64,000 bases of DNA, taken from Hungateiclostridiaceae bacterium UBA1305. GTDB lineage: Bacteria > Bacillota > Clostridia > Acetivibrionales > DTU013. Both the position numbers and the translations under genes were made by a program. Below the pieces are notes generated by a model. The model was not told where the DNA came from, did not search any database, and saw nothing but the letters and a program-made list of their open reading frames with translations. The DNA is taken from positions 8,432-72,431 of the forward strand of contig DBTX01000021.1 of the NCBI GenBank assembly GCA_002307275.1, written 5' to 3'. This document shows positions 1 through 64,000 of the stretch, in pieces. Each line of letters begins with the position of its first letter. Within the stretch, counting starts at the first letter, position 1.

Positions 1-186
1 TATGCAATTAAAAAACTGGGACCGACCATCTCCTCCGCATTCCTGAACCTGATCCCTGTCATTTCCGTACTGACGGGCTATCTGATCCTGGATGAAAAGT
101 TACTGCCCATACAGTATGGCGGCATGCTGATCATTATGGCCAGTCTGTTCCTTCTTAATAAAAACAAAGACAAAACAAGCGGCTGA
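1..186 (+). CDS. C-terminal fragment of an EamA/DMT-family permease (5' end outside the window)
   Basis: Frame 1 is open from base 1 to TGA at 184-186. The translation YAIKKLGPTISSAFLNLIPVISVLTGYLILDEKLLPIQYGGMLIIMASLFLLNK looks like the last two TM helices of EamA-domain transporters. Confidence 0.6.
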   Translation, partial: YAIKKLGPTISSAFLNLIPVISVLTGYLILDEKLLPIQYGGMLIIMASLFLLNKNKDKTSG

Positions 187-258
187 GAATAGCCCAGGCG
201 CACATATCATCTTTATGTATTTTTATACAGTTGTATCCATGTAAATTCCATACAGTTG

Positions 259-1341
259 TCAGCTGTTTTTAACTTCCTCGACGATGAGTCTGCCCATTTC
301 CCTGGTTCCTACCGCCTGACCCCCGGCAGATACAATGTCGCCGGTTCTGAAGCCCTTCTCCAGTACCCGCTTGACTGCATTTTCAATCAGTTCGGCAGAG
401 GCAGCCTGACCGAGTGAATATCTTAACATCATCGCTGTTGACAGGATCGTCGCGATGGGATTGGCTTTATCCTGCCCCGCTATATCCGGCGCAGACCCGT
501 GAATCGGTTCATAGAGGCCAAGAGTCCCGCTTCCAAGGCTTGCTGAAGGGAGCATGCCTATAGAGCCCGTTATCATGGAGGCTTCGTCCGATAAAATGTC
601 TCCGAACAGATTGGAAGTGACTATAATATCAAACTGCCGTGGATTTCTGATCAGCTGCATTGCAGCATTATCCACATACATGTGGTTCAGACGGATGTCC
701 GGATATTCCTTTGAGACCTTTATGACAACCTCTCTCCACAGCTTCGAGCTTTCAAGCACATTTGCCTTGTCTACCGAGGTAACGAGGCCGCTGCGCCTGC
801 CAGCCGCTTCAAACGCCAATCTGGCTATGCGCTCCACTTCACCGACGCTGTACCTCTCGGTATCATAAGCGGCTTCCCCGGCAGTCCCCGCACCAGTTCT
901 GCCCCTCTCGCCGAAATAGATTCCGCCCGTCAGTTCACGAAATACAAGAATATCGATATTATCGCCTATTATTTCCGATTTCAGCGGAGAAGCATCCCTG
1001 AGTGCCTGGTAGATGACCGCCGGCCTGAGATTTGCATAAAGCTCCAGTCCAGCCCTGATGCCAAGCAGCCCGGATTCGGGAGTCTTTCCTCCCGGCAGGC
1101 CTTCCCACTTCGGACCGCCGACTGCTCCCAGCAGCACCGCATCGCTTGATTTGGCCATCTGCAGTGTGGCCTGCGGCAGAGGTTCTCCACATGCATCGAT
1201 GGCGCATCCGCCCATCAGCTCTTCATGATAATCGAACCCGAAACCATTTTTTTCGCCGACCGCATTCAAAACTGCAATCGCCTGATCCACCACTTCGGGG
1301 CCGATTCCGTCGCCCTTTAAAACAGTTATTTTATATTTCAT
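259..1341 (-). CDS. leuB: 3-isopropylmalate dehydrogenase
   Basis: 360-aa ORF with N-terminus [17 protein letters not shown] and the [27 protein letters not shown] motif of the isopropylmalate/isocitrate dehydrogenase family. RBS AGGGGGA lies upstream. It sits adjacent to leuD and leuC. Confidence 0.95.
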
Positions 1342-1354
1342 TATTAAAATCCCC

Positions 1355-1849
1355 CTATCTTCCTGCCTGTTTCCGGAGGTAACCTATAAGACCGTCCGCT
1401 GCAATGAGCTCCTGCATGAATTCCGGAAACGGGACTCCCTGATAGGTGACATTCCTGGTTAAATTGTTTATGATGCCCGTGTCAAAATCGATCTCCAGCC
1501 TGTCGCCTTCGGATATGTCGGCAGAGGCCTCCGGACACTCGATAATGGGCAGTCCGGTATTGATGGCATTCCGGTAAAAAATTCTCGCAAAAGTCTCCGC
1601 GATGATGCAGGAAATGCCCGAATACTTGATCGCTATCGGAGCATGCTCCCTGGAAGAGCCGCAGCCGAAATTCCTGCCCCCTACCATAATGTCTCCCTTT
1701 TCAACCCTTCCGACAAAGCTTGCATCAAGATCCTCCATACAATGTGATGCCAGTTCCGCCGGATTCGAAGTATTCAGATACCTGGCAGGTATAATAACAT
1801 CCGTATCCACGTTATTTCCATATTTAATGACTTTCCCCTGTGTTTTCAT
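1355..1849 (-). CDS. leuD: 3-isopropylmalate dehydratase small subunit
   Basis: 164-aa ORF with [12 protein letters not shown], typical of the LeuD/aconitase swivel domain. RBS AGGAGG is 7 nt upstream of the ATG. Confidence 0.95.
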
Positions 1850-1919
1850 CTATAATACCTCCTATAGTTTACACGATCCGATTATTTAGCTTTTTTTCAA
1901 TGCCGCGCAATCCCATTCG

Positions 1920-2107
1920 GGCTATTGCTCCTCCGTGGATGCGATCCTGCCGGTTATAGTGCTTCCGTTGATGCACTCCTGTCAGGTACAGGTGATAGTG
2001 CTTCCGATGCTGCACTCCTGTCAGGTACCGGTGATAGTGCTTCCGATGCTGCATTCCTTCAAGTATCGGTTATAGCTCCTCCGGTGATGCGATTCTGCCG
2101 GCGACAG
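1920..2107. repeat. Tandem array of about 39 bp: four degenerate copies of the leuC 3' end plus the gene's own terminus
   Basis: Hand-aligned units are 1920-1951, 1952-1990, 1991-2029 and 2030-2067, plus the genuine leuC end from 2068. Units 2 and 3 are identical at 35 of 39 positions. Unit 1920-1951 matches the leuC end (2068-2099) at 27 of 32 positions. Confidence 0.85.
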
Positions 2108-3353
2108 CGGATGCTGCTGCAATTGCAGGACTTGCAAGGTAAACTTCACTTTCCGGATGGCCCATTCTGCCGATGAAATTCCTGTTTGTCGTAGCCACAG
2201 CTCTTTCACCCTTTGCGAGTATGCCCATATGACCGCCGAGGCAGGGACCGCAGGTCGGTGTACTTACCGCAGCGCCGGCATCGATAAATATGTCAAAGAG
2301 CCCCTCATGCATTGACTGCTGCCATATTTTCTGCGTTGCGGGAATAATGATACACCTTACATCCGGATGAACCTTGCGCCCCTTGAGTATCTGTGCGGCC
2401 ATACGCATATCTTCCATCCTGCCGTTCGTGCAGGAACCGATGATCACCTGATCGATTTTTATGTTCCCAACTTTGTCGATCGTCCTCGCCTTGTCGGGAA
2501 GGGGCGGGAATGCCACAGTAGGCTTGATATCCTCAAGATTGATTACATATTCCCCACTATATACGGCATCCGTATCCGCGGTAAACACTTCGTGTGGCTT
2601 TCTGGAATGCTCCCTGACATATACCAGAGTCTGTTCATCCACTTCGAAAATTCCGTTCTTTGCTCCGGCTTCAATCGCCATGTTCGCCATGGAGAACCTG
2701 TCGTCCATGGAAAGATTTTTGAGACCATCGCCCGTAAATTCCATCGATTTATACAATGCGCCATCCACACCAATCATTCCGATGATATGCAGGATGACAT
2801 CCTTGCCGCTGACCCACTTGCCTGGTTTGCCCCTGAGTTCGAACCTGATGGCCTCGGGCACCTTGAACCAGGCTTCTCCTGTTGCCATCCCAGCCGCCAT
2901 GTCAGTGCTCCCGATCCCTGTGGAGAAAGCGCCAAGTGCGCCGTAGGTGCAGGTATGCGAATCCGCTCCGATGACCACATCACCCGGTACGACAAGCCCT
3001 TTTTCCGGCAGCAGCGCATGTTCAACACCCATTTGCCCGATTTCGAAGTAATTTACAATACCCATCTCCCGGGCAAATTCCTTTATAAATTTCACCTGCT
3101 CCGCAGATTTGATATCCTTGTTCGGAGTAAAATGATCAGGCACTATGGCAATTTTATTTTTATCAAATACTTGATTCACACCGATTTTACGAAATTCCTT
3201 CACCGCTACGGGCGTGGTGATATCGTTTCCAAGTACCATATCGAGCCTGGCCTTTATAAGCTGGCCGGCTTCCACCCTGTCAAGACCCGCATGGGCTGCA
3301 AGGATTTTCTGAGTCATCGTCATGCCTTTTCCGCTTGAAAATTGATTTGTCAT
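2070..3353 (-). CDS. leuC: 3-isopropylmalate dehydratase large subunit
   Basis: 427-aa ORF with aconitase-family Fe-S ligand regions ([29 protein letters not shown]). RBS GGGAGG is 7 nt upstream of the ATG at 3353. Confidence 0.95.
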
Positions 3354-3637
3354 GTTAATACCTCCCTGTTACAAGAATTATACCGACTGGCATACCAGGT
3401 TTCTTCCTGTTACTTGCCGTCATGCGGCAAAATATGAATGTTTTTTGTTATGCTGGTATATAATGCAAAAAAGAAATACAAAGCAGGCTTTTTTGCACTT
3501 ATATTACCTTAAGCTAATTAGTCTACTATGTAGTATATCAATGTAGATTATGTGCCTATACAATAATCATATTTGCAGAAATTTTACTCTTCCTATATCA
3601 ATTATTTCTGCAACTTATTTGTATATTATAGATGAAA

Positions 3638-4522
3638 TTATACGGATTTTTTTCTGTATTGAAGCGGTGTCACATGAGCATATTTTTTAAACATCTCATT
3701 GAAACGCTGCTGATTTGAAAATCCAACGCTGAGTGCTATATCGCTGATTTTCAAGCCTGTGTCGGCCAGCAGCTCCTTCGCCCTGTCGATGCGCACCTTC
3801 AAAAGGAAATTGATCGGGCTCATTCCCGTCTCTTCCTTGAATGCCCTTATAAAATAGCTGGGACTGAGAAATACGAATTTAGAAATATCCCCAAGTGAAA
3901 TGTCGCGTTCGAAATTGTTATGGATGAAGTTGATGGATATGTTGATAAGCTCACGAAGCTTGGGGCTCTTGGTCTTGATGCTGTTTTCCCACTCCATTTT
4001 GAGCGCACGTGAAAGCAGTACAAAAAGTTCGAGTACCAGCAGATAATTCAGGAATTCGCTGCCGGGTTCGCTATTCTCACGCTCTTTGAGAATCCTGTTC
4101 ATCAGCACGATAATTTCATTTTTCTGGCTGACCTTCAAGGTGATATAAGCCCCTGTCTCCCGGCTGGTAACGAAATTCAGAAAGTCCTCCAGCGGAATTT
4201 CAGAATATTCCCCATTGATCTTGTTTTCAAATTTAAAATTCAGAACGATGAATTCACAGCCATTTTCCGACTTCACGATGAATTTGTGGTACTGCATGGG
4301 CTTAATGATGACAATATCATTCGGGCCAAGAGACACAGGCTGCCCGGAAATTTCAAATACCGCATAGCCTTTCTTCATGTAAACCATCTCATAATTCTCA
4401 TGACGGTTGGGTTCCATGGACCAGGAGATATCCTGGATCCGCTCGATTGTCTTGACAATGACCGGAAGAAAGTTGGAGGAATTCAACACTCCTTCCCACG
4501 CCTTCGGCAGCAGCTTATCCAT
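3638..4522 (-). CDS. AraC/XylS-family transcriptional regulator with an N-terminal cupin-like sensor domain
   Basis: 294-aa ORF. The C-terminal double HTH (ISLGDISKFVFLSPSYFIRAFKEETGMSPINFL ... ISDIALSVGFSNQQRFNEMFKKYAHVTPLQYRK) is the AraC signature. Confidence 0.85.
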   Translation of the reverse strand: MDKLLPKAWEGVLNSSNFLPVIVKTIERIQDISWSMEPNRHENYEMVYMKKGYAVFEISGQPVSLGPNDIVIIKPMQYHKFIVKSENGCEFIVLNFKFENKINGEYSEIPLEDFLNFVTSRETGAYITLKVSQKNEIIVLMNRILKERENSEPGSEFLNYLLVLELFVLLSRALKMEWENSIKTKSPKLRELINISINFIHNNFERDISLGDISKFVFLSPSYFIRAFKEETGMSPINFLLKVRIDRAKELLADTGLKISDIALSVGFSNQQRFNEMFKKYAHVTPLQYRKKSV

Positions 4523-4699
4523 GAAATCACCCTTTCTGCAAGAACTGTCTCAAGCAAATTATACTCCAAATGCTTACATTTGTCACGCAGTGAATGCCCC
4601 CGTACCCCCGGTGTGAAAAGAATAACGGGAATAAATATTGCAGTATTTACAATAATAATATACAATATTTTTATACAATATTTTTCTGAGGTGAATGAT

Positions 4700-4972
4700 A
4701 TGCCCACTAAAGTAAAAAACATTACATTCTCCCTTCCAACGGAGCTTGTCGATAAATTGAAAGAATATGCAAAAGACCAGCGCATTCCGTCTTTAAATGC
4801 TGGAGTCAAAGAAGCTCTGGAGGAATATGTACTAAAAATCAGCAAGGAAAAATTAAGAAGTGAAATGGTACACGCCTCAAAGGATGTATTGTTTCTGGAA
4901 GATTTAAAGGAGAGTATGAAATCATTTGAATCCTCTGATAATGAGATTTATAAGGGGGAGCCCGAATGGTAA
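4700..4972 (+). CDS. Type II antitoxin (small RHH/MazE-like partner of the downstream PemK/MazF toxin)
   Basis: The ATG at 4700 is preceded by GAGGTGA. The product is 90 aa and its stop overlaps the toxin start by 7 nt. The long upstream extension of track ORF 4286..4972 runs antisense to the AraC gene and is discarded. Confidence 0.7.
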   Translation: MPTKVKNITFSLPTELVDKLKEYAKDQRIPSLNAGVKEALEEYVLKISKEKLRSEMVHASKDVLFLEDLKESMKSFESSDNEIYKGEPEW

Positions 4973-5313
4973 ATTATCAATGGAACATTTTCCGTGCCAG
5001 CCTTGATCCTGTCAAGGGCTCTGAGCAATCCGGCACCAGACCTGTTTTGATCATATCGGCAGAAGAGGCTAATGAATCGCTTCCAATCGTTACGGTTATT
5101 TCATTGACATCGGCTAAGCCAGGCAGAAAGGTATACTTAATTGAATCTTTATTAAAAGCCGAAGATACAGGCCTACCCAGAGATTCAATCGCAATGGCGC
5201 ACCAGATCAGAGCTATATCAAAAGAACGACTTTGCGGAATGTGCGGGCAAATTACCTCGGAAGAAGTGAAGGTTGATATAAAAAGAGCCATAAAATTATA
5301 TCTGGATATGTAA
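4966..5313 (+). CDS. mazF: PemK/MazF-family endoribonuclease toxin
   Basis: 115-aa ORF. IFRASLDPVKGSEQSGTRPVLIIS and AMAHQIRAISKERL match the MazF/PemK core. RBS AAGGGGGAG lies upstream. Confidence 0.88.
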   Translation: MVNYQWNIFRASLDPVKGSEQSGTRPVLIISAEEANESLPIVTVISLTSAKPGRKVYLIESLLKAEDTGLPRDSIAMAHQIRAISKERLCGMCGQITSEEVKVDIKRAIKLYLDM

Positions 5314-5328
5314 GGCAAGATACCTCCG

Positions 5329-5388
5329 CTATGTGGTTCACAGGGACGGGCTCATGCGTGCCGCCCCTATGAGCCACATAGTTTTTCG
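5329..5388 (+). terminator. Rho-independent terminator of the TA operon
   Basis: A 17-nt arm ctatgtggttcacaggg (5329-5345) pairs with ccctatgagccacatag (5365-5381) with 2 mismatches, followed by TTTTTCG. Confidence 0.75.
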
Positions 5389-5651
5389 TGTTGTTTTTGG
5401 ATTTGCATATTGATTATTTTTAGAAAAAAAGTCGGTCACAGGAATCTGCGCTGTGATAGAATCAATTTATCTTAAGATGACAGGAGCGCTCCTTATTGAA
5501 CTGGAGGTCACTGGTTTTTTGAAGAATATCTGCTGGATAAGCCTGAAATCAGCAAGGAAACAGATATGCTGCTGCATATGTCGATAAAACCGAGGAAGTA
5601 AGGTGTTGATAGGGCTGACTATTTGCAGAGTTGGCTATTTGCGGACCTGCC

Positions 5652-5795
5652 AGGCTCAAGCAAAAGTAGGCGGAAAGACAAGGAATTTTCAGGTATGTAA
5701 GGCTCAAGCAAAAGTAAATGAGGAGATAAGAAGTTTACAAGCATATCAGTCTCAAGCACTGGGAAACAAGGATACAATGAGAAGGCCCTCTGTGT
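5652..5795. repeat. Three degenerate 48-bp tandem units in a non-coding gap
   Basis: Units start at 5652, 5700 and 5748, each opening with ag(g/t)ctcaagca. The first 17 nt of units 1 and 2 are identical and the remainder is roughly half conserved. Confidence 0.5.
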
Positions 5796-5854
5796 TGTTT
5801 ATAACATGCGCCTTCTCATTCATCCTATTGATTCCCTGGTACCTAATATTGATG

Positions 5855-6091
5855 TCAAGCCTCCATCTCATCAAACTCAACGGTTTCCAGCAGCTTTTTG
5901 AGCTCCGTTACCTCGTTTTTGTTAAGAGTAACGCCCTTTCCCATTTTTTCATGGGTCTCATCCCAGTCCCTGATGTCCAGCTTCGGTTTACGTTCATTCC
6001 AGCTTACCAGGTTGACTTCCTTTTTCCAGCCTTTTGTCCCTTCCCCAATGACTCCAAGATTCTTTTTGATCTCATACTTTAGTTCTGTCAT
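5855..6091 (-). CDS. PC4/YdbC-like small ssDNA-binding protein (DUF2128-type)
   Basis: 78 aa from the ATG at 6091, with GGAGGGG 6 nt upstream. MTELKYEIKKNLGVIGEGTKGWKKEVNLVSWNERKPKLDIRDW resembles the Lactococcus YdbC / PC4-fold family. Confidence 0.7.
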   Translation of the reverse strand: MTELKYEIKKNLGVIGEGTKGWKKEVNLVSWNERKPKLDIRDWDETHEKMGKGVTLNKNEVTELKKLLETVEFDEMEA

Positions 6092-6411
6092 TTTGAACCC
6101 CTCCATTTTAATTATTATAAGTGCACGATGATTATTGTCACTTAAATACGTAGATTTTTTACCCGGTTCTTTCCTGATTACTAATTACATTATATCAAAT
6201 ATATGGTAATCGAACAAGCGTTCTGGGTAATAGTACAGATATTTTTACAAATTTCCCACTCCATCTATAGTGAGGAATCAATTCATCCTCCGCCTTCGCT
6301 CTCGCTTTGAAAGCAGAGTTGCTTAGAGGCTGGAGACTTCTTGCTGGATTGTTGAAAAATTCTTTTTTGTCGATATAAGGCTAATTCTCTTCTATCGTGC
6401 AGAGTTAAGCC

Positions 6412-8802
6412 TCATCTGTCAGTGCCGGCTTCGTAATCGTCAAGTGAAGAATAACTCAGGTCAAAAATGATCGTATCGCCGGTATAGAACAGCGTACTGT
6501 CTTTAGGTCCGCCCTCAGCTGTCCACTGGTCTGGATTATAGTCAAAAACTTTAACTCCGTTCTTATATCCTTCTATTGTGAAATTAACCATTATGAGACC
6601 CTTTGTCAGTATAATGGATTGATCCACCTTGCCATTTGCAACAATAGGTAACCCCTTGCGAACGGCTTTTGTCGTCGGCATTAATGCAAAGCGTCCATTC
6701 CAGGTTGAATTTTTTGAATCCGTTATGGTTCGGACATCATAATTTAAAATAAGCTGGGATAGTCCTCCTGTATTGAAACAGTCATAGGTCATGGCGAAGT
6801 GATCTCTGCTGCTGCCATACTGTATCAGGTATTCGCTGTCAAGATCATAATAAAGGTCAACCTCATAAGCATTTCGTATGCTATCGCTCTTAAGATCCTT
6901 CATATAATAGAATCTCGGCTTTATTTGAACAGTGTCGGCATCGTCGTTCAAACCTCTGCTTGTCATACTGAAATAGAAAGCATAACCTATCCTGGTCAGT
7001 ATATTTTTCGTCGGGTGGCTGTCGACTGGCATCGTACTCACCGGATAATATGCGCCTGTAGATATGCCGGATGCATAATCCGGATTCCAGAAAACACTTT
7101 CCCACTGCCTGTCTGTAATATCTGTGATTCTGAAGTTCTGCAGGCTGCATTCGATATATATTTGTTCTGTGGCTGTAATCATATTGCCTGCCCGGTCCCT
7201 GGCGTATACATGAAGGTACCAGCTGCCAATCCTGTTCTGTGAGGTATGCACCATAACTGCCGTATTAACGGTAGCCGCCGCCCCCTCTGTTGTAGTACGG
7301 CCAAGGTTTGACATGCTGGATATATCTGCCGGGAATGTTGCGTCTTGTGACCATGAATATCTGCTTTCTGCAATACCGGAGAGGTTATCTCCCAACGTCA
7401 GATTAATCTTATTCCCTGCCTCGTATATAAACCAATGCTGTCCGGATTTGAAATCGTCCTGATTGGACCAGTTGAACGTGATTGTGGGATTAACTTTATC
7501 TATGTGGTACGATCCGGAAGACGAGGCATAATCTTCATCAGGTGCGGAAGTGTCGGCCGGGGTATCGGAATCCCAGGAGCCTTGTGGAGGGGATCCAGAG
7601 GACCACGTTTTCGTTCCTGCGTTCCAGCCGCTCAATTTCGCGGCCAGTTTATTCACTCCCGTCCGGCTCAAAGTAACAGTAGTGTTGTTTGTGATATTTG
7701 CAGTTGCGGCCAACGGAGGTGTGCCGGAAACATTGATTTGTCCGATACCCCAATCCTGGCTATAACTCCAGTTCATGGATCTATGACTTGTGGAATAGCA
7801 GGAAGCTTTATGGGTATGCTCAGTTATTCCGCATATTAAATCCCCATCGGCGTTATAACAGCCTGAATGGTGCTTATGCTCTGATAAAGTGCAGGAAAGG
7901 TATTTATATGAATAATCCCTGCTGTTATATCCGCCAATTGTCGCTGTGGTATTCCCATCGACGTAAACCCGGACCTGAAGATCCGTATTCCTCCATGTGC
8001 AGCTGTCGGGTACAAATTTGATCATACCGGTAGGTATAACAACTTCAGGTTCTGGCGGTTCTTCCACCATTTCCGGCACGACATTATAGTTATCCGGAGC
8101 AATCGGGACAATCAAATACCAAAGGTGCCCGGATACCATATGCCACATTCGGCCAACACCAAAGCCATTAGCCGTTGGCGGCTGCATAACGTGGACGTAA
8201 TCAGCCCAGGTTAATGATGGATCAGGCGGGGTACGCCAATTTGTGCCTAAAACGTTATGGTAGAAAGCAAGGATACCATTTTCGATGTTATCCTGGTATC
8301 TCTGACCAATGCCAGGCGTATCAGAATCAAATGATTTATCGCGGCATAGGCTTATTGTCCGTGAGTTATTCCAAGGATATAGAATCCAAATTCTCTGTTC
8401 AAATGTCTTACTTGCATCCCATGCATCCATTGGCGCGTAAAAATTCCAGAAAGTATCTGCTCCCATTGTCTCACCTAACACATCAGGGACGCCGCTGCTA
8501 AATGACGAAGCACTGCCATATACCATCGTATACCCTAAATCAGCGGCAACGTCACTATGATAGATTTTACCCGTTATTCGATTATCCCAGCTTCCCCAAT
8601 TGCCAACTGCTAAATTGCTATTTAAACTTTTTCTGCTTGGTCTATTTTTTTCTTCAAAATACTCGTAGCCCAAGGAACCATTTGCATCTAAAAGTGCATC
8701 TCCTACCGTAGCAGGCTTTTCTAATGCCGTATATGCGGGAATTTGTGGCATAGCAAAAAAGAGGAAACATAAAAATAGAACGGTAATTATTTTTTTTATC
8801 AT
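6412..8802 (-). CDS. Large exported protein of unknown family; last gene of the Tad-like operon
   Basis: 796-aa ORF with N-terminal signal peptide MIKKIITVLFLCFLFFAMPQIPAYTA and a duplicated Cx3EHxHx3C motif at residues 304-336. I recognise no catalytic family. Confidence 0.8.
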   Translation of the reverse strand: MIKKIITVLFLCFLFFAMPQIPAYTALEKPATVGDALLDANGSLGYEYFEEKNRPSRKSLNSNLAVGNWGSWDNRITGKIYHSDVAADLGYTMVYGSASSFSSGVPDVLGETMGADTFWNFYAPMDAWDASKTFEQRIWILYPWNNSRTISLCRDKSFDSDTPGIGQRYQDNIENGILAFYHNVLGTNWRTPPDPSLTWADYVHVMQPPTANGFGVGRMWHMVSGHLWYLIVPIAPDNYNVVPEMVEEPPEPEVVIPTGMIKFVPDSCTWRNTDLQVRVYVDGNTTATIGGYNSRDYSYKYLSCTLSEHKHHSGCYNADGDLICGITEHTHKASCYSTSHRSMNWSYSQDWGIGQINVSGTPPLAATANITNNTTVTLSRTGVNKLAAKLSGWNAGTKTWSSGSPPQGSWDSDTPADTSAPDEDYASSSGSYHIDKVNPTITFNWSNQDDFKSGQHWFIYEAGNKINLTLGDNLSGIAESRYSWSQDATFPADISSMSNLGRTTTEGAAATVNTAVMVHTSQNRIGSWYLHVYARDRAGNMITATEQIYIECSLQNFRITDITDRQWESVFWNPDYASGISTGAYYPVSTMPVDSHPTKNILTRIGYAFYFSMTSRGLNDDADTVQIKPRFYYMKDLKSDSIRNAYEVDLYYDLDSEYLIQYGSSRDHFAMTYDCFNTGGLSQLILNYDVRTITDSKNSTWNGRFALMPTTKAVRKGLPIVANGKVDQSIILTKGLIMVNFTIEGYKNGVKVFDYNPDQWTAEGGPKDSTLFYTGDTIIFDLSYSSLDDYEAGTDR

Positions 8803-8819
8803 TACTTGTCCAACCCCTG

Positions 8820-9743
8820 TTATTTCTTATAAACTACTACACAAGTCGACCATCCTGCCCCTTGTACATACACCTTATATCCAGAAGTGTAAAAATACTT
8901 TTCTATCAACTCATAATCAATATCCTCTTTCAGTCTTGCATAATCCATTATTTGATTTACAAAATCACTGCTGAATTTACTTTTTAGTATCTTTTCTGCT
9001 TCCGATAATTGATCATCTATGGAATACCTGAAATGAACCATCATATACAAAACAGCATTTTCATTCATAACTGCCGAAATAGTATGGACTTCTGGTATTG
9101 TAAACCCATTAACAACGTTGGATTTATTCGTATCTATTACCGTCCTCTTTGTCGGATCAATAAGGCAGATAATCATTTTCGACGCTTCGGCTCTCGTCGC
9201 CTTGTCATCAGATCCAAAATCGCCATTAAGATAACCGTTTACAATGCCTTTGCTATAGACTTTTAAAATGTACTCACGATCCTTGGAAGCAGAAAATTTA
9301 TAGTAGTCTTTTATTAGGCTCATATACGCATCCAGATTTTCCGGAAATGTTTCCTTCATCCCCCTGGCTATAATCCTTGCGATCTCGCCCCTGGTGATCT
9401 TCTTCGAATAATCGTTGAATTCTCCGTCTTTAATCAGTCCCAATTCCTTTGCCTTGCTGATATATGGGTCAGCCCAACTCTTGCCAGTGCCCTGCTGCGG
9501 ATTATTCCCCAACGCAATAACCACAAACTTTATCAGTTGGTCCACCTGAAGGTTGTCCTTCGGGCCATATTTTCCGTTGCCGTATCCTACACAGATACCT
9601 TTTTCTGACATTACATCAACGTATGGTTTGAACCAATCCGTACCCTTCACGTCATTGAAGATTATCGGTTGTCCAGCGGATACAGCAGCCCCCAACACGG
9701 TAAAAATAAAAACAATGATTAATAATACTACTGACTTTTTCAT
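8820..9743 (-). CDS. SLH-domain cell-wall-anchored protein
   Basis: The start is placed at the in-frame ATG (MKKSVVLLIIVFIFTVLGAAVSA signal peptide) preceded by AAGGAG. FNDVKGTDWFKPYVDVMSEKGICVGYGNGKYGPKDNLQVDQLIKFVV and a second block ITRGEIARIIARG are S-layer-homology-like. Confidence 0.72.
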   Translation of the reverse strand: MKKSVVLLIIVFIFTVLGAAVSAGQPIIFNDVKGTDWFKPYVDVMSEKGICVGYGNGKYGPKDNLQVDQLIKFVVIALGNNPQQGTGKSWADPYISKAKELGLIKDGEFNDYSKKITRGEIARIIARGMKETFPENLDAYMSLIKDYYKFSASKDREYILKVYSKGIVNGYLNGDFGSDDKATRAEASKMIICLIDPTKRTVIDTNKSNVVNGFTIPEVHTISAVMNENAVLYMMVHFRYSIDDQLSEAEKILKSKFSSDFVNQIMDYARLKEDIDYELIEKYFYTSGYKVYVQGAGWSTCVVVYKK

Positions 9744-9795
9744 ATGTTCACACTCCTTCGAATTTTCCAACCACTCGGAATAAAGAAAAAATAAA

Positions 9796-10848
9796 TCATG
9801 GCCTGCATACGGGACATGCCCTGTATCCTTCCGACGCAGCCTGCTTTTTCGAGTTATAGGTCCCCTCAATTACGGTAATACGGCTGCAGCCTTCCTTGTG
9901 GAAGTACTTTACGCCATTATAGGTACTTCCGATTAAATTGTCTTTCACTGTCAGCTTCGTACCGCCAAAGCCAAAAGTATTATAAATTTTATCCGTTCCG
10001 GGTATGGTAAACCCCTGCAGGAACGATATGAAACAAACATCATCAATGGTATTGTTCCATGTATCCTCCTCAACCATGGGAATATTATAGATGTATCCCT
10101 GCCCATATACCTGTGATAAATAGTTCGCCCTGCTTGTATAGTATTCCAGCTGCATTTGAATCAGCTGGATGATGGTCTGCCTCCGAATGCTGTCGAAGTT
10201 GACTGAAGATGTAAAAAGATTCACCGGGTATATTGCAGCAAGTCGTTCCCTCTTGTCCTGAGTCCAGGCAGCGGTTGAATGATCAAATACATATGCAGAG
10301 TCATCCAGCGTAAAATTGACAGTCAGATTACTGCCGTTATCATAATAGGAATAAGGAATTTTAGGCATCCATACTTCCCTTGTTTCGTATCCGGCTGCAT
10401 CAGCATTGTAGACATTCTGCCATGTGTGTACATACAAGCCGTCATAACCGACTACCATCTGCACAGGCAGATACGCTTTCAAAGAATCCTGCCCTACTTT
10501 GTCTTCTTCTACACCAAAGTTGATGTATACCGTTTCCAAAAACCTGTCCGTCGCTGCCTGAAGATTCAATTCAATATCCTTCGAACTCTTGTGCGCCCCC
10601 TCAAAATACTGATCCCCGGAACTCATAACAGAGCTTCTGCCAGAACTCAAGCCGGAACTTAAACCGGCATTCGATCCAAAATTCTGTACCAGGGCTATTG
10701 TTGCATCCTCACTGGCATTATACATGACCTCATCATAAACCTGTTCCCAGCTCAAAGCCTCAATTTGCCGGTGCTGCTCTATATCGGCGGAGACAGAGAA
10801 CGGAAGGAGCGCCAGTAAAAAGAGTAACGCTAAATCAGTAATCTTCAT
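9796..10848 (-). CDS. Exported protein with a C-terminal Ada-type zinc-knuckle-like motif
   Basis: 350-aa ORF with signal peptide MKITDLALLFLLALLPFSVSA. The C-terminus is FHKEGCSRI...SEGYRACPVCRP. Its start overlaps the upstream gene by 14 nt. Confidence 0.8.
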   Translation of the reverse strand: MKITDLALLFLLALLPFSVSADIEQHRQIEALSWEQVYDEVMYNASEDATIALVQNFGSNAGLSSGLSSGRSSVMSSGDQYFEGAHKSSKDIELNLQAATDRFLETVYINFGVEEDKVGQDSLKAYLPVQMVVGYDGLYVHTWQNVYNADAAGYETREVWMPKIPYSYYDNGSNLTVNFTLDDSAYVFDHSTAAWTQDKRERLAAIYPVNLFTSSVNFDSIRRQTIIQLIQMQLEYYTSRANYLSQVYGQGYIYNIPMVEEDTWNNTIDDVCFISFLQGFTIPGTDKIYNTFGFGGTKLTVKDNLIGSTYNGVKYFHKEGCSRITVIEGTYNSKKQAASEGYRACPVCRP

Positions 10849-11356
10849 TCGTCACCATTCCTCCGGCCTTTGAAAACAGGAGGGAATTCCCGGCCTCACC
10901 GCCTAAAGCCTGTATGAATACCATCGTCCCCGTTTTGGATTTATTGACAACTTCAACACTGATATTGTCGCCCTGGTGCATTCGATACTGGTGTGTCGGG
11001 TCTGCATCCATCTCCTCAATAATTGTATTGATCGGAAACATCTCCTCCACTACCGTAAAGGTATGCTCCGGGGTATATCCCGGATCGGTTGCCTGCAACG
11101 GGTAGTATACTTTTTCCGTATGCACGATCCGGATGTCGTAAACATTTTCCGTATTTGATAGCGTTTTTACAAAATCCTCATACATATCATCGTCAATATA
11201 CCCTTTATGCCTTATATCATTTGCAAATTCCTGTGTCTGCATGTTGACATACTTGAAAACCTGCTGGTCGATAATCCAGTAAGCACGGTACGCAGGCACT
11301 ATCGTTAACAAGATAATTGCAACAATTGACGCGAATAAGGTTGAAAGAGGATTCAT
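10835..11356 (-). CDS. Bitopic membrane-anchored protein, unknown family (minor-pilin or assembly candidate)
   Basis: 173-aa ORF with a single N-terminal TM helix (LFASIVAIILLTIVPAY). RBS GGAGG lies upstream. It sits within the operon. Confidence 0.72.
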   Translation of the reverse strand: MNPLSTLFASIVAIILLTIVPAYRAYWIIDQQVFKYVNMQTQEFANDIRHKGYIDDDMYEDFVKTLSNTENVYDIRIVHTEKVYYPLQATDPGYTPEHTFTVVEEMFPINTIIEEMDADPTHQYRMHQGDNISVEVVNKSKTGTMVFIQALGGEAGNSLLFSKAGGMVTNEDY

Positions 11357-11450
11357 ATGCAGCCTCCGTTGTACACTGTATCAATAGAGAAAACAATCAT
11401 CCGGCATTAACCCAGCGCTAACTCATTTATGATTCATCACTATAAGCACT

Positions 11451-11530
11451 GGCTATTATTTCAGTCAGCTATTACTGCAGTCAGTTGTTACTGCTGTCAG
11501 TGTTATTACAATCAGCTGTTACTGCTGAAC
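11451..11530. repeat. Five tandem units of about 16 bp echoing the stop region of the pilin-like gene
   Basis: The units are ggctattatttcagtca, gctattactgcagtca, gttgttactgctgtca, gtgttattacaatca and gctgttactgctgaac. The last is the gene's own end, with TAA being the complement of 11519-11521. Confidence 0.8.
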
Positions 11531-11935
11531 AAAACTGATAGCTGTAACAATGCCGTTATCATTCGTTGTGAGCGTTGATTTAAAAGTTCCTACAGGGTTA
11601 ATGTATTCACCACTGCCAGAATCGGTAATATCATATTTATTATCTGAATCGTAGTCCACTTTTGCTGCTACCATAATAGTTCTTACACTAACATCCAATA
11701 CGTCGGTCTCGCCATACATTCTCACTGCATTTACAACACTGCTGCCGGATACTTCGGTTCCGTTGTAGGCATCATATTTCTTGGAAGTGATCACCTGGCT
11801 GATTCCCTTGATATCGCTCTCAGAGTTTTTGGTAATGTCCGCACCCTGTCCAAACAGGGCAATCGCGATGGCTATTGCCGCAACAGTAATCAGTACGGCG
11901 GCTCCGAGCTTGATGATTGTTGTAACATTGTTCAT
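11519..11935 (-). CDS. Putative filament subunit / pilin-like protein (non-canonical)
   Basis: 138-aa ORF. It has a short polar N-terminus followed by a hydrophobic helix (MNNVTTIIKLGAAVLITVAAIAIAIALFGQG) and then a beta-rich Ser/Thr/Asp domain. It lies directly downstream of the platform gene, and the RBS is GGGGGATAGG. Confidence 0.55.
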   Translation of the reverse strand: MNNVTTIIKLGAAVLITVAAIAIAIALFGQGADITKNSESDIKGISQVITSKKYDAYNGTEVSGSSVVNAVRMYGETDVLDVSVRTIMVAAKVDYDSDNKYDITDSGSGEYINPVGTFKSTLTTNDNGIVTAISFVQQ

Positions 11936-11965
11936 TTCCTATCCCCCCATAAATTAATGAATTTA

Positions 11966-14029
11966 TCACATTAACTGCTTCTGTATAGACGAAAAAGCAG
12001 TAAATGACGAAAAAATAATCGGCAGTGCCATATATAGAAGCAGAACGGCATAAACCGGAATAAAACCAATCAACTGGCCAAACTCAATTTTCTTGTTAAT
12101 CTGCTGCTTATTGGATTCCTTTCTGCTTTCCTTGTAAAACTCCCTTTCCAGTTCCAGAGCATCAAATGCCGCAATCAGGCTGATATCCTCATTTGCCATC
12201 TGCAAATTATCAATAATTTTGACAAACGGTTTAAATTTTACGTCTTCTTTCAGCCTTTCGAGAGCCAGGTTCTGATTCTGGAAATTGGTCAGGCACAGTT
12301 CTATCGGTGCCCTGAATATATTGGCAAATTCCTTCATCCATTCCAGTACGACCTTAACATCCACATTGTCGTGATGCATCAGAAGAATGATGATCGTATG
12401 GAATTGAAATACCTCATCCTCCATATCAACCTTTCTGAGCGACGCCTGAAAGGTAAGCAATATCATCGGGAACCAGGATGCAGCACCCGCAATGATCAAG
12501 GATAGCAAGACCTCCCATAACCGGATAGTTTCTTTTTTACTGTCAATGATTTTTAAGCAGATTCTTTGTGCTGTCAGCTCCTGATCTTCTCCCTCATAGC
12601 TCATGGAAACAAGTTCCGCTTTGGCAGCAGCCAGTATATCCTCTGCCTTTGAGAGTCCCATGCTTCCGATTTCTCCAATGATGGAAGCATCCAGTTCCCT
12701 GATTTTCTTATCATTTAGAAGTTCTTCCTCATCCAACCTGCCCATCATCCGGAAAAAGTTGGCATTATCGATTCCATAGGCAGTGTCCGCCATAATTTTT
12801 TCAACATTCGTACGATGCCCGGAGGAGAACACAGCAAGCATGATGATAAAGACAGAAATAGCGTATATCAGTCGCCGCAGGTACAGACCCTCGACCGTCA
12901 TGGCAGATCCTGCATCATCTTCCAGAAAGGATTTCAATTTGCGATACTTTACGGTATTCTGCCTTGGAGTAAAAATGTTCACAAAAAACCGTATGAAGCC
13001 TATTCTGTTGAGGTAATAATCCCAGGTCTTTTTATAACATACTTTCACTTTTTGTTCCGTCTTTTGGATCTGAACAATGAATACATAGCATACAATAATA
13101 ATCAAAAAAATGGAGCATCTTAAATAAAACCCGGTTGCTGAATCATAAAATGACGATACAATTGGGAAGCCAGACCTCATCCATGATTCGATTACCGGCG
13201 GCAGCAGCAGCGGAAACAGCACAATGATGTTCAGGCCGCGCAGCCAATAAGCCAGTTGGTTCTTTTTAATGATTTCTATCTGAATTTCTTCTGTAATATA
13301 GTTCAGATTTTTGATATACAGAGAAATGCCCTCAATCTTTTTATCTCCAAAATCCTGTACCAGGTAAGAGAAGCCGGCAAATATCTTCAGGAATTTATTT
13401 GAACATGTCTCGTAATACTCCTTCAGCATATACTCCGGGTTTGCCCCCGTCAGAATATTGTAAATCCTCGTGCCCTGATTCAACATTTCACCTGCTGTAC
13501 GTAAATTAGCCTGCTTAATGGCCTCGCCCACCATGGCCGTAGCATGGTAGAAATGCTTGACATCACCTACATAGTCAACCATGGCCGCCAGCAACCTTGT
13601 ATCGGAATTGCCTGCAAAGCTTTGTATGATCATACTGTTGAGGTAAATGCAGCAAATGCCGAATAACAGCATTGTCCAGAGGTCCGCTTGATACAGCCGG
13701 ACAAGCACGAAGAACGTGACAATTGATGTCAGGATAGAGCCGAATCCAAGCAACACGGATTTTGTATCCAGATTGGTTATCGAAGAATTACCGCCAGGAG
13801 AAAGCTGCGACCTTACCCACCTCAAATAACTGCCTATGACCGGTTTTTCATAAAGGGATTCACATCCGGATCCTGTCCAAGTCTTCCTGCTTAAGCCTCT
13901 GGTATTGATCCTTATATAATTACGGTTGGCGTTTTCAAGCCTGTTTGCTATAAATAAAGCTGCCAATGCGATAGCAATCACAAGCCCGCCGGCAGAAAAC
14001 AGTAATATTTTCGACACCGCTATCCGCAC
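11966..14029 (-). CDS. Polytopic inner-membrane platform protein, TadB+TadC-like (two GspF/T2SSF-like modules)
   Basis: 687-aa ORF with two repeats of a helical cytoplasmic region flanked by TM helices. It lies between the ATPase and the pilin-like gene. The start is uncertain: GTG at 14029 or GTG at 14017. Confidence 0.6.
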   Translation of the reverse strand: MRIAVSKILLFSAGGLVIAIALAALFIANRLENANRNYIRINTRGLSRKTWTGSGCESLYEKPVIGSYLRWVRSQLSPGGNSSITNLDTKSVLLGFGSILTSIVTFFVLVRLYQADLWTMLLFGICCIYLNSMIIQSFAGNSDTRLLAAMVDYVGDVKHFYHATAMVGEAIKQANLRTAGEMLNQGTRIYNILTGANPEYMLKEYYETCSNKFLKIFAGFSYLVQDFGDKKIEGISLYIKNLNYITEEIQIEIIKKNQLAYWLRGLNIIVLFPLLLPPVIESWMRSGFPIVSSFYDSATGFYLRCSIFLIIIVCYVFIVQIQKTEQKVKVCYKKTWDYYLNRIGFIRFFVNIFTPRQNTVKYRKLKSFLEDDAGSAMTVEGLYLRRLIYAISVFIIMLAVFSSGHRTNVEKIMADTAYGIDNANFFRMMGRLDEEELLNDKKIRELDASIIGEIGSMGLSKAEDILAAAKAELVSMSYEGEDQELTAQRICLKIIDSKKETIRLWEVLLSLIIAGAASWFPMILLTFQASLRKVDMEDEVFQFHTIIILLMHHDNVDVKVVLEWMKEFANIFRAPIELCLTNFQNQNLALERLKEDVKFKPFVKIIDNLQMANEDISLIAAFDALELEREFYKESRKESNKQQINKKIEFGQLIGFIPVYAVLLLYMALPIIFSSFTAFSSIQKQLM

Positions 14030-16053
14030 CTCCCTGAACTCTCTTCCAAGTTCCCGAATTCCTTGTCCAGGAAGGCGGCAAACAGTTTTTGATCCTCCCT
14101 CAGCATGGCTTTCGCCATCGCCTTTCTATTACTATCGCTTATCCTGTTCTTCACGACATAGGCGTTTTCAATCAGATCATATTCTATGATGTTGCGGTAA
14201 GTGTATGAATGTCCGCCAAGCATTCTTTCATAATAGCGGTACTGAGCTTCCTTGATCAGTCTGTCAAGGTTACTCGGGTCGTTGTCGTTGCTGCTATTAC
14301 TGCTACTGCTGTTACTACTGTTGCTGTTATTTCTGTTGTTGCTACTGTTGCTGTTATTGCTGCTGTTATTGCTGCTGTTACTGCTGTTGCTGTTATTGCT
14401 GCTGTTGCTGCTGTTGCTGCTGTTGCTGTTATTGCTGTTGCTGTTACTGCTGCAGTTGCTGTTACTGCTATTGCCGCTATTTTCATTACTGTCATTATTT
14501 GTTTTATAACTGTTCCTGCTGCAATCGTCTATATCGAAATCACCGGGTTCAAAGGGAATACATTCTGTTATCCTCTCAATATAACGCTTGCCGGATATAT
14601 CTTTTTCCATGTGTATATCAAAATTCAACACACTTATGATTTGCTCCTCTGCGATACGTTCATTATTAAATACATTGGTTTTAAGCAGAGAATTACGCAG
14701 GGACATTACCAAATCGGGAAACTTCTTTGCATGATGAGAAAACAGGGTAAACAGGCTTGCAACCTGTGCCGTTTGTATCATATATGCCGCTACCGGATCT
14801 GTGGCTACCTCGCCCACGATCGTTACGACGCCGTCGGTTTTTTTCAGTACGTCAAGCCCGGCCTGTCCGGTTATCGCGTCTGTTTCCTGGATGGTAACAA
14901 TGTTTCTGTTGGGATAGCTTTTGCGCACATGAAGTTCAAAAGCCATTTCCAGGATCCGGAGGGTATACGGCGTATAAATATGTTCTATCATGGCGCGCAG
15001 AAGTGTAGTTTTCCCTGATCCCTGGGCGCCCGTGACACTTGTGTTCATGCTTCCTTTCACGAGAAATCCGATCAGTTCAATAACAAGATCACAGTTCTTA
15101 TCTTTGATAAGTCCCGGAAGTGATATGTCCGGAAGATCGAATTTACGGATGAAAAAGCACCATGTTTCACAGAAGTCCGGCCTCAATACCACGACCCTTG
15201 AACCGTCCTTCAGCTTATTTACTTTGAAGCCGTCCACTTTGGAAAGCTGACCAGGATAGCCATATTTATACACGTTTTGGCATACCCTTTGAAGTTCGTC
15301 ATAGCTGCCAAGGGAAAGGAATTTTAAATGAATGCTTTTCCCTTGAAAATACAGCCAGATACTTTCATAGGAACGAACCGCTCCGGTATTGGCCACAGAT
15401 TCATACTCACTTTTGTGTTCCTGGACAAACGATTCCGGCAAACCGTTCACACCGCAGCTTAACCCATCGACCTGCATATCCATAATGTCGTCGATGACAT
15501 TATAGCCTTTATAGAGTGAATACACTCTTTGAACAATGATGTTATATTTGTCTTCATAAGTTATTACCGGTGATTCCCGTTTATAGATACGGTTGATGTC
15601 ATCCATGTCTATAAAGAAATACTCCACATCCTCAGTTTTTCTAAGCAAATCAAGATCATATTTCCTGATCAGGACAGAAAGTGCCTTATAGCCGTATTCT
15701 TTCTTGTACACATGCAGAAGGATGTCGAATTTATCCTGCACCGATAAATGCTCTACCCTTTCAAATGGAATAATATTATTGATTTTAATTGAAGTGATAT
15801 CGTAATATTGCTGCAGCAGTTCCTTGATAAACTCCTTGACAAATTCTTTATCCGGTTTGGAGCCATATATGCAGTCGTTCAGAGCAGCCTGCAGCCGTGA
15901 CTTTTTATTTTGCTTTCTTTCAAGCTCAACGCTTGTTATACCCAAGTCAAACAGCTTCAATTTCATCAGTTCATCAACTGCCTGCTGAACAAATTCCTTC
16001 ATTTGCGGTATATTGTAATTTAGCATTTTGCCGGTGTCTATCGTTAATTCCAT
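14020..16053 (-). CDS. Long CpaF/TadA/VirB11-type secretion ATPase with an Asn/Ser-rich insert
   Basis: The start is set at MELTIDTGK, with GGAGGG upstream. It has Walker A GAQGSGKTT, IVGEVATD (Walker B/Asp-box region) and FSHHA (His box). An N-terminal extension of about 330 aa precedes the core. The C-terminal region holds a run of about 75 residues of N/S. Confidence 0.85.
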   Translation of the reverse strand: MELTIDTGKMLNYNIPQMKEFVQQAVDELMKLKLFDLGITSVELERKQNKKSRLQAALNDCIYGSKPDKEFVKEFIKELLQQYYDITSIKINNIIPFERVEHLSVQDKFDILLHVYKKEYGYKALSVLIRKYDLDLLRKTEDVEYFFIDMDDINRIYKRESPVITYEDKYNIIVQRVYSLYKGYNVIDDIMDMQVDGLSCGVNGLPESFVQEHKSEYESVANTGAVRSYESIWLYFQGKSIHLKFLSLGSYDELQRVCQNVYKYGYPGQLSKVDGFKVNKLKDGSRVVVLRPDFCETWCFFIRKFDLPDISLPGLIKDKNCDLVIELIGFLVKGSMNTSVTGAQGSGKTTLLRAMIEHIYTPYTLRILEMAFELHVRKSYPNRNIVTIQETDAITGQAGLDVLKKTDGVVTIVGEVATDPVAAYMIQTAQVASLFTLFSHHAKKFPDLVMSLRNSLLKTNVFNNERIAEEQIISVLNFDIHMEKDISGKRYIERITECIPFEPGDFDIDDCSRNSYKTNNDSNENSGNSSNSNCSSNSNSNNSNSSNSSNSSNNSNSSNSSNNSSNNSNSSNNRNNSNSSNSSSSNSSNDNDPSNLDRLIKEAQYRYYERMLGGHSYTYRNIIEYDLIENAYVVKNRISDSNRKAMAKAMLREDQKLFAAFLDKEFGNLEESSGRCG
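14278..14505. repeat. Imperfect trinucleotide (GCT/GTT/ACT)n tract encoding poly-Asn/Ser
   Basis: The plus strand reads ...gttgctgctattactgctactgctgttactactgttgctgtt... for about 230 nt. Three additional track ORFs in other frames and strands (14209..15018, 14252..14509, 14256..14495) also run open across it. Confidence 0.9.
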
Positions 16054-16118
16054 CAGTACCCTCCTGCCTGTCTTCAATGTACCCTTTGGGAAGCTGATAT
16101 TGCAACCTTACAAATCAC

Positions 16119-17003
16119 TCACCTGTACACACCGAACATTTTGTCAAACATCGTCTTTTGGACCAGCGGGTTATAGGTGTTTACATCATCAAGTCTGAAC
16201 AGGCTGATGATTTTGCTGATAATGACATCGAGACATTTCATAAAGTCAGCATCGGTATCCGGCATTTTCTTTTTCATCTGGATATCCGTAAAGTATTTGA
16301 GTATATCATGCTGGTTTATAGCATCCATGAACTTTACATTCCTTGGTATGACGAATAGCTCGCCATAATAGTCAAACTCCCTGCGGATCCGTTGGATATC
16401 GAATATTGAATTTTCATCATAATTCCCCAAAATCAGCAAATGCGGCTTATCCTCTATCACAGGATTCCACTCCCTGCGTTCAAAGTACGTCCGCAGAACT
16501 TCCATATTCTGACTTAGACTGACGATCAGAATATCAGCCAGATCAAGGGGCTTCGTAGACAATTCTCCATATCCTGCGTTTATATCGAGTATGACGAATT
16601 CATACGCTCTACGGGCACAGTTTACAATATAGGTGATCTGTTCAAGCAGACGCCCGCTTGAATGACTATCCCTCCGGGTCGTTCCCAAAAGAAGCTCCAG
16701 TCTGTCCGGGATAAAGATATTTGCATAATCCCTGAAGTTGGCGGCGCAGAGCTGGTTTGTCCTTGCGAGCTTCATCAGGGCATCCATTCCGGATTCATCA
16801 AAGATATTGGAGGTAGTATTGCTGTTGGAACTATCCGCAAAAAATGCATTCTCCAGATTACTCTTGCTTATACTGTTGTGCATCAGCAGGATCCTGAAAG
16901 TACGTGTAAGCGCCAATCTCACGGCTATAGCCATAGCATTTGAGGTGTTGCAGGTTTGTCCGTGAAAAGGTGACCATACTCCGATCAACAATGATTTCAT
17001 CAC
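16119..17003 (-). CDS. TadZ/CpaE-like ParA/MinD-fold protein with a degenerate P-loop
   Basis: 294-aa ORF. IGVWSPFHGQTCNTSNAMAIAV sits where MinD/ParA proteins carry GxKGGxGK[ST]. Later blocks FVILDINAGYG and ADILIVSLSQNMEVL fit the fold. It overlaps the upstream gene by 4 nt. Confidence 0.65.
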   Translation of the reverse strand: MMKSLLIGVWSPFHGQTCNTSNAMAIAVRLALTRTFRILLMHNSISKSNLENAFFADSSNSNTTSNIFDESGMDALMKLARTNQLCAANFRDYANIFIPDRLELLLGTTRRDSHSSGRLLEQITYIVNCARRAYEFVILDINAGYGELSTKPLDLADILIVSLSQNMEVLRTYFERREWNPVIEDKPHLLILGNYDENSIFDIQRIRREFDYYGELFVIPRNVKFMDAINQHDILKYFTDIQMKKKMPDTDADFMKCLDVIISKIISLFRLDDVNTYNPLVQKTMFDKMFGVYR

Positions 17004-17893
17004 CGTGTTCTACCTCCTTGTGCCTCTTTTGTGGCTGCTTGACTATCTGTGGTTATATTCTGCAAATTTCCGTCCCCCACGTCCTGCCTGACACCTGTAG
17101 ATGCGGATGTGGATACAGATGGAGATGCTGCAGGTTCCGATTTAGCAGACTCAACTGAAGATATTGATGCTGCAGGTATTGATTTAGCTGGCCCGGTTGC
17201 AGCCTGTGTCCCAGGTGTCGTAATCTTAACCGGTACATAGGTGACCTCGGAAGCCGGCTGTTTCTCATCAAGGTACAGCAGCGATTCTATATGCCCAAAA
17301 CCAGCAGACTGTTCTGCTATTGCGTGGTTGATAAGAGCCCTCTCGGCTGTTGATACCTGTACAATTGCTTTATTATCCGTTAATTTGATGACTTGTTTTT
17401 TAGCCAGAACAATGAAGGTATCCCCATTGGATCTGACCATTTCAACATCGATCCAGTCACCGGCCTTTACCGTGTCTGCTACAAGATAGCCTTGCAATGC
17501 ATAATCCTTCAGTCTGTCATCCGGGTTAACCGAGCTTTGCGAAGACAGTATTCTCGAATCCGTCAGTACCTCTTTCATATCAATGACAGCAGCTGCTCTC
17601 TGGCCTGTTATCATCCCGATGTCTATCATAGAATTGGTTGGTACTTCTTCCTGATTTCTCTCTTCCAGTTGAAAGAATTCAGGCTTCAGTTCGTCCCCCT
17701 TTTCGATTCTTTGTACAGACACCAGAACCTTGGTCTTTTTCAGATCATCAGCTGTTTGTATAGGAAGACTCACACTTTGGATCTTTCCTGCATCCACAAG
17801 CTTGTTATAGAGAAAGTATCCCCCTGCAAGGAGAATAACTGCCGCCATAAAACCGGATAAAAATATGAAAAATTGCTGTTTTCCTCTGCTCAT
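17000..17893 (-). CDS. CpaB/RcpC-like SAF-domain pilus assembly protein
   Basis: 297-aa ORF with an N-terminal TM helix (FFIFLSGFMAAVILLAGGYFL) followed by KVLVSVQRIEKGDELKPEFFQLEE...ITGQRAAAVIDMKEVLTDSRI, which is SAF/CpaB-like. The C-terminal tail is low-complexity and A/S/T/P-rich. Confidence 0.72.
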   Translation of the reverse strand: MSRGKQQFFIFLSGFMAAVILLAGGYFLYNKLVDAGKIQSVSLPIQTADDLKKTKVLVSVQRIEKGDELKPEFFQLEERNQEEVPTNSMIDIGMITGQRAAAVIDMKEVLTDSRILSSQSSVNPDDRLKDYALQGYLVADTVKAGDWIDVEMVRSNGDTFIVLAKKQVIKLTDNKAIVQVSTAERALINHAIAEQSAGFGHIESLLYLDEKQPASEVTYVPVKITTPGTQAATGPAKSIPAASISSVESAKSEPAASPSVSTSASTGVRQDVGDGNLQNITTDSQAATKEAQGGRTR

Positions 17894-19107
17894 ACTGTTT
17901 TGATCCCTCCGTCCGCATCACTGACTTTATGCGGATATAATCTTCTATAGCGAAAAGTATCACGCTCGCCGTCATATCCCACCACATCAAGCACTTCCAC
18001 GACTTTGAAGTCCCTGAGGTAAATAACAGCATTGATACCTCTGCCCAACATTTCTTTGATTGTTTTCTCACTTTCTGCAATATTGGCGCTCCTGCTCAGA
18101 GTAAAAATCCTGGTTAACGCTGTTTCGGCACTTTCAGAATGTATCGTGGCAGACCCTCTGCGCCCTGAAAATATTGCTTTGACAAATTCCAATGCTTCAT
18201 CTCCTGAAATATCGCCGACACAATACATATCCATCGGCATAACCAGAGCTTCCCTGAGCATACCCTTCAGAGTGACAGACCTGCCGTCCCCGTTTTGTTT
18301 TATGATCCGCTGCTCCATGCAGAAGGGCTTATCCGGATAAATCTCGGCTTCCGGCTCTACAATAAGCACCCGCTCCATCTCAGGAAGGCTGTTGATAAAC
18401 GCGCGCAGTAAAGTTGTTTTGCCAGCCGCTCCCTTTCCACAGAAAAGTACTGACGCTTCTCCATCTGCGAGATCTTTGAGCATATCCATCAATTCCTCGT
18501 CCAGCATGCCAAGCGCTTTTAAATCCTCCAGCTTGTAGCTTTCCCTGCGATGCTTCCGGATGCTGACCGCAGGCCCCGCAATATTTCCGGGATTGATGGA
18601 AATACTGATCCTTAATCTTAGTTTTTCATCAGCTACTCTATAGCAGTATTCATCTTGATTTAAAACACCGCCGTTTCTCACAATAATCAGCCTGCAATAA
18701 GTATCAAACATTTTTATGCTGCTAAAGTTGACAGGTGTTTTGCTACGGACACCGTGACGTTTGATCGAAAACTGGTTAAACCTCGACCCGTCGATATCCG
18801 TGATATCTTCATCCTCAATATATCTCTGAAGCTCTCCATAGCCGGACATGAAACCAATCACTCTGAGGACCAGTTCATCCCTGAAAATTCCATAATTGTA
18901 CTTGTGAATTTCAATATCCTTGATGATCGCTGATTCAAGCAGCCTTTTACCCGACCGGCTGCCATCAGCCTCCGTCACAAGCTCCGGTGAATCTTTCAGG
19001 ATATTATTTGTAATACCGCACACAACGGAATCGATATCCTCGAAGTCTTTTATCCCATTTGTTGAAGCTTCATGAACCAGCTTCTGATACGACTTTACAA
19101 CAGGCAT
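17890..19107 (-). CDS. CpaF/TadA/VirB11-type secretion ATPase (short paralogue)
   Basis: 405-aa ORF with Walker A GKGAAGKTT and His box GSATIHSES. The Walker-B-proximal segment reads VGDISGDEA. RBS is GGGGGA. Confidence 0.85.
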   Translation of the reverse strand: MPVVKSYQKLVHEASTNGIKDFEDIDSVVCGITNNILKDSPELVTEADGSRSGKRLLESAIIKDIEIHKYNYGIFRDELVLRVIGFMSGYGELQRYIEDEDITDIDGSRFNQFSIKRHGVRSKTPVNFSSIKMFDTYCRLIIVRNGGVLNQDEYCYRVADEKLRLRISISINPGNIAGPAVSIRKHRRESYKLEDLKALGMLDEELMDMLKDLADGEASVLFCGKGAAGKTTLLRAFINSLPEMERVLIVEPEAEIYPDKPFCMEQRIIKQNGDGRSVTLKGMLREALVMPMDMYCVGDISGDEALEFVKAIFSGRRGSATIHSESAETALTRIFTLSRSANIAESEKTIKEMLGRGINAVIYLRDFKVVEVLDVVGYDGERDTFRYRRLYPHKVSDADGGIKTV

Positions 19108-19138
19108 GCCTTATTCCCCCAAAATTTTTTCATAATTC

Positions 19139-20881
19139 CTATTTCCCCGGAATTGCGCCCGATGACTGAAACACATTACCAAAGATGGCCGACCGGAATT
19201 TTTGCAGCAGCTTCAAATCAGATATCAACCCCATCCTTACTAAAAGCCGGATATACGCCTGCTCAATGTCCTTTTCCATGCGCACGGCATAAGCGCCGTT
19301 CAGATTTCTATGCAGCAAACGCCTCCTGCTATATGGAATTTCCCCGAGAAAATTTCCATGAACCGCTTCTCTGGCTTCATCCGGAGTTATACTGCTGGTT
19401 TTGTCATATTCGAAAAGAACAAATTGAGTACGGTGAACACAAAGGTGCTGCTTCTCCTTCAAGAATTCAATATAAGTGTTGAATTCCCGCAGCTGATCCA
19501 CATCTCCCCGAAGTGCCGCAATATTCATATCTGATCCGAGGAGTGCCGCCAGCGTAAACGCATCGTATATGGATCTGTTAACAAGAAATATTGTAATATC
19601 AAACCTTCGATAACACTTCTCAATCAATTTTGGAACAATATCTTCATTAAAATATTCATAATTCTCCAACCGGTAATTGCCTGTCAGCACATGCAGGTTT
19701 TTCAGATCCTTTCTTTGTACGGCTGACTGCTGCAACACCTCATCATCCAATGAGCCCTTTTCCAGTGCGTCCATGACAAAATCCAATCCTGAACGTCCAT
19801 ATACTCCTCCCTGTGATAATTTCACAGGAAACTTCTTCAGGTTAAGAAACAAATCCGCTTTCGGTGCCAGCAAATCCAAATCTGCCAGAAGCACCTCGCT
19901 TTTTGTATGTTTCGCTGCCATATATGCCAGCTCACAGCCGAATTCTGCATTATCCCATACGGTAATCACAAGCTTTCTGAAAATGGCATGCTGCTTTGCT
20001 CCAAAACCTGTACTTACAGCATTTTCTTCAGGTTCACCCTGCACAGTCCGGTTGGCTGTATGAGAATTTTCCGGATTGTTACCGCTGTGCAATTTACCGT
20101 GCAGAGGGCACAAAGCCTCAAGCTCCTTTTGCAGAAGCGCCGCACTCTGATAGCGTTCAGATGCGTTTTCGCGGGTACATTTACATATGATTGCTTCCAT
20201 TTCCGGCGAAAGCTCCTCAACAAATTGCCGGACAGGTTTTATTCCATATGGTGAATCCGCCGGATTCTTCCCTGTCAGCAAATGATGCAATGTTACTCCC
20301 AGACTGTAAATGTCGGAGGCTGCACTGGTCTGCCCCCTGCCATATTGTTCCGGAGCCGCAAACCCCCGTGTACCTATATAAACCGTATCCCCTCCGGACC
20401 GTGCTTTATATTCGCGCGCTATCCCGAAATCAATTAGTTTAAGTGTTCCATTGTCCGTCAATATGATATTTGAAGGTTTCATATCCCTGTAGATGATCGG
20501 ATGCGGTTCGAGGGTATGGAGGTAATCGAGCGCCCTGCATAATTGTACAGCCCATTGTGTTACTGTTTCCTCCGCTATTCGGCCTTCTGCTTCAAGTTTT
20601 TTGTCAAGAGATATTCCATCTATATAATCTGAAACCATGTACAGTTTCCCATCCTGCACAAGTATATCGAATAATCTTGGCAGTGCGGGATGTTCCAGCC
20701 GTTTTAAAAGCTTTGGTTCGGCCAGCAGATCGACATCGGTACCATCCCTCCGGATGATTTCCTTAATCGCCCAGAAGGTATCGGTATTGATATTCTGAGC
20801 CAGATAAACCGTACCCATGCCACCCTGACCCAGTATCTTCAATATTCTATAGCGCCCGTCAAAAATGTCGCCCGCCTGCAT
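19139..20881 (-). CDS. Hanks-type Ser/Thr protein kinase fused to a P-loop-less ParA/TadZ-like domain
   Basis: 580-aa ORF. The kinase signatures GQGGMGTVYLA, AIKEI, HPIIYRDMKPSNIIL, DFGIARE and GFAAPEQ are present. The C-terminal half (LVITVWDNAEFGCELAYMAAK...ITIFLVNRSIYD) resembles ORF 16119..17003. Confidence 0.85.
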   Translation of the reverse strand: MQAGDIFDGRYRILKILGQGGMGTVYLAQNINTDTFWAIKEIIRRDGTDVDLLAEPKLLKRLEHPALPRLFDILVQDGKLYMVSDYIDGISLDKKLEAEGRIAEETVTQWAVQLCRALDYLHTLEPHPIIYRDMKPSNIILTDNGTLKLIDFGIAREYKARSGGDTVYIGTRGFAAPEQYGRGQTSAASDIYSLGVTLHHLLTGKNPADSPYGIKPVRQFVEELSPEMEAIICKCTRENASERYQSAALLQKELEALCPLHGKLHSGNNPENSHTANRTVQGEPEENAVSTGFGAKQHAIFRKLVITVWDNAEFGCELAYMAAKHTKSEVLLADLDLLAPKADLFLNLKKFPVKLSQGGVYGRSGLDFVMDALEKGSLDDEVLQQSAVQRKDLKNLHVLTGNYRLENYEYFNEDIVPKLIEKCYRRFDITIFLVNRSIYDAFTLAALLGSDMNIAALRGDVDQLREFNTYIEFLKEKQHLCVHRTQFVLFEYDKTSSITPDEAREAVHGNFLGEIPYSRRRLLHRNLNGAYAVRMEKDIEQAYIRLLVRMGLISDLKLLQKFRSAIFGNVFQSSGAIPGK

Positions 20882-21148
20882 CCAAATCCCTCACAAATCA
20901 TGGAATATTGTCATATTTTCGGCTTTTGTAGCTGTATAACAATAATGGGTATTTCTATTGTCCTTTAACGCGTCCTATATTATCACAGTCTTACAAAATT
21001 TACCATTATATTTTGCAGTTTTTTATTTATTATGCAGGTAATAGATAGGCAAGAGGCTTATCAGCACTGTAAGAGTGAATTTTCTACTGCAGAAAATAAA
21101 AGAATAAGACGGGAAATAATGCAGAAAGATGATTCATTTTAAACTGAT

Positions 21149-21422
21149 GGGTCACTTCTGATTGAGGTCCGGTGTATATTGGATTGCTCCTGATTGAGGT
21201 CCGGTGTATTGGATTACTCCTGATTAATATCCGGTGTATTGGATTACTCCTGATTAATATCCGGTGTATTGGATTACTCTTGATTAATATCCGGTGTATT
21301 GGATTACTCCTGATTAATATCCGGTGTATTGGATTACTCTTGATTGATGCCCGGTGTATTGGGTCACTCCTGATTGATACCCGGTGTATTGGGTCACTCC
21401 TGATTGAAGTCCGGTATATATT
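21149..21422. repeat. Nine phased units of about 30 bp: eight echoes plus the genuine 3' end of the PflX-like gene
   Basis: Units start at 21149, 21181, 21211, 21241, 21271, 21301, 21331, 21361 and 21391. Three central units are identical (ggattactcctgattaatatccggtgtatt). The last unit contains the gene's stop, TGA being the complement of 21394-21396. Confidence 0.95.
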
Positions 21423-22497
21423 GCTCGGAAGCAGATTCCCTGTCCTGTACAAAGCCATTAAGACCAAGCTTTGCGAATTTATAGGTCACCTTTTCATACT
21501 CGTACCTGGTAAGTCCCCTGCCAAGGACAGGATGCCCACAGGCCTTGTAGCAGGGAGTATACTGGCTCATGAGGCTTACATTTATATCTTTGGGAAGGTT
21601 TTCAGATATCCATTCAAGGACGCGCAGCGTTTCTGCCGTATGACCCGGCAGAACAAGATGCCTGATGATCATGCCGCGCGTCATTAGCCCGCTTTCGTCA
21701 AATTCGGACATGCCGACCTGCCTGTGCATTTCGAGTATCGCTTTGGAAGCTTTGTCAAAATAGTCTTTTGCTCCTGAATACTCCTTTGACACTTCCGGGC
21801 TGATGTATTTGAGATCCGGCAGGTAAATGTCGATGGATCCATCCAGCATTTTTAATGAATTCAGGCTATCATAACCATTTGTGTTATAAACGACGGGGAT
21901 ATCGAGAGGCCTGGGTTGAGTAACGAAATTTGGGACAGGAGCAGCAGGACAGTTGGATTGTCCGCCTCTTTGGACAGAAACAGGAGGGACGAAGGTAGCG
22001 GGAAAGGGAGGGACAGAGGGACAGGTCCTCTGTACCGGAACAAAAGCAAGTGGAACAGAGGACTTGTCCCTCCATCCCTCATACTCGGGCCTTTCCCTCC
22101 GTCCCTCATGTCCCTCCGTCTCCCATGCCGCTCTCGCCAGATCCAGCGCTTCCTTGATGGCAGGCACAAAATGGGAGGGTGTTACAAGGTTTATATTATG
22201 CGCGCCTTTATCCTGCAAAGACAGGAATATTCCTGCAAGCTCCATTATGGACATTTCTTTGCCGATGCCGCCGTGACTGATTTCATGATTCTGACAGAAG
22301 ATGCACTTTAAATTGCAGCCGGAAAAGAACACTGTGCCCGAACCGCGTGTTCCGCTGATACAAGGTTCCTCCCACATGTGCAGAGAAGCTCTTGCAACCA
22401 CTGGCTTTTCTCCCATACCGCAGAACCCTTTGCTCTTTTCCCTGTCGATATCACATTCTCTGGGACAAATATTGCATTTCATACCGATATTCCTCAA
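21394..22497 (-). CDS. PflX-like radical-SAM protein (pyruvate formate-lyase activase homologue, COG1313-type)
   Basis: 367-aa ORF. CNICPRECDIDR...FCG, ASLHMWEEPCISG and FFSGCNLKCIFCQN (CxxxCxxC) are typical of the family. An atypical insert of about 73 aa lies at residues 125-197. Confidence 0.85.
   Translation of the reverse strand: MRNIGMKCNICPRECDIDREKSKGFCGMGEKPVVARASLHMWEEPCISGTRGSGTVFFSGCNLKCIFCQNHEISHGGIGKEMSIMELAGIFLSLQDKGAHNINLVTPSHFVPAIKEALDLARAAWETEGHEGRRERPEYEGWRDKSSVPLAFVPVQRTCPSVPPFPATFVPPVSVQRGGQSNCPAAPVPNFVTQPRPLDIPVVYNTNGYDSLNSLKMLDGSIDIYLPDLKYISPEVSKEYSGAKDYFDKASKAILEMHRQVGMSEFDESGLMTRGMIIRHLVLPGHTAETLRVLEWISENLPKDINVSLMSQYTPCYKACGHPVLGRGLTRYEYEKVTYKFAKLGLNGFVQDRESASEQYIPDFNQE
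21907..22125. repeat. G+C-rich imperfect palindrome inserted in frame in the PflX-like gene
   Basis: On the coding strand, GAGGGA-type motifs repeat in one arm and TCCCTC-type motifs in the other. For example, GGGAGGGACAGAGGGACAGGTCCTCTGT faces ACAGAGGACTTGTCCCTCCATCCCTC. Besides the gene frame, four other track ORFs cross parts of it. Confidence 0.75.
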
Positions 22498-22608
22498 TTT
22501 TCCGCTTTTATTGCTTTACAACACCTATAAATAAAAATATAATAAGGTTAATTATCATACATGTCAATATAACAGGTGAGTTATACTAAGGGCGTGGAGG
22601 ATTGGAAT

Positions 22609-23559
22609 ATGAGAATAAGCGGCGTTACATATGCAGTCAGGAGAACCCATACAGCACGTAATATTATATTAACCATCATTGTTCTGTTGCTTCTCTCAAT
22701 TTTAGCAGTCATCATACTGTCGGGATACATGAGCTGGACACTGCTGCACCCTGAAAAAAAGCCAATAGATACGTTTTCATCAAATATTGTTCCTGAATAC
22801 AGAAATATCAGCTTCAAAAGCACCGATACGTCCATCATCCTAAAGGGCTGGCTTTTCCAGGCAAAGAACAGCGACAAGGCAGTAATCCTTGTACATTCAT
22901 ATGGCAATAACAGACTGCAGTTCGGCATTAAAACAGTTGATATGATAAAGTCATTTCTGAATAAAGGATACAGCGTATTCACCTTCGACCTGAGGAACTC
23001 AGGAGAATCCGGCGGGAAGGACACTACCTTCGGCTTAAATGAAAAAGAAGATGTAATAGCCGCGATAAAATATGTGAAATCCCAGGGATCCAGCCACATC
23101 ACTCTGCTGGGATTTTCGATCGGTGCTTCGGCCAGTTTGCTTGCCGCAGAAAATGATTCAGTGGATGCTGTCATCGCTGACAGCCCTTATGCCGATCTTA
23201 AGACCTATCTGTCTCACGGCCTGAATAACTGGACACATTTGCCTTCAATTGGTTTCAACTACACAGTTGAGAAGTCACTGGAACTTGCAGGCGACCTTGA
23301 TATGAAAAACGCAAGCCCTGTCAATACGCTGACTGCGGAAAACCCGCCGTATCTGATGCTGATACATGGCCGCGGAGATAAATTGATACCGATCGAAAAC
23401 AGTATTGAGTTAAATCAGAAATATTCGGCCCTGAACTCCAAAGGTTCTGAATTCTGGACGACTGACGATGACGGTGATGCTGCAAGCTATATAAAAGATC
23501 CGGATGAGTATATGAGCAGGGTCTTCTCTTTCCTTGAAAGGGTGTACCCTCAGGAATGA
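22609..23559 (+). CDS. Membrane-anchored alpha/beta hydrolase
   Basis: The ATG at 22609 follows GGAGGA. An N-terminal TM helix (IILTIIVLLLLSILAVIIL) is present, with nucleophile-elbow motif GFSIGAS and the downstream pattern ...IHGRGDKLIP. Confidence 0.8.
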   Translation: MRISGVTYAVRRTHTARNIILTIIVLLLLSILAVIILSGYMSWTLLHPEKKPIDTFSSNIVPEYRNISFKSTDTSIILKGWLFQAKNSDKAVILVHSYGNNRLQFGIKTVDMIKSFLNKGYSVFTFDLRNSGESGGKDTTFGLNEKEDVIAAIKYVKSQGSSHITLLGFSIGASASLLAAENDSVDAVIADSPYADLKTYLSHGLNNWTHLPSIGFNYTVEKSLELAGDLDMKNASPVNTLTAENPPYLMLIHGRGDKLIPIENSIELNQKYSALNSKGSEFWTTDDDGDAASYIKDPDEYMSRVFSFLERVYPQE

Positions 23560-23812
23560 TTCCATATAGGATGCACTTCTGCAATATCCGTAACTCTATC
23601 TGTTTTACTTTTCCATTGCAAAGTGTAAATAAATAGTGCTAATTTATTATATCTCCGTAACTCATTTTACGATATAATTCAATTGGAATATTATTGTACT
23701 ATTAAGTTTCTTTTGTTACTATATTTCGAGTATTATATGTTATCATTGGATTTTTGGAGATATTACACAGTTTATATGGTAGTAGCAGTTTATAGAAGGA
23801 AGGTTGATTTTG

Positions 23813-24703
23813 ATGTCACGTGGCTATAGTATAAACAATTTATACGGTGTGAATGGCATCTATGGCATAAACAACATATATGGCGTTAACAGTTACAATA
23901 ATTACATCAGCAGTTTGACCAGTAACAAAACTACTTCAACCTCCAGTCAATCCAATACATCCTTGTTGAATTCCCTTTATTCAAAATACTTAAACAATAC
24001 TGCATCTGCATTGAGCAGCAAGACCGTTACATCAACCGACAGTGATACGGTAACCGCAACAGCCCAGCAGAATGCAACCATAGGATCATACTCCGTCAAA
24101 GTTTCAAATCTTGCGACCGCCCAGACAAATACAGGTACGTCCCTATCCGCCAATAATCCCTCAGTGATTGGAACCGGTCTGGACATCCTGAGGATAAACA
24201 GCGGAACAGCCAGCAGAAATATCTCGCTTGTGATCAACGATACGGACACAAACAAAACTGCCCTTACCAAGCTCGCTTCCGCCATAAACAAATCAGGTCT
24301 GGGTATAACCGCAAGCGTTACAACCGATTCAGCCAATAAAGCCTCACTGACACTGGAATCTGCTAAGACCGGTACAAGGAACGCCTTTTCAATTTCCGAC
24401 CTGCAAGGTAATGCTGTATCCGCAACAGGCATCGGAACGGCGGATACCAAGGCACAGAACGCGACCTATTCCGTAAATGGTCATCAATATACTTCATCAG
24501 GTAATACTGTAAGCCTGGATAGCGGCAAAGTACAGGCAACGTTGAAGGAAGTCGGCGATACGGCAGTGAAACTGAGCGTCACCCCGGATACTTCAACAAG
24601 TTCAACCAATACGTATTATTCCTATATCAACAATCTGTTGTCTGCCGGAAACTACTACAATTCAAGCCTTAACAGCGGAAGCCTGCTGGATATGTTCCTG
24701 TAA
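23813..24703 (+). CDS. Orphan FliD-like (filament-cap central-domain-like) protein
   Basis: The ATG at 23813 follows GAAGGAAGG. GSYSVKVSNLATAQTN and NATYSVNGHQYTSSGNTVS resemble the conserved FliD head-domain strands. The protein lacks the long terminal coiled-coil regions of the 643-aa FliD nearby. Confidence 0.55.
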   Translation: MSRGYSINNLYGVNGIYGINNIYGVNSYNNYISSLTSNKTTSTSSQSNTSLLNSLYSKYLNNTASALSSKTVTSTDSDTVTATAQQNATIGSYSVKVSNLATAQTNTGTSLSANNPSVIGTGLDILRINSGTASRNISLVINDTDTNKTALTKLASAINKSGLGITASVTTDSANKASLTLESAKTGTRNAFSISDLQGNAVSATGIGTADTKAQNATYSVNGHQYTSSGNTVSLDSGKVQATLKEVGDTAVKLSVTPDTSTSSTNTYYSYINNLLSAGNYYNSSLNSGSLLDMFL

Positions 24704-24718
24704 GATCATCAACAAATC

Positions 24719-24745
24719 AGGCTGCCATACAGGCAGCCTTTTTAT
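24719..24745 (+). terminator. Rho-independent terminator (A-tract and T-tract flanked, possibly bidirectional)
   Basis: aggctgcc (24719-24726) pairs with ggcagcct (24732-24739), followed by TTTTAT. It sits between the convergent FliD-like and FliT-like genes. Confidence 0.8.
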
Positions 24746-24787
24746 ATATTAAGATTCTTACTTATTTCCTTATCGGAATTTATTTTC

Positions 24788-25288
24788 CTATTTTTTCTTA
24801 TCCACAAAATAGGATGGCGGATTTATCGGTCCAACCTTATATGCTTTAACCATCTTTTTGCCTTGATTCAGCTTTTTGACTTCACAGCTAAACTTACTTA
24901 GAAGACTTTTGCTTTTTTCACTGTTTACCTTTTCGATTTCGCTGATCACACCGATTGTTTCCATAATTTCAGCAGTCAGGTTTTTCAGAAGTTTTGCATC
25001 TTCCGAAGCAGTACCTTCGAGCTTTGAAACATCCAACTGATCCAGCTTTGATATTCCTGCCATTTTCTTAAGCTTTTGGAAACAGGTTACGAACTCTTCA
25101 TCATCTTTTTTAAGTGAATCAATCCACAGTTGCTTTTCAGCAATAAGCCTGTTCAGTCCGTCCAATCCGTTCTCAGTAATTGTCTCCGTCTGCTCCCTAG
25201 TCAAGGTAAGAATCTTCTGAAGCAGAACCATCTTTTTCTGCTGCAATTCATTTAGTCGGCCAAGGTATTTCCCCAGTGTCATGTCCAT
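24788..25288 (-). CDS. Flagellar export chaperone, FliT/FlgN-like
   Basis: 166-aa all-helical ORF immediately downstream of fliS, the position FliT occupies in B. subtilis. Its sequence style resembles FlgN-family proteins. Confidence 0.5.
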   Translation of the reverse strand: MDMTLGKYLGRLNELQQKKMVLLQKILTLTREQTETITENGLDGLNRLIAEKQLWIDSLKKDDEEFVTCFQKLKKMAGISKLDQLDVSKLEGTASEDAKLLKNLTAEIMETIGVISEIEKVNSEKSKSLLSKFSCEVKKLNQGKKMVKAYKVGPINPPSYFVDKKK

Positions 25289-25332
25289 TTTTTACTCCTG
25301 TGCCAATTTAGCCTGCTGTGGCTTCTGCGGGG

Positions 25333-25719
25333 TCACTTCTGCGGTGCTGCTTTGGCCAGTTTCATTGCCTGAGCCCAAGTATCACGCAGTTCCTTCGACA
25401 TACCCAGTATTTCATCCAGGATAATCTTATCCTTTTTCACATTGGCTTCTACCAAACGTCTGTGCATATACTCGTAAAGCATATCCAGATTCTGTGCCAC
25501 TTCATATTCCATAATCAGAGTCATCCTGAAATATACCACAATATCCTGTGCACGTATGATGGCATTACTCGTACCCTCTATATCTTTTCCCTCAAGAGCT
25601 CCCTGTGCACGCATAATAAATTTTATCAGACCATTATAAAGCATTAATGTCAGTTCTTCCGGCGTAGCAGTGTAGACTGAACTTTGTTTGTATTGGTTAT
25701 ATGCTTTATTCAGTGCCAT
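25333..25719 (-). CDS. fliS: Flagellin-specific chaperone FliS
   Basis: 128-aa ORF. YKQSSVYTATPEELTLMLYNGLIKF and IIRAQDIV...NLDMLYEYMHRRLVEANVKKD are classic FliS. Confidence 0.9.
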   Translation of the reverse strand: MALNKAYNQYKQSSVYTATPEELTLMLYNGLIKFIMRAQGALEGKDIEGTSNAIIRAQDIVVYFRMTLIMEYEVAQNLDMLYEYMHRRLVEANVKKDKIILDEILGMSKELRDTWAQAMKLAKAAPQK

Positions 25720-25758
25720 AGTTCATTCCTCCAATAGTTTTGTCATTTCAAGCTTATA

Positions 25759-27690
25759 TTATGAACTGCTTAATAACGAAGTAATATAACTGCTCTGATT
25801 ACTCATCTGGTAAATATAGGTTTCCAGGGCTGTATATTTACTATAATAGTAATCTTCCTTGTCCGACAATTTATCCTCAAGTTCATCAATATCTTCATCA
25901 TACTGGTCTATTTGATCATACAGCGTACTGGTATATTGTGTAGTATCACCTACCATACCTGCCTTCAGAAGAAGCGTTCCTTTACCATTCGTTGTCCGGA
26001 TCGCATCGTTCAATACATCCGACAATCTGTTTGCCAGACCTTCCGTTTTATATCTTCCATTTCGAAGTGTCGAGGTTGTAGCTGTAGTATAGCTTGTGTC
26101 GGCCTCCTGGGTAAACAAGTCCGCTACGGCGTCCGGGTCGCTCTCTATGGCCTCTTTCAGCGCGTCCTCGTCTATTTCCAGCTTTCCTTTATCGGAGTAA
26201 TCCCCTGTCGTTATGCCAATATCGGCAAGGCCTGTTGAAAGACCGCTGACGCTGTCATATAATGCTGTTCTCATATCAGACAGGATCCCCTGCAATAAGG
26301 AGTCATTTTGAAGCAGTCCGGTCTTTGCCTGCTCTTCCCAATCAGCGATCTCATCATCGCTCATTTCTTCTTTTTGGGCATCTGTAAGCGGTTGGTAGTC
26401 CCGGTCATATTCTTCACTGATTTTCGTATTCATTGTGTCAATCAGGTCATTGTATGCATCAACGAATGCAGTAATATTTTCATAGACTGCGTCCGTGTCC
26501 ACAGAGAGGGTTACGGTCTCACTATCAGTACTCGGGTCCGAATGTGCTTTAATTAGTGTATAACTCGTACCATCCAGTGTAATGGTATTAGTGCTTCTTG
26601 TAACAAGCACGTCATCTATCTTTGCAGAAGCATCGGTTCCAGCTGTCGTCGTAGCATTACCGGTATTAATTCCGGATACGCTTTCCGAGCCAAAGAAATT
26701 ACCTCCTTGTGTCGTACCAATAACGATATTCTCACCAGATCCAGTGTCATCCGAGGTAATAACGAATTTATCAGAAGTCTCATCATATTTCATAGTCACA
26801 TTCGCAGTAGAGTCCGAATTAATGGTACTCATCATTTTTGACAACGTAGTTGAACTGCTGAAGGTAAACTGCTTTGAGTTAATTGTAAAGACAAGGTTAC
26901 CTGAGTCGTTAAAGGTAAGATCCTTTGCAAAGCTTGATGCGATCTTGCTCAAAGTACTGCTGGTATCCAGCCTGTTGGAAGCGCCGTTGTCAAAGCCGAG
27001 CGAAGCAAGTCCGTCACTCGTCGAACCACTGGCCAGTGTAATTTTCCCTGCGCCACCAGCCGTGTCAAAAGTCAACTTCGAATCGGAAAAACCGACCGTT
27101 ACCTTACCGGATCCGAATGCATTATCCACCAATGCCTGAATCTTGGTTTCAAATGTACTTGTATCCGAACTGTAATCTCCCAGGGTTATTTCTTTTGTCA
27201 CCCCATCCAGGGTCATTTTAAACGTTTTTCCGTCCAAATCGTAATCACTGATTGCATCACCGATAAGATCATCGGTAACTCCGGAAGAACTGGCAGCTTT
27301 ACCGGCGGTAGCGATACTGATAACAGATACGGTATGGGATCCGGTTGTTGCATCAGCATTTCCGGAAATCGTGACATAGTCACTATCCGTTGAGGTTCCG
27401 GTCATCTGCTTGAAGCTGGAACTGGACATCATGTTGCTGGATGATTTGGAGGTATTAAAATAGGTATCCTTAAAAGTCTTCAGATCGCTGATAACATCCC
27501 GGTAGGCGTCCTGCTTCCATTCCGCAAGCTGTTTCTTTTGCTTTACCTTATTCAACGGCGCCGATTCCGTTGTCATAAGCGATTCAACAATACTATCCAC
27601 ATCAAGACCGCTTCCGCTCAATCCGAACATACGCGACGTTGAACTATAAGAACCGGTACTGCTCGTTGAAGAAGTCGACATGACATTCAC
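25759..27690 (-). CDS. fliD: Flagellar filament cap protein FliD (hook-associated protein 2)
   Basis: 643-aa ORF. The N-terminal SGLDVDSIVESLMTTESAPLNKVKQKKQLAEWKQDAYRDV and the C-terminal YYSKYTALETYIYQMSNQSSYITSLL are FliD termini. Confidence 0.9.
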   Translation of the reverse strand: MNVMSTSSTSSTGSYSSTSRMFGLSGSGLDVDSIVESLMTTESAPLNKVKQKKQLAEWKQDAYRDVISDLKTFKDTYFNTSKSSSNMMSSSSFKQMTGTSTDSDYVTISGNADATTGSHTVSVISIATAGKAASSSGVTDDLIGDAISDYDLDGKTFKMTLDGVTKEITLGDYSSDTSTFETKIQALVDNAFGSGKVTVGFSDSKLTFDTAGGAGKITLASGSTSDGLASLGFDNGASNRLDTSSTLSKIASSFAKDLTFNDSGNLVFTINSKQFTFSSSTTLSKMMSTINSDSTANVTMKYDETSDKFVITSDDTGSGENIVIGTTQGGNFFGSESVSGINTGNATTTAGTDASAKIDDVLVTRSTNTITLDGTSYTLIKAHSDPSTDSETVTLSVDTDAVYENITAFVDAYNDLIDTMNTKISEEYDRDYQPLTDAQKEEMSDDEIADWEEQAKTGLLQNDSLLQGILSDMRTALYDSVSGLSTGLADIGITTGDYSDKGKLEIDEDALKEAIESDPDAVADLFTQEADTSYTTATTSTLRNGRYKTEGLANRLSDVLNDAIRTTNGKGTLLLKAGMVGDTTQYTSTLYDQIDQYDEDIDELEDKLSDKEDYYYSKYTALETYIYQMSNQSSYITSLLSSS

Positions 27691-28082
27691 CTTCTTTCAT
27701 CTACAAAAAGGCCGGCCATTTCACACATTTTGGCGACCATATCCAAAATTTTTTCCGGCGGAATTTCCCGGATGACCTTGTTTGTATTTGTATCAATCAC
27801 TTTAATCATAATTGCTTTTGTTTTTTCATGGATGGAATACTCAAACCTTTTGTTTGATACGGAAATAGCATCATTCGCCTTTTCAATCGTCTTTATAACA
27901 GTCTGTTCCGATATAGGGAGATCAAGCTTTTCTGTATCGGTTAACCGTTCTATATTGCCAAGATCCATTCCATCTTTTGAATTTACGGCAATATCCGTGT
28001 TTGTCGCAGTACTGGCCGAAGCTGTTTCCATATTCGCCTTGAACGAGCTTACTGTCTGGGCGGTAATGCCTTCAATCTTCAT
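27687..28082 (-). CDS. flaG: Flagellar protein FlaG
   Basis: The ATG at 28082 lies 8 nt after GGGAGG. FEYSIHEKTKAIMIKVIDTNTNKVIREIPPEKILDMVAKMCEMAGLFVDE is the FlaG domain. Confidence 0.85.
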   Translation of the reverse strand: MKIEGITAQTVSSFKANMETASASTATNTDIAVNSKDGMDLGNIERLTDTEKLDLPISEQTVIKTIEKANDAISVSNKRFEYSIHEKTKAIMIKVIDTNTNKVIREIPPEKILDMVAKMCEMAGLFVDERR

Positions 28083-28114
28083 ACCAAACACCTCCCAACC
28101 ATGAAACTATTTAT

Positions 28115-28143
28115 ATTATCGGAAATCAGTCAGAAAAAGCTAA
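28115..28143 (-). promoter_or_regulatory. Possible sigma-28 (SigD/FliA)-type promoter for flaG-fliD-fliS
   Basis: The minus strand carries CCGATAAT at 28115-28122, matching the SigD -10 consensus GCCGATAA. The -35 is poor (TTAG-like). Confidence 0.3.
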
Positions 28144-28184
28144 GCACTAATTTCATATAGTCGTATTCATTGTGTAATAGTTTG

Positions 28185-28219
28185 TGAAATAAAGGGTCAG
28201 GGAATGATCCCCTGACCCC
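28185..28219 (-). terminator. Rho-independent terminator of the flagellin gene
   Basis: gggtcaggg (28194-28202) pairs with ccctgaccc (28210-28218). The minus strand then continues TTTATTTC. Confidence 0.8.
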
Positions 28220-28237
28220 TCATGAAAAGCGATTATA

Positions 28238-29479
28238 TTACTGGAGCAGGGACAGAACACTCTGTGGCTGCTGATTGGCCTGAGCCAGCATTGAAGTGGC
28301 TGCCTGGGTAAGGATATTGTTCTTGGTATATTCGGTCATTTCTTTTGCCATATCAACATCACGGATGTTGGATTCGGCTGATGTCAAGTTTTCACTGGAT
28401 GTACCCAGATTGTTGATTGTATGTTCGAGCCTGTTCTGGATAGCACCTAGTGCGGAACGCTGTGCAGAAACCTTCTGGGTTGCCGTATCAATGGCATTGA
28501 TTGCAACCTGGGAAGCTGTTGCCGTTGTGATATCGAGTTCTGCAACGCCCAGTGCAGAGGCTCCCATGTCAAGGATGGAAACCTGCATTGTCTGGTTTGA
28601 ATTGGCTCCAATTTGCAGAATTGCTGTTCCGTCGGACTGTACGTTCGCTGCTGCCGTTGTTTCTTCAAAAGTATTCAGGGCGTTTGTCGCATCTGTTTTT
28701 GTAGTACCCGTGGAATCCTTTACCGTAACGGTCAAACCGTTAATTGCATTTGCGAGACCCTCGTCGGCGGCCGTAACAGTAATTGCGCCAGCAGTAGTTG
28801 CAGCAATAGTCAAATGGGCATCCGCAGTGGCACCTGTCATATTCGCAACTGTCGACGCTGAAGTAACTGTATAGGTGTCGGTCGTGACTACTCCGTTCAT
28901 TTCATAGGAAACGTCAATCGTATCACCCGCCGCTATGCCAAGACTATTGCCGTCGCTGTCGGTAAGATCCGTTAATAAGCTGCCTGTATCCGCAACATCT
29001 GTACCTTCTTTCAAAACTGCACTGGTGTTAACATTTGCAATAGACACAGAAGCTTTACCCATTGAACCATCCAGCAAATTCTTGGTATTGTATTGCGTTG
29101 TTGTGGATATACGATCTATTTCGGCAGTGAGCTGATCCATTTCATCCTGTATGTTGTCTCTGTCTTCGTCAGTATTGGTATCGGAAGACGACTGAACAGC
29201 CAGTTCCCTCATTCTCTGAAGAATCGAAGTGGTCTCATTTAATGCGCCTTCAGCGGTCTGTACAAGGGAAATGCCGTCTTCAGAATTGCTTGACGCCTGA
29301 TCAAGGCCTCTGATCTGACCTCTCATTTTTTCACTGATGGCCAGTCCTGCCGCATCATCAGCCGCACTGTTGATACGGAGACCGGATGACAATTTCTCAA
29401 GGGATTTCGATGTGGCATTGGTATTATTGGTCAACTGACGATACGTGTTTAAAGATGCGATATTGTGATTAATCTTCAT
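28238..29479 (-). CDS. fliC: Flagellin
   Basis: The start is MKINHNIASLNTYRQL, with an ATG preceded by GGAGGTAATCTT. The conserved N-terminus is LSSGLRINSAADDAAGLAISEKMRGQIRGL and the conserved C-terminus is LGAIQNRLEHTINNL...MLAQANQQPQSVLSLLQ. The variable domain is Thr/Ser/Ala-rich. Confidence 0.95.
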   Translation of the reverse strand: MKINHNIASLNTYRQLTNNTNATSKSLEKLSSGLRINSAADDAAGLAISEKMRGQIRGLDQASSNSEDGISLVQTAEGALNETTSILQRMRELAVQSSSDTNTDEDRDNIQDEMDQLTAEIDRISTTTQYNTKNLLDGSMGKASVSIANVNTSAVLKEGTDVADTGSLLTDLTDSDGNSLGIAAGDTIDVSYEMNGVVTTDTYTVTSASTVANMTGATADAHLTIAATTAGAITVTAADEGLANAINGLTVTVKDSTGTTKTDATNALNTFEETTAAANVQSDGTAILQIGANSNQTMQVSILDMGASALGVAELDITTATASQVAINAIDTATQKVSAQRSALGAIQNRLEHTINNLGTSSENLTSAESNIRDVDMAKEMTEYTKNNILTQAATSMLAQANQQPQSVLSLLQ

Positions 29480-29486
29480 AAGATTA

Positions 29487-29518
29487 CCTCCATGTTTTTT
29501 GATAGGGCATCCATGCCC
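29487..29518 (-). promoter_or_regulatory. Putative CsrA binding sites in the flagellin 5' UTR
   Basis: The minus-strand leader contains hairpin GGGCA-UGGA-UGCCC (29505-29518) with GGA in the loop. A second GGA lies within the SD AUGGAGGU (29487-29491 region). csrA and fliW lie just upstream. Confidence 0.5.
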
Positions 29519-29596
29519 CTCCATTTTTTTGAGATAAAGAAAGCATTCCACGCATCCGGCCGGTTTACAGAAACACTTTTTTAACTCTCATTATAT

Positions 29597-29623
29597 ATAT
29601 CGTAGTTTTTTTTATTTACTTAA
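29597..29623 (-). promoter_or_regulatory. Possible sigma-28-type promoter of the flagellin gene
   Basis: The minus strand reads TTAA-N17-CGATAT. The SigD consensus TAAA-N15-GCCGATAT gives the same spacing. Both boxes match imperfectly. Confidence 0.4.
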
Positions 29624-29717
29624 CAGAAAAATAAAAAATATTTTCCCGGATGTCCTCTAATCACTGGTTAACCTGGGCAGAATATTCAAAATATGTTCCT
29701 GCTGCAGAAGAGACTAT

Positions 29718-31604
29718 CTACTCTGCATTTTCTCCCGGTTGTTTATCCGGCGGCAATTGCCGGATATATTCAAGATACGCTTCCAGCGCTATGTCTGAGC
29801 AGCCCTGTTTCCCTGCAAGTTCAAAAAGCCCATATGCCTCGGACAGGTATCCGAGCCGGTATTTATAATATCCGCGCAAAAAATATGTTCCGGCGTTTTC
29901 AGGAGCATATTCAGTGCATAATAAAGCTCCCTGATAACAGCTAAACTTTTCAAGTATTAAAGCCACTTTAATCATAAATATATCCTGGGTATTTTCGGCA
30001 AGCCCCGAGATTATTTTAAATGCAAATAATTCCTGCCGCATTCTATAAATTTCACAGATCACAACGGCAATTTTATTTATGTCACATTTGTCAGGATCCG
30101 TCTCCCTGATAATGCCAAGTGCAAAAGCATATTCCGGCTCCACTGTTTTTGACAGCTTGTCAACATACTCCCGGTTATCCGCGAGAACAGCACAAATCAA
30201 TGCTTTAACACGGGAGAGTTTATCGATTTTTAAGCATTCATCCATTGCCAGTAATTTTGCAGCCGTATCAAATTGGGCGTCACCCGCTTTTAAAAAGCCT
30301 GCGATATAATATAGGAACTGTTCGTCAGGGTAATTCCTTTTGTAAGCCGCAAAGCATTTCAGCAGCTGCGGGCTCATATAATACAGCGCTAATCCCGTCA
30401 TTACCGTTTTATGCCTGGCTTTGCCGGAGTTTTTATAAAGTGACTCTATAAATCCGGTCTTTTCGCTTTCAGGTAAATTTTTTGTAAGATTAAGAAGGAG
30501 TAATAATGCATTTATATTGTCGTTCTCTTTGTCAAAAATCTGATAATAGGTTGAAAAAGCATCGGCGGTATTTTTCAGCGCCTCATAGCATCCGCCCGTC
30601 AATAGAGCTACTCTGGTTGGATTATGTGCGATCTTGCACAATTCTATTCCTTCATAGCTTTTCATAAGAACCGCTGTCCTGCAGAACTCCGTAAGCGCGA
30701 GTTGAAAAAGTCTATAGTTATAACAAGTCAGACCTCGTAAAAAAACAGCATCGGGATGTCCCGGAAATTTCTCTTCCATTTTGTCAATCCAGCTCAATAT
30801 TCTATTGCGGTCCGCATTTGAATGAATCAGACTCTCAATAAGATTTCTATATGGTTTGGATTGCACTCCGTAAAGATATTCACTGCAAGTGTTTTGAAAA
30901 TAAAGTTCCGTATATTTGATTGCATTTTCATGATCTTTAAGAGCAAAGTAGCATTCGCCAATATAATAAAAGTTTATCGTTTTTCGTGATTCATCGATAT
31001 TTTCCAGACCATTTAACAGCATTCCCAGATTTCTTTCCAGCTTTTCCTCCAGGAATAATTGATTATACCCGGTATGCACAATTTTTATTTTATCTTTCGG
31101 GATCTCAAGAATTTTGAGACCTTCTTTTCGATAGGCTGCTTCATGAATGGGATAACGATAATGAAAACCTTTCTTTAAAATCCGGAGCGAATAGGACTCT
31201 TCAAGAACCGCACCATTTAATCCGTCAGTATTGATCATAGGGCATGCAATCACATTTTTTTTAATTCGTTCCGCCTCTAGAATTGCTTTTGGGATATTTT
31301 CCTGACAGTCTTCGTAAAAAAATTCATCGGCATCCAAAAACAGAATCCAGTCACCGGTCGCTTCTTCCAGTGCCCGGTTTTTGGCGGCGGAAAAATCATC
31401 CTGCCATTCAAAATGAATCACTTTGGCGCCGAATTTTTTTGCAATTTCAACGGTTTTATCCGTTGAGCCCGTATCAACAACTATGATTTCATTAACAATA
31501 TTATAATAGCTTTCAATACAGCGTTGAATATTATTTTCCTCATTTTTTGCTATCATACAGGCGGATATTTTTCTCTTACCGCCATTTCTATATTCAGTGC
31601 TCAT
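29718..31604 (-). CDS. Family-2 glycosyltransferase fused to TPR repeats (flagellin glycosylation candidate)
   Basis: 628-aa ORF. The N-terminus ISACMIAKNEENNIQRCIESYYNIVNEIIVVDTGSTDKTVEIA...ILFLDADEF is the GT2 DxD fold. The remaining roughly 400 aa are helical TPR-like repeats. Confidence 0.85.
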   Translation of the reverse strand: MSTEYRNGGKRKISACMIAKNEENNIQRCIESYYNIVNEIIVVDTGSTDKTVEIAKKFGAKVIHFEWQDDFSAAKNRALEEATGDWILFLDADEFFYEDCQENIPKAILEAERIKKNVIACPMINTDGLNGAVLEESYSLRILKKGFHYRYPIHEAAYRKEGLKILEIPKDKIKIVHTGYNQLFLEEKLERNLGMLLNGLENIDESRKTINFYYIGECYFALKDHENAIKYTELYFQNTCSEYLYGVQSKPYRNLIESLIHSNADRNRILSWIDKMEEKFPGHPDAVFLRGLTCYNYRLFQLALTEFCRTAVLMKSYEGIELCKIAHNPTRVALLTGGCYEALKNTADAFSTYYQIFDKENDNINALLLLLNLTKNLPESEKTGFIESLYKNSGKARHKTVMTGLALYYMSPQLLKCFAAYKRNYPDEQFLYYIAGFLKAGDAQFDTAAKLLAMDECLKIDKLSRVKALICAVLADNREYVDKLSKTVEPEYAFALGIIRETDPDKCDINKIAVVICEIYRMRQELFAFKIISGLAENTQDIFMIKVALILEKFSCYQGALLCTEYAPENAGTYFLRGYYKYRLGYLSEAYGLFELAGKQGCSDIALEAYLEYIRQLPPDKQPGENAE

Positions 31605-31637
31605 ATATTTAATTAAAAAACCCTAACATTGTATTCA

Positions 31638-31877
31638 TCACTTCATATTCATTTTAATAATTTCATCCAGCGATATTTTATCGGTTTCGGGCTTAATTCT
31701 GGCTGCTTCTTCATTTTCACGCTGTATCTCCAGGAAAACTTCCTTTCTGTGTATGGATACGCTTCTGGGAGCATTAATTCCGATACGTACCTGATCCCCC
31801 TGGATATCAAGCACAGTGATCTCTATATCATTATTTATGACGATCGTCTGATCCTTTTTCCTTGTCAGTACCAGCAT
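31638..31877 (-). CDS. csrA: Carbon storage regulator CsrA
   Basis: MLVLTRKKDQTIVINNDIEITVLDIQGDQVRIGINAPRSVSIHRKEV is the CsrA core. The start is placed at this Met rather than the longer track ORF. Confidence 0.9.
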   Translation of the reverse strand: MLVLTRKKDQTIVINNDIEITVLDIQGDQVRIGINAPRSVSIHRKEVFLEIQRENEEAARIKPETDKISLDEIIKMNMK

Positions 31878-32331
31878 CGGCGCCGCCCTCCTGTCTGCGG
31901 ATTTCATCCAATATATAGTGTCTCACAGTGTACTTGTCGGTGTCAAGGATTATTTGGGCGCCCTTATTCGTGCTGCAGTTGATGATCAAAGGTGCTTTCA
32001 GGTTCATGCTGATTCTTGTCAGATCATCCGGTACAACAACGATGGAATATACCGCTACATCATCTTCCTTTGCAATACAAAGTTCCCGGGCTGCTTCATC
32101 GGGCAGCTCAAAGTCATAGTCCGCTACAATCATAAAAGGATTGGCAATTGCAAATGCAATCTGTGGTTCATTGACACATTGCAGCCATCCGAACGGAGAG
32201 GTCTTATCTTCATTCCCAATGAGTACGAATTTATTAAGCTGTTCAAAACCCGGCAGTCCTTCATCAAATTTCAAAACACTCTCCTCAGCTATCCTGATTT
32301 CCCCGAAGTGCCTTGTTTGTAATACTCTCAT
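31831..32331 (-). CDS. fliW: Flagellar assembly factor FliW
   Basis: MRVLQTRHFGEIRIAEESVLKFDEGLPGFEQLNKFVLI...FGWLQCV is FliW-typical. The ATG lies 5 nt after GGAGGA. The 3' end overlaps csrA. Confidence 0.9.
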   Translation of the reverse strand: MRVLQTRHFGEIRIAEESVLKFDEGLPGFEQLNKFVLIGNEDKTSPFGWLQCVNEPQIAFAIANPFMIVADYDFELPDEAARELCIAKEDDVAVYSIVVVPDDLTRISMNLKAPLIINCSTNKGAQIILDTDKYTVRHYILDEIRRQEGGADAGTDKEKGSDDRHK

Positions 32332-32396
32332 AATATCCTCCACTCAGCAGTTACTGTAAAATTCACTTCATTATTTTGACTGTATTGCAACGAACT

Positions 32397-32972
32397 CTAT
32401 ATTGACTCATCAAAATTGTTATAACTTATTTTAATGGACGGGTACTGTTTTACATAGGTGTTTATCTTTGCGGGCTCATAATGAATATCGACGTTCCCCT
32501 GTATATAATCTCCATCTATACCATTAAGCGCCCCTTCTGCGTTTGTATCCCACCGGATATTCATTCCGCCTGATACCTCAACCTTGGGCCTGGATTTTGG
32601 TATAAAATCCATCCCGTATTCATCTGTCTGAAGCATATTCCTTCTTGCAATGGAGGAAATGGCATTTCCTCCATTCTCAACAGCTGCCATCGCATATCCG
32701 TCCTGAACCGCTTGACCGGTATACTTCAAGACCTGGCGGTACCCTTTTTGAGCAGCCTCTTTTGCAAAGTCATAATTGTTTTTCAAACCTTCCTCTGCAA
32801 AGCATTCGTATTGATCTATGTGTACCTTCGGCTGTTCCGTATGAATCTTAAGCTCCGCCTGCTCCCGGTGCATCTCAAGCCTGGCATTTTGGGTTCTGAT
32901 ATTCAGTTGAGACGGTATATGCTCAACGCCGAGCTGTATATCCGTTGTTTGGATTGTCAACCCCATATGCAA
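32397..32972 (-). CDS. YviE-like flagellar-operon protein (DUF6470-type)
   Basis: 191-aa ORF between flgL and fliW, the size and position of B. subtilis yviE. Confidence 0.6.
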   Translation of the reverse strand: MHMGLTIQTTDIQLGVEHIPSQLNIRTQNARLEMHREQAELKIHTEQPKVHIDQYECFAEEGLKNNYDFAKEAAQKGYRQVLKYTGQAVQDGYAMAAVENGGNAISSIARRNMLQTDEYGMDFIPKSRPKVEVSGGMNIRWDTNAEGALNGIDGDYIQGNVDIHYEPAKINTYVKQYPSIKISYNNFDESI

Positions 32973-32978
32973 TCACCA

Positions 32979-33899
32979 CTATGTCAGAAAATCCACCAAT
33001 GACGGCTGTATGATTTTTGCCCCGCCGGAAAGAGAAGCTTTATAGACATTCTCTTCGTTCTGCAGGTTCATGATGGTTTCTGCCATATCCACGTCTTCAT
33101 TATCACTCATCAGTTTGGTAAAGTTGGTGTTGTCGCTGTCCAGCCTGTTACCGGTAAGTTCCAGTCTGTTGGTTCTTGCGCCGACATCCGCGCGGATACG
33201 CAAAACATTGTTGATGTCATTATCTAGATTGTCAAGAAGGTCACTGGCTGCTGTACTATCACCTGCGTTGAGCGCTGTAATCAAAGCGTCAAAATCACTG
33301 ATCAGGGTACCCGGTGTACCGGTCGTGGAATCCGCATCTCCTCCATCATTGAAAAGATCTCCTCCGGCGACGTTTATGTTGATATCATCTCCAATTCCAA
33401 TCTCATACAGAATGTTTTCCTCAGAGGTATCCACATCAATTGCAAAATCGCCGGTGGTTTCGTCCAGCAGCTTTTGATCCGTTTTATAGCCGGAAAAAAT
33501 GTACCTTCCCGCATAGGTGGTATTTCCAAGAGAAATCATTTGCGTTCTCAGTTGCTGTATTTCTGCGCTGATCTTCGTCTTATCATCCGTTGTCGTTGAA
33601 TCGCTTGACGCCTGGACTGTCAACTCCCTGACACTCTGCAATACATCGCCGATACTTGACAGAGTATTCTCCGTTGTGTCCAGCCAGGAGGTCGCATCAT
33701 TTACATTCTTCTGATACTGGTCTATTTCCGCCACATTCGTACGCAGCTTCAATGCGCGAGCCGCAACAACAGGATCATCGGACGGCACCTGTATCTTTTT
33801 GCCTGTGGCCAACTGGCTCTGGTATTTATCCATTCTGGTCAGATTATTTCCGATATAATTGACCATATTGTTGATCAGCATATTATTTGTGATTCTCAT
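32979..33899 (-). CDS. flgL: Flagellar hook-filament junction protein FlgL (HAP3)
   Basis: 306-aa ORF with a flagellin-like N-terminus MRITNNMLINNMVNYIGNNLTRMDKYQSQLATGKKI and C-terminus NRLELTGNRL...NLQNEENVYKASL. Confidence 0.9.
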   Translation of the reverse strand: MRITNNMLINNMVNYIGNNLTRMDKYQSQLATGKKIQVPSDDPVVAARALKLRTNVAEIDQYQKNVNDATSWLDTTENTLSSIGDVLQSVRELTVQASSDSTTTDDKTKISAEIQQLRTQMISLGNTTYAGRYIFSGYKTDQKLLDETTGDFAIDVDTSEENILYEIGIGDDININVAGGDLFNDGGDADSTTGTPGTLISDFDALITALNAGDSTAASDLLDNLDNDINNVLRIRADVGARTNRLELTGNRLDSDNTNFTKLMSDNEDVDMAETIMNLQNEENVYKASLSGGAKIIQPSLVDFLT

Positions 33900-33915
33900 C
33901 CTTCAAAGTCCCCCT

Positions 33916-35541
33916 TTACGCAAAAAGTTGGTTGATCAATATATCGTAAACTTCGCCCATAGTCTGGATCATTTTTGCCGAGGCATTATAGGCCTGTTGG
34001 AATTTAACAAGGTTTGTCATTTCTTCATCTATAGATACGCCGGAATCAGAAGTCCTCCGGTTTGTGATCTGATTTACAATAACCTCCTCATTGGCCACAT
34101 AATTCTGTGCCTGCTGAGAGTCGATACCCATTGTGGCAATTAATGACTTCATGAAGTCTTCAGGAGCGCCCTCGGAAAACATATCGGCATTTTGCCGGAA
34201 ATCAAGCAAGCTGTTCAGCGTATTGATATTACCATCTTCAAGCGCTGTGTCAGAGGTTGCAATCAGATTGGGATCGTCGATAACATCCGAGCTCACGGAG
34301 AAATTCTTCGCTGTCAGTTTATCATATGCGCCATAAATATCCGTTCCTGTAGATGCTCCGCCAAGAAAGTCCGTACTGGACATCTCCTGATCCCCTGTCC
34401 CCATCATTGTAAAAAAACGGGTTCCGGTTACCGAACTATCATGTCCGTATCCGTCGGCATGTCCTGTGCCGCTGTCCTCCCCGGCATCATAGGATTTATC
34501 TCCATCTGTGTCAATATAGCCTTCATTAAACGCTCTCGCAAAGGTTCTGACAAATTCATTCAGCTTTTCCTGATAAAACGGTATGCCCTTGTAATCAGGA
34601 GATGCTATACCATTAGATCCCGTCTCCCCCTCGTTTCCGTCCCGTACATCAAGGTATCCTTTCAGTTCACCGCCTTTAATTGTAAGCGAATTACCATCTT
34701 CCCATCTGACATTGTACAGATTGCCAATGTCCTCATCGTTTACCTTTTCATCAGAACTCCTCTGATCCAGTGCAAGCTTGCTGACATTGAAATGATCCAC
34801 CAAAGCCTTCCCGCTGATGGTTACAACAAAATGCTTGTCCTCACTGCCGTCAGGCTTCGTTCCATACACAACTTCACTGGCCTCAACATTCACAAGTTTC
34901 GAAAGCTTGTCCACAAGCAGAGTCCTTGAATCCCTGAGGTCATTGGCCGTATTTCCGTCCAACTCGGAGACGTATATCTCCCTGTTCAGCTGTTGGATCT
35001 GGGTAGCATAGGAATTGACCTCATTTACCTTTGTCATGATCTTATAATTAGTATCCTGCTGCAGATTTTCCAAATGCGTGCCCATACTATTGAAGTACTT
35101 TGTCAGCGTTATGCCCTTCTGCTTGACTAATGCTCTGACTGACTCACTGCCCGGATCTTTCGCAAGCTCCTGCATTGAACTGTAAAAGTCACTCATGATT
35201 GTCGTAAAGCCACTGTCAGATGGCTCATTGAAAGCCGTTTCAATTTCCGACATTACCTCTTGCTTTGCATCCCATTCACCATATGGACTGTTTTCACTCC
35301 AATATTTAAAGTCCAGATATTCATCATGTACTCTTTTAACTCCTGTTACATCAGCGCCCGTACCCACCATACCCGTACCGTCATATAAAGCCATAGGCCT
35401 CGAAGCTGCCTGAACAGACTGCTGTCTTGAGTAGCCCGGTGTATTTACATTATTCAGATTATGATTGACCGTATCCAAATTGCGCTGAGCTGTAAAAAGT
35501 CCGCGCACCGCCACATTCAGTCCGAAAAACGACTCACCCAT
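33916..35541 (-). CDS. flgK: Flagellar hook-associated protein FlgK (HAP1), copy A
   Basis: 541-aa ORF. FFGLNVAVRGLFTAQRNLDTVNHNLNNVNTPGYSRQ and the C-terminal GVSIDEEMTNLVKFQQAYNASAKMIQTM are FlgK signatures. Confidence 0.88.
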   Translation of the reverse strand: MGESFFGLNVAVRGLFTAQRNLDTVNHNLNNVNTPGYSRQQSVQAASRPMALYDGTGMVGTGADVTGVKRVHDEYLDFKYWSENSPYGEWDAKQEVMSEIETAFNEPSDSGFTTIMSDFYSSMQELAKDPGSESVRALVKQKGITLTKYFNSMGTHLENLQQDTNYKIMTKVNEVNSYATQIQQLNREIYVSELDGNTANDLRDSRTLLVDKLSKLVNVEASEVVYGTKPDGSEDKHFVVTISGKALVDHFNVSKLALDQRSSDEKVNDEDIGNLYNVRWEDGNSLTIKGGELKGYLDVRDGNEGETGSNGIASPDYKGIPFYQEKLNEFVRTFARAFNEGYIDTDGDKSYDAGEDSGTGHADGYGHDSSVTGTRFFTMMGTGDQEMSSTDFLGGASTGTDIYGAYDKLTAKNFSVSSDVIDDPNLIATSDTALEDGNINTLNSLLDFRQNADMFSEGAPEDFMKSLIATMGIDSQQAQNYVANEEVIVNQITNRRTSDSGVSIDEEMTNLVKFQQAYNASAKMIQTMGEVYDILINQLFA

Positions 35542-35547
35542 TCCTTA

Positions 35548-37506
35548 TCACCTCCCTACAATACCAAGTCTGTTGACTATAGTCTCCATCATGGCATCTA
35601 TTACGTTCAGTGTTCTTGCAGAAGCATTATATGCATATTTGAATTTCATCATATTAGTCATTTCCTCGTCCATTGAAACACCTGTAATTGCAGTCCTGGA
35701 GGCATCTGCCGATTGTACAAGCTTTAACTGGCTATCCGTAATATTGGTCGCATCCGCACCTGTGTTTCCCATATAAAGGATAATAGCCTGATAATAGTCG
35801 TCCAAGCTGAGTGTTCCTGTCGTATCATCAATCAGAGACTCATTCCTGAGGTTAGCAATCTCCAGCGCATTGGCGTTGTCGCCGCTTGAACCCGTTTTTG
35901 AAGCCGCAATATTGCTTAAATCGGATAAATTGGAGTTCAATTGAATATTTCCCATTTCAAGCGGCCTGCCGGAATTGATGGTCACAAACAGATCCTCGCC
36001 CTGCGTGGCCGGATCCTTCATTGTTGTACCGCCTTTGTGAATATAATTCACTTCGCGCAGCATGACATTGACCAATGCATTAAGCCGCTTTTTCATATCC
36101 GTCACAATATTCAACGAATCGGATACGACGGATATATTGTCACTGACGTCCTTGTTGGTATCGTCCGCCATACCTTGCGTCAATGTGGTATAGGTTGAAG
36201 CCGTAGCGCTCGAAAAGTCGGTCAGGCTGTATGTATTGCCATCCATCGCACCGGTCAGCGAAGCCCAGTCACCCGGGATGGTTGCATCGCCTGGGGTATC
36301 TGTAATAACAGAGGCGTCCATGCCTTGATTGGTTAAAGCGGTCTTCAGCGTTTCCATTGCTGTCGCGGAAAGTGTTCCGTTGGTCAGCAGAACGGCATAT
36401 TTATTGGCATCCGCCCGCAGTCCGGCGGTGGAGCCGACAGCGGCAGCCATACCTGCGGCGGATGTGGCTGTCTGTATCGTCACATTGCAGTCGATTCCCT
36501 TTTTCAAAAGCTCATTTGTATATTCATTACTCCTTGTTGTCACATCCGCTTCGGACATCGTAGAGGTATCCACATAAAATACCACATCAGCCGTTGTATT
36601 CGGCGTACCGTTCTCATAGCTGCCGACAGCGCCTGAGACCTCGCCTCTGGCCTCCATCAGTCCCTTGATGGTTCCGCTTTTAATCGGGACTTCAATGTCT
36701 GTTCCCGCTAGCTTGGCTACATAGTAAATTTCACCGGCATTTTTTTCTTCAGCATATAAATCGGTACTCTCAGCCTTCTGCACTAAATAATAACCGCCCA
36801 GCGTTACATCAACCTGGCCGTCCTGCATCTCGTTAACATCTACATCTACCAGCTTTGTCAGATTGTCCAGCAGTAAATTCCGCTGATCCCGGTAGTCGTT
36901 TGCCGAATCACCGTTCACCTCGGACTTGAGAATGGTAGAATTGAGATCCGCTACCTGCCTTGTAATGTCATTCACTTCATTAATACGTACCTGTACTTCA
37001 GAGTTCAAGTCATCCTGAAGCTGATCAAGCTGAGTTCCCATCTGGTTGAGCTTGGAGACCAGCGATTCGCTTCGCTGCCTTACAAGTGCTCTTACCGTCA
37101 GGCTGTCCGGTTCCTTTGCAAGCTCCTGCCAGGAATCCCAAAACTGATTCAGGACACTCTGAAGGCCTGAATCTTCAAACGGCTCAGCCATGACAGCCTC
37201 CACATCCTGAACCGTCTTCTGTCTGGATTCCCAATATCCCAACGTCGTATTCTCCTGCCTGTATACATTGTCAAGGAAGGTGTGCCGGATTTGCCGTATA
37301 TCCTGTATATCAGCACCCAAGCCAAGCTGAATCATCCCACCCTTGGTATAGGTAGTCTGTACTGAGGCATTCTTTATCATTGCCTGCTGACGAACATAGC
37401 CAGCCGTATTTACATTTGATATATTGTGTCCTGTTACATTAAGCCCGCGTTCATTGACAACAAGTCCCGAGCGGGCTACCTGGTAACTGGCAAAGCTGAC
37501 GCCCAT
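35548..37506 (-). CDS. flgK: Flagellar hook-associated protein FlgK (HAP1), copy B (longer paralogue)
   Basis: 652-aa ORF. FASYQVARSGLVVNERGLNVTGHNISNVNTAGYVRQ and the C-terminal GVSMDEEMTNMMKFKYAYNASARTLNVID are present. The central domain is larger than in copy A. Confidence 0.85.
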   Translation of the reverse strand: MGVSFASYQVARSGLVVNERGLNVTGHNISNVNTAGYVRQQAMIKNASVQTTYTKGGMIQLGLGADIQDIRQIRHTFLDNVYRQENTTLGYWESRQKTVQDVEAVMAEPFEDSGLQSVLNQFWDSWQELAKEPDSLTVRALVRQRSESLVSKLNQMGTQLDQLQDDLNSEVQVRINEVNDITRQVADLNSTILKSEVNGDSANDYRDQRNLLLDNLTKLVDVDVNEMQDGQVDVTLGGYYLVQKAESTDLYAEEKNAGEIYYVAKLAGTDIEVPIKSGTIKGLMEARGEVSGAVGSYENGTPNTTADVVFYVDTSTMSEADVTTRSNEYTNELLKKGIDCNVTIQTATSAAGMAAAVGSTAGLRADANKYAVLLTNGTLSATAMETLKTALTNQGMDASVITDTPGDATIPGDWASLTGAMDGNTYSLTDFSSATASTYTTLTQGMADDTNKDVSDNISVVSDSLNIVTDMKKRLNALVNVMLREVNYIHKGGTTMKDPATQGEDLFVTINSGRPLEMGNIQLNSNLSDLSNIAASKTGSSGDNANALEIANLRNESLIDDTTGTLSLDDYYQAIILYMGNTGADATNITDSQLKLVQSADASRTAITGVSMDEEMTNMMKFKYAYNASARTLNVIDAMMETIVNRLGIVGR

Positions 37507-37515
37507 ACGCCCTCC

Positions 37516-38016
37516 CTACAGCTTCATGTCGAAAAAGTTCTTCTTCTTTAAATCGCTTGACTGGCCGGTGTACCCATAATTATTACCGGTGGCTCCGATG
37601 CTAGTAAGAATATTAATAGAAAAATCTATATACTCCAGAGAATTCCGGATAAGCTTCGAGTTCAATACGTTGGCCTCCCCCAGATCCTTGACAAGCTTGG
37701 GCAGCTTATTATGACAATCTCTCAGCCTTTCAGCCTGTTCCTTCGGGAGCAGCTTCTCAAGACCGGTAAGTGTAATATCAGATGCTTTCAGTTTAAGTGC
37801 TGCAGCTATTGCATCCACCAGATTTTCACGCTCCCGTTCAAGCTTGCCCATCTGTAGAATCAGCGACTGCTCAAGCCTGGTGATGCTCTCAAGTTCAATA
37901 ACCTTACCCTTTACAATTACATCCGTTTTATTTTTGGAAAGCTTCAAGATGCCTTCATACATGGCAGTCTCTTTATTCAGTACATCGATCAGTCCATCTA
38001 TCAGTATAGTATCCAA
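37516..38016 (-). CDS. flgN: Flagellar chaperone FlgN
   Basis: 166-aa helical ORF. LIDVLNKETAMYEGILKLSKNKTDVIV...LEQSLILQMGKLERERENLV is FlgN-like. Its position between flgM and flgK matches B. subtilis yvyG. Confidence 0.75.
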   Translation of the reverse strand: MDTILIDGLIDVLNKETAMYEGILKLSKNKTDVIVKGKVIELESITRLEQSLILQMGKLERERENLVDAIAAALKLKASDITLTGLEKLLPKEQAERLRDCHNKLPKLVKDLGEANVLNSKLIRNSLEYIDFSINILTSIGATGNNYGYTGQSSDLKKKNFFDMKL

Positions 38017-38041
38017 AGCTTCACCGCCCTCACAGTCTGAG

Positions 38042-38068
38042 AAAAAAGGAGAGTTGCGTCAACTCCCC
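38042..38068 (-). terminator. Intrinsic terminator/attenuator between flgM and flgN
   Basis: The minus strand reads GGGGAGTTG-ACG-CAACTCTCC (9-bp stem, 1 mismatch) followed by TTTTTT. Confidence 0.65.
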
Positions 38069-38076
38069 CAAGGTTG

Positions 38077-38364
38077 CTATGCTTTCTTGTCAAATACGGC
38101 ATTTACTACTTTGTCCGCAACTTCCCTGCCTGTTACATTGTAACTGCCTGTTTCAAATTTCTCCGAAAGCTCGGTCACCTTGCTCTCGCGAACATCGGGC
38201 ACATCCTTCAATGCTTTATATACTGTCTGATAGTCCTTTGCCTCATTTGAGATTGACAAAACATCTTTTTTGGCTGCTGTTGCCTCCGTTTTGCCAACTC
38301 TCGCTGTATTCTTTTGTGTTCCGTAAATTCCGGATACCTTGGATAAATCATCCGGTATTCTCAT
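38077..38364 (-). CDS. flgM: Anti-sigma-28 factor FlgM
   Basis: The ATG at 38364 lies 8 nt after AAGGTGAG. The C-terminal VRESKVTELSEKFETGSYNVTGREVADKVVN is the FlgM sigma-binding region. Confidence 0.8.
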   Translation of the reverse strand: MRIPDDLSKVSGIYGTQKNTARVGKTEATAAKKDVLSISNEAKDYQTVYKALKDVPDVRESKVTELSEKFETGSYNVTGREVADKVVNAVFDKKA

Positions 38365-38445
38365 ATTAACCACTCACCTTCTATAGATAATGCAAAAGGG
38401 TTTTGCGCTTATCTTTCCTTACTCACCTAAAAACTGTTCAATATT

Positions 38446-38474
38446 ATTATCGGTAATAGCTGCATTCTTATTAA
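38446..38474 (-). promoter_or_regulatory. Possible sigma-28-type promoter of the flgM operon
   Basis: The minus strand reads TTAA-N17-CCGATAAT, with the -10 at 38446-38453. The spacing is one nt longer than the SigD consensus. Confidence 0.45.
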
Positions 38475-38626
38475 CAAATAAAAATGCGAATTTATTATTT
38501 TTCGTAAACGTTCATATCATACTAAATTATATTATGTTATATTTTAAGCAACTATAAACTTCTAGTGAAAAAGAGGGTTAGGGATATCTTCTTATTCTAA
38601 TTGTTTTTATCTACGATAAAATAGTA

Positions 38627-38655
38627 TTGATTTTTATCGTTATAGTCGATATATT
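38627..38655 (+). promoter_or_regulatory. Possible sigma-A promoter of the plus-strand sugar-modification island
   Basis: TTGATT (38627-38632), a 17-nt spacer, then TATATT (38650-38655), about 60 nt upstream of the rfbF-like start. Confidence 0.4.
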
Positions 38656-38713
38656 TATTGTTGGCAAAGATGGTTAATTTACTTTCTATTATATTTATGT
38701 GTCGAGGTAGTTT

Positions 38714-39493
38714 ATGAAAGTTGTCATTTTAGCCGGTGGGTTTGGTACAAGAATCAGTGAGGAAAGTCATTTAAAACCGAAACCTATGATAGAAATCGGG
38801 GGGGCTCCAATTCTGTGGCATATCATGAAATATTTTGCAGCCTTTGGCTTCAGCGAGTTTATTATATGCTGCGGATACAAAGGATACCTCATAAAGGAAT
38901 ATTTTGCAGACTACTATCTGCACAGGTCGGATATCACCTTTGACTTTGCCAACAATAACGATATTATCATCCACAGCAATGTCGCCGAGCCTTGGAAGGT
39001 TACTGTAGTGGACACTGGGCTGAATACACAAACAGGAGGACGCATTAAGAAAATTCAAAAGTTCACCAACAGCGAGGCTTTTCTGATGACCTACGGCGAC
39101 GGAGTGAGCAATATTGATCTGTCCGAGTTAATCAAGAGACATAAAAAGTCGGGAAATGTCGTGACCCTATCGGCCATACAACCCAGCGGGCGTTTCGGAG
39201 TGCTGGATATCACCGGCGATGAAACGGTGGTTGGTTTCAGGGAGAAGGCAAAGGAAGATAGCGGATGGGTCAATGGCGGGTTTATGGTGATGGAGCCAAA
39301 GATATTTGATTACATCGACGGTGATGCAACCGTTCTGGAAAGAACTCCTCTCAAACGGTTAAGCAGTGAAGGGAAATTGGGGGTTTATAAGCATTACGGG
39401 TTCTGGCAGTGTATGGACACCCAGAGAGATAAGGATCTTTTGGAATATCTTTGGGACAATAGTAAAGCCTTATGGAAAGTGTGGAGCGATTGA
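38714..39493 (+). CDS. rfbF: Glucose-1-phosphate cytidylyltransferase
   Basis: 259-aa ORF. MKVVILAGGFGTRISEESHLKPKPMIEIGGAPILWHIMK and GFWQCMDTQRDK are highly characteristic of RfbF/DdhA. Confidence 0.9.
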   Translation: MKVVILAGGFGTRISEESHLKPKPMIEIGGAPILWHIMKYFAAFGFSEFIICCGYKGYLIKEYFADYYLHRSDITFDFANNNDIIIHSNVAEPWKVTVVDTGLNTQTGGRIKKIQKFTNSEAFLMTYGDGVSNIDLSELIKRHKKSGNVVTLSAIQPSGRFGVLDITGDETVVGFREKAKEDSGWVNGGFMVMEPKIFDYIDGDATVLERTPLKRLSSEGKLGVYKHYGFWQCMDTQRDKDLLEYLWDNSKALWKVWSD

Positions 39494-39495
39494 GT

Positions 39496-40617
39496 ATGAA
39501 AAGCTTTAAGCAGAAATTTGGAGAAATAAAAACGCAGTACTATAAAAATAATCCTTTTAATGCAATTGTGGAGAAGAAAGAGCTTTTTAGCCAGAAGCCG
39601 CTTATTCTTTACGGTTGTGGCGTATATCTCAGCACAATAATATTTTTATGCAACGAATACGGAATTAAAATAAATGCCATTTGTGATTCTTATAAGACAG
39701 GCATCTACGGTGATACAGGTATGGAGATCATTTCCCCGGAGCGGCTTAAGAAAGAGTTCCAAGGCGCGAACATTATTATCTCTTCAAACATGTTCACCGA
39801 TGAAATAAAAAAAAAGCTTTTATTCCTAGGTTTTCCCAACGCGCAGATTTTTTTACCCGCAACATCAAAGGTAAGTTTTGTGCATCCACAAGAATTTATT
39901 GGTAAACATCTTGAAGGTTATGAATGGGCACACCACTTCTTTACTGATGATAATTCAAAAAAGGTCCTGCTGGACAGGATAAAAATGTATTTTACCGGCA
40001 TTGAATTAATCAGAACCTCTGCTGCCCCAGAGTATTTTGATCCGGAAATCATAAAATTTCATTCGAATGAGGTATTTATTGACGGCGGAGGTTACATCGG
40101 AGATACAGTGCAAGAGTTCATAAGACAGTTAAGCTTAAAAAATGCAGGAGGATATAGGCACATATATTCCTTTGAACCTGATAGAGTGGCTTATAACAAG
40201 GCATTTAGTAGCTTAGGTAAAATTGAGAATATGGATTTGATTTGCAAAGGTCTATGGAGCTGCGATACTGAGTTGAAGTTTTATAGCGACGGTGGTAATG
40301 GCAGCTCCACCTTTGCGAACAGAGTAAATACTATTTCTGTTCCGGTCATATCCCTGGACAGCTATTTTAAAGGTAAACCGAAAGAAGAGTTGCCGACATT
40401 TATTAAAATGGATATCGAAGGAGCAGAAAAAGAAGCACTCACAGGAGCGAAAAACATAATAATGGAAAATCATCCCAAATTGGCTATCTGTACATATCAT
40501 AAGCCGGAAGATATATATGAATTACCGAAACTCATATATGAAATAGATCCAACCTATCAATTTACCCTTCATCAATGTGAGGATGGGATATATGGTACAA
40601 TATTATATGCTGTTTAA
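39496..40617 (+). CDS. FkbM-family methyltransferase with an N-terminal Rossmann-like module
   Basis: The ATG at 39496 immediately follows the rfbF stop. VFIDGGGYIGDT...FEPD...FIKMDIEGAEKEAL...PKLAICTYH is the FkbM core. The N-terminus LILYGCGVYLSTII...ICDSYK forms the extra module. Confidence 0.8.
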   Translation: MKSFKQKFGEIKTQYYKNNPFNAIVEKKELFSQKPLILYGCGVYLSTIIFLCNEYGIKINAICDSYKTGIYGDTGMEIISPERLKKEFQGANIIISSNMFTDEIKKKLLFLGFPNAQIFLPATSKVSFVHPQEFIGKHLEGYEWAHHFFTDDNSKKVLLDRIKMYFTGIELIRTSAAPEYFDPEIIKFHSNEVFIDGGGYIGDTVQEFIRQLSLKNAGGYRHIYSFEPDRVAYNKAFSSLGKIENMDLICKGLWSCDTELKFYSDGGNGSSTFANRVNTISVPVISLDSYFKGKPKEELPTFIKMDIEGAEKEALTGAKNIIMENHPKLAICTYHKPEDIYELPKLIYEIDPTYQFTLHQCEDGIYGTILYAV

Positions 40618-40635
40618 CATGGGGGTAAGTGAAGT

Positions 40636-41601
40636 ATGACACCAATAATCAGTGTAATTATGCTCACATATAACCGTGAGAAGCTTGTCGGAAGGGCGAT
40701 TGAATCAATTATTGCTCAGGCCATGTGTGATTTTGAATTTATTATTGTAGATAATGGGTCAACAGATAATAGCGGGAAAATTGCAGACGAATATGCCGCT
40801 AAAGATTTTAGAATCCATGTCCTCCACCGTCAACAAGGGAATATCGGGAGTGGGCGCAATGTCGGCATCAATGCAGCCAAAGGTAAATATTTGACCTTCA
40901 TAGACGATGATGACTATGCTGAAACAGATTTTTTAGGTTTTTTATATGAGCTTGCAACGAAGTACAATGCGGATATTGCCGTATGCGGCTCAAACAAAGA
41001 GGAAAACGGCAAAATTACGCCCAATTATATCTATGACTACGATGAGCTCTTTATACTGAATACACATGAGGCTATAAAATCTTTTTTGTGGAGAAAGCTT
41101 TACAATGCCGCCATGCCCACAAAGTTGGTCAGACAGGAGTTGTTTCAAAAGATACGTTTCTCTGAAACAGGCAATTATGATGATATTACTACAACTTATC
41201 GCTATTTTGCAAATGCCGGGAAAGTAGTTGCCCACGGCATTCCCAAATATACATTTTACCGCCACCCTGAAAACAACTCCAGCGCAGCCACAAAACATCA
41301 TTTGCTTAACCCTGTTCAGCTTCATGAATACCTGGCGGCCTATCGTGAGAGAACCGAATATATAAGCACGATACTGCCGCAATTGACTGGTTTAGCTCTT
41401 TACAGCGAATGGTCCTATATGATTTCTATGATTGAAAAAATCCATCGCTTTGGGTTAAAAAATTGTGACCAGCCTTTGGAGCTTATGAAAAGCGAATTGA
41501 AAATACATCGAAAGGCATTTTATAACGGGGAATTCATACTGGATTTTGAAAAGGAATGGATGTCGCAGTATGTGACGGAAAAGGAGGAAGGCTTGACATG
41601 A
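40636..41601 (+). CDS. Family-2 glycosyltransferase
   Basis: 321-aa ORF. ISVIMLTYNREKLVGRAIESIIAQ...FIIVDNGSTDNS...FIDDDDY is the GT2 signature. Confidence 0.85.
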   Translation: MTPIISVIMLTYNREKLVGRAIESIIAQAMCDFEFIIVDNGSTDNSGKIADEYAAKDFRIHVLHRQQGNIGSGRNVGINAAKGKYLTFIDDDDYAETDFLGFLYELATKYNADIAVCGSNKEENGKITPNYIYDYDELFILNTHEAIKSFLWRKLYNAAMPTKLVRQELFQKIRFSETGNYDDITTTYRYFANAGKVVAHGIPKYTFYRHPENNSSAATKHHLLNPVQLHEYLAAYRERTEYISTILPQLTGLALYSEWSYMISMIEKIHRFGLKNCDQPLELMKSELKIHRKAFYNGEFILDFEKEWMSQYVTEKEEGLT

Positions 41602-43526
41602 ACGCTGTATCGCTTGAGAGATTCTGTTTCCCGGTGACGCTGCGGTGTAACTTGCATTGTAAGCTGTGCGCGGAGCGTTCGCCGTATTATGAGAAGCCTT
41701 ACCACCCCTCTTTTGATGATCTGACAGCACAAATTGATGTCCTGTTTTCGTTGACAGAGCATATAGGTAATTTGGACATAACAGGCGGAGAACCCTTTTT
41801 ACGCAAGGATTTGTCCTATTTTATCCGCTATATTTTTGACAAACACCGGGACAAAATTGACAAACTCAGAGTCACCACAAACGGAACCATATTGCCAACC
41901 GATGAGTTCATCATTGCGGCAAAACTGTGGGGGGATGCGTTTTTTGCCATAGTTGACAATTACCCTGTGTCCACAAAGAGCAGGGACGTCAGCAAGCTGC
42001 TCAAAGAATCGGGAGTACCCTTTGAACTTCGCGATTATTCCGGTGATTTATATTGTGACGGCTGGGTGGATTACGGCAATTTACGCCGCAAGCATTCCAA
42101 TGCAGAGGCTCGAAAGCAGTTTCATAAATGTATGGTTCCGAAGCTGGGCTTTTTCAGCTGTATGGTGAATGGCCTGATTTTCCCTTGTGCTAAAGCGAGG
42201 CTGCTTTACGAAAAGGGTCTTGCTGACGTATATATGAATGCTTTTGACCCTGAACTGACCGAAACGGGTAAGAAAGCGAGATTAAAAGCTTTGCTGGGCG
42301 ACGAGGTGATGGAAGCCTGCAAATATTGTAACGGTTTATGTGAGGACAGCCTTCGTTTTACTCCGGCGGAACAGCTGGATGCACGTGAGATACCCGCCGA
42401 GTCTTCTTATGAAGAGGGTAGTTACAAAAAAATGCTGTTCTATACACAGACATATAATAACGAAAATACAATCGCCCGTACTATTGAAAGCGTCTTAAAA
42501 CAGACGCGGAAGGATGATTTCCTTTATTTTGTCGTAAATAACGGCTCCACCGACAAGACAGGAAACATCATTGCTGATTTTGCCAACTCCGATCCTCGTA
42601 TAGTATCCGTAGTGTGTGAACGCAACGATATATTGGGTGTGCTGTTGCTGCCGAATAATCTGTTCAAAATGGTTTTAAAAGATAAAAACGTATACTACAG
42701 TATCGTTGATGGAGACGATTTAATTAAAGAAAGTTTTTTGGATAATGTGCTGAGAATTGAAGAGAAGTTTTCTCCCGATATGATAGTTCCAGGTTTCCGC
42801 AGAATTGATGCTGCGTCAGGTGAAATTATAAACGAACGGGTGGCGAAAACAGATTTACTTATCATCGGCCGAGAAAAAGCAGATAGCTTTTATGAATTAA
42901 GGGCATTACTCCTATGTCAATGGGGCAAGTGTTATAAATTAAATTTTTTACGCAGCCAAGCAAGTAACATTTACGCAAATATACGGAGACTACTCCCCAA
43001 ATGGTACCCCGGACAAGATACCATCGGAGTGCTAAATCGTTTTTTTCTCTTTGATAAAGTTGTCTTTACCAAAGAAGCACTATACGACTACTACCTCTAT
43101 CCCCAATCGGCAGTCAATACATATTATCCAAATCGCTATTTAGCGGACGTGTTGACGTTAAAGGTATACAAGGATTTTCTCGGCTATTTCGGTCCTATCA
43201 GCAAGCTAAACAGGGATTTTTGTTATGCAATATACCTGTCACTCCTTGAGTATACATTGAGCATTGTAGTCAATTCACCGGAAGCCGACCACAAACAGAA
43301 GCTGGAGGATATCTACAATATGCTTCGGGACAATGAAACCAAAACCATGCTGACCCTTGACGCGGATCCTGAATTTCACAACTTAGCCAACAGAGGCTCC
43401 TTTATTGCGCCTATTCTCAAATATATGAGAGGACAATCATTAAGGGATGAAACCCATGTGTTGTCAGATGAGGTAATGGCAGAGTTGGTGCAATATAAAC
43501 ATTTAGTAACAAATTGGGAGGATTAA
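41598..43526 (+). CDS. Fusion protein: radical-SAM (SPASM-like Cys-rich extension) N-terminal half plus family-2 glycosyltransferase C-terminal half
   Basis: The ATG at 41598 follows GGAGGAAGG. CNLHCKLC is a CxxxCxxC cluster motif, and a later Cys-rich block ACKYCNGLCED follows. From about residue 290 onward, the sequence YTQTYNNENTIARTIESVLKQT...VVNNGSTDKT...IVDGDD is GT2. Confidence 0.72.
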   Translation: MNAVSLERFCFPVTLRCNLHCKLCAERSPYYEKPYHPSFDDLTAQIDVLFSLTEHIGNLDITGGEPFLRKDLSYFIRYIFDKHRDKIDKLRVTTNGTILPTDEFIIAAKLWGDAFFAIVDNYPVSTKSRDVSKLLKESGVPFELRDYSGDLYCDGWVDYGNLRRKHSNAEARKQFHKCMVPKLGFFSCMVNGLIFPCAKARLLYEKGLADVYMNAFDPELTETGKKARLKALLGDEVMEACKYCNGLCEDSLRFTPAEQLDAREIPAESSYEEGSYKKMLFYTQTYNNENTIARTIESVLKQTRKDDFLYFVVNNGSTDKTGNIIADFANSDPRIVSVVCERNDILGVLLLPNNLFKMVLKDKNVYYSIVDGDDLIKESFLDNVLRIEEKFSPDMIVPGFRRIDAASGEIINERVAKTDLLIIGREKADSFYELRALLLCQWGKCYKLNFLRSQASNIYANIRRLLPKWYPGQDTIGVLNRFFLFDKVVFTKEALYDYYLYPQSAVNTYYPNRYLADVLTLKVYKDFLGYFGPISKLNRDFCYAIYLSLLEYTLSIVVNSPEADHKQKLEDIYNMLRDNETKTMLTLDADPEFHNLANRGSFIAPILKYMRGQSLRDETHVLSDEVMAELVQYKHLVTNWED

Positions 43527-43527
43527 A

Positions 43528-44616
43528 ATGAAATCATTCATAGAGGAATTACAAGTTATAAAAGCACAGTGCGACTCTAGTGTGGCCAAGGAGCGCATTG
43601 AAGTTCTGGCTTCTGCGTTTAGGTCGAAGCCTGTCATATTATATGGTGCTGGGACACTCAGCACCTTTGTTATGGATCATTTATCCACCCACAACGTACA
43701 AGTAGAGTGTTTTTGCGACACCTTTAGGAGCGGTGTCCACCAATCAACTGGATTACCCATTATTTCTGCGGAGCAGTTGAAAAGCCAATACAGCGATGCC
43801 ATCGTCATCGTTACTTCAGAACTTCACGGCGCATCAATCTTGAGTACTCTTCAGAAAATCCAATATCCCGGAAAGATTTACTCTTTTGATGACTTACTTC
43901 CTTTCTACACCATTCCTTATAACAAATTCGAACCCCATGTGGATGGCTATCAGTGGGCCTTTGAATATTTTACCGACATGGAATCTAGACAAGTTATTTT
44001 GGATTCCATGTGTACCCGCTTGTTAGGGACAACAATGACTCCATCGCAAAACCATCAATATTTCGAACCGGATGTCTGTCCCTTGACTGACAGTGAAATA
44101 TTTGTAGACGGTGGGTGCTTTATTGGCGATACGGCAGAGGAATTTATCAGGCAGACAGGAGGGAAATACATCCATATTTATGGGTTCGAACCGGATAAGG
44201 TCAATTTGAAAAAAGCATTGGCAAACCTGTCACAGTACAAAAATATAGACGTTTTAAACAGCGGCTTATGGCACATGACTAATACATACAAGTTTGTTTC
44301 TGGTGCTTTCGGCAATAGCAAATTATCTGAGGACGGCGATACCATTGCCGATACTATCAGCCTTGATGAGTTTTTCTCTGATAAGCACGCTCCTACCTTC
44401 ATAAAAATGGACATTGAGGGAGCAGAATATTGTGCTCTTGAAGGAGCTAAAGACATACTGAAAACACGTAAGCCCAAGCTGGCTATCTGTGTTTACCATC
44501 AGGTTCACGATATATATGCACTTCCTCAGCAAATTCTGAAAATCAATCCGGAGTACAAACTGACACTTAGGCATTACAGCCGTTGGTACGCCGAAAGTGT
44601 TTGTTATGCGGTATAG
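43528..44616 (+). CDS. FkbM-family methyltransferase (paralogue of 39496..40617)
   Basis: 362-aa ORF with the same architecture: VILYGAGTLSTFV...FCDTFR, then IFVDGGCFIGDT...FEPD...FIKMDIEGAEYCAL...PKLAICVYH. Confidence 0.8.
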   Translation: MKSFIEELQVIKAQCDSSVAKERIEVLASAFRSKPVILYGAGTLSTFVMDHLSTHNVQVECFCDTFRSGVHQSTGLPIISAEQLKSQYSDAIVIVTSELHGASILSTLQKIQYPGKIYSFDDLLPFYTIPYNKFEPHVDGYQWAFEYFTDMESRQVILDSMCTRLLGTTMTPSQNHQYFEPDVCPLTDSEIFVDGGCFIGDTAEEFIRQTGGKYIHIYGFEPDKVNLKKALANLSQYKNIDVLNSGLWHMTNTYKFVSGAFGNSKLSEDGDTIADTISLDEFFSDKHAPTFIKMDIEGAEYCALEGAKDILKTRKPKLAICVYHQVHDIYALPQQILKINPEYKLTLRHYSRWYAESVCYAV

Positions 44617-44666
44617 ATATTTTATAACAGCCCCCTATTCAGGGGTTTAAAGAGGAGTGGACAACA

Positions 44667-45593
44667 ATGTTTATTGACAATCGATCAATTGATGTCATAA
44701 TATTTGGCGTTGGGCAAATCGGGCAGAGACTTTGCTTGAAACTTCAACAGGATAAGTCAGAGAATGTCCTTTTCTTTGTTGATAATAACGCTATGTATTG
44801 GGGGACGAGTATAACACTTAATAAGGTTGAGTATAAAGTTTTTTCTCCTGCAAAAATAAAAGAAGTAGGGTACACAAAAGTATGTGTTGCAGTAAAAGAC
44901 GCCAGAAACGACATATATTTGCAGTGCGTTACAGAATTAAGTGTCCCCAAATCAAAATTAGATTGTACTTTTCTAGATAGTTTTGTAAACGACATAGGAC
45001 AGCAGTATTTGATTGGCAGAATACAGTTTCTAAGAACATTTTCACAATTTGCTAAGATGAAGAAAATCGCAGGTGCGGTGGCGGAAGTGGGAGTCTATCG
45101 AGGTGCATTCGCCAGGGAAATTAACCAGAGTTTTCCCGACAGAACACTATACTTGTATGATACATTTGAAGGTTTTGACGAACGGGATATTAATATGGAA
45201 AAATCGTTATCCAGAGATGAGGCGAAAATAAATGGATGGCGAGACTTAATGGGAAACTTTGCAAATACATCTGAAGACTATGTGATATCCCTTATGCCTA
45301 ATCCTGAACAAGTAAGAATAAGGAAAGGATATTTTCCTGATACATTTAATGAGGAAAGCGAGAAATTCTGCTTTGTAAATTTGGACTGCGACCTATATAA
45401 TCCTATAAGAACAGGGTTGGAACGGTTTTATCCACGTATGGTTTGCGGAGGTATTATTTTGGTACACGAGTATTTTGATGAGATAAGTTTTTTACCTGGT
45501 ATCAAGGCTGCGGTGGACGAATTTGTTTCAGCTAATCACTGTGTAACTATCCCCATAGGCGACTGTCAATCAATCGCAGTGCTTAAGATATAA
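44667..45593 (+). CDS. TylF/MycF-like (macrocin-type) O-methyltransferase with an N-terminal Rossmann-like module
   Basis: 308-aa ORF. GAVAEVGVYRGAFAREINQSFPDRTLYLYDTFEGF ... FVNLDCDLYNPIRTGLERFYPRMVCGGIILVHEY fits the TylF family. The N-terminus is VIIFGVGQIGQRL...FFVDNN. Confidence 0.72.
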   Translation: MFIDNRSIDVIIFGVGQIGQRLCLKLQQDKSENVLFFVDNNAMYWGTSITLNKVEYKVFSPAKIKEVGYTKVCVAVKDARNDIYLQCVTELSVPKSKLDCTFLDSFVNDIGQQYLIGRIQFLRTFSQFAKMKKIAGAVAEVGVYRGAFAREINQSFPDRTLYLYDTFEGFDERDINMEKSLSRDEAKINGWRDLMGNFANTSEDYVISLMPNPEQVRIRKGYFPDTFNEESEKFCFVNLDCDLYNPIRTGLERFYPRMVCGGIILVHEYFDEISFLPGIKAAVDEFVSANHCVTIPIGDCQSIAVLKI

Positions 45594-45624
45594 GTAAATA
45601 GAGAAAAACTAGAGGTGAAGTGCT

Positions 45625-46731
45625 ATGAATTGCAAAACCTTACTATTTCACAATGGCGATTATCATAAACAAGCTCCGTTGCGGTTTAGTGAGATCATGA
45701 AAACATCTATGGAGCAGATTACACAGATATTCAGCAACTCTGCACATAGAAAAAATACGGGTGTGTTTTGTATGACAGACACATTGGCAAAGAATCTGGA
45801 TGCAGAGTGGATATCCGGAGGATATAATCTAAAAGATTCATCTGCGAACTCGGTTGTTACAAATTCGTTGCATGCAATATCGCCGACTCATTTTGCTGGT
45901 GTTTATGAATACTGGATGAAGTTGTTAGATTCTACGGTCAACTTAGTTCCTCTCTCTTGCGGATTTCTTTATCCTCCAAATGGGGAAGTGGTGCTCTCGA
46001 ACGATTTAATCAAACTTCTGTCTGCAATTAGTGAGAGAAATGAAATTGGCGTCCGAGGTGAATATGCAGCGGATGTATTGGTAAAACACGGGATTCGCAA
46101 CGTGAGAATTATTGGGTGTCCTTCTTTATTTTATCATAATTGCCGTAATTTTAAATTGCCTGTACAAACAAATAGTCGATCAATAAAACAAATTAATTTT
46201 ACTTTTCAAACAGAAGTATCACCACCAAAAGTTTTTTATGAACAGCACTTAGGTATATTCGACTATTTCCATAAATTGTATCAAGTAAGAGATAAGAATA
46301 TAAATTGGACCCTTCAATGGACACCGTTTCGTACAATGGTATCACTTACATCTTATAGGAACTTTAATGAAACAGTTGGTTTTCTTAACGAGCGGGGCCG
46401 TTATTTCTTCTCGGTTGATGACTGGATAGAACAACTGAAGCTTGATGATTTTTCAATTGGTACGACAATACACGGAAATATTGCGGCAATCAACGCTAAA
46501 ATTCCTGCATTACCCATCGTAATCGACAGGCGTATGGAAGAGATATGTCGTTGGCATAAAATACCCTATGTCCAAATGGAAAAATTTGATCCGAGCAAGC
46601 CAATCGAATACTACCGGGAACTGGCTGATTATTCAGAATTTAACAAGGCCTATGCTTCTAATTTCGATAACTATTTGGATTACTGCAGGAAAAATAAGGT
46701 GGCAATGAAACCATTGGTGGAAACAGTTTAA
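45625..46731 (+). CDS. Possible polysaccharide pyruvyl-transferase-family protein
   Basis: 368-aa ORF. The segment ISERNEIGVRGEYAADVLVKHGIRNVRIIGCPSLFY and the later GTTIHGNIAAINAKIPALPI resemble PS_pyruv_trans proteins. The recognition is weak. Confidence 0.45.
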   Translation: MNCKTLLFHNGDYHKQAPLRFSEIMKTSMEQITQIFSNSAHRKNTGVFCMTDTLAKNLDAEWISGGYNLKDSSANSVVTNSLHAISPTHFAGVYEYWMKLLDSTVNLVPLSCGFLYPPNGEVVLSNDLIKLLSAISERNEIGVRGEYAADVLVKHGIRNVRIIGCPSLFYHNCRNFKLPVQTNSRSIKQINFTFQTEVSPPKVFYEQHLGIFDYFHKLYQVRDKNINWTLQWTPFRTMVSLTSYRNFNETVGFLNERGRYFFSVDDWIEQLKLDDFSIGTTIHGNIAAINAKIPALPIVIDRRMEEICRWHKIPYVQMEKFDPSKPIEYYRELADYSEFNKAYASNFDNYLDYCRKNKVAMKPLVETV

Positions 46732-46746
46732 CATAGGAGATAAACC

Positions 46747-48393
46747 ATGGGCAAAATAGTCTTAGTTTCAATCCTGCCCACAAGCAGAAAACGTCTTTTG
46801 GAGTTGCAGAGTCAAGAAATCGCCTTGACGGAGTTGTTCAACTGGTCTACATGGCCGCTTGGCATTCTCTCTATTGAAAGCTATATAAAAAAATCCCGCC
46901 CCCAACTATCTGTGGAAATAGTTGACCTGAACAGGACTTTTCTTAAAGATATCAATGCAAGCGCAGATTATAAAGAGGGTTTAAAAGAGATAACAGATAA
47001 CTACACGCAGTTTTTGACCAAGGAAATCATCGATATTTGTCAGCGGGAACAGGTAGATATTATTGGGTTATCCGCGCTCTTTGATATATCTCTGTCGTCA
47101 CTTTTGCTTGTAGCCGAGGAAGTGCGTAAAGCGGCACCCAATACTCTCATCATTGCAGGAGGCTATCCCTGCACCAATTTCGCTGCTGATATCATTGCCA
47201 GAAATCCTGCTGTAGATGCAATTTGCCTCGGCGAGGGTGAGGTTCCCTTTGCTGAATTAATTGCCGCCGACGACAAGAAAGAATACCTGAATACATCGTC
47301 TTACTTCGTCACAAAGGCTCACAAGGGAGATACAAAAGGATTTATTCCAGACATAAACGACATTCCCCGTCTGAACTATGACGGCTATATCGCCAAATAC
47401 GGTGATGAAGTAATCAAGGAGTATGTAAACGTGCTAAATGGCGGGAAGGGGGCCTTTGGAACTGAAGGTATCGTTATGACCACCAGGGGCTGTCCCTTTT
47501 CTTGCGTTTTTTGCGCTGCCCACTCCATTCATGGAAGAAGCATGCGCTATCTTTCAATAGAACGAGTCAAAGAGGAAATTGATTATTGGATAGATAATTA
47601 TAATGTTGCTACAATAAATATTATAGACGACCATTTTCTGGCTGATGTGGGCCGTGCTATTGAGATAATCGACTATATATGCGGCAGAGGAAGAAACGTG
47701 TTCTTTGCCAATACCCTCTCCTTTGTTCCTGTAACAAAAGAGTTTGTTGATTGCCTGGTTCGCAATGGAATCAAAGATATTCACTTCGCCCTCGAATCCG
47801 GCTCCACCCGTGTACTGCGGGATATTATGCACAAACCTGTAACATTAAGGCGCGCTGATGAAGTGCTTTCCATGTTTAAAGGCACTGGCATTTTCGTGAA
47901 AATCGCCCTTCTCGTGGGATTTCCCGATGAAACGGTTGACGATATAAAGGAAGCTCTCCAGTACTTAAGGAAAGCAGAATATCATTGGGCCACCATCAGC
48001 AATTTGATTCCTATTTCAGGGAGTGTAGTATACAAACAAATCATTGAGGTTTCGGGGACTGAGTACAAAATGGATAACGCCAACGTGTTCGCAGCAGGAT
48101 ACGCAAATCCCGAAACAGTCGCATATATGCTGGGCGACATTAAATATACCATGAACTTGGATATTAACTTCGTCCATAATTCATATATGCGTATAGGAGA
48201 GTATGGGTTGGCGGCGGGACGTTTCGAATCGATCCTGAGAAGCTATCCTAATCACGCCTTCGCTCATTATTATCTCGCAAAATGCCGCGAGAAACTAGGC
48301 GAGGACGGAACCGAACATTATCAGCAATTCTGCCAATTGGTGAGCACAAGTGAATTGTGGACGAAATACGCTACACATTTCGGATTGGAGTAG
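46747..48393 (+). CDS. B12-binding-domain radical-SAM enzyme (class B, methylase-like)
   Basis: 548-aa ORF. The N-terminal region (DIIGLSALF...LIIAGGYPCT) resembles a cobalamin-binding Rossmann domain. It is followed by TTRGCPFSCVFCAAH (CxxxCxxC). Confidence 0.82.
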   Translation: MGKIVLVSILPTSRKRLLELQSQEIALTELFNWSTWPLGILSIESYIKKSRPQLSVEIVDLNRTFLKDINASADYKEGLKEITDNYTQFLTKEIIDICQREQVDIIGLSALFDISLSSLLLVAEEVRKAAPNTLIIAGGYPCTNFAADIIARNPAVDAICLGEGEVPFAELIAADDKKEYLNTSSYFVTKAHKGDTKGFIPDINDIPRLNYDGYIAKYGDEVIKEYVNVLNGGKGAFGTEGIVMTTRGCPFSCVFCAAHSIHGRSMRYLSIERVKEEIDYWIDNYNVATINIIDDHFLADVGRAIEIIDYICGRGRNVFFANTLSFVPVTKEFVDCLVRNGIKDIHFALESGSTRVLRDIMHKPVTLRRADEVLSMFKGTGIFVKIALLVGFPDETVDDIKEALQYLRKAEYHWATISNLIPISGSVVYKQIIEVSGTEYKMDNANVFAAGYANPETVAYMLGDIKYTMNLDINFVHNSYMRIGEYGLAAGRFESILRSYPNHAFAHYYLAKCREKLGEDGTEHYQQFCQLVSTSELWTKYATHFGLE

Positions 48394-48396
48394 ACC

Positions 48397-49902
48397 ATGC
48401 TATACAGAGCCTTTGGAAAAACGGGGAAAATGGTTTCAGCTGTGGGAATGGGCGCAAACCGCTTCAAACCGGAAGTTACTAATACTGCCGACGGTGTAGA
48501 GCAGTGCGCCCGGCTTGTGGTACAAGCCGCCACCTTGGGTGTGAACTTTTTCGACAGTGCTGCTGCGTATTCGGGCGGTAAATGTGAGGAAATCCTCAGG
48601 CTGGCTTTACGGCAAGTGGACGGAAAACGCTACATATGTGGTAAATCCTCCAGCCACCAGGAAAAGACCCAAGATGCTGTACTGCGACACATTGAGTGCT
48701 CTCTTAAAAATATAGGAATAGACTACTTTGACTTCTATTATATGTGGAGTATAAAATCCATGAGCCAATACCAGGAAATTATGACCCTGGGGGGGCCTTA
48801 TGAAGGTGTTACGGCGGCAAAAGAGCGGGGGCTTGTGAAACACATATGCTTTTCATCGCATACGTCAGCCCAGGACACGGTGCGAATCATACAGGACGGT
48901 GCCTTTGAAGGCGTATTGCTGTCATATTCCCTTTTAAATTTCCGTGAAAACAACAATGCCATCGAAACCGCTCAACGAAGCGGTTTGGGTGTTGCTGTTA
49001 TGAACCCGCTGGGCGGCGGAATCATACCGCAGAATGCCGAATTGTTTAAGCCGGCAGTTATGAATGATGATATTGACACAAACGACGCGGCACTAAAGTT
49101 TATCTATGCTCATACTGCTGTCAGTACCATACTGTGCGGAGTAGAAAATGGGTTGGAATTAGCGGCTGACGTGAAATCACTGTCAGCCACAGACAGGAAA
49201 GCAGACTCGCGCCGAACCTATGTCGCAGCCAATCTGGGGGCGTTTTCAGAATTTTGCACAGGCTGCGGATATTGTAATGACTGCCCTGCGGGAATTCCGA
49301 TATCTGCCCTGATGACTGCTTACAATCAGACTAGGTTTAAGTCGGATACATTTATCTACAACAGAACTATACCGGAGCTTATTAAACGAGGTAATTTCTT
49401 CCGAGCCCTTGAAGGTCATACGGAGTTTAAAAACAGTGTAAACCCTTGTATAAACTGCGGTAAATGTGAAAAAGTGTGTACCCAACGATTGCCCATCATA
49501 GACAGAATTTCTAAAATATACCGATGGGTGGAGGTCAGCTGTGCATCCCTTTTCGATCGGAAAAAGCGGTTGGGCAGCTTGATATCTACCCAATATCATC
49601 GTGTTGGATTTTACACAGCTGGAGGGTATACAGCTTTTATAATAAAACTGTATAAAAAATTATTGGGTGGCCTTCCCTTCCAGACGTATGTATTTGATTC
49701 CAATCCCCTCAGGTGGGGAGATGAATTCTCTGACGGATTTGTCATACGAAGCCCGGAAGAGATACCGGAACTCAACTTGGATGTAGTTTTGATTTCAAAC
49801 TATGTATACAGCGACCAAATTTACGAAGACCTGACGGTTCGTTTCCCGGCTGTGAATGTGCAAAGATTGCACACAGACAAAGATGTTCCGTGGGTTTTTT
49901 GA
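48397..49902 (+). CDS. Aldo/keto reductase fused to a 2x[4Fe-4S]-type Cys cluster region and a C-terminal Rossmann-like module
   Basis: 501-aa ORF. MLYRAFGKTGKMVSAVGMGANRF...NFFDSAAAYSGG is the AKR part. CTGCGYCNDCP and CINCGKCEKVC are ferredoxin-like motifs. The last 120 aa or so (VGFYTAGGYTAF...VFDSNPLRWGDEF...VVLISNY) resemble the N-terminal module of the FkbM and TylF proteins. Confidence 0.78.
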   Translation: MLYRAFGKTGKMVSAVGMGANRFKPEVTNTADGVEQCARLVVQAATLGVNFFDSAAAYSGGKCEEILRLALRQVDGKRYICGKSSSHQEKTQDAVLRHIECSLKNIGIDYFDFYYMWSIKSMSQYQEIMTLGGPYEGVTAAKERGLVKHICFSSHTSAQDTVRIIQDGAFEGVLLSYSLLNFRENNNAIETAQRSGLGVAVMNPLGGGIIPQNAELFKPAVMNDDIDTNDAALKFIYAHTAVSTILCGVENGLELAADVKSLSATDRKADSRRTYVAANLGAFSEFCTGCGYCNDCPAGIPISALMTAYNQTRFKSDTFIYNRTIPELIKRGNFFRALEGHTEFKNSVNPCINCGKCEKVCTQRLPIIDRISKIYRWVEVSCASLFDRKKRLGSLISTQYHRVGFYTAGGYTAFIIKLYKKLLGGLPFQTYVFDSNPLRWGDEFSDGFVIRSPEEIPELNLDVVLISNYVYSDQIYEDLTVRFPAVNVQRLHTDKDVPWVF

Positions 49903-49916
49903 GAGGGTAAAACATT

Positions 49917-51143
49917 ATGGCGACAGTTCTTGTTTATATTTGTGCTTATAATGCGGAAAATACATTAAGACGCACTATAGACAGTGTTTTTGCTCAGACA
50001 TACCATAACTGGGTTTGTTACATCGTCAATAACGGGTCTGCAGACGGCACCGGTGCCATTATCCGTGAGTATGCAGATTTCGATAGCCGCGTAATTCCGT
50101 TGGCAAATAAAAAAAATCAAGTTTGGGAACGGGGAAATAGAAGCATGGAGTTGATTCGGCAATATAATGACGACGATTTTTTCTGTATTCTTGATGCAGA
50201 CGATGAATACAAGCCAGACTTCCTTGAAAAATCTATCGCTTTTATGAAAGAGCATAATCTTAACATTACTGTATGCGGAAGTGTTTTTATTGACACACAG
50301 ACCAATACGGTATGCGGGATCAGAGAAGTAAGACAAAACGTAGTTATTGAGGGACAGCTTTTTTCAGATATGTTCCCACACTACCACCAATTTATGAGGA
50401 CCACATGGGGTAAGCTATATTCAATATCCGTGTTTCGCAAGTATGATTATTCTCGTGTGCCGTCTATCAACTATGGATGGGATACTCTATATGCACAGGA
50501 AAATTTTCGCAATGCCAACCGCATTGGAATCCTGGCGGGAACCCTACACAAATACTACATTTCGCCTAAATCATCTTCCTATATATGGGATGCAAAACGT
50601 ATAGAAAGTGACAACATCCTCTTTGACACGGCCAAGGACTTCCTCATATGCAAGTGTGGCAGCCTTTTGGCGCGTAACAAAGAATTCCTCCTGGGGGTCT
50701 ATATGAGCGCACTCAGTGATACACTGAAAGTATTACTGAACGCAGGTATAAGCAAAAGGGAAAAGCTCGATTCGCTAGGGAGTATGTTTCTGTGTATAAA
50801 CACCAAAGTACTGGCAGCGAGTGAGCACTTTGGTGCAGCATGCGGCAGCGAGGTAGAGTGGACAAAGTGGCGAAGGGAGTTGTTTAAAGAGGCAGCACAA
50901 TGGCTTCTTAATCAGGAGGAAGTGGCAGACGAGCAAGTGGAGGGCTTCTGTGAACTTGGTGAGTTTCTCTGCGCTGCCTGCGAAAATGCAGAGGGTTGGC
51001 TGTTTTTCAAGAAACTCCTTGTTACGTTTTTGATTGATAGTGGACGTGTGGATGAAGTGAACCCAAAGCTAGACGAGTTGCTTGAACTACAACCTAACGA
51101 TGCAGAGATTGAAGTTCTGGGCAGAAAAAGGGGGGCAAGGTAA
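49917..51143 (+). CDS. Family-2 glycosyltransferase with a helical C-terminal domain
   Basis: 408-aa ORF. VLVYICAYNAENTLRRTIDSVFAQT...IVNNGSADGT...ILDADDEY is GT2. Confidence 0.8.
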   Translation: MATVLVYICAYNAENTLRRTIDSVFAQTYHNWVCYIVNNGSADGTGAIIREYADFDSRVIPLANKKNQVWERGNRSMELIRQYNDDDFFCILDADDEYKPDFLEKSIAFMKEHNLNITVCGSVFIDTQTNTVCGIREVRQNVVIEGQLFSDMFPHYHQFMRTTWGKLYSISVFRKYDYSRVPSINYGWDTLYAQENFRNANRIGILAGTLHKYYISPKSSSYIWDAKRIESDNILFDTAKDFLICKCGSLLARNKEFLLGVYMSALSDTLKVLLNAGISKREKLDSLGSMFLCINTKVLAASEHFGAACGSEVEWTKWRRELFKEAAQWLLNQEEVADEQVEGFCELGEFLCAACENAEGWLFFKKLLVTFLIDSGRVDEVNPKLDELLELQPNDAEIEVLGRKRGAR

Positions 51144-51456
51144 AATTCGAAAAGTTAGGCTTGGTTAACGATTTTATTCTCCCAAGAACATGCAAGAACG
51201 GTCAGTGAATATTCTCAATATTGCCCGTTCCTGTACAGAAACCCAATAATTGCTCTGGTTGCTCCTCGCATTGCACTATCCTGTTTTTAGGCAAAAACTG
51301 TGTATATTATTGGGCCTTAACTGAGATAAATACACTAAATAATGGTGATGAATCAAAAGATTTCATTATCTAAAACCACTGTTATTACAATTAACTTTAT
51401 AAGCTCTGTTTACTGCTTCCTTAGCAATACTCAATTTAATATCCTTTCTTGATACC

Positions 51457-51882
51457 CTATTTCCCTTCATCCTTATTCAGGTAACGCATACCGATCACTT
51501 TCCTTGAAGCATCAGAAATGCCGCCGATTTCGCTCTTCATCTGACTTGCAGTAGCTTTGAGCTCCGATGCAAGATTTCTCTCACACTCATCACAAAATCT
51601 TCCGCTTTTTATAGATTTCCCGCAGTTCTCGCATTCCAGAATCATATTGCCGTCATCTCCGGTGATTTCAAGTCTACCGTCCTTTAAAAACCTTCTGATC
51701 TTTTCCACACCGATATCAAGTTCTATCGATACCTGTGTAATACTTGATCCGGGATTTCTATACAAATAATCCTTGATTTTTTTAAAATCCTCTTCCTCTG
51801 CTTGTTTGCATATCGGGCAAATCGGTGATCCGATATAATTGAAAATCTTCCCGCATTTTCTGCAATTTCTGACCTCTGACAC
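51457..51882 (-). CDS. yvyF: Flagellar-operon zinc-ribbon protein YvyF (TIGR03826-type)
   Basis: 141-aa ORF with a GTG start 6 nt after GGGGAGGG. It has CRKCGKIF...CPICK and CENCGKSI...CDEC zinc ribbons. It lies between comFC and the flgM block, as in B. subtilis. Confidence 0.75.
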   Translation of the reverse strand: MSEVRNCRKCGKIFNYIGSPICPICKQAEEEDFKKIKDYLYRNPGSSITQVSIELDIGVEKIRRFLKDGRLEITGDDGNMILECENCGKSIKSGRFCDECERNLASELKATASQMKSEIGGISDASRKVIGMRYLNKDEGK

Positions 51883-51897
51883 GTGAATCCCTCCCCG

Positions 51898-52578
51898 TTA
51901 ATATTTTCTTCCTGTGGCAACCACTGCGGCAGTCACTTTTGTTACGCCCGCCTGTTTAAGCATTTTGCTGCATTCTTCCACTGTCGAGCCTGTAGTAAGT
52001 ATATCATCCACCAGTAATATGGATTTCCCTTTTATCCTTGTCTGTCCTTTAACAAGAAAAGCCCCTTTTATATTCTCCTGCCTGTTTTGCCTGCTCAAAA
52101 GGCTTTGTGAATTCGTATACTTTTGCCGTTTTAACAGACCTGAACATTCCGGCAGATGAAGTTCCCTGCTGAGAGCCCTGGATACCAGATATGCCTGATT
52201 GTATCCCCTTGCGAATTCTTTCTGCCTGTGTAAGGGAACGCTCATCACCATATTATACTGCTTTATATCTATTATTTTTTTCAGCCTGCAGGCAAGCAGT
52301 CTTGCAAATGTCCTATAATAGCTCGGTTTGTTGTAAAACTTAAACCTGATAAGCGAATCCTTTGCCATGCCCGTATATTGGAATACGCTTACCGCTCCGT
52401 CGCAGTGACCACCCGTTTCATTCTCCAGCACAGGCATCAGCGTTTCCCTCGAGAACGGCAGCTTTGCGTAGCAGGCGCTGCATATATGGAGTGCTATGTC
52501 ATTTCCAAGCGATTCCCTGCAAAAAATACACTTCGGCGGGTATATCGTATTGGCAATTCTCTCAAGAATCCCCAACAA
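51898..52578 (-). CDS. comFC: ComF-family protein (ComFC-like phosphoribosyltransferase fold)
   Basis: 226-aa ORF. The N-terminal CxxC...CxxC (CIFCRE...CSAC) and the C-terminal ILLVDDILTTGSTVEE PRTase motif are present. The start codon (TTG) is uncertain. Confidence 0.85.
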   Translation of the reverse strand: MLGILERIANTIYPPKCIFCRESLGNDIALHICSACYAKLPFSRETLMPVLENETGGHCDGAVSVFQYTGMAKDSLIRFKFYNKPSYYRTFARLLACRLKKIIDIKQYNMVMSVPLHRQKEFARGYNQAYLVSRALSRELHLPECSGLLKRQKYTNSQSLLSRQNRQENIKGAFLVKGQTRIKGKSILLVDDILTTGSTVEECSKMLKQAGVTKVTAAVVATGRKY

Positions 52579-52630
52579 GCATCAGCTCCTTTTTACATCA
52601 CACTCCGAACACAAATTATATATCGGCATA

Positions 52631-54835
52631 TCAGGAAAATTTTTTTAGCTTAACAGAGAGTCCCGAATTTCTTAATGTTTCCCTTTGATTTTCGACCATG
52701 CTTTGTAAAGAGGCTTCCTCTCCAACCAGCACTACCATCTTTTTTGCCCTTGTCACGGCAGTATACAGCAAATTCCTGGTCATAAGAACCTGCGGACCCG
52801 GGAAGATCGGAATAACAACTACAGGGAATTCCGAACCCTGACTTTTGTGTATGGTCACTGCAAACGCCGGTTCAATTTCATCGAGTATGCTAAAATCGTA
52901 TTCTACCAGCCTCTCATCATCGAAAAGCACTTCCATTGTCTGAGCTTCTTCATTTATTTTACTGATCATGCCTACATCTCCGTTGAATACGCCCGTTCCA
53001 TCCATCAGCTTGTTCCCCGGCTTCTCCCACCTGAGGGAATAATTATTCCGGACCTGCATGACCTTGTCTCCTTCCCTGAAAATATAGTCTCTGGAAACCT
53101 TTTCGGCTTTGTTCCGATCAGCCGGGTTGAGTACCTTTTGCAATTCCAGGTTCAGATTAATAACTCCCGCCGGACTTTTTTTCGTTGGAGAAAGTACCTG
53201 AATGTCTTTCATCGGTTCAAAGCCATAGGTCTCCGGAAGCCTCCGGCTGCAAAGATCAACCAAAGTACGGGTGATTGAATCCAACCCATTCCGTGCAACA
53301 AAGAAAAAGTCCTTGTCCCGTGCATTCAGGACCGGCACTTCGCCTCTATTGATCCTGTGTGCATTGACAATTATCATGCTCTCGCCCGCCTGCCTGAATA
53401 TCTCGGTCAGCCTGACAGTCTTTATCATATTGCAGCCGATAATATCCTCAAGGACACACCCAGCGCCGACGGAAGGCAGTTGATCGGCATCTCCGGCAAG
53501 AATCAGCCGTGAACCTGCCGCAACCGCTTTAAGCAGATGATTCATCAAAAGGATATCCACCATCGACATTTCATCAATAATGATCACATCCGCTTCAATC
53601 GGATTTGTATCATTACGGAGGAACAACAACTCCTTATCATCCCCGGCATAGCCTATTTCCAGCAGGCGATGGATCGTACGCGCTTCAAATCCGGTAGCCT
53701 CCGACATTCTTTTGGCAGCGCGTCCTGTCGGCGCGGCAAGCGTGACCTGATGCCCGTCACCGACAAGGAGCCTGATGATACTCTTGATTATGGTAGTCTT
53801 TCCGGTTCCCGGCCCGCCGGTTATTACAAGTACTCCACTGGTCATGGCTTCGCGTATTGCCATCCGCTGCATCTCCGCCAGCTCTATACCTTCTTCTCTC
53901 TGAAATCTCTCAAGCTTGTCCTCGAAATCATCCAGCGCCAGATTGAATTGTGTCTGGGAAAGCTCCAGCAGCCTTTTACATACACTTTGTTCCGCGTTGT
54001 GAAAGGAGGCTAAATAAATATGGTTCGAGTCTTCACCTTTCTCAGTCACAATAGCCTTATCAAATATCAGTGTTATCAAGGCATCTTCAATGTCCAGCGC
54101 TTCCGTGTCCAACAGGCTTGCGGCATTCTCCCTGAGAACGTTCTCCTGCATATAGGTGTGCCCGTTTGAAGCCGCATTTGATAGAAGGTACTTTATTCCG
54201 CTTTTAATACGAAATCTGGAAGCCGGGTCAATTCCAAGCTTCATTGCAATTCTATCAGCTGTCTTGAAGCCTATGCCGAAAACATCTTCACACAGTCTGT
54301 AAGGATTTTCCCTTAAGATTGCTACTGCATTTTCTGCATAAGCCTTGTAAATCTTTATACAAATCGACGGAGATACTCCATATTCCTGCAGAAATATGAC
54401 AACATCCTGAAGGCCCTTTTGCTCATTTAGTGCCTGTCCTATCGCTGAAGCCTTTTCTAGGCTAATCCCTTTTATTTCCGACAATCTCAGTGGATTGGCA
54501 TTGATAATTTCCAATGTCGCAACACCGAATTTTCCCGTAATTTTTGCTGCTGTAGCCGGGCCAACGCCTTTTACTATTCCGGAGGCAAGGTATTTTTCAA
54601 TAGCATCGACAGTCCTTGGCATAACTTTTTCATATAACTCCACCTTAAACTGTTCCCCGTAATCAGGATGGCTTACCCACTTGCCACTGGCCTTTATCGT
54701 TTCGCCCATATTGATAAATGGCATATATCCGACTGCAGTGACACTGTCATTGCCGCACCGTACGTCGCAGACAGTATAACCGTTCGCTTCATTTGTGTAT
54801 ATAATGTCCTCGACTGTACCCTCTATTTCAATCAA
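52631..54835 (-). CDS. recD2: RecD2-type SF1B ATP-dependent DNA helicase
   Basis: 734-aa ORF. VITGGPGTGKTT (Walker A), IIIDEMSMVD (Walker B), AGDADQLPSVGAG and AVTIHKSQGSEF are present, with N-terminal HhH-like repeats. Confidence 0.9.
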   Translation of the reverse strand: MIEIEGTVEDIIYTNEANGYTVCDVRCGNDSVTAVGYMPFINMGETIKASGKWVSHPDYGEQFKVELYEKVMPRTVDAIEKYLASGIVKGVGPATAAKITGKFGVATLEIINANPLRLSEIKGISLEKASAIGQALNEQKGLQDVVIFLQEYGVSPSICIKIYKAYAENAVAILRENPYRLCEDVFGIGFKTADRIAMKLGIDPASRFRIKSGIKYLLSNAASNGHTYMQENVLRENAASLLDTEALDIEDALITLIFDKAIVTEKGEDSNHIYLASFHNAEQSVCKRLLELSQTQFNLALDDFEDKLERFQREEGIELAEMQRMAIREAMTSGVLVITGGPGTGKTTIIKSIIRLLVGDGHQVTLAAPTGRAAKRMSEATGFEARTIHRLLEIGYAGDDKELLFLRNDTNPIEADVIIIDEMSMVDILLMNHLLKAVAAGSRLILAGDADQLPSVGAGCVLEDIIGCNMIKTVRLTEIFRQAGESMIIVNAHRINRGEVPVLNARDKDFFFVARNGLDSITRTLVDLCSRRLPETYGFEPMKDIQVLSPTKKSPAGVINLNLELQKVLNPADRNKAEKVSRDYIFREGDKVMQVRNNYSLRWEKPGNKLMDGTGVFNGDVGMISKINEEAQTMEVLFDDERLVEYDFSILDEIEPAFAVTIHKSQGSEFPVVVIPIFPGPQVLMTRNLLYTAVTRAKKMVVLVGEEASLQSMVENQRETLRNSGLSVKLKKFS

Positions 54836-54903
54836 TGTATATCTCTCCGTCGTATGACTTTCTTCGCAGTAGAATTAAAACATTTTAACATCTTTAGTAT
54901 ATA

Positions 54904-55407
54904 TTATTTTGGAGAGTGTGAAAAGATAGTGAAATCTTCAAAAATGTGCTCCCTATCCTCAAACTTCAATACCTCTACATTTGAAAAATCTTTTTGCAGC
55001 TTTTCCAGCAGCAGGAAAGTATTATCAGAGGAATCCATATCAATGATGACCAGACTATTGTCCGACATAACCCTGGATGCGAAATCATTCTTAACAGCAG
55101 TTCTGACAATATATTCGATCTGCTCCTCCGCATCCCTGACAAGCAGTATCATACGCACACCAGAACGCATGGGCAAGTAGTTGACACAGTCAACGACCAG
55201 ACCAGGGCGCATTGGCGAGCAGTTGATACCGTCAACGACCAGCCTAGGAGGTTTTCCCGGACTCCTTCCGAAAAAATGCACCGCAACTGTGCGTCCAAGG
55301 ATAAACAGGCCGTATATAGCCAAAAGACAACCGACCAGCTTGAAAAGTATGTAAATCAAACTCGACCCTCCTTGTAAAATTACTGAGAATATTATATTAT
55401 TCATCAC
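54904..55407 (-). CDS. Hypothetical membrane-anchored protein with an internal 14-aa duplication
   Basis: 167-aa ORF with an N-terminal TM pair (IIFSVILQGG...LVGCLLAIYGLFILG). No family was recognised. Confidence 0.6.
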   Translation of the reverse strand: MMNNIIFSVILQGGSSLIYILFKLVGCLLAIYGLFILGRTVAVHFFGRSPGKPPRLVVDGINCSPMRPGLVVDCVNYLPMRSGVRMILLVRDAEEQIEYIVRTAVKNDFASRVMSDNSLVIIDMDSSDNTFLLLEKLQKDFSNVEVLKFEDREHIFEDFTIFSHSPK

Positions 55408-55507
55408 TTGGGTTTTTGCTACAGATTATTCAAAAATATCGCGATATATGCCGAAGGTACTATTGTATTTAATATACATACTGAAATCAAGATTATCGAA
55501 ATTTTAT

Positions 55508-55550
55508 CAAAAAAATAAGGGCCGGTAAATGACGACGATTCTCACCCGCC
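55508..55550 (-). terminator. Possible metK terminator
   Basis: The minus strand reads GGCGGGT...(17-nt loop)...ACCGGCC, a 7-bp stem with 1 mismatch, followed by CTTATTTTTTTG. Confidence 0.45.
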
Positions 55551-55570
55551 ATATACCAGTTCCTCATTTT

Positions 55571-55730
55571 GAATTGCCATAACTTACTGTTTCCTGCTAT
55601 TGCTTACCTTTGCCTGCTATTGCTTACCTTTGCCTGCTATTGCTTACCATCACTTGCCATATTTTGCCATTGTCTGTCATTGCTCGCCTTATATTCCCAT
55701 GTCATACCATTGCCTGCCATTTCTTACATT
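55571..55730. repeat. About 16 units with strict 10-bp periodicity (including 3 copies of a 20-bp unit) between the metK stop and its putative terminator
   Basis: In the printed 10-mers: gaattgccat aacttactgt ttcctgctat tgcttacctt tgcctgctat tgcttacctt tgcctgctat tgcttaccat cacttgccat attttgccat tgtctgtcat tgctcgcctt atattcccat gtcataccat tgcctgccat ttcttacatt. The metK stop is the complement of 55724-55726. Confidence 0.85.
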
Positions 55731-56917
55731 CCCTTTGCAGCGTTCTTCAATATTTCAGCCTTGTCGGTGCGTTCCCATGAAAGATCCGTGTCAGTTCTTC
55801 CAAAGTGTCCGTATGCCGCGGTTTGCTTGTATATCGGTCTTCTGAGGTCCAGTTCCTTAATGATGCCTGCCGGTCTGAGGTCAAAATATTTCTGTACGAG
55901 CTTTATCAGCTTTTCTTCAGGCAGCGTACCTGTACCGTAGGTGTCAACAAGTATTGAAACCGGGCTTGCAACACCGATAGCATATGCAAGCTGCACTTCA
56001 CATTTTTTGGCAAGCCCTGCAGCAACCAGGTTTTTGGCAACATATCTTGCAGCATAGGCAGCAGAACGGTCCACCTTGGTCGGGTCCTTGCCTGAGAAAG
56101 CTCCGCCGCCATGTCTCGCGTAACCGCCATACGTATCTACGATAATTTTCCTGCCTGTAAGCCCGGAGTCACCCTGTGGTCCGCCTACTACAAACCTGCC
56201 TGTCGGGTTAATCAGGAACCTTGTGTTTTTATCCAGGAGTCCTGCTGGAATGATCGGCTTAATGACAAGTTCGATCGCATCCCTTTCAATTGTCTCGTGA
56301 GAAACTTCCGGACTGTGCTGTGTGGATATGACAACCGTATCAACCCTCACAGGTTTGTCCCCGTCGTACTCAACAGTGACCTGCGATTTTCCGTCCGGCC
56401 TCAGGTAGTCCAGCGTACCGTCCTTACGAATCTCGGAAAGCTTTTTGACAAGCTTGTGCGCCAGCGATATCGGCATTGGCATCAATTCCGGTGTTTCATC
56501 ACAGGCAAAGCCGAACATCATTCCCTGGTCTCCGGCTCCGATGTCAGCAATCTGAGAATCCGACATGTCGCCGTTCTTTGCTTCAAGAGCCTTGTCAACG
56601 CCCATTGCGATATCCGCAGACTGTTCGTCTATTGAAGTGATTACAGCACAGGTATCCGCGTCAAACCCATATTTTGCCCTGTCGTACCCGATTTCCCTTA
56701 TCGTATTTCTTACGACCTTTGGAATATCAACATAACATTTGGTGGATATCTCGCCCATAACAAGAACCAATCCAGTTGTAACCGCTGTTTCACACGCGAC
56801 TCTTGCATTGGGGTCTTCTGCAAATATTGCGTCCAGGACTGCATCGGATATCTGATCGCACATCTTATCCGGATGCCCCTCTGTTACTGATTCTGAAGTA
56901 AATAATCTCTTTGCCAT
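55724..56917 (-). CDS. metK: S-adenosylmethionine synthetase
   Basis: The start [25 protein letters not shown] follows [21 protein letters not shown] and [19 protein letters not shown] are MetK signatures. Confidence 0.95.
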
Positions 56918-56951
56918 TATAAGTTCTCCTTTCATTTTCTCCAAGCTTATT

Positions 56952-56988
56952 AAAAAACTAAAGCCTCTTCCTGATAAAGAAGAGGCTT
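56952..56988 (-). terminator. Riboswitch expression-platform terminator
   Basis: A perfect 10-bp stem joins aagcctcttc (56961-56970) and gaagaggctt (56979-56988). The minus strand continues with TAGTTTTTTA. Confidence 0.9.
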
Positions 56989-56998
56989 ATACACATGT

Positions 56999-57100
56999 CT
57001 TCCTCATCTTTCAGGATGTTACTCCTGCAGGAATTGGCACCGCACCATAGGCCGGTTGCCGGGTTTCATAGGGCTCAGTCCCTCCACCACTCTTGATAAG
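56999..57100 (-). promoter_or_regulatory. SAM-I (S-box) riboswitch aptamer controlling metK
   Basis: The minus strand reads CTTATCAAGAGTGGTGGAGGGACTGAGCCCTATGAAACCCGGCAACCGGCC...GGTGCCAATTCCTGCAGG...GAAAGATGAGGAAG. This matches the S-box consensus blocks. Confidence 0.92.
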
Positions 57101-57221
57101 TATCTATTCAATTTTTATTACTTACCGGTAGCCAAAATAAAATTTTGCAAACCGGCATATTTAAATTAACATAAATTATAAACTGCGTCAAGTATCATTT
57201 GACATCTCTGAAACAAAAACG

Positions 57222-59036
57222 TCAAACTCCTGAAAACAACATTTCAAACTCGGCGCCCTCAAGTTTCTCTTTCTCCAGCAGTGCATCAGCGATTTTGTGC
57301 AGTATAGTGATGTTTTCCTTCAATATCACTATTGTTTTGTCGTATGCAATATCTATAAGGTTTTTGACTTCCTTGTCAATTTGCGCGGCGACTTCCTCGC
57401 TATAGCTTCTGGCATGGCCGAAATCACGCCCGATAAATATCTCATCGTTTTCATCAAAAACCATATTCCCGAGCTTATCGCTCATGCCGAACTTGGTAAT
57501 CATGCTTCTTGCCACACTGTTCGCATGTTTAAGGTCACTTGACGCTCCCGTACTGATTTCCCCAAGCACGATATCCTCCGCAGCCCTTCCACCCATGGAA
57601 ATGATAATCTCCTCCATGAGTTGTGCCTTGGTATGATAGGTTTTGTCTTCATCAGGTTTATGCGCCGTATAACCTCCGGCTCTACCGGACGGAATGATGG
57701 AAACCCTGTCAACCTTGTCGGTTGTGGATGCAACCTTTACTGCAATCGCATGACCGGCTTCATGATAGGCAGTAAGCTTCTTTTCCTTATCGCTCATAAC
57801 CCTGCTCTTCTTTTCCGGTCCGATAACTACTTTAAAAGTGGCTTCCTTTATATCATCCATGTCTATACGTTTTTTATTTTTGCGTGCGGCCAGCAATGCA
57901 GCCTCATTCAGGAGATTTTCAAGATCTGCGCCAGTAAAGCCCGGCGTACTCTTGGCCAGTTCCTCAAGCCTGACATCCGAGCCAAGCGGTTTGCCCTTTG
58001 AATGTACTTTCAATATCTGCTCGCGTCCCTTGATATCCGGCAGTCCGACATATACCCTCCTGTCAAAACGGCCAGGTCTCAGCAGTGCAGGATCAAGGAT
58101 GTCAGGCCTATTGGTCGCTGCGAGAATGATTACGCCCTCATTTGCGCCAAAGCCGTCCATTTCTACAAGCAGCTGATTCAGCGTCTGCTCACGTTCATCA
58201 TGCCCGCCGCCCATGCCTGCGCCTCTGTGACGTCCCACTGCATCAATTTCATCTATAAAAACAATACATGGAGCACTCTTTTTTGCTTGTTCAAATAAAT
58301 CCCTGACCCTCGATGCACCGACACCCACGAACATCTCAACGAAGTCAGAACCGCTTATACTGTAAAACGGTACGCCGGCCTCGCCTGAAACCGCCTTCGC
58401 CAGCAATGTCTTACCGGTTCCGGGAGGTCCTACAAGTAAAACGCCCTTTGGTATCCTTGCACCAAGTTCTATGAATTTTTTGGGGGATTTCAGGAATTCT
58501 ACGATTTCCTTCAATTCCTCCTTCTCTTCATCCGCACCTGCAACATCTTCGAATGTCACCTTTTTCTTATCGTCCGTACTCATCTTGGCACGGCTTTTAC
58601 CGAAGGACATGACTCTGTTTCCTCCGCCGCCCTGAGACTGCTGAAGAAAAAATACCCAGAATATTACAAAAACCGCAATCAGGCCTACCGTAGGCAGTAT
58701 CGCAACCCACCAGGGTGCTGACGGCGGTCTTTCGACCCTGAATTCCTTCAACTGCTTGCTGTTATATGCCTGCGTCATCATCTCAGTAAACGTATCTGTA
58801 GATGATATATAAACGACATACTCGTTGTTTTTTGATCCCTGCCTTGCATTGATCAGCTTTACTGTTGCCTCATCGCCTTTTAAAACGACGCTGTCGACAT
58901 TACTGCTCTGCAATTGCGATAACATTTCTGTATAGCTTAATTGTGCCGGACTCCCTGAAGTTGTAGCAACCGTCAGTATAAATAGCACAATCACAATCAG
59001 TACTATATAAAAACTCAACCCTTTAAAGTATTTCAA
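57222..59036 (-). CDS. ftsH: ATP-dependent zinc metalloprotease FtsH
   Basis: 604-aa [21 protein letters not shown] (Walker A), IVFIDEIDA, the SRH region and the HEAGHA zinc site are present. The TTG start follows GGGAGGGAG. Confidence 0.95.
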
Positions 59037-59176
59037 AAATCTCCCTCCCGGCCATTACAATGAAACCTTCCAGCAATTATTATATTATATTAACATAAAC
59101 CATTTTAAAACACAATAAACGCAATCTATTTTAACTATATACCACAAACACTGAAAATTTGTCTGAAAACATGTAG

Positions 59177-59719
59177 CTATTTTGAATAAATTTCTTTTTT
59201 CAACGTGCACACCTCGGGAAGATTGCGGTATTTCCCATCATAATCCAAGCCATAGCCGACGATGAATTTATCAGGCACTACAATGCCTCCATATTCAATC
59301 TTAATATCTATCTTCCTTCTGGATGGCTTGTCAAAAGCAGTGCATATCTTTACGCTCTTTGGGCCCCTGGTATTAAAGAGATCCTTAAGGTGTTTGAGCG
59401 TAAGGCCCGTATCAACAAGATCCTCTACAATCAATACGTGCTTGTCTGCCACACTCAGATCCATATCCTTAATAATACGCACTACGCCGGATGACTGGGT
59501 CGAGGCACCATAACTTGAAACAGCGATCAGATCCATATCCACAGGTATCGTTATCTCTCTCATCAAATCCGCCAAAAAAACAAATCCGCCCTTCAAAACA
59601 CCTACAAGTACCAGTTCAGTTCCTTCGTAATCCTTTGAAATTCGCTTTCCCAGCTGTGCAACCATCTCTTTTATCTGTTCGCGGCTGACAAGTACTTCCT
59701 CAATATCCCCCATCATCAT
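59177..59719 (-). CDS. hpt: Hypoxanthine phosphoribosyltransferase
   Basis: 180-aa ORF. VLIVEDLVDTGLTL is the PRPP motif and FIVGYGLDYDGKYRNLP is Hpt-typical. The gene lies between tilS and ftsH, as in many Firmicutes. Confidence 0.9.
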   Translation of the reverse strand: MMMGDIEEVLVSREQIKEMVAQLGKRISKDYEGTELVLVGVLKGGFVFLADLMREITIPVDMDLIAVSSYGASTQSSGVVRIIKDMDLSVADKHVLIVEDLVDTGLTLKHLKDLFNTRGPKSVKICTAFDKPSRRKIDIKIEYGGIVVPDKFIVGYGLDYDGKYRNLPEVCTLKKEIYSK

Positions 59720-61239
59720 AAAGTCCTCCGGTTGTATTCCATTTTAAGAACACTTTTAGTATTTTCAGTTACTTTAAATTTATCACTAATTTTGTTCCCG
59801 ATTACCCAGACGATCTCATTGTCAATACAAATTAGAGGAATTTCATCTCTGCGTTCCCTTGGTATCTTTGTATCAATGAAATATTCCTTCAGCTTTTTTG
59901 TGCCATTCGACTTAAAAGGCTTAAAAATATCTCTATTCCGCCTATTTCTAATATTTATTCCCCTCTTGAGACAGTCGTAATCAAAGAATTGCACGAGAGA
60001 ATTATATCCTATCTTTCCATAGTAATCAATATGATTGAAATTTTCAATTGAAGTATTCAAAAAGGCCTGCAATTCTGGTATTTCCGTAGTTCCCGGTACA
60101 ATAAGAGCAATGTCGAATCCGGCAGTTTTTTTTTGCTTTGCAGCTTCCTTTCCTCCTGAAGAGTTGTTTTCAACATATATCTCCAGTTCGCCATATGTAA
60201 CACAAGCCCTCAGGCTATGAGGCAGCTCTGCCCTGGCTCCTGTTCTGCCATTCGCAGCCAGGTTCTTCAGCATATTATAATGTACACTTCCTATACCCGT
60301 ACTACTTCCTGCAATATCGCAAACCGCCATCTTCAGCACTCTGCCGAGTATGGCAGGGTGAAGCTCCCCCAGCCGGTCCAGTTTCAGGCTCACACGTTTG
60401 TCCGGCCCGGTGTCTGCTGGCTGTCTGTCTGGCTGACTGGCTGACTGGTCTGCTGCCTGGCCGGCTTTCCTGCCGCTAAGACATGTTTGATACGCCAGAT
60501 TTGCACATTGATCCAGATAGCCATTGTCCTGCGCCGCATGGGCAGATAATCTGTAAAGGCTTTCAACCACATCGGTCCCGAAGCTTTTATCAATGTATGG
60601 AAACAGCTCGAGCCGCACTCTGTTCCGTGTAAAATCACTCTTGAGGTTGGAACTGTCGATTCTGGGCGATAACCCTGAAGCCTTGCAGTATTGCTCGATT
60701 TCTTCTCTGGCGATATTCAGCAGAGGCCTTATTACAGCACCCCGCCTGTAGTCCATTCCGGCAAGTCCGGCGATCCCGCTGCCTCTGATTAGATGCATCA
60801 TGACAGTTTCGGCCTGATCATTGCGATTATGCGCCACTGCTATCCTGGCAGCCCCAACGTTCCGTGCGTATGCATCAAATTCATGATAGCGGGCTTCTCT
60901 GCCGGCTTCCTCAATAGACATTCCGAGCCTTTCAGCCATTTGTACAATATCAGTCCTCACGATAAATAGCGATACGTTCAATTCTTCACACAGCGCCGAT
61001 GTATATTCCTCGTCCGCCTGTGCTTCCTCAGCCCTGAGCATATGGTTGATGTGGACTGCATGCAGTTCAATTCCGAGCGTATTTGAAAGAGAATGAAGAA
61101 CATGAAGAAGGCAGACCGAATCCGGTCCCCCGGACACACCGATAACCACCGTATCGCCCTGCTCTATGAGGTGGTTTATTTTGATCGTGCCAAATACTCT
61201 CTGCTGAAATTCACTGCTATAATTACTTACTATATTCAT
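59716..61239 (-). CDS. tilS: tRNA(Ile)-lysidine synthetase
   Basis: 507-aa ORF. VVIGVSGGPDSVCLLHVL is the PP-loop SGGxDS motif. The C-terminal TilS substrate domain is KIPRERRDEIPLI. A low-complexity insert lies at about residues 256-282. Confidence 0.85.
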   Translation of the reverse strand: MNIVSNYSSEFQQRVFGTIKINHLIEQGDTVVIGVSGGPDSVCLLHVLHSLSNTLGIELHAVHINHMLRAEEAQADEEYTSALCEELNVSLFIVRTDIVQMAERLGMSIEEAGREARYHEFDAYARNVGAARIAVAHNRNDQAETVMMHLIRGSGIAGLAGMDYRRGAVIRPLLNIAREEIEQYCKASGLSPRIDSSNLKSDFTRNRVRLELFPYIDKSFGTDVVESLYRLSAHAAQDNGYLDQCANLAYQTCLSGRKAGQAADQSASQPDRQPADTGPDKRVSLKLDRLGELHPAILGRVLKMAVCDIAGSSTGIGSVHYNMLKNLAANGRTGARAELPHSLRACVTYGELEIYVENNSSGGKEAAKQKKTAGFDIALIVPGTTEIPELQAFLNTSIENFNHIDYYGKIGYNSLVQFFDYDCLKRGINIRNRRNRDIFKPFKSNGTKKLKEYFIDTKIPRERRDEIPLICIDNEIVWVIGNKISDKFKVTENTKSVLKMEYNRRTL

Positions 61240-62566
61240 CCCTCTTCAAATTTGCGAATTTTGTATATTCGCCAAACCATCTGAGCTCAATAGTTCCAGT
61301 AGAACCATTTCTGTGCTTGGCTATGATAACTTCCGCAATATTTTTCTTTTCCGTATCAGGGTTGTAATAATCATCCCTGTACAGGAACATGACGATATCC
61401 GCATCCTGCTCAATAGCGCCCGACTCCCTAAGATCGCTGAGCATCGGCCTGTGGTCCGTTCTTTGTTCCGGGCCACGGCTGAGCTGAGACATGGTAACGA
61501 CCGGGACATTGAGTTCCTTTGCCAGTATTTTCAGCGAGCGGGAGATTTCCGATACCTCCTGCTGCCTGTTTTCTATTTTTCCCCTGCCCTGCATCAGCTG
61601 CAGGTAATCGATCACTACAAGTCCGAGATTCTTCTCCATCTTGAGCCTGCGGCACTTTGCCCTGATGTCCATGACGTTGATACCAGCTGTATCATCTATA
61701 TAAATAGGCGCTTCGGACAACGGTGCCAACGCTTGTGCAATCTTTTTCCAATCATCGTCCTCCAGCTTGCCGGTTCTCATTTTCTGACTGTCCACCATCA
61801 CTTCGCTGCAGAGCATTCTGTTTACCAATTGGTCCTTGGACATCTCCAGGTTAAAAATTGCCACGGGCACATGTTTCTGAACTGCAGCATACTGGGCAAT
61901 ATTCAGCGCCATGGCGGTTTTGCCCATACCGGGCCGGGCAGCAATGAGGACAAGGTCAGAATTTTGCAGACCAGCTGTTTTAAAGTCCAGATCGTTAAAA
62001 CCAGTCGGTATTCCAGTAATAAAGCCCTTGCTGTTATAGAGCTCCTCCAGACGGCTGAAGGTCTCAAGCAGGATGTCCTTGATGTGCGTAAACCCCTGGG
62101 TGCTTCTCTTCTGGAGGATGTCAAAGATGCTCTTCTCAGCCCTATCCAGCACGAATGCCGCTTCCTCGGAAGCATCATAACTCATACCCGAAATGTCCGA
62201 AGCTGCCTTAATGAGCCTCCTGAGCAACGCCTTCTCTTCCACAATTTTTGCATAATGCCTGGCATTGGCTGTGGTAGGTACGGCACCGGTTATACTGGCA
62301 AGATAGTCGAGACCGCCGATATTGTCCAGCATACCCCGAAGCTGCAGTTGTTCGGAAACAGTAATGATATCGACCGGTCCAGCCTTTTCGGTGATGTCAA
62401 TAATTGCTTCACATATTTCCCTATGGTCGTCTCTGTAAAAATCTTCACTCTTGATAAGCTCTGTGACTGTTGGAATGACATCCGCATCCAGCAGCATACA
62501 ACCAAGAACAGCCTGCTCCGCCTCTATATTGTGTGGAGGTATTCTCCCGATGGCACTGATATCCAC
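61223..62566 (-). CDS. dnaB: Replicative DNA helicase (DnaB family; DnaC in B. subtilis nomenclature)
   Basis: 447-aa ORF. PPHNIEAEQAVLG, ARPGMGKTA (Walker A), VVIDYLQLM and IAKHRNG are present. Confidence 0.95.
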   Translation of the reverse strand: MDISAIGRIPPHNIEAEQAVLGCMLLDADVIPTVTELIKSEDFYRDDHREICEAIIDITEKAGPVDIITVSEQLQLRGMLDNIGGLDYLASITGAVPTTANARHYAKIVEEKALLRRLIKAASDISGMSYDASEEAAFVLDRAEKSIFDILQKRSTQGFTHIKDILLETFSRLEELYNSKGFITGIPTGFNDLDFKTAGLQNSDLVLIAARPGMGKTAMALNIAQYAAVQKHVPVAIFNLEMSKDQLVNRMLCSEVMVDSQKMRTGKLEDDDWKKIAQALAPLSEAPIYIDDTAGINVMDIRAKCRRLKMEKNLGLVVIDYLQLMQGRGKIENRQQEVSEISRSLKILAKELNVPVVTMSQLSRGPEQRTDHRPMLSDLRESGAIEQDADIVMFLYRDDYYNPDTEKKNIAEVIIAKHRNGSTGTIELRWFGEYTKFANLKRDEYSK

Positions 62567-62588
62567 GATTTAGACTCCCTCCGACGGT

Positions 62589-63035
62589 TTACTCATGAAT
62601 CGTCTTTACTGTCAGTTTAGCGCTGACTTCCGGGTAAAGCTTGACCTCTACCTCGATAGACCCCAGTGATTTGATCGTATCTGGAAGAACGATTTTCTTT
62701 TTATCTATGTCAAGATTAAAGTCGGCCTTCAGCTTGTCGGAAATATCCTTACTGGTTATTGAACCAAACAGTTTCCCGTTTTCGCCCGCTTTGGATTTGA
62801 TGACCACTGTTGTTTGTCCTACCTTTGCGGCAAGTTCCCGCGCTTGTGCAAGTTCCCGGTCTTTCTTGGATTTCTCGGCTTCCTTCTTTGTATTCATTAC
62901 ATTTATATTACTTGCACTTGCTTCAGCTGCAAGTCCTCTGGGGAAAAGAAAGTTCCTGGCGTAACCGTCGCTGACATTCACCATATCTTCCTTTTTACCC
63001 AATCCCTTTACTTCCTGCTTCAAAATTACTTTCAT
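62589..63035 (-). CDS. rplI: 50S ribosomal protein L9
   Basis: 148-aa ORF. MKVILKQEVKGLGKKEDMVNVSDGYARNFLFPRGLA is the L9 N-domain. Confidence 0.95.
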   Translation of the reverse strand: MKVILKQEVKGLGKKEDMVNVSDGYARNFLFPRGLAAEASASNINVMNTKKEAEKSKKDRELAQARELAAKVGQTTVVIKSKAGENGKLFGSITSKDISDKLKADFNLDIDKKKIVLPDTIKSLGSIEVEVKLYPEVSAKLTVKTIHE

Positions 63036-63045
63036 GCTGACCTCC

Positions 63046-64000
63046 TCAAACCGGCTTGTTCAATTCATTAACATATACCATTATAGCATATTTCAACTTG
63101 TCTTTCGCCTCTTCCAGTGCAATCCCCGTAAGCTGTGCTCCGGCAACGGTCAAATGCCCGCCACCGCCGAGTTTCTCCAATATCATCTGCACATTTATAT
63201 CACCAAGTGACCTGCCGCTGATCCATATCTCGTTACCCACATTGCACAGCACAAACGCCGCATTAATCCCTGTAAGATTCAACAACTCATCTGCAGCCTT
63301 TGCAGCAATTAACTGTGCATTTTTGGTACCGGTAGGACAGATCGATATCGCGATTTCATTGCTTACGATCTCGGCAGTCTTAACAACACTTGAAATATTG
63401 GTGTAAGTCACCAGGTCGTTCTGGAACAGCTGCTTTACGGCAACAGTATCAACACCTTGCCTCTTCAGGTACGATGCGGCTTCGAACGTCCTCACGCCTG
63501 TCTTGAACGTAAAATTTTTCGTATCTACAACGATACCCGCATACAGAGCTTCAGCTTCAATAGGCTTAAGCCTGAGCTTCTCATCGACATATTGCAATAC
63601 CTCGGTCACAAGCTCGCTTGTAGAGGAAGCATAAGTTTCCTGATAGGTAAGCACAGTGTCCTGAACATACTCTGCGCCTCTCCTGTGATGATCGATCACC
63701 ACAACCTGACCCGCCATTCCGATCAATTCCGGTATTTCAGTAAAACTGGGTCTGTGCGTATCGACAATGATCAGCAAGGTCTTGCTGTTAACCATGTCCA
63801 ATACTTCGTTCCGGTTGATGAACAGATCATCATATTCCTGATATTTTTGAATTTTTGCGACAAGGCTTTCTATCGTCGGATTTATTTTATTCAAAACAAT
63901 ATGTGCCTCCTTGCCTCTGCTCTTCACAACCCTGTAAAGGCCAAGTGAAGCTCCAAGCGAATCGATGTCCGCATTTTCATGCCCCATAATTAAAATGGCG
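63046..64000 (-). CDS. gdpP: DHH/DHHA1 phosphoesterase, GdpP(YybT)-like; N-terminal part outside the window
   Basis: The frame stays open to the window edge. GHENADIDSLGAS and VVIDHHRR are DHH motifs, and LEKLGGGGH is the DHHA1 motif. The gene is located upstream of rplI-dnaB, as for B. subtilis yybT. Confidence 0.75.
   Translation of the reverse strand, partial: AILIMGHENADIDSLGASLGLYRVVKSRGKEAHIVLNKINPTIESLVAKIQKYQEYDDLFINRNEVLDMVNSKTLLIIVDTHRPSFTEIPELIGMAGQVVVIDHHRRGAEYVQDTVLTYQETYASSTSELVTEVLQYVDEKLRLKPIEAEALYAGIVVDTKNFTFKTGVRTFEAASYLKRQGVDTVAVKQLFQNDLVTYTNISSVVKTAEIVSNEIAISICPTGTKNAQLIAAKAADELLNLTGINAAFVLCNVGNEIWISGRSLGDINVQMILEKLGGGGHLTVAGAQLTGIALEEAKDKLKYAIMVYVNELNKPV

What the first reader, a model, noticed from the sequence alone, without database searches (positions are those of the whole stretch)
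1920..2107. Stop-codon echo array 1: leuC 3' end copied four times between leuC and leuD
Seen in the sequence:
- leuC and leuD, which are usually adjacent or overlapping, are separated here by 220 bp.
- The gap is filled by units of about 39 bp (13 codons) at 1920-1951, 1952-1990, 1991-2029 and 2030-2067.
- Two inner units are identical at 35 of 39 positions.
- The outermost unit matches the real leuC terminus (2068-2099) at 27 of 32 positions, including the stop position (TAA becomes TAG).

The same architecture recurs at 11451, 21149 and probably 55571 in this window. In each case the gene's own last codons plus stop form the terminal unit of a degenerating tandem array lying just downstream.

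Inference: this could reflect a lineage-specific duplication process acting at gene 3' ends. Alternatively the arrays may be selected intercistronic or 3'-UTR RNA elements for stability, processing or decoupling of translation.
Basis: partly seen in the sequence, partly recalled or inferred. Interest (0 to 1): 0.55.

Follow-up and report, generated by a model that had tools for sequence, protein, structure and literature searches.

The report
Tandem copies of leuC's end
The last ~32 bases of the leuC gene, stop codon included, have been copied head-to-tail several times, creating a new 220-base spacer before leuD; this is real and recent but most likely an ordinary, harmless by-product of replication slippage, not a new genetic system.

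Summary
On the minus strand, the whole 220-nt leuC-leuD spacer is built from decayed head-to-tail copies of leuC's last ~32 nt plus stop. It ends in a fossil of the ancestral "…CTA TAG"+Shine-Dalgarno junction, directly before leuD.

- **Significance:** leuC's last 30 nt match their own downstream DNA at z≈11 (0/1000 shuffles).
- **Recency:** the nearest relatives (LeuC 96, 92 and 91% identical) have gaps of only 12-30 nt and no array.
- **Reality:** the array is identical in independent assemblies of the same strain.
- **No sign of selected RNA function:** there is no RNA structure (z +0.2), terminator, promoter or Rfam hit, and the unit is not dispersed elsewhere in the window.
- **Recurrence in the window:** the same architecture is strong after a radical-SAM gene (8 extra 30-nt units, 7 keeping the stop), moderate after a 138-aa gene, and weak after metK.
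- **Background:** about 1.2% of genes in 2 Mb of other Clostridia show a stop-spanning echo, against 0.1% for mid-gene controls. The window is about 5-fold enriched (p≈0.03, post hoc).

Best reading: slippage or unequal-recombination duplications, visible because copies spanning a stop codon leave the gene intact. A 3'-end-directed process is not excluded.

The parts
2070..3353 (-). leuC (3-isopropylmalate dehydratase large subunit), 427 aa, stop TAA at 2072-2070
   Evidence: ORF. Pfam Aconitase on the identical gene. Homologues 96-84% identical, all ending ...[10 protein letters not shown] or similar.
2070..2102 (-). U0: the functional leuC terminus (GCCGGCAGAATCGCATCACCGGAGGAGCTATAA), the first unit of the array
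   Evidence: 88% identical to the ancestral-type terminus of relative L082 and 82% to U4. Encodes the conserved [10 protein letters not shown].
1954..2069 (-). U1-U3: three units of 38-39 nt (2069-2032, 2031-1993, 1992-1954). This is a homogenised subfamily carrying a 7-nt insertion relative to the 32-nt unit. The stop position reads TCA, TCA, TAA.
   Evidence: TRF 39 nt x 2.9, 90% matches. 79-90% identical to each other and 56-64% to the ancestral terminus.
1922..1953 (-). U4: a 32-nt copy of the leuC terminus (CCGGCAGGATCGCATCCACGGAGGAGCAATAG), stop echoed as TAG
   Evidence: 27/32 identical, ungapped, to 2068-2099. 82% identical to U0 and to L082.
1881..1921 (-). U5: a 41-nt stretch, possibly a heavily decayed unit (about 50-57% to the other units). 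Doubtful.
   Evidence: Alignment only. Not significant on its own.
1850..1880 (-). U6 plus the leuD ribosome-binding site. CGGATCGTGTAAACTATAG|GAGGTATTATAG is the fossil of the ancestral leuC end, whose TAG stop overlapped the leuD Shine-Dalgarno (AGGAGG at 1863-1858).
   Evidence: Relative L082 reads ...GGATCGCATCACCAGAGGAACTA TAG gaggtaatatag ATG. The 24 nt before leuD's ATG match 22/24.
1355..1849 (-). leuD (small subunit), 164 aa
   Evidence: ORF. Pfam Aconitase_C.
11451..11527 (-). Array 2: about 16-nt units (CAGCAGTAACAGCTGA-like). It starts with the last codons and TAA of a 138-aa ORF (11519..11935) and sits in a 162-nt gap before the next gene.
   Evidence: TRF 16 nt x 4.1. Sequence. 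Stop-centred echo z=5.1. Identical in a second sample, L144.
21144..21423 (-). Array 3: the last 30 nt of a radical-SAM gene (21394..22482) plus 8 further 30-32-nt units. Seven units keep TGA or TAA at the homologous in-frame position. The distal unit is the one most like the gene's end (27/32).
   Evidence: TRF 30 nt x 8.8, 90%. Unit table. z=13-14. Relatives L003, L086, L090, L092 and L099 have no array here.
55565..55735 (-). Array 4: a 10/20-nt periodic, purine-rich array that begins at the metK stop (metK 55724..56917). Its core is 20 nt x 2.8, perfect (55593-55648).
   Evidence: TRF. Sequence. Stop-centred echo z=3.4. A short-read contig of the same strain breaks inside it.

Best explanation
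**What it is.** The leuC-leuD spacer is a young, locus-specific tandem array of the VNTR type.

**How it arose (inferred from the anatomy).**
1. In the ancestor, leuC's stop codon overlapped leuD's Shine-Dalgarno sequence, and the gap was about 12 nt.
2. Replication slippage or unequal recombination duplicated the last ~32 nt of leuC, stop codon included.
3. Further rounds added copies. A variant with a 7-nt insertion (39 nt) was then amplified in the middle of the array.
4. The older copies decayed.

**Why it survived.** The first copy still ends leuC with a stop codon, and the last copy still carries leuD's ribosome-binding site. The duplications were therefore tolerated, whereas duplications inside genes are removed by selection. 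That selection filter is the likely reason such arrays are seen starting at stop codons.

**What it does.** The array itself probably does nothing useful. Its main effect is to separate leuC termination from leuD initiation by 220 untranslated nucleotides within one transcript.

**Shown versus inferred.** Shown: the anatomy, statistical significance, recency, absence in relatives, and lack of structure or conservation. Inferred: slippage as the mechanism, and neutrality.
For: - **Derived from leuC's own end.** The array is head-to-tail. The 24 nt before leuD's ATG are a fossil of the ancestral leuC-end/SD junction seen in L082.
- **Recent and unconserved.** Relatives with LeuC 96%, 92% and 91% identical have gaps of 12, 30 and 14 nt with no array. 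About 130 further Clostridia loci typically have gaps of 15-30 nt.
- **Expected array anatomy.** Edge units stay ancestral while interior units are homogenised, in both array 1 and array 3. This is what interior unequal exchange produces.
- **Local, not dispersed.** The unit occurs nowhere else in the window.
- **No sign of a functional RNA or signal.** Folding z-scores are +0.23, -0.95 and +1.74. There are no terminators or promoters in the spacer and no Rfam hit.
- **No shared unit design.** Unit lengths differ between arrays (32/39, 16, 30, 10/20 nt), and two are not multiples of 3.
- **Matches a selection filter in other genomes.** In other Clostridia, stop-spanning echoes (score >=26) occur at 20/1687 genes, against 11/1621 at start codons and 2/1647 in mid-gene controls. 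Twelve of 41 intergenic TRF arrays abut a stop codon.
- **Not an artefact.** The sequence is identical in independent assemblies of the same strain.
Against: - **The window is enriched.** Three or four stop-abutting arrays in 64 kb compare with about 0.9 per 100 kb in 1.37 Mb of other loci (Poisson p about 0.02). Strong echoes are 3/54 vs 20/1687 (p=0.03). A simple filter does not explain why this lineage has more, so an elevated slippage rate must be assumed.
- **Older units look too diverged.** U1-U3 are 56-64% identical to the ancestral terminus, although the array post-dates a split at only 22% third-position divergence. This needs fast decay or an early origin.
- **No polymorphism seen.** All recovered copies come from the same strain, so copy-number variation was not observed.
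- **Crude gene calls.** Genes in the background sets were called as longest non-overlapping ORFs.
- **Function not excluded.** Protein binding, or an effect on leuD translation, could not be tested.
Confidence: 0.62

Rival explanations
1. The arrays are selected RNA elements in the intercistronic region or 3' UTR. They could act as ribosome stand-by or decoupling spacers, or as multi-site binding platforms for an RNA-binding protein such as CsrA, since GGA/AGGAG-like motifs recur in every unit of arrays 1 and 3.
For: - GGA occurs 12 times in the 220-nt spacer against about 5 expected, and 11 times in array 3 against 5.6 expected.
- csrA and fliW are encoded in the window.
- A 61-codon ORF in leuC's frame runs from 15 nt after the leuC stop to 19 nt before leuD's ATG. 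It could in principle carry ribosomes across the spacer.
- All four arrays are A-rich on the sense strand.
Against: - There is no RNA structure beyond shuffles in any array.
- Arrays 2 and 4 lack GGA enrichment.
- The GGA motifs are simply inherited from the coding sequence that was copied (…CCGGAGGAG…, …CAGGAGTGA).
- The arrays are absent from the closest relatives, so there is no evidence of conservation.
- The ORF's ATG lacks a properly spaced SD, and an open frame of that length in a repeat is not unlikely.
- There is no Rfam family.
Confidence: 0.15
2. A lineage-specific, active repeat-forming process is seeded at gene 3' ends or stop codons. It would be comparable to the unexplained tandem-repeat formation in Borg elements, or linked to events at the end of translated regions such as uncoupled RNA polymerase, R-loops or template switching.
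For: - Four arrays in 54 genes all start at a stop codon.
- The window is about 5-fold enriched over roughly 2 Mb of other Clostridia.
- The close relative L086 has its own stop-overlapping array at a different gene, AraC.
- All arrays are A-rich on the sense strand.
- The exact 9-mer ATGAATCAT occurs 3 times in the window, twice within about 20 nt after arrays 2 and 3.
Against: - The enrichment is modest (p 0.02-0.03) and post hoc.
- The same architecture occurs at low frequency across many unrelated Clostridia, and at start codons too.
- Unit lengths and sequences share nothing.
- Repeat-unit boundaries cannot be tied to the stop codon, because a tandem array can be phased at any rotation.
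- No candidate enzyme lies nearby. The window encodes ordinary housekeeping, flagellar and glycosylation genes.
- Only 64 kb of this genome was available.
Confidence: 0.13
3. The inner 39-nt units are a small foreign or mobile insertion (MITE-like, or left by a site-specific element that targets gene 3' ends). On this view the two leuC-end copies (U0 and U4) are its target-site duplication.
For: The two best copies of the leuC terminus (U0, U4; 27/32) flank three units that are less similar to it.
Against: - The inner units align with the leuC terminus along their whole length. They share the GCA.CA.CGGA.G.ACTAT.A core and the CCGG…CAGGA tail, differing by a 7-nt insertion.
- They occur nowhere else in the window.
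- There are no inverted termini and no integrase or transposase nearby.
- Array 3 shows the same edge/interior pattern with obviously homologous units.
Confidence: 0.04
4. The array is an assembly artefact: mis-assembled or collapsed reads.
For: The sequence comes from a metagenome contig. One short-read contig of the same strain ends inside array 4.
Against: Arrays 1 and 2 are base-for-base identical in contigs assembled from two other sequencing runs, SRR404117 and SRR5325151. The units are diverged, so they assemble unambiguously.
Confidence: 0.02

Closest known systems
Bacterial intergenic VNTRs / tandem duplications formed by slipped-strand mispairing
   Same: Head-to-tail copies of a locus-specific unit. 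Present or absent between close relatives. Interior homogenisation with older edge units. No conserved structure.
   Different: The first unit here is the functional end of a housekeeping gene, stop codon included. The array created an operon spacer de novo. Copy-number polymorphism within the species was not observed, because only one strain was recovered.
Borg (Methanoperedens extrachromosomal element) tandem repeats (PMC9879509)
   Same: [quoted passage not shown] It also reports A-enrichment, flanking partial repeats, recent independent origin, and intergenic unit lengths that are often not multiples of three.
   Different: Borg repeats are perfect and pervasive, on an archaeal extrachromosomal element. 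Here the units are mostly imperfect (56-90% identical), the host is a bacterial chromosome (dnaB, rplI, ftsH and metK are nearby), and density is only a few per 64 kb.
MIRUs of Mycobacterium tuberculosis (intercistronic tandem repeats within operons; recalled from memory, Supply et al. 1997)
   Same: Tandem units of 40-100 nt sit between genes of an operon, next to the upstream stop and the downstream start.
   Different: MIRUs are one dispersed family present at many loci, with small ORFs overlapping the flanking stop and start codons. Here each array has its own sequence, derived from the local gene end, and no overlapping stop/start design.
TAACTGA heptamer repeats of Beggiatoaceae, cyanobacteria and Bacteroidetes (PMC4679880)
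   Same: Intergenic direct repeats that contain stop codons and in some cases overlap the stop codon of the upstream gene. Array 2's unit (CAGTAACAGCTGA) has a similar TAA…TGA content.
   Different: TAACTGA is one fixed heptamer repeated genome-wide, mostly just upstream of start codons. The arrays here are locus-specific and longer.
Constant-length (52 nt or 20-21 nt) intergenic tandem repeats of Bacillus/Paenibacillus (PMC8161180)
   Same: Firmicutes intergenic tandem repeats with variable sequence. Array 4's 20-nt unit falls in the 20-21-nt class, as do many 18-25-nt background arrays.
   Different: The leuC array has 32/39-nt units and arrays 2 and 3 have 16 and 30 nt, so there is no constant length. 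That work did not report derivation from gene ends.

Membership tests
VNTR-type tandem duplication array (slippage / unequal exchange) | Contiguous head-to-tail copies of one unit | tested here: met
   TRF 39 nt x 2.9. Full decomposition into 6-7 contiguous units.
VNTR-type tandem duplication array (slippage / unequal exchange) | Unit derived from the local sequence and not dispersed elsewhere | tested here: met
   Units align to leuC's own terminus at z=11. The unit occurs only at this locus in the window. The rest of the genome was not available.
VNTR-type tandem duplication array (slippage / unequal exchange) | Presence/absence or copy-number differences between close relatives | tested here: met
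   Absent in relatives with LeuC 96, 92 and 91% identical, whose gaps are 12-30 nt. Within-strain copy number is identical in three datasets, so polymorphism within the species remains untested.
MIRU-like intercistronic repeat | Same unit family dispersed at many loci | tested here: not met
   Each of the four arrays has an unrelated unit. The leuC unit is not found elsewhere.
MIRU-like intercistronic repeat | Small ORFs in the units whose start and stop overlap the flanking genes' stop and start (translational coupling) | tested here: not met
   The only candidate ORF (2054..1869) starts 15 nt after the leuC stop without a properly spaced SD, and ends 19 nt before leuD's ATG.
Borg-type tandem repeats | Perfect (SNP-free) units | tested here: not met
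   Units are 56-90% identical in array 1 and about 90% in array 3. Only the 20-nt x 2.8 core of array 4 is perfect.
Borg-type tandem repeats | First unit within a gene end, with locus-unique units of recent origin | tested here: met
   and absence in relatives.
Borg-type tandem repeats | Pervasive across the replicon and A-enriched | tested here: inconclusive
   A is 33-42% on the sense strand. Density is 4 intergenic arrays per 64 kb, against about 3 per 100 kb in other Clostridia. The whole genome was not available.
Structured cis-regulatory RNA / known RNA family | Match to a curated family, or folding energy and covariation beyond chance | tested here: not met
   No Rfam hit at any array. 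Folding z-scores are +0.23, -0.95 and +1.74. No homologous arrays exist in relatives to test covariation.
CsrA-binding multi-site RNA (CsrB/RsmZ-like sponge) | Many GGA motifs presented in hairpin loops, with conservation and CsrA binding | tested here: inconclusive
   GGA is about 2-fold enriched in arrays 1 and 3 but not in arrays 2 and 4. There are no stable hairpins. Binding is not testable with these tools.
Diversity-generating retroelement (variable region at the gene 3' end plus a template repeat) | Two non-tandem copies differing at adenines, with a nearby reverse transcriptase | tested here: not met
   The copies are tandem and more than two. The differences are not adenine-specific. 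No reverse transcriptase is among the window's annotated ORFs.

The most novel reading that the evidence does not exclude
This Acetivibrionales-like bacterium and its close relatives may carry an elevated, possibly directed tandem-repeat-forming activity that seeds arrays at the ends of translated regions. That would be a bacterial-chromosome counterpart of the unexplained Borg tandem-repeat process. It would continually create new 3' UTRs and operon spacers out of coding sequence.
Probability: 0.12. Interest if true: 0.65.

Novelty: new member of a known kind. Interest (0 to 1): 0.3.

Why it matters
This is a clean, datable example of non-coding DNA being born from coding sequence. A 12-nt overlapping stop/Shine-Dalgarno junction became a 220-nt operon spacer, through repeated duplication of a housekeeping gene's last codons. 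The ancestral junction is still visible as a fossil next to leuD.

It also shows that stop-codon-spanning tandem arrays are a recurrent, low-frequency feature of Clostridia genomes, at about 1% of genes and roughly ten-fold above mid-gene controls. That is relevant to annotating 3' ends, to short-read assembly breaks, and to how intergenic regions and C-terminal extensions originate. If the local enrichment proved genome-wide, it would point to a lineage with unusual repeat dynamics.

Tried and rejected
- **Exact-protein look-ups with the wrong start.** The radical-SAM and metK ORFs, taken from the first TTG, were not on record. Repeating with the likely ATG starts returned only contigs of the same strain, so no copy-number variation could be assessed.
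- **DNA pattern scan of metagenome contigs.** The leuD-start/SD pattern found nothing. The source contig is apparently not in that collection.
- **Echo in related leuC-leuD spacers.** By eye I thought many related spacers (29-106 nt) also echoed the leuC end. Shuffle tests supported only L091 (an exact 10-nt GGCAGGATCG right after the stop, p=0.003). The claim was dropped for the others.
- **Leu-operon junctions as a hot spot.** About 5 of the 13 top hits in the GTDB genome-representative loci are leuA, leuC or leuD, against about 2 expected. That is not convincing, because every locus was fetched through leuC.
- **Selected RNA structure.** Rejected on folding z-scores.
- **Known RNA family.** No hit at any array.
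- **Terminator or promoter in the arrays.** None in the leuC-leuD spacer. Only weak promoter-like matches appear at arrays 2 and 4.
- **Peptide-coding array.** The minus-strand 61-aa ORF and the plus-strand 83-aa ORF have no ribosome-binding site and no support.
- **DGR, MITE or integrative-element remnant.** Rejected on anatomy.
- **Alternative genetic code or readthrough.** Other genes in the window end normally on TGA, TAA or TAG, and only array 3 has in-frame stops in each unit.

Full report
**1. What is there**

The window's first 3.4 kb carries leuC (2070..3353), leuD (1355..1849) and leuB (259..1341), all on the minus strand. leuC ends ...[13 protein letters not shown] at 2072-2070 and leuD starts at 1849, so the gap is 220 nt.

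TRF reports a 39-nt x 2.9 array at 1952-2065 with 90% matches.
- 1952-1990 vs 1991-2029 is 35/39 identical.
- 1920-1951 vs the leuC terminus 2068-2099 is 27/32 identical, with TAA echoed as TAG.

**2. Is it more than chance?**

I took the last 30 nt of each of 54 crudely called genes and aligned them locally to their own 300-nt downstream region.
- leuC scores 38. Its best score against the downstream regions of the other 53 genes is 20.
- Against 1000 dinucleotide shuffles of its own downstream region the mean is 14.0 and the sd 2.2, and none reach 38.

**3. Full anatomy**

Read on the minus strand and phased on the stop codon, the whole spacer decomposes into contiguous units:

| Unit | Coordinates | Sequence or note | Triplet at the stop position |
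|---|---|---|---|
| U0 | 2102-2070 | GCCGGCAGAATCGCATCACCGGAGGAGCTATAA, the real leuC end | TAA |
| U1 | 2069-2032 | 39-nt subfamily | TCA |
| U2 | 2031-1993 | 39-nt subfamily | TCA |
| U3 | 1992-1954 | 39-nt subfamily | TAA |
| U4 | 1953-1922 | CCGGCAGGATCGCATCCACGGAGGAGCAATAG | TAG |
| U5 | 1921-1881 | doubtful, about 50-57% identical to the others | TAA(T) |
| U6 | 1880-1862 | CGGATCGTGTAAACTATAG | TAG |

U6 is followed by GAGGTATTATAG and leuD's ATG.

- U1-U3 are 38-39 nt. They carry a 7-nt insertion relative to the 32-nt unit, and are 79-90% identical to each other.
- U4 is 82% identical to U0.
- The array is therefore not a monotonic gradient of decay. It has conserved edges and a homogenised interior.

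**4. Comparison with relatives**

The same strain is 100% identical over several kb in contigs assembled from two other sequencing runs. L001 comes from SRR404117; L143 and L144 come from SRR5325151. Arrays 1 and 2 are therefore not assembly artefacts. One short-read contig breaks inside the perfect core of array 4.

The closest different organisms were found through LeuC homologues:

| Locus | LeuC identity | Junction | Gap |
|---|---|---|---|
| L082 | 96% aa (91% nt; third positions 78%) | ...GGATCGCATCACCAGAGGAACTA TAG gaggtaatatag ATG | 12 nt; the stop overlaps leuD's SD |
| L083 | 92% | no array | 30 nt |
| L086 | 91% | LeuC is 8 aa longer | 14 nt |

The window's last 24 nt before leuD's ATG (AAACTATAGGAGGTATTATAGATG) match that ancestral leuC-end/SD junction at 22/24 positions. 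The ancestral stop therefore sat next to leuD, and everything between it and today's stop consists of inserted copies.

About 130 further Clostridia loci mostly have gaps of 12-30 nt (genome representatives; metagenome relatives fetched through the neighbouring AraC gene). Only L091 shows a significant small echo, an exact GGCAGGATCG right after the stop (p=0.003). An unrelated 19-nt x 5.6 array fills the same gap in an Anaerocolumna MAG (L050).

**5. The other arrays in the window**

- **Array 3 (21144-21423).** It follows a radical-SAM gene (21394..22482). The gene's last 30 nt are followed by eight more 30-32-nt units. Seven keep TGA or TAA at the homologous in-frame position. Units U3-U6 are nearly identical to each other. 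The distal unit is the one most like the gene end, at 27/32. The echo reaches z=13-14. Five relatives have a 212-333-nt intergenic region here with no array.
- **Array 2 (11451-11527).** About 16-nt units follow a 138-aa ORF. The echo is moderate, with p=0.015-0.09 and a stop-centred z of 5.1.
- **Array 4 (55565-55735).** A 10/20-nt periodic array follows metK. It is not significant with the last-30-nt query. A query spanning the stop gives z=3.4.

With the stop-centred query, the four flagged genes are 4 of the top 5 of 54 genes. The gene functions are unrelated: leuC, an unknown protein, a radical-SAM enzyme and metK.

**6. Is it functional?**

Nothing points to a selected element.
- RNA folding of arrays 1, 3 and 4 is no better than shuffles, with z=+0.23, -0.95 and +1.74.
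- Rfam finds only the SAM riboswitch upstream of metK.
- No terminator-like or promoter-like site lies in the leuC-leuD spacer on the gene strand, and none of note lies at the other arrays.
- The unit is not dispersed in the window.
- Unit lengths differ between arrays (32/39, 16, 30, 10/20 nt).
- GGA motifs are about 2-fold enriched in arrays 1 and 3 only, and are inherited from the copied codons. csrA and fliW are present in the window, so CsrA binding cannot be excluded, but nothing supports it.
- A 61-codon ORF in leuC's frame spans most of the spacer, but it lacks a properly spaced SD.

**7. How general is the pattern?**

TRF arrays (score >=50) in 1.37 Mb of other Clostridia leuC loci:
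- 41 arrays are intergenic.
- 12 of them lie within -25..+15 nt of a stop codon (0.9 per 100 kb), against about 6 at start codons.
- The window has 3 by the same rule, or 4 counting array 4's degenerate part. The Poisson p is about 0.02.

Stop-centred echo scores of 26 or more:

| Set | Genes with echo | Fraction |
|---|---|---|
| Background, stop codons | 20/1687 | 1.2% |
| Background, start codons | 11/1621 | 0.7% |
| Background, mid-gene controls | 2/1647 | 0.1% |
| Window, stop codons | 3/54 | 5.6% (Fisher p=0.03) |

Stop-codon echoes are thus a general, low-frequency feature of these genomes. This is the pattern expected if tandem duplications arise anywhere and those that disrupt reading frames are purged. 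The window, and perhaps its close clade, is a few-fold enriched: L086 has a 22-nt x 2.7 array over the AraC stop. That evidence is modest, post hoc, and rests on crude gene calls.

**8. Mechanism**

Most likely (about 0.6): slipped-strand or unequal-exchange duplication of a ~32-nt segment ending at leuC's stop. Later interior amplification of a 39-nt variant followed, with decay of the older copies. The copies were tolerated because U0 preserves LeuC's conserved C-terminus and stop, and U6 preserves leuD's RBS.

Shown: derivation from leuC, recency, edge/interior structure, and lack of structure or conservation. Inferred: the slippage mechanism and neutrality.

The expected consequence is loss of the stop/SD overlap, so leuD now depends on independent initiation at its retained AGGAGG.

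The rivals are a selected spacer or protein-binding RNA (about 0.15), a lineage-specific 3'-end-directed repeat-forming process (about 0.13), a mobile-element remnant (about 0.04) and an assembly artefact (about 0.02).

**9. Relation to known things**

- It behaves like an intergenic VNTR.
- The 'first unit inside the gene end' architecture has been described for Borg tandem repeats, which are also locus-unique, recent and A-rich. Borg repeats, however, are perfect and pervasive (PMC9879509).
- TAACTGA repeats can overlap upstream stop codons (PMC4679880).
- Firmicutes have intergenic repeats of constant 52 or 20-21 nt (PMC8161180). Only array 4 fits that class.
- MIRUs (recalled from memory) are intercistronic, but they are a dispersed family with coupled small ORFs. 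That is not met here.

**10. Verdict**

The lineage-specific duplication reading is right. The idea of a special 3'-end process is unproven, and the RNA-element idea is unsupported. It is a new example of a known kind of event, of modest interest.

Noticed in passing
window 21980-22126 (inside the radical-SAM gene 21394..22482): The gene carries a stretch of about 80 low-complexity codons (…EGHEGRRERPEYEGWRDK…PSVPPFPATFVPP…). It consists of imperfect inverted repeats (GAGGGACAGAGGGACAGG / CCTGTCCCTCC arms, 86-92% complementary) and 17-27-nt direct repeats. It looks like an in-frame palindromic insertion. In relative L086 the homologous region is called as two shorter genes.
   Followed up: partly
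window 11429-11437 and 21129-21137 (minus strand): The exact 9-mer ATGAATCAT occurs only three times in the window. Two copies lie 7-14 nt beyond the last units of arrays 2 and 3, and the third is inside recD2 at 53537-53545. A looser AAATGA(G/A) also follows array 4. This may be chance (about 0.04 after correcting for pairs).
   Followed up: partly
window 14301-14472: An in-gene tandem array (9/39-nt periods) encodes an Asn/Ser-rich low-complexity linker (…SNSSNSSNNSNSSN…) near the C-terminus of a 685-aa T2SSE-like ATPase. Its DNA motif (GCAGTAACAGCAGCA) resembles array 2's unit.
   Followed up: partly
window 55159-55242: A 42-nt x 2.0 tandem duplication (83% matches) lies inside a 167-aa ORF of unknown function (54904..55407), just downstream of array 4.
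   Followed up: no
window 57001-57102 (minus strand): A SAM riboswitch (RF00162, 83.7 bits) lies upstream of metK. metK therefore has a riboswitch leader at its 5' end and a tandem array after its stop.
   Followed up: yes
L050:5780-5886: An Anaerocolumna MAG has an unrelated 19-nt x 5.6 array (AGATAATAAGGCAGAAATA, 95% matches) in its 180-nt leuC-leuD gap. In other loci, arrays overlap the leuD stop (L048, L043), the leuC stop (L080), or the stop of the gene upstream of leuC (L053, L031).
   Followed up: partly
L086:9772-9830: The 91%-LeuC relative has its own 22-nt x 2.7 array starting at the stop codon of the AraC-family gene upstream of leuC. This site has no array in the window, which suggests such arrays turn over between loci in this clade.
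   Followed up: partly
L086:11284-11308: In this relative, LeuC is 8 residues longer (…SPDELSELNATSF) than in all other close homologues. This shows that the leuC 3' end and stop position are labile in the clade.
   Followed up: no
window 31638-32343 (minus strand): fliW and an adjacent csrA lie within a large flagellar and flagellin-glycosylation region (about 23.8-51 kb). This is relevant only because GGA-rich arrays could in principle bind CsrA.
   Followed up: partly
window 4483-5313: A PemK-family toxin gene with an adjacent small partner gene lies between the AraC regulator and the PC4-like gene. It is present in the strain's other contigs, but relative L086 lacks it.
   Followed up: no

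Follow-up and report, generated by a model that had tools for sequence, protein, structure and literature searches.

A divergent Tad-lineage gene cluster of Firmicutes that probably encodes a surface filament

Positions 6412-20881 of the 64-kb window, the whole stretch of DNA analyzed here, hold one cluster of 11 co-directional minus-strand ORFs, all intact. It probably encodes a Tad/CpaF-branch machine of the type IV filament superfamily that has diverged strongly, is adapted to monoderm cells and builds a wall-spanning surface filament. Derivation from the Tad lineage had been proposed in an initial annotation of this DNA and is upheld by CpaF as the best PDB relative, by SAF/CpaB-like and TadZ-like domains, by a TadB/TadC-like half of the g6 protein and by gene order.

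Gene layout

All eleven minus-strand ORFs were found at the coordinates that the initial annotation had assigned to them:

g1, 19139..20881, minus strand, 580 aa: cytoplasmic Hanks Ser/Thr kinase with a TadZ-like ParA/MinD-fold C-terminus
g2, 17890..19107, minus strand, 405 aa: CpaF/TadA-type secretion ATPase
g3, 17000..17893, minus strand, 297 aa: bitopic SAF-domain protein, CpaB/RcpC-like
g4, 16119..17003, minus strand, 294 aa: degenerate MinD/ParA-fold protein, TadZ/CpaE-like
g5, 14020..16077, minus strand, 685 aa: long CpaF-type ATPase
g6, 11966..14029, minus strand, 687 aa: polytopic platform-like protein, ~8 TM
g7, 11519..11935, minus strand, 138 aa: candidate filament subunit
g8, 10835..11356, minus strand, 173 aa: N-terminally anchored protein
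g9, 9796..10848, minus strand, 350 aa: N-terminally anchored or exported protein
g10, 8820..9743, minus strand, 307 aa from the ATG at 9743 (308 aa in the initial annotation): exported SLH wall-binding protein
g11, 6412..8802, minus strand, 796 aa: secreted protein with an Athe_2463 domain
16-bp tandem array, 11462..11525, no strand assigned, 4.1 copies (TRF): g7-g8 spacer

Among the gene overlaps claimed previously, those at 17890/17893 and 17000/17003 (4 nt each) and at 10835/10848 (14 nt) are real, while the one at 14020/14029 depends on the start codon chosen; as called by JGI on this contig, the two genes encode 677 and 683 aa and do not overlap there. The 16-bp echo array described in the g7-g8 gap is likewise real, with a TRF period of 16. 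It is not kept in an 85%-identical relative (L006), carries no structure signal (fold z = -0.73) and is probably incidental and outside the system.

Motor, platform and cytoplasmic components

Motif and profile searches recovered the core features listed in the initial annotation, namely two Walker A motifs, a SAF domain and a degenerate ParA/MinD fold. Inspection of the 405-aa g2 reveals a Walker A motif (GKGAAGKTT) and a Pfam T2SSE match of 80 bits (1.8e-22), in agreement with the second ATPase that had been reported. Caulobacter CpaF is the best PDB relative of g2 (6.5e-25), with FlaI a weaker match, and the best NCBIfam model is TIGR03819 (1.3e-32; 113 bits, below the cutoff of 373). The 685-aa g5 carries GAQGSGKTT and a T2SSE match of 25.6 bits, barely above the Pfam cutoff of 24.9. 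Its only PDB matches are CpaF chains (5.4e-6), with no match to FlaI, and TIGR03819 is again the best NCBIfam model (5e-6; 26 bits against 373). This model describes an Actinobacterial 'helicase/secretion neighbourhood', and both ATPases fall far below its cutoff.

The conserved motor of the family is g5, whereas g2 and the kinase domain are limited to some lineages. Across loci g5 is 37-76% identical, and homologues on plasmids bear TadA or CpaF annotations. An N/S-rich low-complexity insert specific to the window (aa ~520-600) is encoded by tandem repeats at 14289-14478. In the locus comparison, g2 occurs only in L001, in L006/L007 (whose MAG contig also includes L008) and in L009; L002, L004, L011 and L012 lack it. 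Its best plasmid match (36.9% identity) is a TadA-like gene in the Tad module of Vallitalea pVpro.

The g3 protein was expected to be bitopic and SAF/CpaB-like, and a SAF match above cutoff (28.2 bits against 21, Pfam) together with one predicted N-terminal TM segment agrees with this; g3 is conserved in related loci, and the TIGR03177 CpaB model reaches 28.3 bits, under its cutoff of 71. In g6, no Pfam, NCBIfam or PDB sequence match was obtained, and Pfam T2SSF gave one weak match among 10 distant family members and otherwise went undetected. A 91-sequence family profile was compared by hhalign with Tad-type T2SSF proteins, alongside 21 reversed or shuffled controls that scored 16-27 (maximum 26.6). 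The C-terminal half (aa 384-680) aligned colinearly to a whole TadB/TadC unit with 88% probability and a score of 55, and this alignment supports its reading as a TadB/TadC-like T2SSF unit. For the N-terminal half the score was 27.8 against that control maximum. Both halves of the AF2 model (pLDDT 86), for which Foldseek returned no PDB match, show a run of five short helices leading into a single very long helix that ends in a TM segment; with this shared helix pattern and an insignificant match, the case for a T2SSF-like N-terminal half is suggestive at best. Of the TadB+TadC fusion proposed initially, one T2SSF-like unit is thus borne out and the other is not, and the concern that the 687-aa protein might contain no such domain is answered by the alignment of its C-terminal half above the controls.

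That the operon opens with a Hanks kinase, as annotated, is evident from a Pkinase match of 173 bits (8.3e-51, Pfam) over aa 1-280 of g1, where the kinase motifs are intact (VAIK-like K39, YRDMKPSN, DFG and APE); TM prediction gives no segment. Residues ~290-560 form a degenerate TadZ-like ParA/MinD-fold domain that matches the g4 family (hhalign, E=1.6e-4) and a 491-aa protein of L002 (1.75e-8). The same kinase and ParA-like fusion is found in L021, and its C-terminus matches the CbiA-positive first genes of plasmids pPPM1a and pBsph (2e-18). A Pfam search with g4 gave no match; its family profile reached MinD 6riq (E=7.8e-4) and, more weakly, a ParA family protein, in line with the P-loop-degenerate ParA/MinD-fold protein first described, and its L004 orthologue has a weak AAA_31 match. 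The g4 P-loop reads GQT instead of GKT (W-S-x-x-x-G-Q-T). Both ParA-like domains, in g4 and at the g1 C-terminus, have lost the Walker A lysine, and alignment indicates that such degenerate domains are kept throughout the family.

Comparison with the Tad/Flp systems of Aggregatibacter (tad) and Caulobacter (cpa) reveals a shared CpaF/TadA ATPase, CpaB/RcpC-like SAF protein, TadZ/CpaE-like protein and TadB/TadC-like unit, in a gene order parallel to cpaB-tadZ-tadA-tadB/C-tadE/F/G. In contrast to those systems, the window has no Flp pilin, TadV peptidase, TadD, secretin or profile-detectable TadE/TadF/TadG. Here the platform is a single 687-aa protein undetected by the T2SSF HMM, the ATPase is ~200 aa longer at its N-terminus, the TadZ-like proteins lack the Walker A lysine with one of them fused to a Hanks kinase, and wall-binding and large secreted proteins are added. 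The Tad-like modules of Vallitalea pronyensis pVpro and Alkaliphilus pB6464, which lie beside Gram-positive T4SS genes, resemble the window in their monoderm Firmicute host, their SAF protein, their TadA-like ATPase and the SLH and giant surface proteins encoded downstream. They differ in keeping separate TadB and TadC proteins and in lacking g5 and the g6-g9 families. On pVpro, TadB and TadC show weak T2SSF matches just under the Pfam cutoff, an 80-aa protein has a weak N_methyl-like match, and PrgI, VirB4-like and hydrolase genes are adjacent. Archaeal type IV pili and archaella (FlaI and FlaJ) and the monoderm Com pilus share with the window a single-polypeptide platform of two apparent helical-bundle-plus-TM modules, possible pilins without Glu5 and no secretin; the window differs in having no class III signal-peptide match and no peptidase, and in matching FlaI less well than CpaF. 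The comG operon runs from ATPase through platform and major subunit to minor subunits, and the same order is seen here.

Anchored, wall-binding and secreted proteins

The g7, g8 and g9 proteins follow a common plan in which a short polar N-terminus precedes one hydrophobic helix. In g7, encoded directly after the platform gene, this helix spans ~20 aa and is followed by a globular domain of ~100 aa. The stretch LGAAVL(L/I)T is invariant in an alignment of closer relatives, the small residue at the putative cleavage site is not strictly conserved, Glu5 is absent, and paralogues are present in other loci. Both g8, with a TM segment at aa 4-22 and no Pfam or NCBIfam family match, and g9, with tblastn matches across loci and none in a PDB search, are conserved core members. 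The initial annotation had described metal-knuckle motifs among the distal proteins; such Cys/His motifs are present, although the C-terminal H/C-x-C-x2-C motif of g9 is limited to part of the family, and homologues from Paenibacillus, C. botulinum and Lysinibacillus do not have it.

No pilin, Flp, TadE or class III signal-peptide profile in Pfam or NCBIfam matched g7-g9. Consistent with the view that the distal proteins are not ordinary TadE or Flp proteins, Pfam yielded no TadE or Flp_Fap match to them even at E<=10, and that test reported no other family, SLH in g10 apart. Across the 64-kb window, no small ORF contains a convincing Flp motif (G-XXXX-EY), the motif G-x-G-D-[VIL]-[KR] does not occur, and no protein other than g6 has at least four predicted TM segments. 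By these motif and TM criteria, the window encodes no Flp prepilin or A24-type prepilin peptidase, as first proposed, and none of the 14 loci examined names a prepilin peptidase.

The SLH anchor predicted among the distal proteins resides in g10 (68 bits, 6.2e-19, Pfam). At the same operon position, pPPM1a encodes Cu_amine_oxidN1 and a C. botulinum plasmid choline-binding repeats, such that the anchor domain matches the host wall type. Residues 109-229 of g11 form an Athe_2463 domain (NCBIfam NF047340, 43.4 bits against a cutoff of 36), a domain that derives from an extracellular protein abundant in Caldicellulosiruptor bescii (PMC5865380). BLASTP links g11 to L016_881 (2e-34) and to proteins of 1066 aa on pPPM1a (1.5e-15) and 1037 aa on pBsph (7e-11). 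The large proteins encoded at the equivalent place elsewhere share its conserved C-terminal domain, and two of them (pPPM1a, pBsph) carry DUF5704.

Family distribution and competing readings

The system extends well beyond this window and belongs to a large unnamed family (~940 g6 clusters at 50% identity), with members on sequenced plasmids from cultured Bacilli and Clostridia. A census of gene neighbourhoods, suggested earlier, shows the core set co-occurring in 14 lineages in the order SAF protein, ParA-like protein, long ATPase, platform, three N-terminally anchored proteins, wall-binding protein and large secreted protein. Synteny persists down to ~25% identity and extends to L002, L004, L011, L012 and L021-L025, and to plasmids pPPM1a of Paenibacillus polymyxa, pCY186, pBsph of Lysinibacillus sphaericus and one of C. 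botulinum. The full 11-gene arrangement, g1 and g2 included, occurs in two other MAG species (L006/L007/L008, on one contig, and L009) at 55-93% protein identity. In the literature searched, neither this identical gene set nor any family member has been characterised experimentally. Several loci contain or adjoin peptidoglycan hydrolase genes, GGDEF genes lie downstream in two plasmids, and an FHA protein is encoded directly downstream in L011. Within L022, a DGR diversifies a surface fn3 protein, which points to ligand binding.

Conjugation-related contexts, which count toward the filament reading as well, raise the alternative of a DNA-transfer device, either as part of or substitute for a mating channel or as a DNA-uptake pilus like Com or Micrococcus Flp, with the window copy domesticated or stranded. 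Four of the 14 lineages, all metagenomic (L002, L004, L012 and L025), have VirB4-like, TraC-like or coupling-protein genes no more than 10 kb away, and four further loci are on large plasmids. The module is carried by pBsph, and a pBsph-like plasmid, p1593, is conjugative by experiment (PMC13239906); canonical T4SS genes of pBsph show low homology only, and its 'pilus assembly ATPase' has been described as perhaps linked to conjugation (PMC4363355). MOB-suite classes every one of the 35 plasmids that carry a g6 homologue as non-mobilizable, and the name of the top NCBIfam model for g2, 'TadA family conjugal transfer-associated ATPase', ties Tad-type ATPases to conjugal transfer. However, VirB4, VirD4 and VirB6 homologues are also present on pBsph and could explain its transfer (PMC4363355), L011, L021 and L023 occupy housekeeping-like chromosomal contexts, and the core has no recognisable DNA-binding or translocase component. 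The window itself is without VirB4, coupling-protein or related conjugation genes, so mating should not be taken for granted as its role, and we regard DNA transfer as unlikely.

It is also improbable that g7-g9 form a short pseudopilus pushing substrates, for example of the g11 type, through the wall in a monoderm form of T2SS-like secretion, in place of a long surface filament. Such a device would share the operon grammar of ATPase, platform, major pseudopilin and minor pseudopilins with the largest last, and large secreted proteins, here with the domain of an abundant extracellular protein, are always encoded downstream. Against this, g10 and g11 have ordinary Sec-type signal peptides and therefore do not obviously need a dedicated exporter, and both ATPases are nearest to CpaF rather than GspE.

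A mosaic in which g1-g2 stem from a canonical Tad system and g3-g11 from a plasmid-borne one, or a decaying relic of an integrated element, is very unlikely, even though most related loci have neither the g1 kinase domain nor g2, the closest plasmid relative of g2 sits in another, canonical Tad module that has a TadB and a TadC of its own, and both ParA-like domains lack the Walker A lysine. The intact ORFs, the retention of all eleven genes in two further species, the family-wide conservation of the degenerate ParA domains and the independent recurrence of the kinase-TadZ fusion in L021 all argue against it. An anti-phage defence island around the kinase and ATPases can practically be set aside: the kinase matches PD-T4-6, mad6 and PglW (PADLOC) and MADS6 and PglW (NCBIfam) mainly over its generic domain (the mad6 alignment reaching aa 416), the nine other proteins scanned (all but g10) show no defence family save a 25-residue P-loop match, and the conserved core is without the kinase in most lineages.

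For the wall-spanning Tad-branch filament, a working scheme can be proposed. In the cluster, g5 is encoded directly upstream of g6, with g3, g4 and the g1 C-terminus further upstream and g7-g11 downstream. In this scheme g5 would drive g6 to extract g7 from the membrane into a filament, for which g8 and g9 may be minor or priming subunits. A periplasm-like collar would be formed by g3, the machine would be positioned by g4 and the g1 C-terminus, and g10 and g11 might cap the filament or guide it across the thick wall and the S-layer. In the chromosomal lineage, a TadZ-like protein would have gained a Hanks kinase domain that is active, and g2 would have joined as a further CpaF-like ATPase, which suggests phospho-regulated assembly and possibly separate motors for extension and retraction. 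The T6SS is a phospho-regulated trans-envelope machine of this kind through its PpkA-Fha1 threonine phosphorylation pathway, and there, as here, the machine's own locus includes a gene for a Hanks kinase (here in the window and L021) or an FHA protein (here in L011), with the difference that the kinase here is fused directly to a TadZ-like positioning ATPase fold.

Standard pilus-detection profiles miss this module, although many Firmicutes have it, frequently on conjugative plasmids; in the window it is chromosomal and kinase-headed. Judged from context, its likely role is in surface or cell-cell contact, as in adhesion and aggregation or, when carried on conjugative elements, the stabilisation of mating pairs.

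Organization of the operon and its recognizable components

Inspection of the window places eleven co-directional ORFs on the minus strand, at exactly the coordinates proposed in the initial annotation (6412-20881). Three of the overlaps described there, 17890/17893, 17000/17003 and 10835/10848, are real, whereas the fourth, 14020/14029, hinges on the choice of start codon; JGI gene calls for the same contig make the two products 677 and 683 aa long and leave their genes non-overlapping. The SLH protein previously listed at 308 aa does carry SLH and measures 307 aa when counted from its ATG. The window comes from a 111-kb JGI metagenome contig.

Features within and upstream of the operon, in window coordinates
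6412-20881, minus strand: operon of eleven genes, g1 to g11
11462-11525: 16-bp tandem array, 4.1 copies, overlapping the g7 stop codon
14289-14478: tandem 9/39-nt repeats encoding an Asn/Ser-rich low-complexity insert in g5 (aa ~520-600)
14209-15018, antisense to the g5 repeat region: spurious 269-aa hydrophobic ORF
21154-21419: 30-bp unit repeated 8.8 times (90% matches), overlapping the 3' end of a radical-SAM ORF (21394-22497) and reaching the spacer upstream of g1
21084-21467: spurious extensin-like ORF, translated from the 30-bp repeat
22576-24703 and beyond: late flagellar set (FliD_N-only 297-aa protein, FlgN, FliS, FliD, FlaG, flagellin), directly upstream of the operon in the contig listing

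An alpha/beta hydrolase gene and a radical-SAM gene lie between the flagellar set and the operon and are syntenic also in L006, a relative of the window from a metagenome-assembled genome (MAG). The 16-bp array was rejected as a regulatory element, being absent from the 85%-identical L006, with spacer RNA structure that is non-significant (z = -0.73).

Of the eleven products, just five match Pfam: Pkinase for g1, T2SSE for g2 and g5, SAF for g3 and SLH for g10. The NCBIfam scan adds similarities to CpaB, TadA, VirB11 and FlaI, all below threshold, and returns nothing for g4 or g6-g9. A TadA/CpaF-type secretion ATPase, a component of Tad systems, is present in g2 and g5, both of which carry the Walker A motif assigned to them earlier. 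The 405-aa g2 scores 80 bits against T2SSE (Pfam cutoff 24.9), and its best solved relative in the PDB is the Tad motor CpaF of Caulobacter (E=6.5e-25, aa 61-394), with VirB11 and FlaI ranking behind. The 685-aa g5 barely exceeds the same cutoff at 25.6 bits, and CpaF chains are its only PDB matches (E=5.4e-6, aa 261-513). Its low-complexity insert is missing from the homologues in the metagenomic loci L002, L004 and L011. The 297-aa g3 has a SAF domain (28.2 against a Pfam cutoff of 21) and scores 28.3 with the CpaB equivalog TIGR03177, below the cutoff of 71.

Two ParA-like parts accompany these proteins. A seven-sequence profile of g4 (294 aa) matches MinD (6riq, E=7.8e-4) in an alignment that covers Walker B and the P-loop region, the latter with GQT in place of GKT; MinD is the only match in a PDB sequence search with profiles of g6, g4 and g9. 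When tested as TadZ/CpaE, the window proteins reach no curated cutoff, and the Walker A lysine is lost. The C-terminal domain of the 580-aa g1 (aa ~290-560) is predicted to adopt a degenerate ParA fold as well, on the basis of a weak match to the g4 profile (hhalign E=1.6e-4) and a match to the first gene of L002, whose product has 491 aa (1.75e-8). CbiA (ParA) matches are found for the pPPM1a protein and for its homologue on the Clostridium botulinum plasmid, the latter above the Pfam cutoff. The kinase domain of g1 keeps all catalytic motifs, and g1 has no TM segment. A second, independent kinase fusion occurs in the metagenomic locus L021, where the C-terminus matches the first genes of pPPM1a (2e-18) and pBsph (1.6e-16). 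Ser/Thr phospho-signalling is seen again in distant relatives of the module, in the form of a Hanks kinase of 469 aa joined to a TadZ-like domain (L021:3680-5089) and of a protein with DUF6382 and FHA encoded immediately downstream of the g9 homologue (L011:10350-11786). A kinase-TadZ fusion would couple Ser/Thr signalling directly to filament assembly.

The platform-like protein g6

With about eight predicted TM segments, the 687-aa g6 has no sequence match in Pfam, NCBIfam or the PDB, family profiles included. Pfam T2SSF (PF00482) gives no match to g6, and a scan of ten distant members yields a single weak one. The family seemed tiny in a word-indexed search that found only 14 relatives, a view abandoned once an exhaustive HMM profile search returned 939 cluster representatives at 50% identity, 497 of them with E<=1e-30 and nearly all ~670 aa long.

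To place this family, its alignment was compared by hhalign with 15 genuine Tad-type T2SSF proteins, comprising TadB and TadC of a canonical Sphingobium locus, TadC homologues from sphingomonads, each with PF00482, and TadB/C-like proteins of two Clostridial plasmids. Residues 384-680 of g6 are colinear with an entire TadB/C protein (88% probability, E=3e-6, score 55), while one reversed and 20 block-shuffled controls score 16-27, with a maximum of 26.6. The N-terminal half is colinear too, at a score of 27.8 that is non-significant and no better than the best control, and similarity between the two halves is undetectable in an hhalign internal-repeat test. Seeding instead with TadB of the Vallitalea plasmid pVpro gave two homologues, and hhalign with that two-sequence alignment reached a probability of only 13%.

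AlphaFold2 gave a poor model from 12 sequences (pLDDT 55), with meaningless Foldseek matches, and a good model from 91 sequences, yet one with no Foldseek match in the PDB. In the good model each half consists of five short helices and, after them, a single very long helix whose end is a TM segment. Of the TadB+TadC fusion suggested in the initial annotation, one T2SSF-like unit (aa 384-680) is therefore supported and the N-terminal unit is non-significant, such that a fusion is a reasonable, unproven reading of the sequence.

Candidate filament subunits and wall-associated proteins

Following the platform gene, g7, g8 and g9 (138, 173 and 350 aa) run from small to large. Each encodes a short polar N-terminus, one hydrophobic helix of ~20 residues and a globular domain, an architecture that is pilin-like. 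Pilin and pseudopilin genes follow the same small-to-large order in comG, T2SS and tadE-G operons. Among the closer relatives of g7, LGAAVL(L/I)T is invariant at positions 10-17; in the family at large Ala or Val takes the place of the Gly, Glu5 is absent and the -1 residue is not strictly conserved.

Profile searches set these proteins apart from known pilins. No Pfam match to TadE or any pilin family is found for g7, g8, g9 or g11 even at E<=10, NCBIfam gives no pilin match for g7-g9, Flp_Fap matches no operon product, and the 138-aa g7 has no G/XXXXEY motif. The distal proteins are accordingly not ordinary TadE, TadF, TadG or Flp by any Pfam or NCBIfam profile. The initial annotation had also seen neither a Flp-type prepilin nor a prepilin peptidase in the 64 kb, and both observations hold: six-frame translation gives no credible small ORF with G-x4-E-Y, no GxGD[VIL][KR] motif occurs, and only g6 has at least four predicted TM segments. 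Peptidase_A24 is likewise not annotated in the 14 related loci, although a peptidase may be encoded elsewhere in the genome. Given no pilin profile match and no peptidase nearby, we infer from architecture and position that g7, g8 and g9 are candidate filament subunits.

Downstream, the g10 position holds a wall anchor that is matched to the host.

Wall anchors at the g10 position
SLH: window, L004, pBsph and the metagenomic locus L024
Cu_amine_oxidN1: Paenibacillus
Choline-binding repeats: C. botulinum

The C-terminal ~300 aa of the 796-aa secreted protein g11 are common to large proteins at the same position in other loci. Its N-terminal part contains an Athe_2463 domain, whose name goes back to an extracellular protein that is abundant in Caldicellulosiruptor bescii (PMC5865380). 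Candidate adaptations of Tad-type machines to the thick monoderm wall are a conserved large protein and anchors that match the host, be they of the SLH, choline-binding or stalk type.

Distribution, mobility and significance of the module

Loci fetched around g6 relatives reveal a gene order that holds down to ~25% identity.

Conserved gene order
1: N-terminal domain fused to a ParA-like domain
2: SAF protein
3: small ParA-like protein, in some loci only
4: g4-type ParA-like protein
5: long ATPase
6: platform
7: ~140-aa protein, with or without a paralogue
8: ~175-aa protein
9: ~330-aa protein
10: wall-binding protein
11: large secreted protein

This order is seen in the metagenomic loci L002, L004, L011, L012 and L021-L025 and on Paenibacillus polymyxa M1 pPPM1a, a Clostridium botulinum plasmid, Butyrivibrio proteoclasticus pCY186 and Lysinibacillus sphaericus pBsph. 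The module corresponds to genes PPM_RS27005-RS26955 on pPPM1a and BSPH_RS23315-RS23260 on pBsph. A g6 homologue is found on 35 PLSDB plasmids from Paenibacillus, Clostridium, Lysinibacillus, Butyrivibrio and other hosts; it is labelled 'hypothetical protein' in all 25 matches listed, and the accompanying g5-type ATPase is annotated TadA or CpaF. Among 185,579 species genomes, close relatives of the window version are confined to four, each of them a Bacillota MAG, and IMG/VR viral contigs hold none. Both g2 and the kinase domain are limited to the window's close relatives, except that the kinase alone is also present in L021.

VirB4-like, TraC-like or coupling-protein genes lie within 10 kb in four of 14 lineages, and four further lineages sit on large plasmids. 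Peptidoglycan hydrolases occur inside or beside several related loci. On pVpro of Vallitalea pronyensis (L014; NZ_CP058650.1 20371-55360), Gram-positive T4SS genes (PrgI family, VirB4-like ATPase, M23 hydrolase) stand with a more canonical Tad-like module of TadA, TadB and TadC with weak T2SSF matches just below the Pfam cutoff, and a SAF protein, along with an 80-aa protein with a weak N_methyl match, SLH, and two proteins of 1,904 and 997 aa; in MOB-suite this plasmid is typed as non-mobilizable. The same call is made for all 35 plasmids with a g6 homologue. Conjugation of the pBsph-like p1593 was shown experimentally, with IME8 mobilized (PMC13239906). For these plasmids as a group, mobility seems to be underestimated in a systematic way. 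Within the window, tblastn with proteins of L002, L004, L012 and pVpro detects no VirB4-like or coupling protein, and upstream neighbours common to the window and its MAG relative indicate that the module is chromosomal here.

Several loci carry further genes beside the module. GGDEF genes lie just downstream on pPPM1a (L015:22984-24093) and on the C. botulinum plasmid (L016:24402-25442), the latter with a signal peptidase I gene nearby (25996-26484). Locus L022 contains a diversity-generating retroelement that diversifies an fn3 surface protein.

Diversity-generating retroelement in L022 (JGI 3300051063)
13655-18477: whole element, with bAvd and reverse transcriptase
14192-14301: template repeat
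16418-16527: variable repeat, within an 881-aa DUF6273/fn3 gene; ~12 mismatches to the template, all at template adenines

Taken together, these contexts are in keeping with an organelle for surface contact or adhesion, often carried by conjugative elements. A bolder proposal, which we regard as improbable, is that g3-g11 would supply the surface filament that is missing from Gram-positive conjugation. It would be a 'mating pilus' or contact apparatus, derived from Tad and spanning the wall, that conjugative megaplasmids and ICEs carry in Bacilli and in Clostridia (pBsph, pPPM1a, pCY186, plasmids of C. botulinum and C. argentinense), built from a new pilin class with no need of a dedicated prepilin peptidase and domesticated under Hanks-kinase control in chromosomal lineages such as the window. 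A link to the pXO16 'tip' locus, an unconventional Firmicute transfer system (PMC9673590), was rejected, as no Bacillus cereus-group plasmid has a g6 or g5 homologue. An anti-phage defence system was likewise discarded, PADLOC giving only generic kinase-domain matches for g1 and a 25-residue P-loop match for g5.

The operon is best read as a diverged offshoot of the type IV filament superfamily, one adapted to the monoderm wall, with a plausible mechanism and an unproven function. The initial proposal of a previously undescribed filament or secretion apparatus of the Tad lineage, with different substrates and phospho-regulation, is supported once four points are amended: the size of the family, g5 as the conserved motor, a single T2SSF-like unit, and the 16-bp array. 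In the literature library searched, which was queried for DUF5704, for CpaB/TadZ/VirB4 in Clostridia and for the plasmids by name, the module has no experimental characterization. Detection in type IV filament surveys relies on ATPase, T2SSF-platform and pilin profiles (PMC6668835). With a platform undetected by Pfam T2SSF and subunits that match no Pfam or NCBIfam pilin, the family has probably been missed by such surveys, judging by the Pfam and NCBIfam profiles.

The family comprises ~940 clusters and resides on plasmids of well-known organisms, among them pBsph of mosquitocidal L. sphaericus, that of P. polymyxa M1 and those of C. botulinum and C. argentinense. Three questions thereby become testable in culturable strains: how Tad-type machines cope with the thick wall of monoderms, whether mating contact of Gram-positive conjugative elements involves filaments, and whether a filament can be made from subunits with neither a class III signal peptide nor a peptidase.

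Follow-up and report, generated by a model that had tools for sequence, protein, structure and literature searches.

Within the window, the whole 64-kb stretch of DNA analysed, which comes from an uncultured member of the Clostridia, a 580-aa open reading frame with an ATG start encodes a serine/threonine kinase fused to a second, MinD/ParA-like half (Table 1). As the preliminary description had placed it, the gene heads a compact, co-directional block of pilus-assembly (Tad) genes. Upstream of it lies a 512-nt gap that contains a 30-bp tandem repeat, and past this gap a radical-SAM gene runs in the same direction. Consensus scans for promoters and terminators yielded no more candidates than in shuffled sequence, and no start site that could be used.

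Table 1. Features of the fusion gene and of the genes that follow it in the window
Feature	Position	Strand	Evidence or remarks
Whole fusion ORF, 580 aa + stop	19139..20881	(-)	Kinase, linker, P-loop-less ParA/MinD-like (TadZ-position) domain, basic/hydrophobic tail
Hanks-type kinase domain, residues 11-252	20126..20851	(-)	Pfam Pkinase, catalytic residues, dN/dS 0.09
Interdomain linker, residues 253-298	19988..20125	(-)	Hydrophilic, unconserved, dN/dS 0.57
Predicted MinD/ParA-fold pseudo-ATPase domain, residues 299-555	19217..19987	(-)	AlphaFold2, Foldseek, hhalign, dN/dS 0.10
Basic/hydrophobic tail, residues 556-580	19142..19216	(-)	Low-confidence helix, model residues 258-270
TadA/CpaF-type secretion ATPase, 405 aa	17890..19107	(-)	Pfam T2SSE E 1.8e-22; best NCBIfam match a TadA-family ATPase
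CpaB-like SAF-domain protein, 297 aa	17000..17893	(-)	Pfam SAF and NCBIfam CpaB, both weak
Stand-alone MinD/ParA-like protein, 294 aa, without Walker A lysines	16119..17003	(-)	AlphaFold2, Foldseek
Second, divergent T2SSE-type ATPase, 685 aa	14020..16077	(-)	Pfam T2SSE E 5.8e-6; Walker A GAQGSGKT
Rest of cassette	9796..14029	(-)	No Pfam matches; order shared with L064-L067 and L004/L005
Polytopic membrane protein, 687 aa	11966-14029	(-)	Cassette member
Pilin-like protein, 138 aa	11519-11935	(-)	Cassette member
173-aa protein	10835-11356	(-)	N-terminal hydrophobic segment
350-aa protein	9796-10848	(-)	N-terminal hydrophobic segment

The N-terminal half contains a kinase domain recognised by Pfam Pkinase (PF00069; E 8e-51, 173.3 bits against a cut-off of 31.7). 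The complete Hanks signatures reported for it earlier are all present: GQGGMGTVYLA at residues 18-28 (glycine-rich loop 18-23), AIKEI at 38-42 with the lysine K40, YRDMKPSNIIL at 131-141 (YRDMKPSN 131-138), DFGIARE at 151-157 (DFG 151-153) and GFAAPEQ at 173-179 (APE 176-178), together with E55 and the activation-loop Thr 166/171. In 48 fused orthologues the glycine-rich loop, K40, E55, D133, N138, DFG, the activation-loop threonine and APE are at least 95% conserved. Comparison with the orthologue at locus L004 gives a dN/dS of 0.13 for the whole gene, with 0.09 for the kinase, 0.10 for the ParA-like domain and 0.57 for the region between them: both domains are under purifying selection, at about 0.1. 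To judge by these residues, the kinase half of the window protein looks catalytically competent. The fusion proteins are labelled only "serine/threonine protein kinase", and some 280 residues are left without any domain assignment.

No transmembrane segment was found in the fusion protein, in agreement with the earlier proposal that none separates the two halves; the highest 19-residue Kyte-Doolittle mean (1.32) falls inside the core of the ParA-like fold. The linker itself has no hydrophobic segment and no conservation among orthologues, whose lengths range from 561 to 726 aa, with the variation lying mainly in this region.

Residues from about 300 to 580 had been described as having the strand and helix rhythm of MinD/ParA proteins, with WDNAEFG in place of the deviant Walker A motif. 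This half has no Pfam, NCBIfam or PDB match at the sequence level, either as a single sequence or as a profile, and its fold and homology were revealed only through structure prediction and a stepping-stone relative, the protein at locus L061. An AlphaFold2 model built with 29 homologues as input reached a pLDDT of 88.4 and a pTM of 0.86, and upheld the predicted fold. Foldseek matched it at E <= 0.001 to 176 PDB chains, with MinD/ParA structures at E 1e-12 to 1e-9, the best being 3ea0 (E 1.7e-12, TM 0.69/0.80), followed by MinD (6riq, 8.8e-12), ParA, Soj and FleN; FlhG was also matched, and the Eubacterium rectale TadZ (3FKQ) lies outside the best 50.

The substitution at the Walker A site is equally well borne out, and goes further than a change of residues. 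The model leaves just two residues, D-N, between strand beta1 (LVITVW, 304-309) and the following helix (312-325), in the sequence LVITVW-DN-AEFGCELAY, so that the P-loop appears to be physically missing; WDNAEFG (309-315) occupies its place. A GxxxxGK[ST] motif is kept in just 1 of 157 family members. At the Walker B site, LVN (433-435, within ITIFLVNRS) has lost the acidic residue: Asn435 is invariant across the family, and the Walker B aspartate of L061 (FIFID) aligns with Val434. The Pfam models CbiA and AAA_31 do not match the window protein; its homologues give repeated sub-threshold matches to them that start at profile positions 16-22, past the P-loop. The model thus indicates a MinD/ParA-fold domain without Walker A loop or Walker B aspartate. 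Such a domain would have lost the capacity for the ATP-sandwich dimer by which the superfamily is defined, and may instead be a nucleotide-independent, highly conserved scaffold. The tails that follow it are basic and hydrophobic throughout the family, although their sequences vary. That of the window protein could possibly be a membrane-targeting amphipathic helix as in MinD and CpaE; it does not stand out by hydrophobic moment, an amphipathic helix is not clearly supported, and a membrane role is inferred.

The preliminary description allowed that the fusion might be an assembly or frameshift product uniting two genes. There is virtually no chance of this. Gene calling does split one close relative, P0001 (locus L070), into a 207-aa and a 284-aa gene, but a scaffold gap of 10 N shifts the frame there, and the split was rejected as an artefact of that gap. 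Moreover, an identical 580-aa protein occurs on four contigs from independent samples, in both JGI and Logan assemblies, and the kinase and the ParA-like domain form one uninterrupted ORF, directly upstream of a TadA-type ATPase gene, at 48 of the 60 related loci from Clostridia genomes. The fusion is a widespread, conserved family: it is present in at least 48 species-level genomes, and 54 of the 171 family cluster representatives are fused to a kinase. Family representatives number roughly 460 in all. The first homologue search under-reported fused proteins; a 43-aa fragment represents the window protein's 90% cluster. No description of a TadZ/CpaE-kinase fusion was found in the literature searched.

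The genomic setting of the family is as regular as its architecture. A TadA-type ATPase orthologue follows the fusion gene at every locus long enough to show it, and the place immediately upstream of tadA/cpaF is shared by almost the whole set of 60 loci. From the fusion gene the canonical arrangement runs on through TadA, TadB, TadC, a Flp-size gene and two small genes to a CpaB-like gene; this order is found at L002, L068, L069 and more than 40 loci. Pfam and NCBIfam sequence models of TadZ/CpaE do not match the fusion protein, and the link to these proteins is made through relatives. Sister proteins that lack the kinase have N-terminal regions whose profile matches receiver (REC) domains (E 1.2e-5 to 1e-3). 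The profile of the C-terminal domain aligns with L061 at an hhalign probability of 98.95% (E 1e-17), beginning just past the P-loop of the latter. L061 is a REC plus ParA-like protein with an intact P-loop (AGAGAVGKS), scores above the Pfam cut-offs of CbiA and AAA_31, and is encoded upstream of a TadA homologue; the P-loop is kept in more distant relatives. Since the sisters bear REC domains and the distant relatives bear P-loops, the fusion can be understood as a TadZ-position protein in which ATP binding was lost and REC was exchanged for a kinase. The comparison with TadZ/CpaE drawn at the outset therefore holds, by slot as well as through these relatives, and the gene product very likely fills the TadZ/CpaE position in a Clostridial pilus locus of the Tad-like (type IVc) kind, with its ATP site lost and its REC domain replaced by a kinase.

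Two other identities were considered for the C-terminal domain. It could be a flagellar regulator of the FlhG/FleN/MinD type whose linkage to pilus genes is incidental, given that FlhG and FleN are among its structural matches and that flagellar genes lie a few kb upstream. The fusion gene, however, is always directly followed by the TadA-type ATPase gene in the same direction, even at loci without flagellar neighbours, and its sisters share the REC plus ParA layout of TadZ/CpaE, which makes this identity very improbable. Assignment to the BY-kinases was rejected: the P-loop is absent, and only the distant relative L061 matches CapB/BceF, weakly (E 0.03-0.2).

Downstream of the TadA-type ATPase the window departs from the canonical order, and the TadB, TadC and Flp partners are absent from it. 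The CpaB-like gene is the first of a cassette also present in the conjugative-element loci L064-L067. The order of its later genes (about 680, 138, 173 and 333 aa) is common to L064-L067 and L004/L005, and the second ATPase has a Ser/Asn-rich low-complexity insert, its L064-L067 orthologues measuring 586-599 aa. The possibility that the downstream genes (CpaB, 687-aa and 138/173/350-aa) are diverged TadB/TadC/Flp orthologues was rejected: they have no BLAST similarity to the canonical set and match the other cassette. The window operon is thus a chimera, in which the pair formed by the kinase-scaffold and TadA has been kept under purifying selection and a cassette otherwise carried on conjugative elements has taken the place of the platform, pilin and CpaB genes.

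The cassette also brings a MinD/ParA-like protein. The 294-aa protein carries VWSPFHGQTCNTS. It has no Pfam match; its AlphaFold2 model (pLDDT 72.8) gives 3ea0 as the top Foldseek match (E 9e-10). Thirteen homologues were found, and in every case the CpaB-like gene and the long ATPase gene flank it: the protein is the cassette's own TadZ-like component. It had been proposed to be a paralogue of the fused domain, with the same degenerate pattern. The shared MinD-like fold stands, but the pattern is not the same: the 294-aa protein keeps a loop of full length (SPFHGQTCNTS, compared with SGKGGVGKTTS in MinD) and a Walker B aspartate (ILDINAG), whereas in the fused domain the loop is deleted and LVN takes the place of the Walker B motif. 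The two show marginal similarity when compared directly, with a BLASTP E of 0.06 and an hhalign probability of 19% (E 0.0012), and they sit in modules of different origin. Recent paralogy was accordingly rejected, the relationship being one of fold superfamily only.

On balance, the full explanation that we favour is a TadZ-position pseudo-ATPase scaffold that carries a kinase and is docked at the motor. The docking model draws on Caulobacter, where six CpaE dimers form a ring round CpaF, REC mediates contacts and the C-terminus of CpaE has an amphipathic helix (PMC13170226), and on a receiver-less TadZ fusion in Bdellovibrio (bioRxiv 10.64898/2026.07.08.737194). The pseudo-ATPase domain, perhaps with the basic/hydrophobic tail, would dock at the cytoplasmic face of the machine beside the TadA hexamer, and so concentrate the kinase at the motor and platform. 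After autophosphorylation of its activation loop, at the conserved Thr166/Thr171, the kinase could phosphorylate parts of the machine (TadA, the platform, the CpaB-like protein) or adjacent fusion proteins. The switch in assembly or activity that canonical TadZ/CpaE operates by ATP-dependent dimerisation and REC-REC contacts might in this way pass to phosphorylation. This working mode, with the kinase docked on the motor and phosphorylation as the switch, is inferred, and is offered more tentatively than the architecture. Several observations tell against the full explanation: the larger ORFs of the window contain no FHA-domain or PP2C phosphatase gene, the TadB/TadC/Flp partners are missing there, 3FKQ falls outside the best 50 Foldseek matches, and sequence models of TadZ/CpaE give no match.

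The weight given to phosphotransfer can be questioned. The chief task of the kinase may be to dimerise or to bind proteins in the structural place of REC, for example through back-to-back kinase dimers, with phosphotransfer secondary or dispensable. The REC domain of CpaE mediates dimer-dimer contacts, for which reason a structural role is to be expected of any domain at that position. Moreover, in a large divergent clade of the same kinase-ParA fusion the glycine-rich loop is missing and the catalytic loops are of the non-RD type (LHLDIKPxN, with HLD for HRD), and at least two members of this clade, P0089 and P0091, resemble pseudokinases, having lost the catalytic Asp, the Lys and DFG; catalysis may for this reason not be the universally conserved function of the family. 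In the clade of the window protein, however, the conservation of the catalytic residues across the 48 orthologues and the dN/dS of the kinase are typical of an active enzyme, and a mainly structural kinase is considered unlikely.

Signalling could also run outwards. The scaffold would then sense what state the pilus machine is in, for the kinase to relay to the conserved AraC-family regulator at the distal end of the locus or to the neighbouring flagellar late genes, as in a switch from motile to attached life. In many taxa the locus has a conserved setting, with FlaG-FliD-FliS-FlgN on one side and an AraC-family regulator on the other, and the window shares it. Among the larger ORFs of the window, no FHA-domain and no PP2C phosphatase gene was found that could be linked to the machine. 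Against this, the evidence is of synteny, and the flagellar neighbours are missing at some loci: L068 lies after clpX, and the REC-type locus L003 after conjugation genes. Such a relay does not seem likely.

Control of the motor by the docked kinase can be carried a step further, to a form that we regard as speculative and rather improbable. The kinase-pseudo-ATPase would form a phospho-regulated ring round the TadA hexamer, in which Ser/Thr phosphorylation replaces nucleotide switching and gates extension and retraction or assembly and disassembly; in the window, the pair would have been re-coupled to a conjugative-type pilus cassette. If true, the filament machine encoded in the window would be a hybrid with two ATPases, controlled by a kinase.

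Of the core parts of the Tad pilus, TadZ/CpaE is the least understood; it is thought to act via ATP-dependent dimerisation and receiver contacts. In the fusion family both the ATP site and the receiver are dispensable, and the domain still keeps its place in the operon and its strong conservation. A scaffolding role of the ParA-like domain that does not depend on nucleotide is thereby indicated, as is control of a type IV filament motor by direct phosphorylation in Gram-positive anaerobes, of which the literature searched has no description. The presence of the fusion in the TadZ/CpaE slot, and its recurrence across so many species-level genomes, suggest an undescribed wiring of phosphorylation to the pilus motor. 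The fusion may also be seen as a natural separation-of-function case for asking what the role of TadZ is.

Among known systems, the closest are TadZ of Aggregatibacter actinomycetemcomitans and E. rectale and CpaE of Caulobacter crescentus. These proteins share with the fusion the slot upstream of tadA/cpaF, the MinD/ParA fold and a basic/hydrophobic C-terminal tail, and with its sisters the REC plus ParA-like layout. Unlike the fusion, they have a Walker A loop (K/RGGxGxS/T) and an acidic residue at Walker B, and where the fusion has its Hanks kinase they have an N-terminal atypical receiver. The TadZ of E. rectale reportedly dimerises in an ATP-dependent manner; with Walker A deleted and Walker B lost, the fusion would be unable to do so in the same way.

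Dedicated kinases are known from other machines. In the archaellum, ArnC/ArnD exemplify control of an envelope machine by threonine phosphorylation. Kinases also exist in T7SS variants (PMC11217815). Like these and the PpkA/PppA/Fha1 system of the T6SS, the fusion has a Hanks-type kinase dedicated to a machine, presumably gating its assembly or activity. In those systems the kinase is a protein of its own, often anchored in the membrane, and usually works through FHA-domain partners and a PPM phosphatase encoded close by, whereas the fusion is soluble, has its kinase covalently tethered to the scaffold and has no linked FHA or phosphatase gene. The PASTA kinases PknB/Stk1 have the same Hanks catalytic core: the best NCBIfam match of the kinase half is NF033483 (183.8 bits over residues 4-280), far below the cut-off of 450. 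Unlike them, the fusion has no transmembrane helix and no Pfam match to PASTA repeats, and its C-terminal half is cytoplasmic and MinD-like. In the combination of parts, a parallel is TadZA of Bdellovibrio bacteriovorus, a receiver-less TadZ fused to TadA in which a Walker A-like motif is kept (bioRxiv 10.64898/2026.07.08.737194). Both couple a receiver-less TadZ-type domain to an enzymatic module, and so to a second activity, within one polypeptide; in Bdellovibrio the partner is a C-terminal TadA motor, whereas the present fusion has a Ser/Thr kinase at its N-terminus and no P-loop.

The Hanks signatures and the other motifs quoted for the fusion protein are all located where the preliminary description placed them. 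Residues 11-252 match Pfam Pkinase (E 8e-51), and the top NCBIfam match of this kinase half is PknB/Stk1, with a score far under the family cut-off. The G-loop, K40, E55, YRDxKPxN, DFG, the activation-loop Thr and APE are at least 95% conserved among 48 fused orthologues, in which the interdomain linker is without conservation. In the comparison with the nearest relative, L004, the dN/dS values of the kinase, the C-terminal (scaffold) domain and the linker are 0.09, 0.10 and 0.57; both domains are under purifying selection. The protein lacks a transmembrane segment, as first described: its maximum 19-residue Kyte-Doolittle mean is 1.32, within the fold core. One main alternative to the phosphorylation-based switching considered below is a purely structural role of the kinase domain, which is suggested by a divergent clade of the fusion that lacks the glycine-rich loop and whose catalytic loop is non-RD, LHLDIKPxN (proteins P0099, P0180, P0085, P0081, P0124, P0168 and others) and by two apparent pseudokinases (P0089 and P0091) whose catalytic residues are entirely lost. 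The scaffold domain of the divergent clade is 22-33% identical to that of the window. Locus L068 also belongs to this clade, and its fusion gene heads a tad operon with an AraC regulator at the end.

The C-terminal ~280 residues have no matches in Pfam or NCBIfam, and none among PDB sequences with either the single sequence or the family profile. Residues 299-580, used as the query, retrieved 34 homologues with VWDNAEFGCELAY in common. The AlphaFold2 model built from the homologue alignment is confident (pLDDT 88.4, pTM 0.86) and matches 176 PDB chains at E <= 0.001 in Foldseek, the best 50 of which all belong to the MinD/ParA superfamily. Among these 50 are 3ea0 (E 1.7e-12, TM 0.69/0.80), MinD (6riq and 4v02), Borrelia ParA, Soj, FleN and FlhG. 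Structure prediction and Foldseek therefore bear out the MinD/ParA-like fold proposed from sequence. The reported absence of a P-loop is also supported, since in the model only two residues join beta1 (residues 304-309) to the helix equivalent to the MinD post-P-loop helix. As modelled, the P-loop is deleted, more than merely mutated. The Walker B position reads LVNRS, with an Asn that is invariant across the family, and the Walker B Asp of a P-loop-bearing relative aligns with the Val preceding it. GxxxxGK[ST] occurs in one of the 157 family representatives covering the P-loop region.

The kinase-scaffold fusion is real and conserved. An artefact of assembly or frameshift, envisaged in the preliminary description, is countered by four contigs of independent samples that carry the identical 580-aa protein, among them a 111-kb JGI contig and a Logan assembly. 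Scanning species-representative genomes with the C-terminal domain alignment yielded 60 loci, all of them in Clostridia: MAGs of Oscillospiraceae, Hungateiclostridiaceae, Acetivibrionales and 'Clostridiaceae' account for nearly all, and Lutispora is also represented. At 48 of these, tblastn and frame tracing place kinase and domain within one unbroken ORF of 561-726 aa. Only one close relative, P0001 (locus L070), is annotated as two genes, because a 10-N scaffold gap (5685-5696) shifts the frame and leads the gene caller to predict proteins of 207 aa and 284 aa; this split could wrongly pass for proof of separate genes. At E <= 0.001, a profile search across 1.84 billion representatives brought up 464 members of the family. 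Of 171 family sequences classified, 54 carry the fused kinase, 56 another N-terminal domain of at least 120 aa, and 61 are short or fragments. Fused forms are the majority among genomes, though few among the results of a word-indexed homologue search, probably because a 43-aa fragment ('ATPase family AAA domain-containing protein 3A/B') serves as representative of the 90%-identity cluster to which the 580-aa protein belongs.

The fusion gene occupies the TadZ/CpaE slot of the tad operon. At canonical loci (L002, L068, L069 and over 40 further ones) it is followed by the T2SSE ATPase (TadA), two T2SSF platform genes (TadB, TadC), a ~75-aa gene of Flp size, two small genes and a SAF/RcpC (CpaB-like) gene; its adjacency to TadA is fixed. 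TadZ/CpaE proteins combine a REC and a ParA-like domain (PMC13170226; bioRxiv 10.64898/2026.07.08.737194). In kinase-less family members, the N-terminal-domain profile matches response-regulator receiver domains (E 1.2e-5 to 1e-3), and the more distant relatives L061-L063 have REC with a complete AGAGAVGKS loop. L061 lies above the Pfam CbiA and AAA_31 cut-offs, and the domain profile aligns with it (hhalign probability 98.95%, E 1e-17) over 248 columns starting right after its P-loop. In a rough neighbour-joining tree, the P-loop-bearing forms and L060, a REC form lacking the P-loop, branch outside the kinase-fused ones. The likely order of events, which so crude a tree leaves provisional, is a REC-ParA ancestor, then loss of the P-loop and then replacement of REC by the kinase.

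The canonical block is usually flanked by FlaG-FliD-FliS-FlgN on one side and by an AraC-family regulator and aconitase on the other. The other main alternative is outward signalling by the fusion protein, with the AraC regulator or flagellar genes as targets; its support consists of synteny. No linked FHA or PPM phosphatase gene was found among the larger ORFs of the window. The AraC-family regulator is a conserved feature of the distal end of the locus, where aconitase-family (leuC-like) genes usually follow it; it is 80-90% identical across many loci (65-77% in the most distant) and could regulate the tad locus. The radical-SAM and alpha/beta-hydrolase genes accompany the fusion gene at many loci; the extra length of the former in the window is apparently a mid-protein Pro/Val-rich segment. 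The 30-bp repeat is located within, and immediately upstream of, the 512-nt gap that separates the radical-SAM and kinase genes, and it overlaps the 3' end of the listed radical-SAM ORF. The second FliD-like gene lies between the late flagellar genes and the hydrolase gene; L002, L005 and L039 have such a gene too.

Features of the fusion locus and its surroundings (window coordinates)
Feature	Position	Strand	Remarks
AraC-family regulator	3638-4522	minus	also at L002, L007-L044, L068, L069
Cassette	6412-17893	minus	about nine genes; also on metagenomic contigs L064-L067
Spurious Val/Ala-rich ORF	14209-15018		269 aa; antisense to second ATPase
Ser/Asn-rich low-complexity insert	~14270-14500	minus	~75 residues; in second ATPase (ORF 14020-16077)
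Fusion gene	19139-20881	minus	single 580-aa ORF, ATG start
30-bp tandem repeat	21154-21419		8.8 copies, 90% match
Radical-SAM gene	21394-22497	minus	367 aa (293 aa in L002)
Alpha/beta-hydrolase gene	22576-23559		divergent from radical-SAM gene
Short second FliD-like gene	23804-24703	plus	FliD_N only, 299 aa

The operon of the window is a chimera. After TadA, the window, L004 and L005 alone have genes for a CpaB-like protein (297 aa), a 294-aa protein, a second long ATPase, a 687-aa membrane protein and proteins of 138, 173 and 350 aa. These genes showed no similarity to the canonical tad set, and no TadB, TadC or Flp homologue was found across the entire window. The same cassette, with the CpaB-like gene first and without kinase or TadA, adjoins conjugation genes (TrbL, TraC-like, VirB4-like, C39 peptidase, Toprim topoisomerase) in L064-L067. 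It comprises genes for the CpaB-like, 294-aa ParA-like, long T2SSE ATPase and ~680-aa membrane proteins, then 138-, 173- and ~340-aa proteins, a cell-wall-domain protein and a ~720-850-aa protein. The window locus is flanked as at the canonical chromosomal site, by flagellar, abhydrolase and radical-SAM genes on one side and by AraC and aconitase on the other, and its cassette is shared with conjugative-element loci; therefore, in the window, L004 and L005, such a cassette replaced tadB-cpaB, while the kinase-scaffold-TadA pair remained under selection. The cassette has the appearance of a type IV filament module, as yet undescribed, that belongs to Gram-positive conjugative elements. Second-ATPase orthologues in L064-L067 are ~90 aa shorter than that of the window. 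At L003 (= L051; 68-16423), a canonical tad operon headed by a REC-type family member directly follows Tcp/Tn916-like conjugation genes (integrase, FtsK/SpoIIIE, TcpC, TcpE, VirB4-like AAA_10, M23 peptidase), a second connection between a Tad-like locus and a conjugative element in these bacteria.

The 294-aa protein, with only 13 homologues found and no Pfam match, had been taken for a paralogue of the fused domain with the same degenerate pattern. The common fold stands: its model is MinD/ParA-like (pLDDT 72.8, under that of the fused domain), with 3ea0 again the top Foldseek match (E 9e-10). Similarity to the fused domain is marginal, and alignment with MinD shows a P-loop-length loop without lysines and a retained Walker B Asp, so that recent paralogy is rejected. 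The protein is best read as the TadZ-like component of the cassette itself.

A ring of CpaE surrounds CpaF (PMC13170226). By analogy, we infer that the scaffold domain may dock onto the pilus motor and keep the kinase there, where phosphorylation of the machine or of the fusion protein itself would stand in for ATP- and REC-dependent switching. Database labels name these proteins only 'serine/threonine protein kinase', and full-text literature searches found no description of a TadZ/CpaE-kinase fusion. Among reported oddities, the TadZ-TadA fusion in Bdellovibrio (bioRxiv 10.64898/2026.07.08.737194) comes nearest. The fusion protein holds the position of TadZ but, unlike TadZ/CpaE, is a pseudo-ATPase in which a Hanks kinase replaces the receiver domain.
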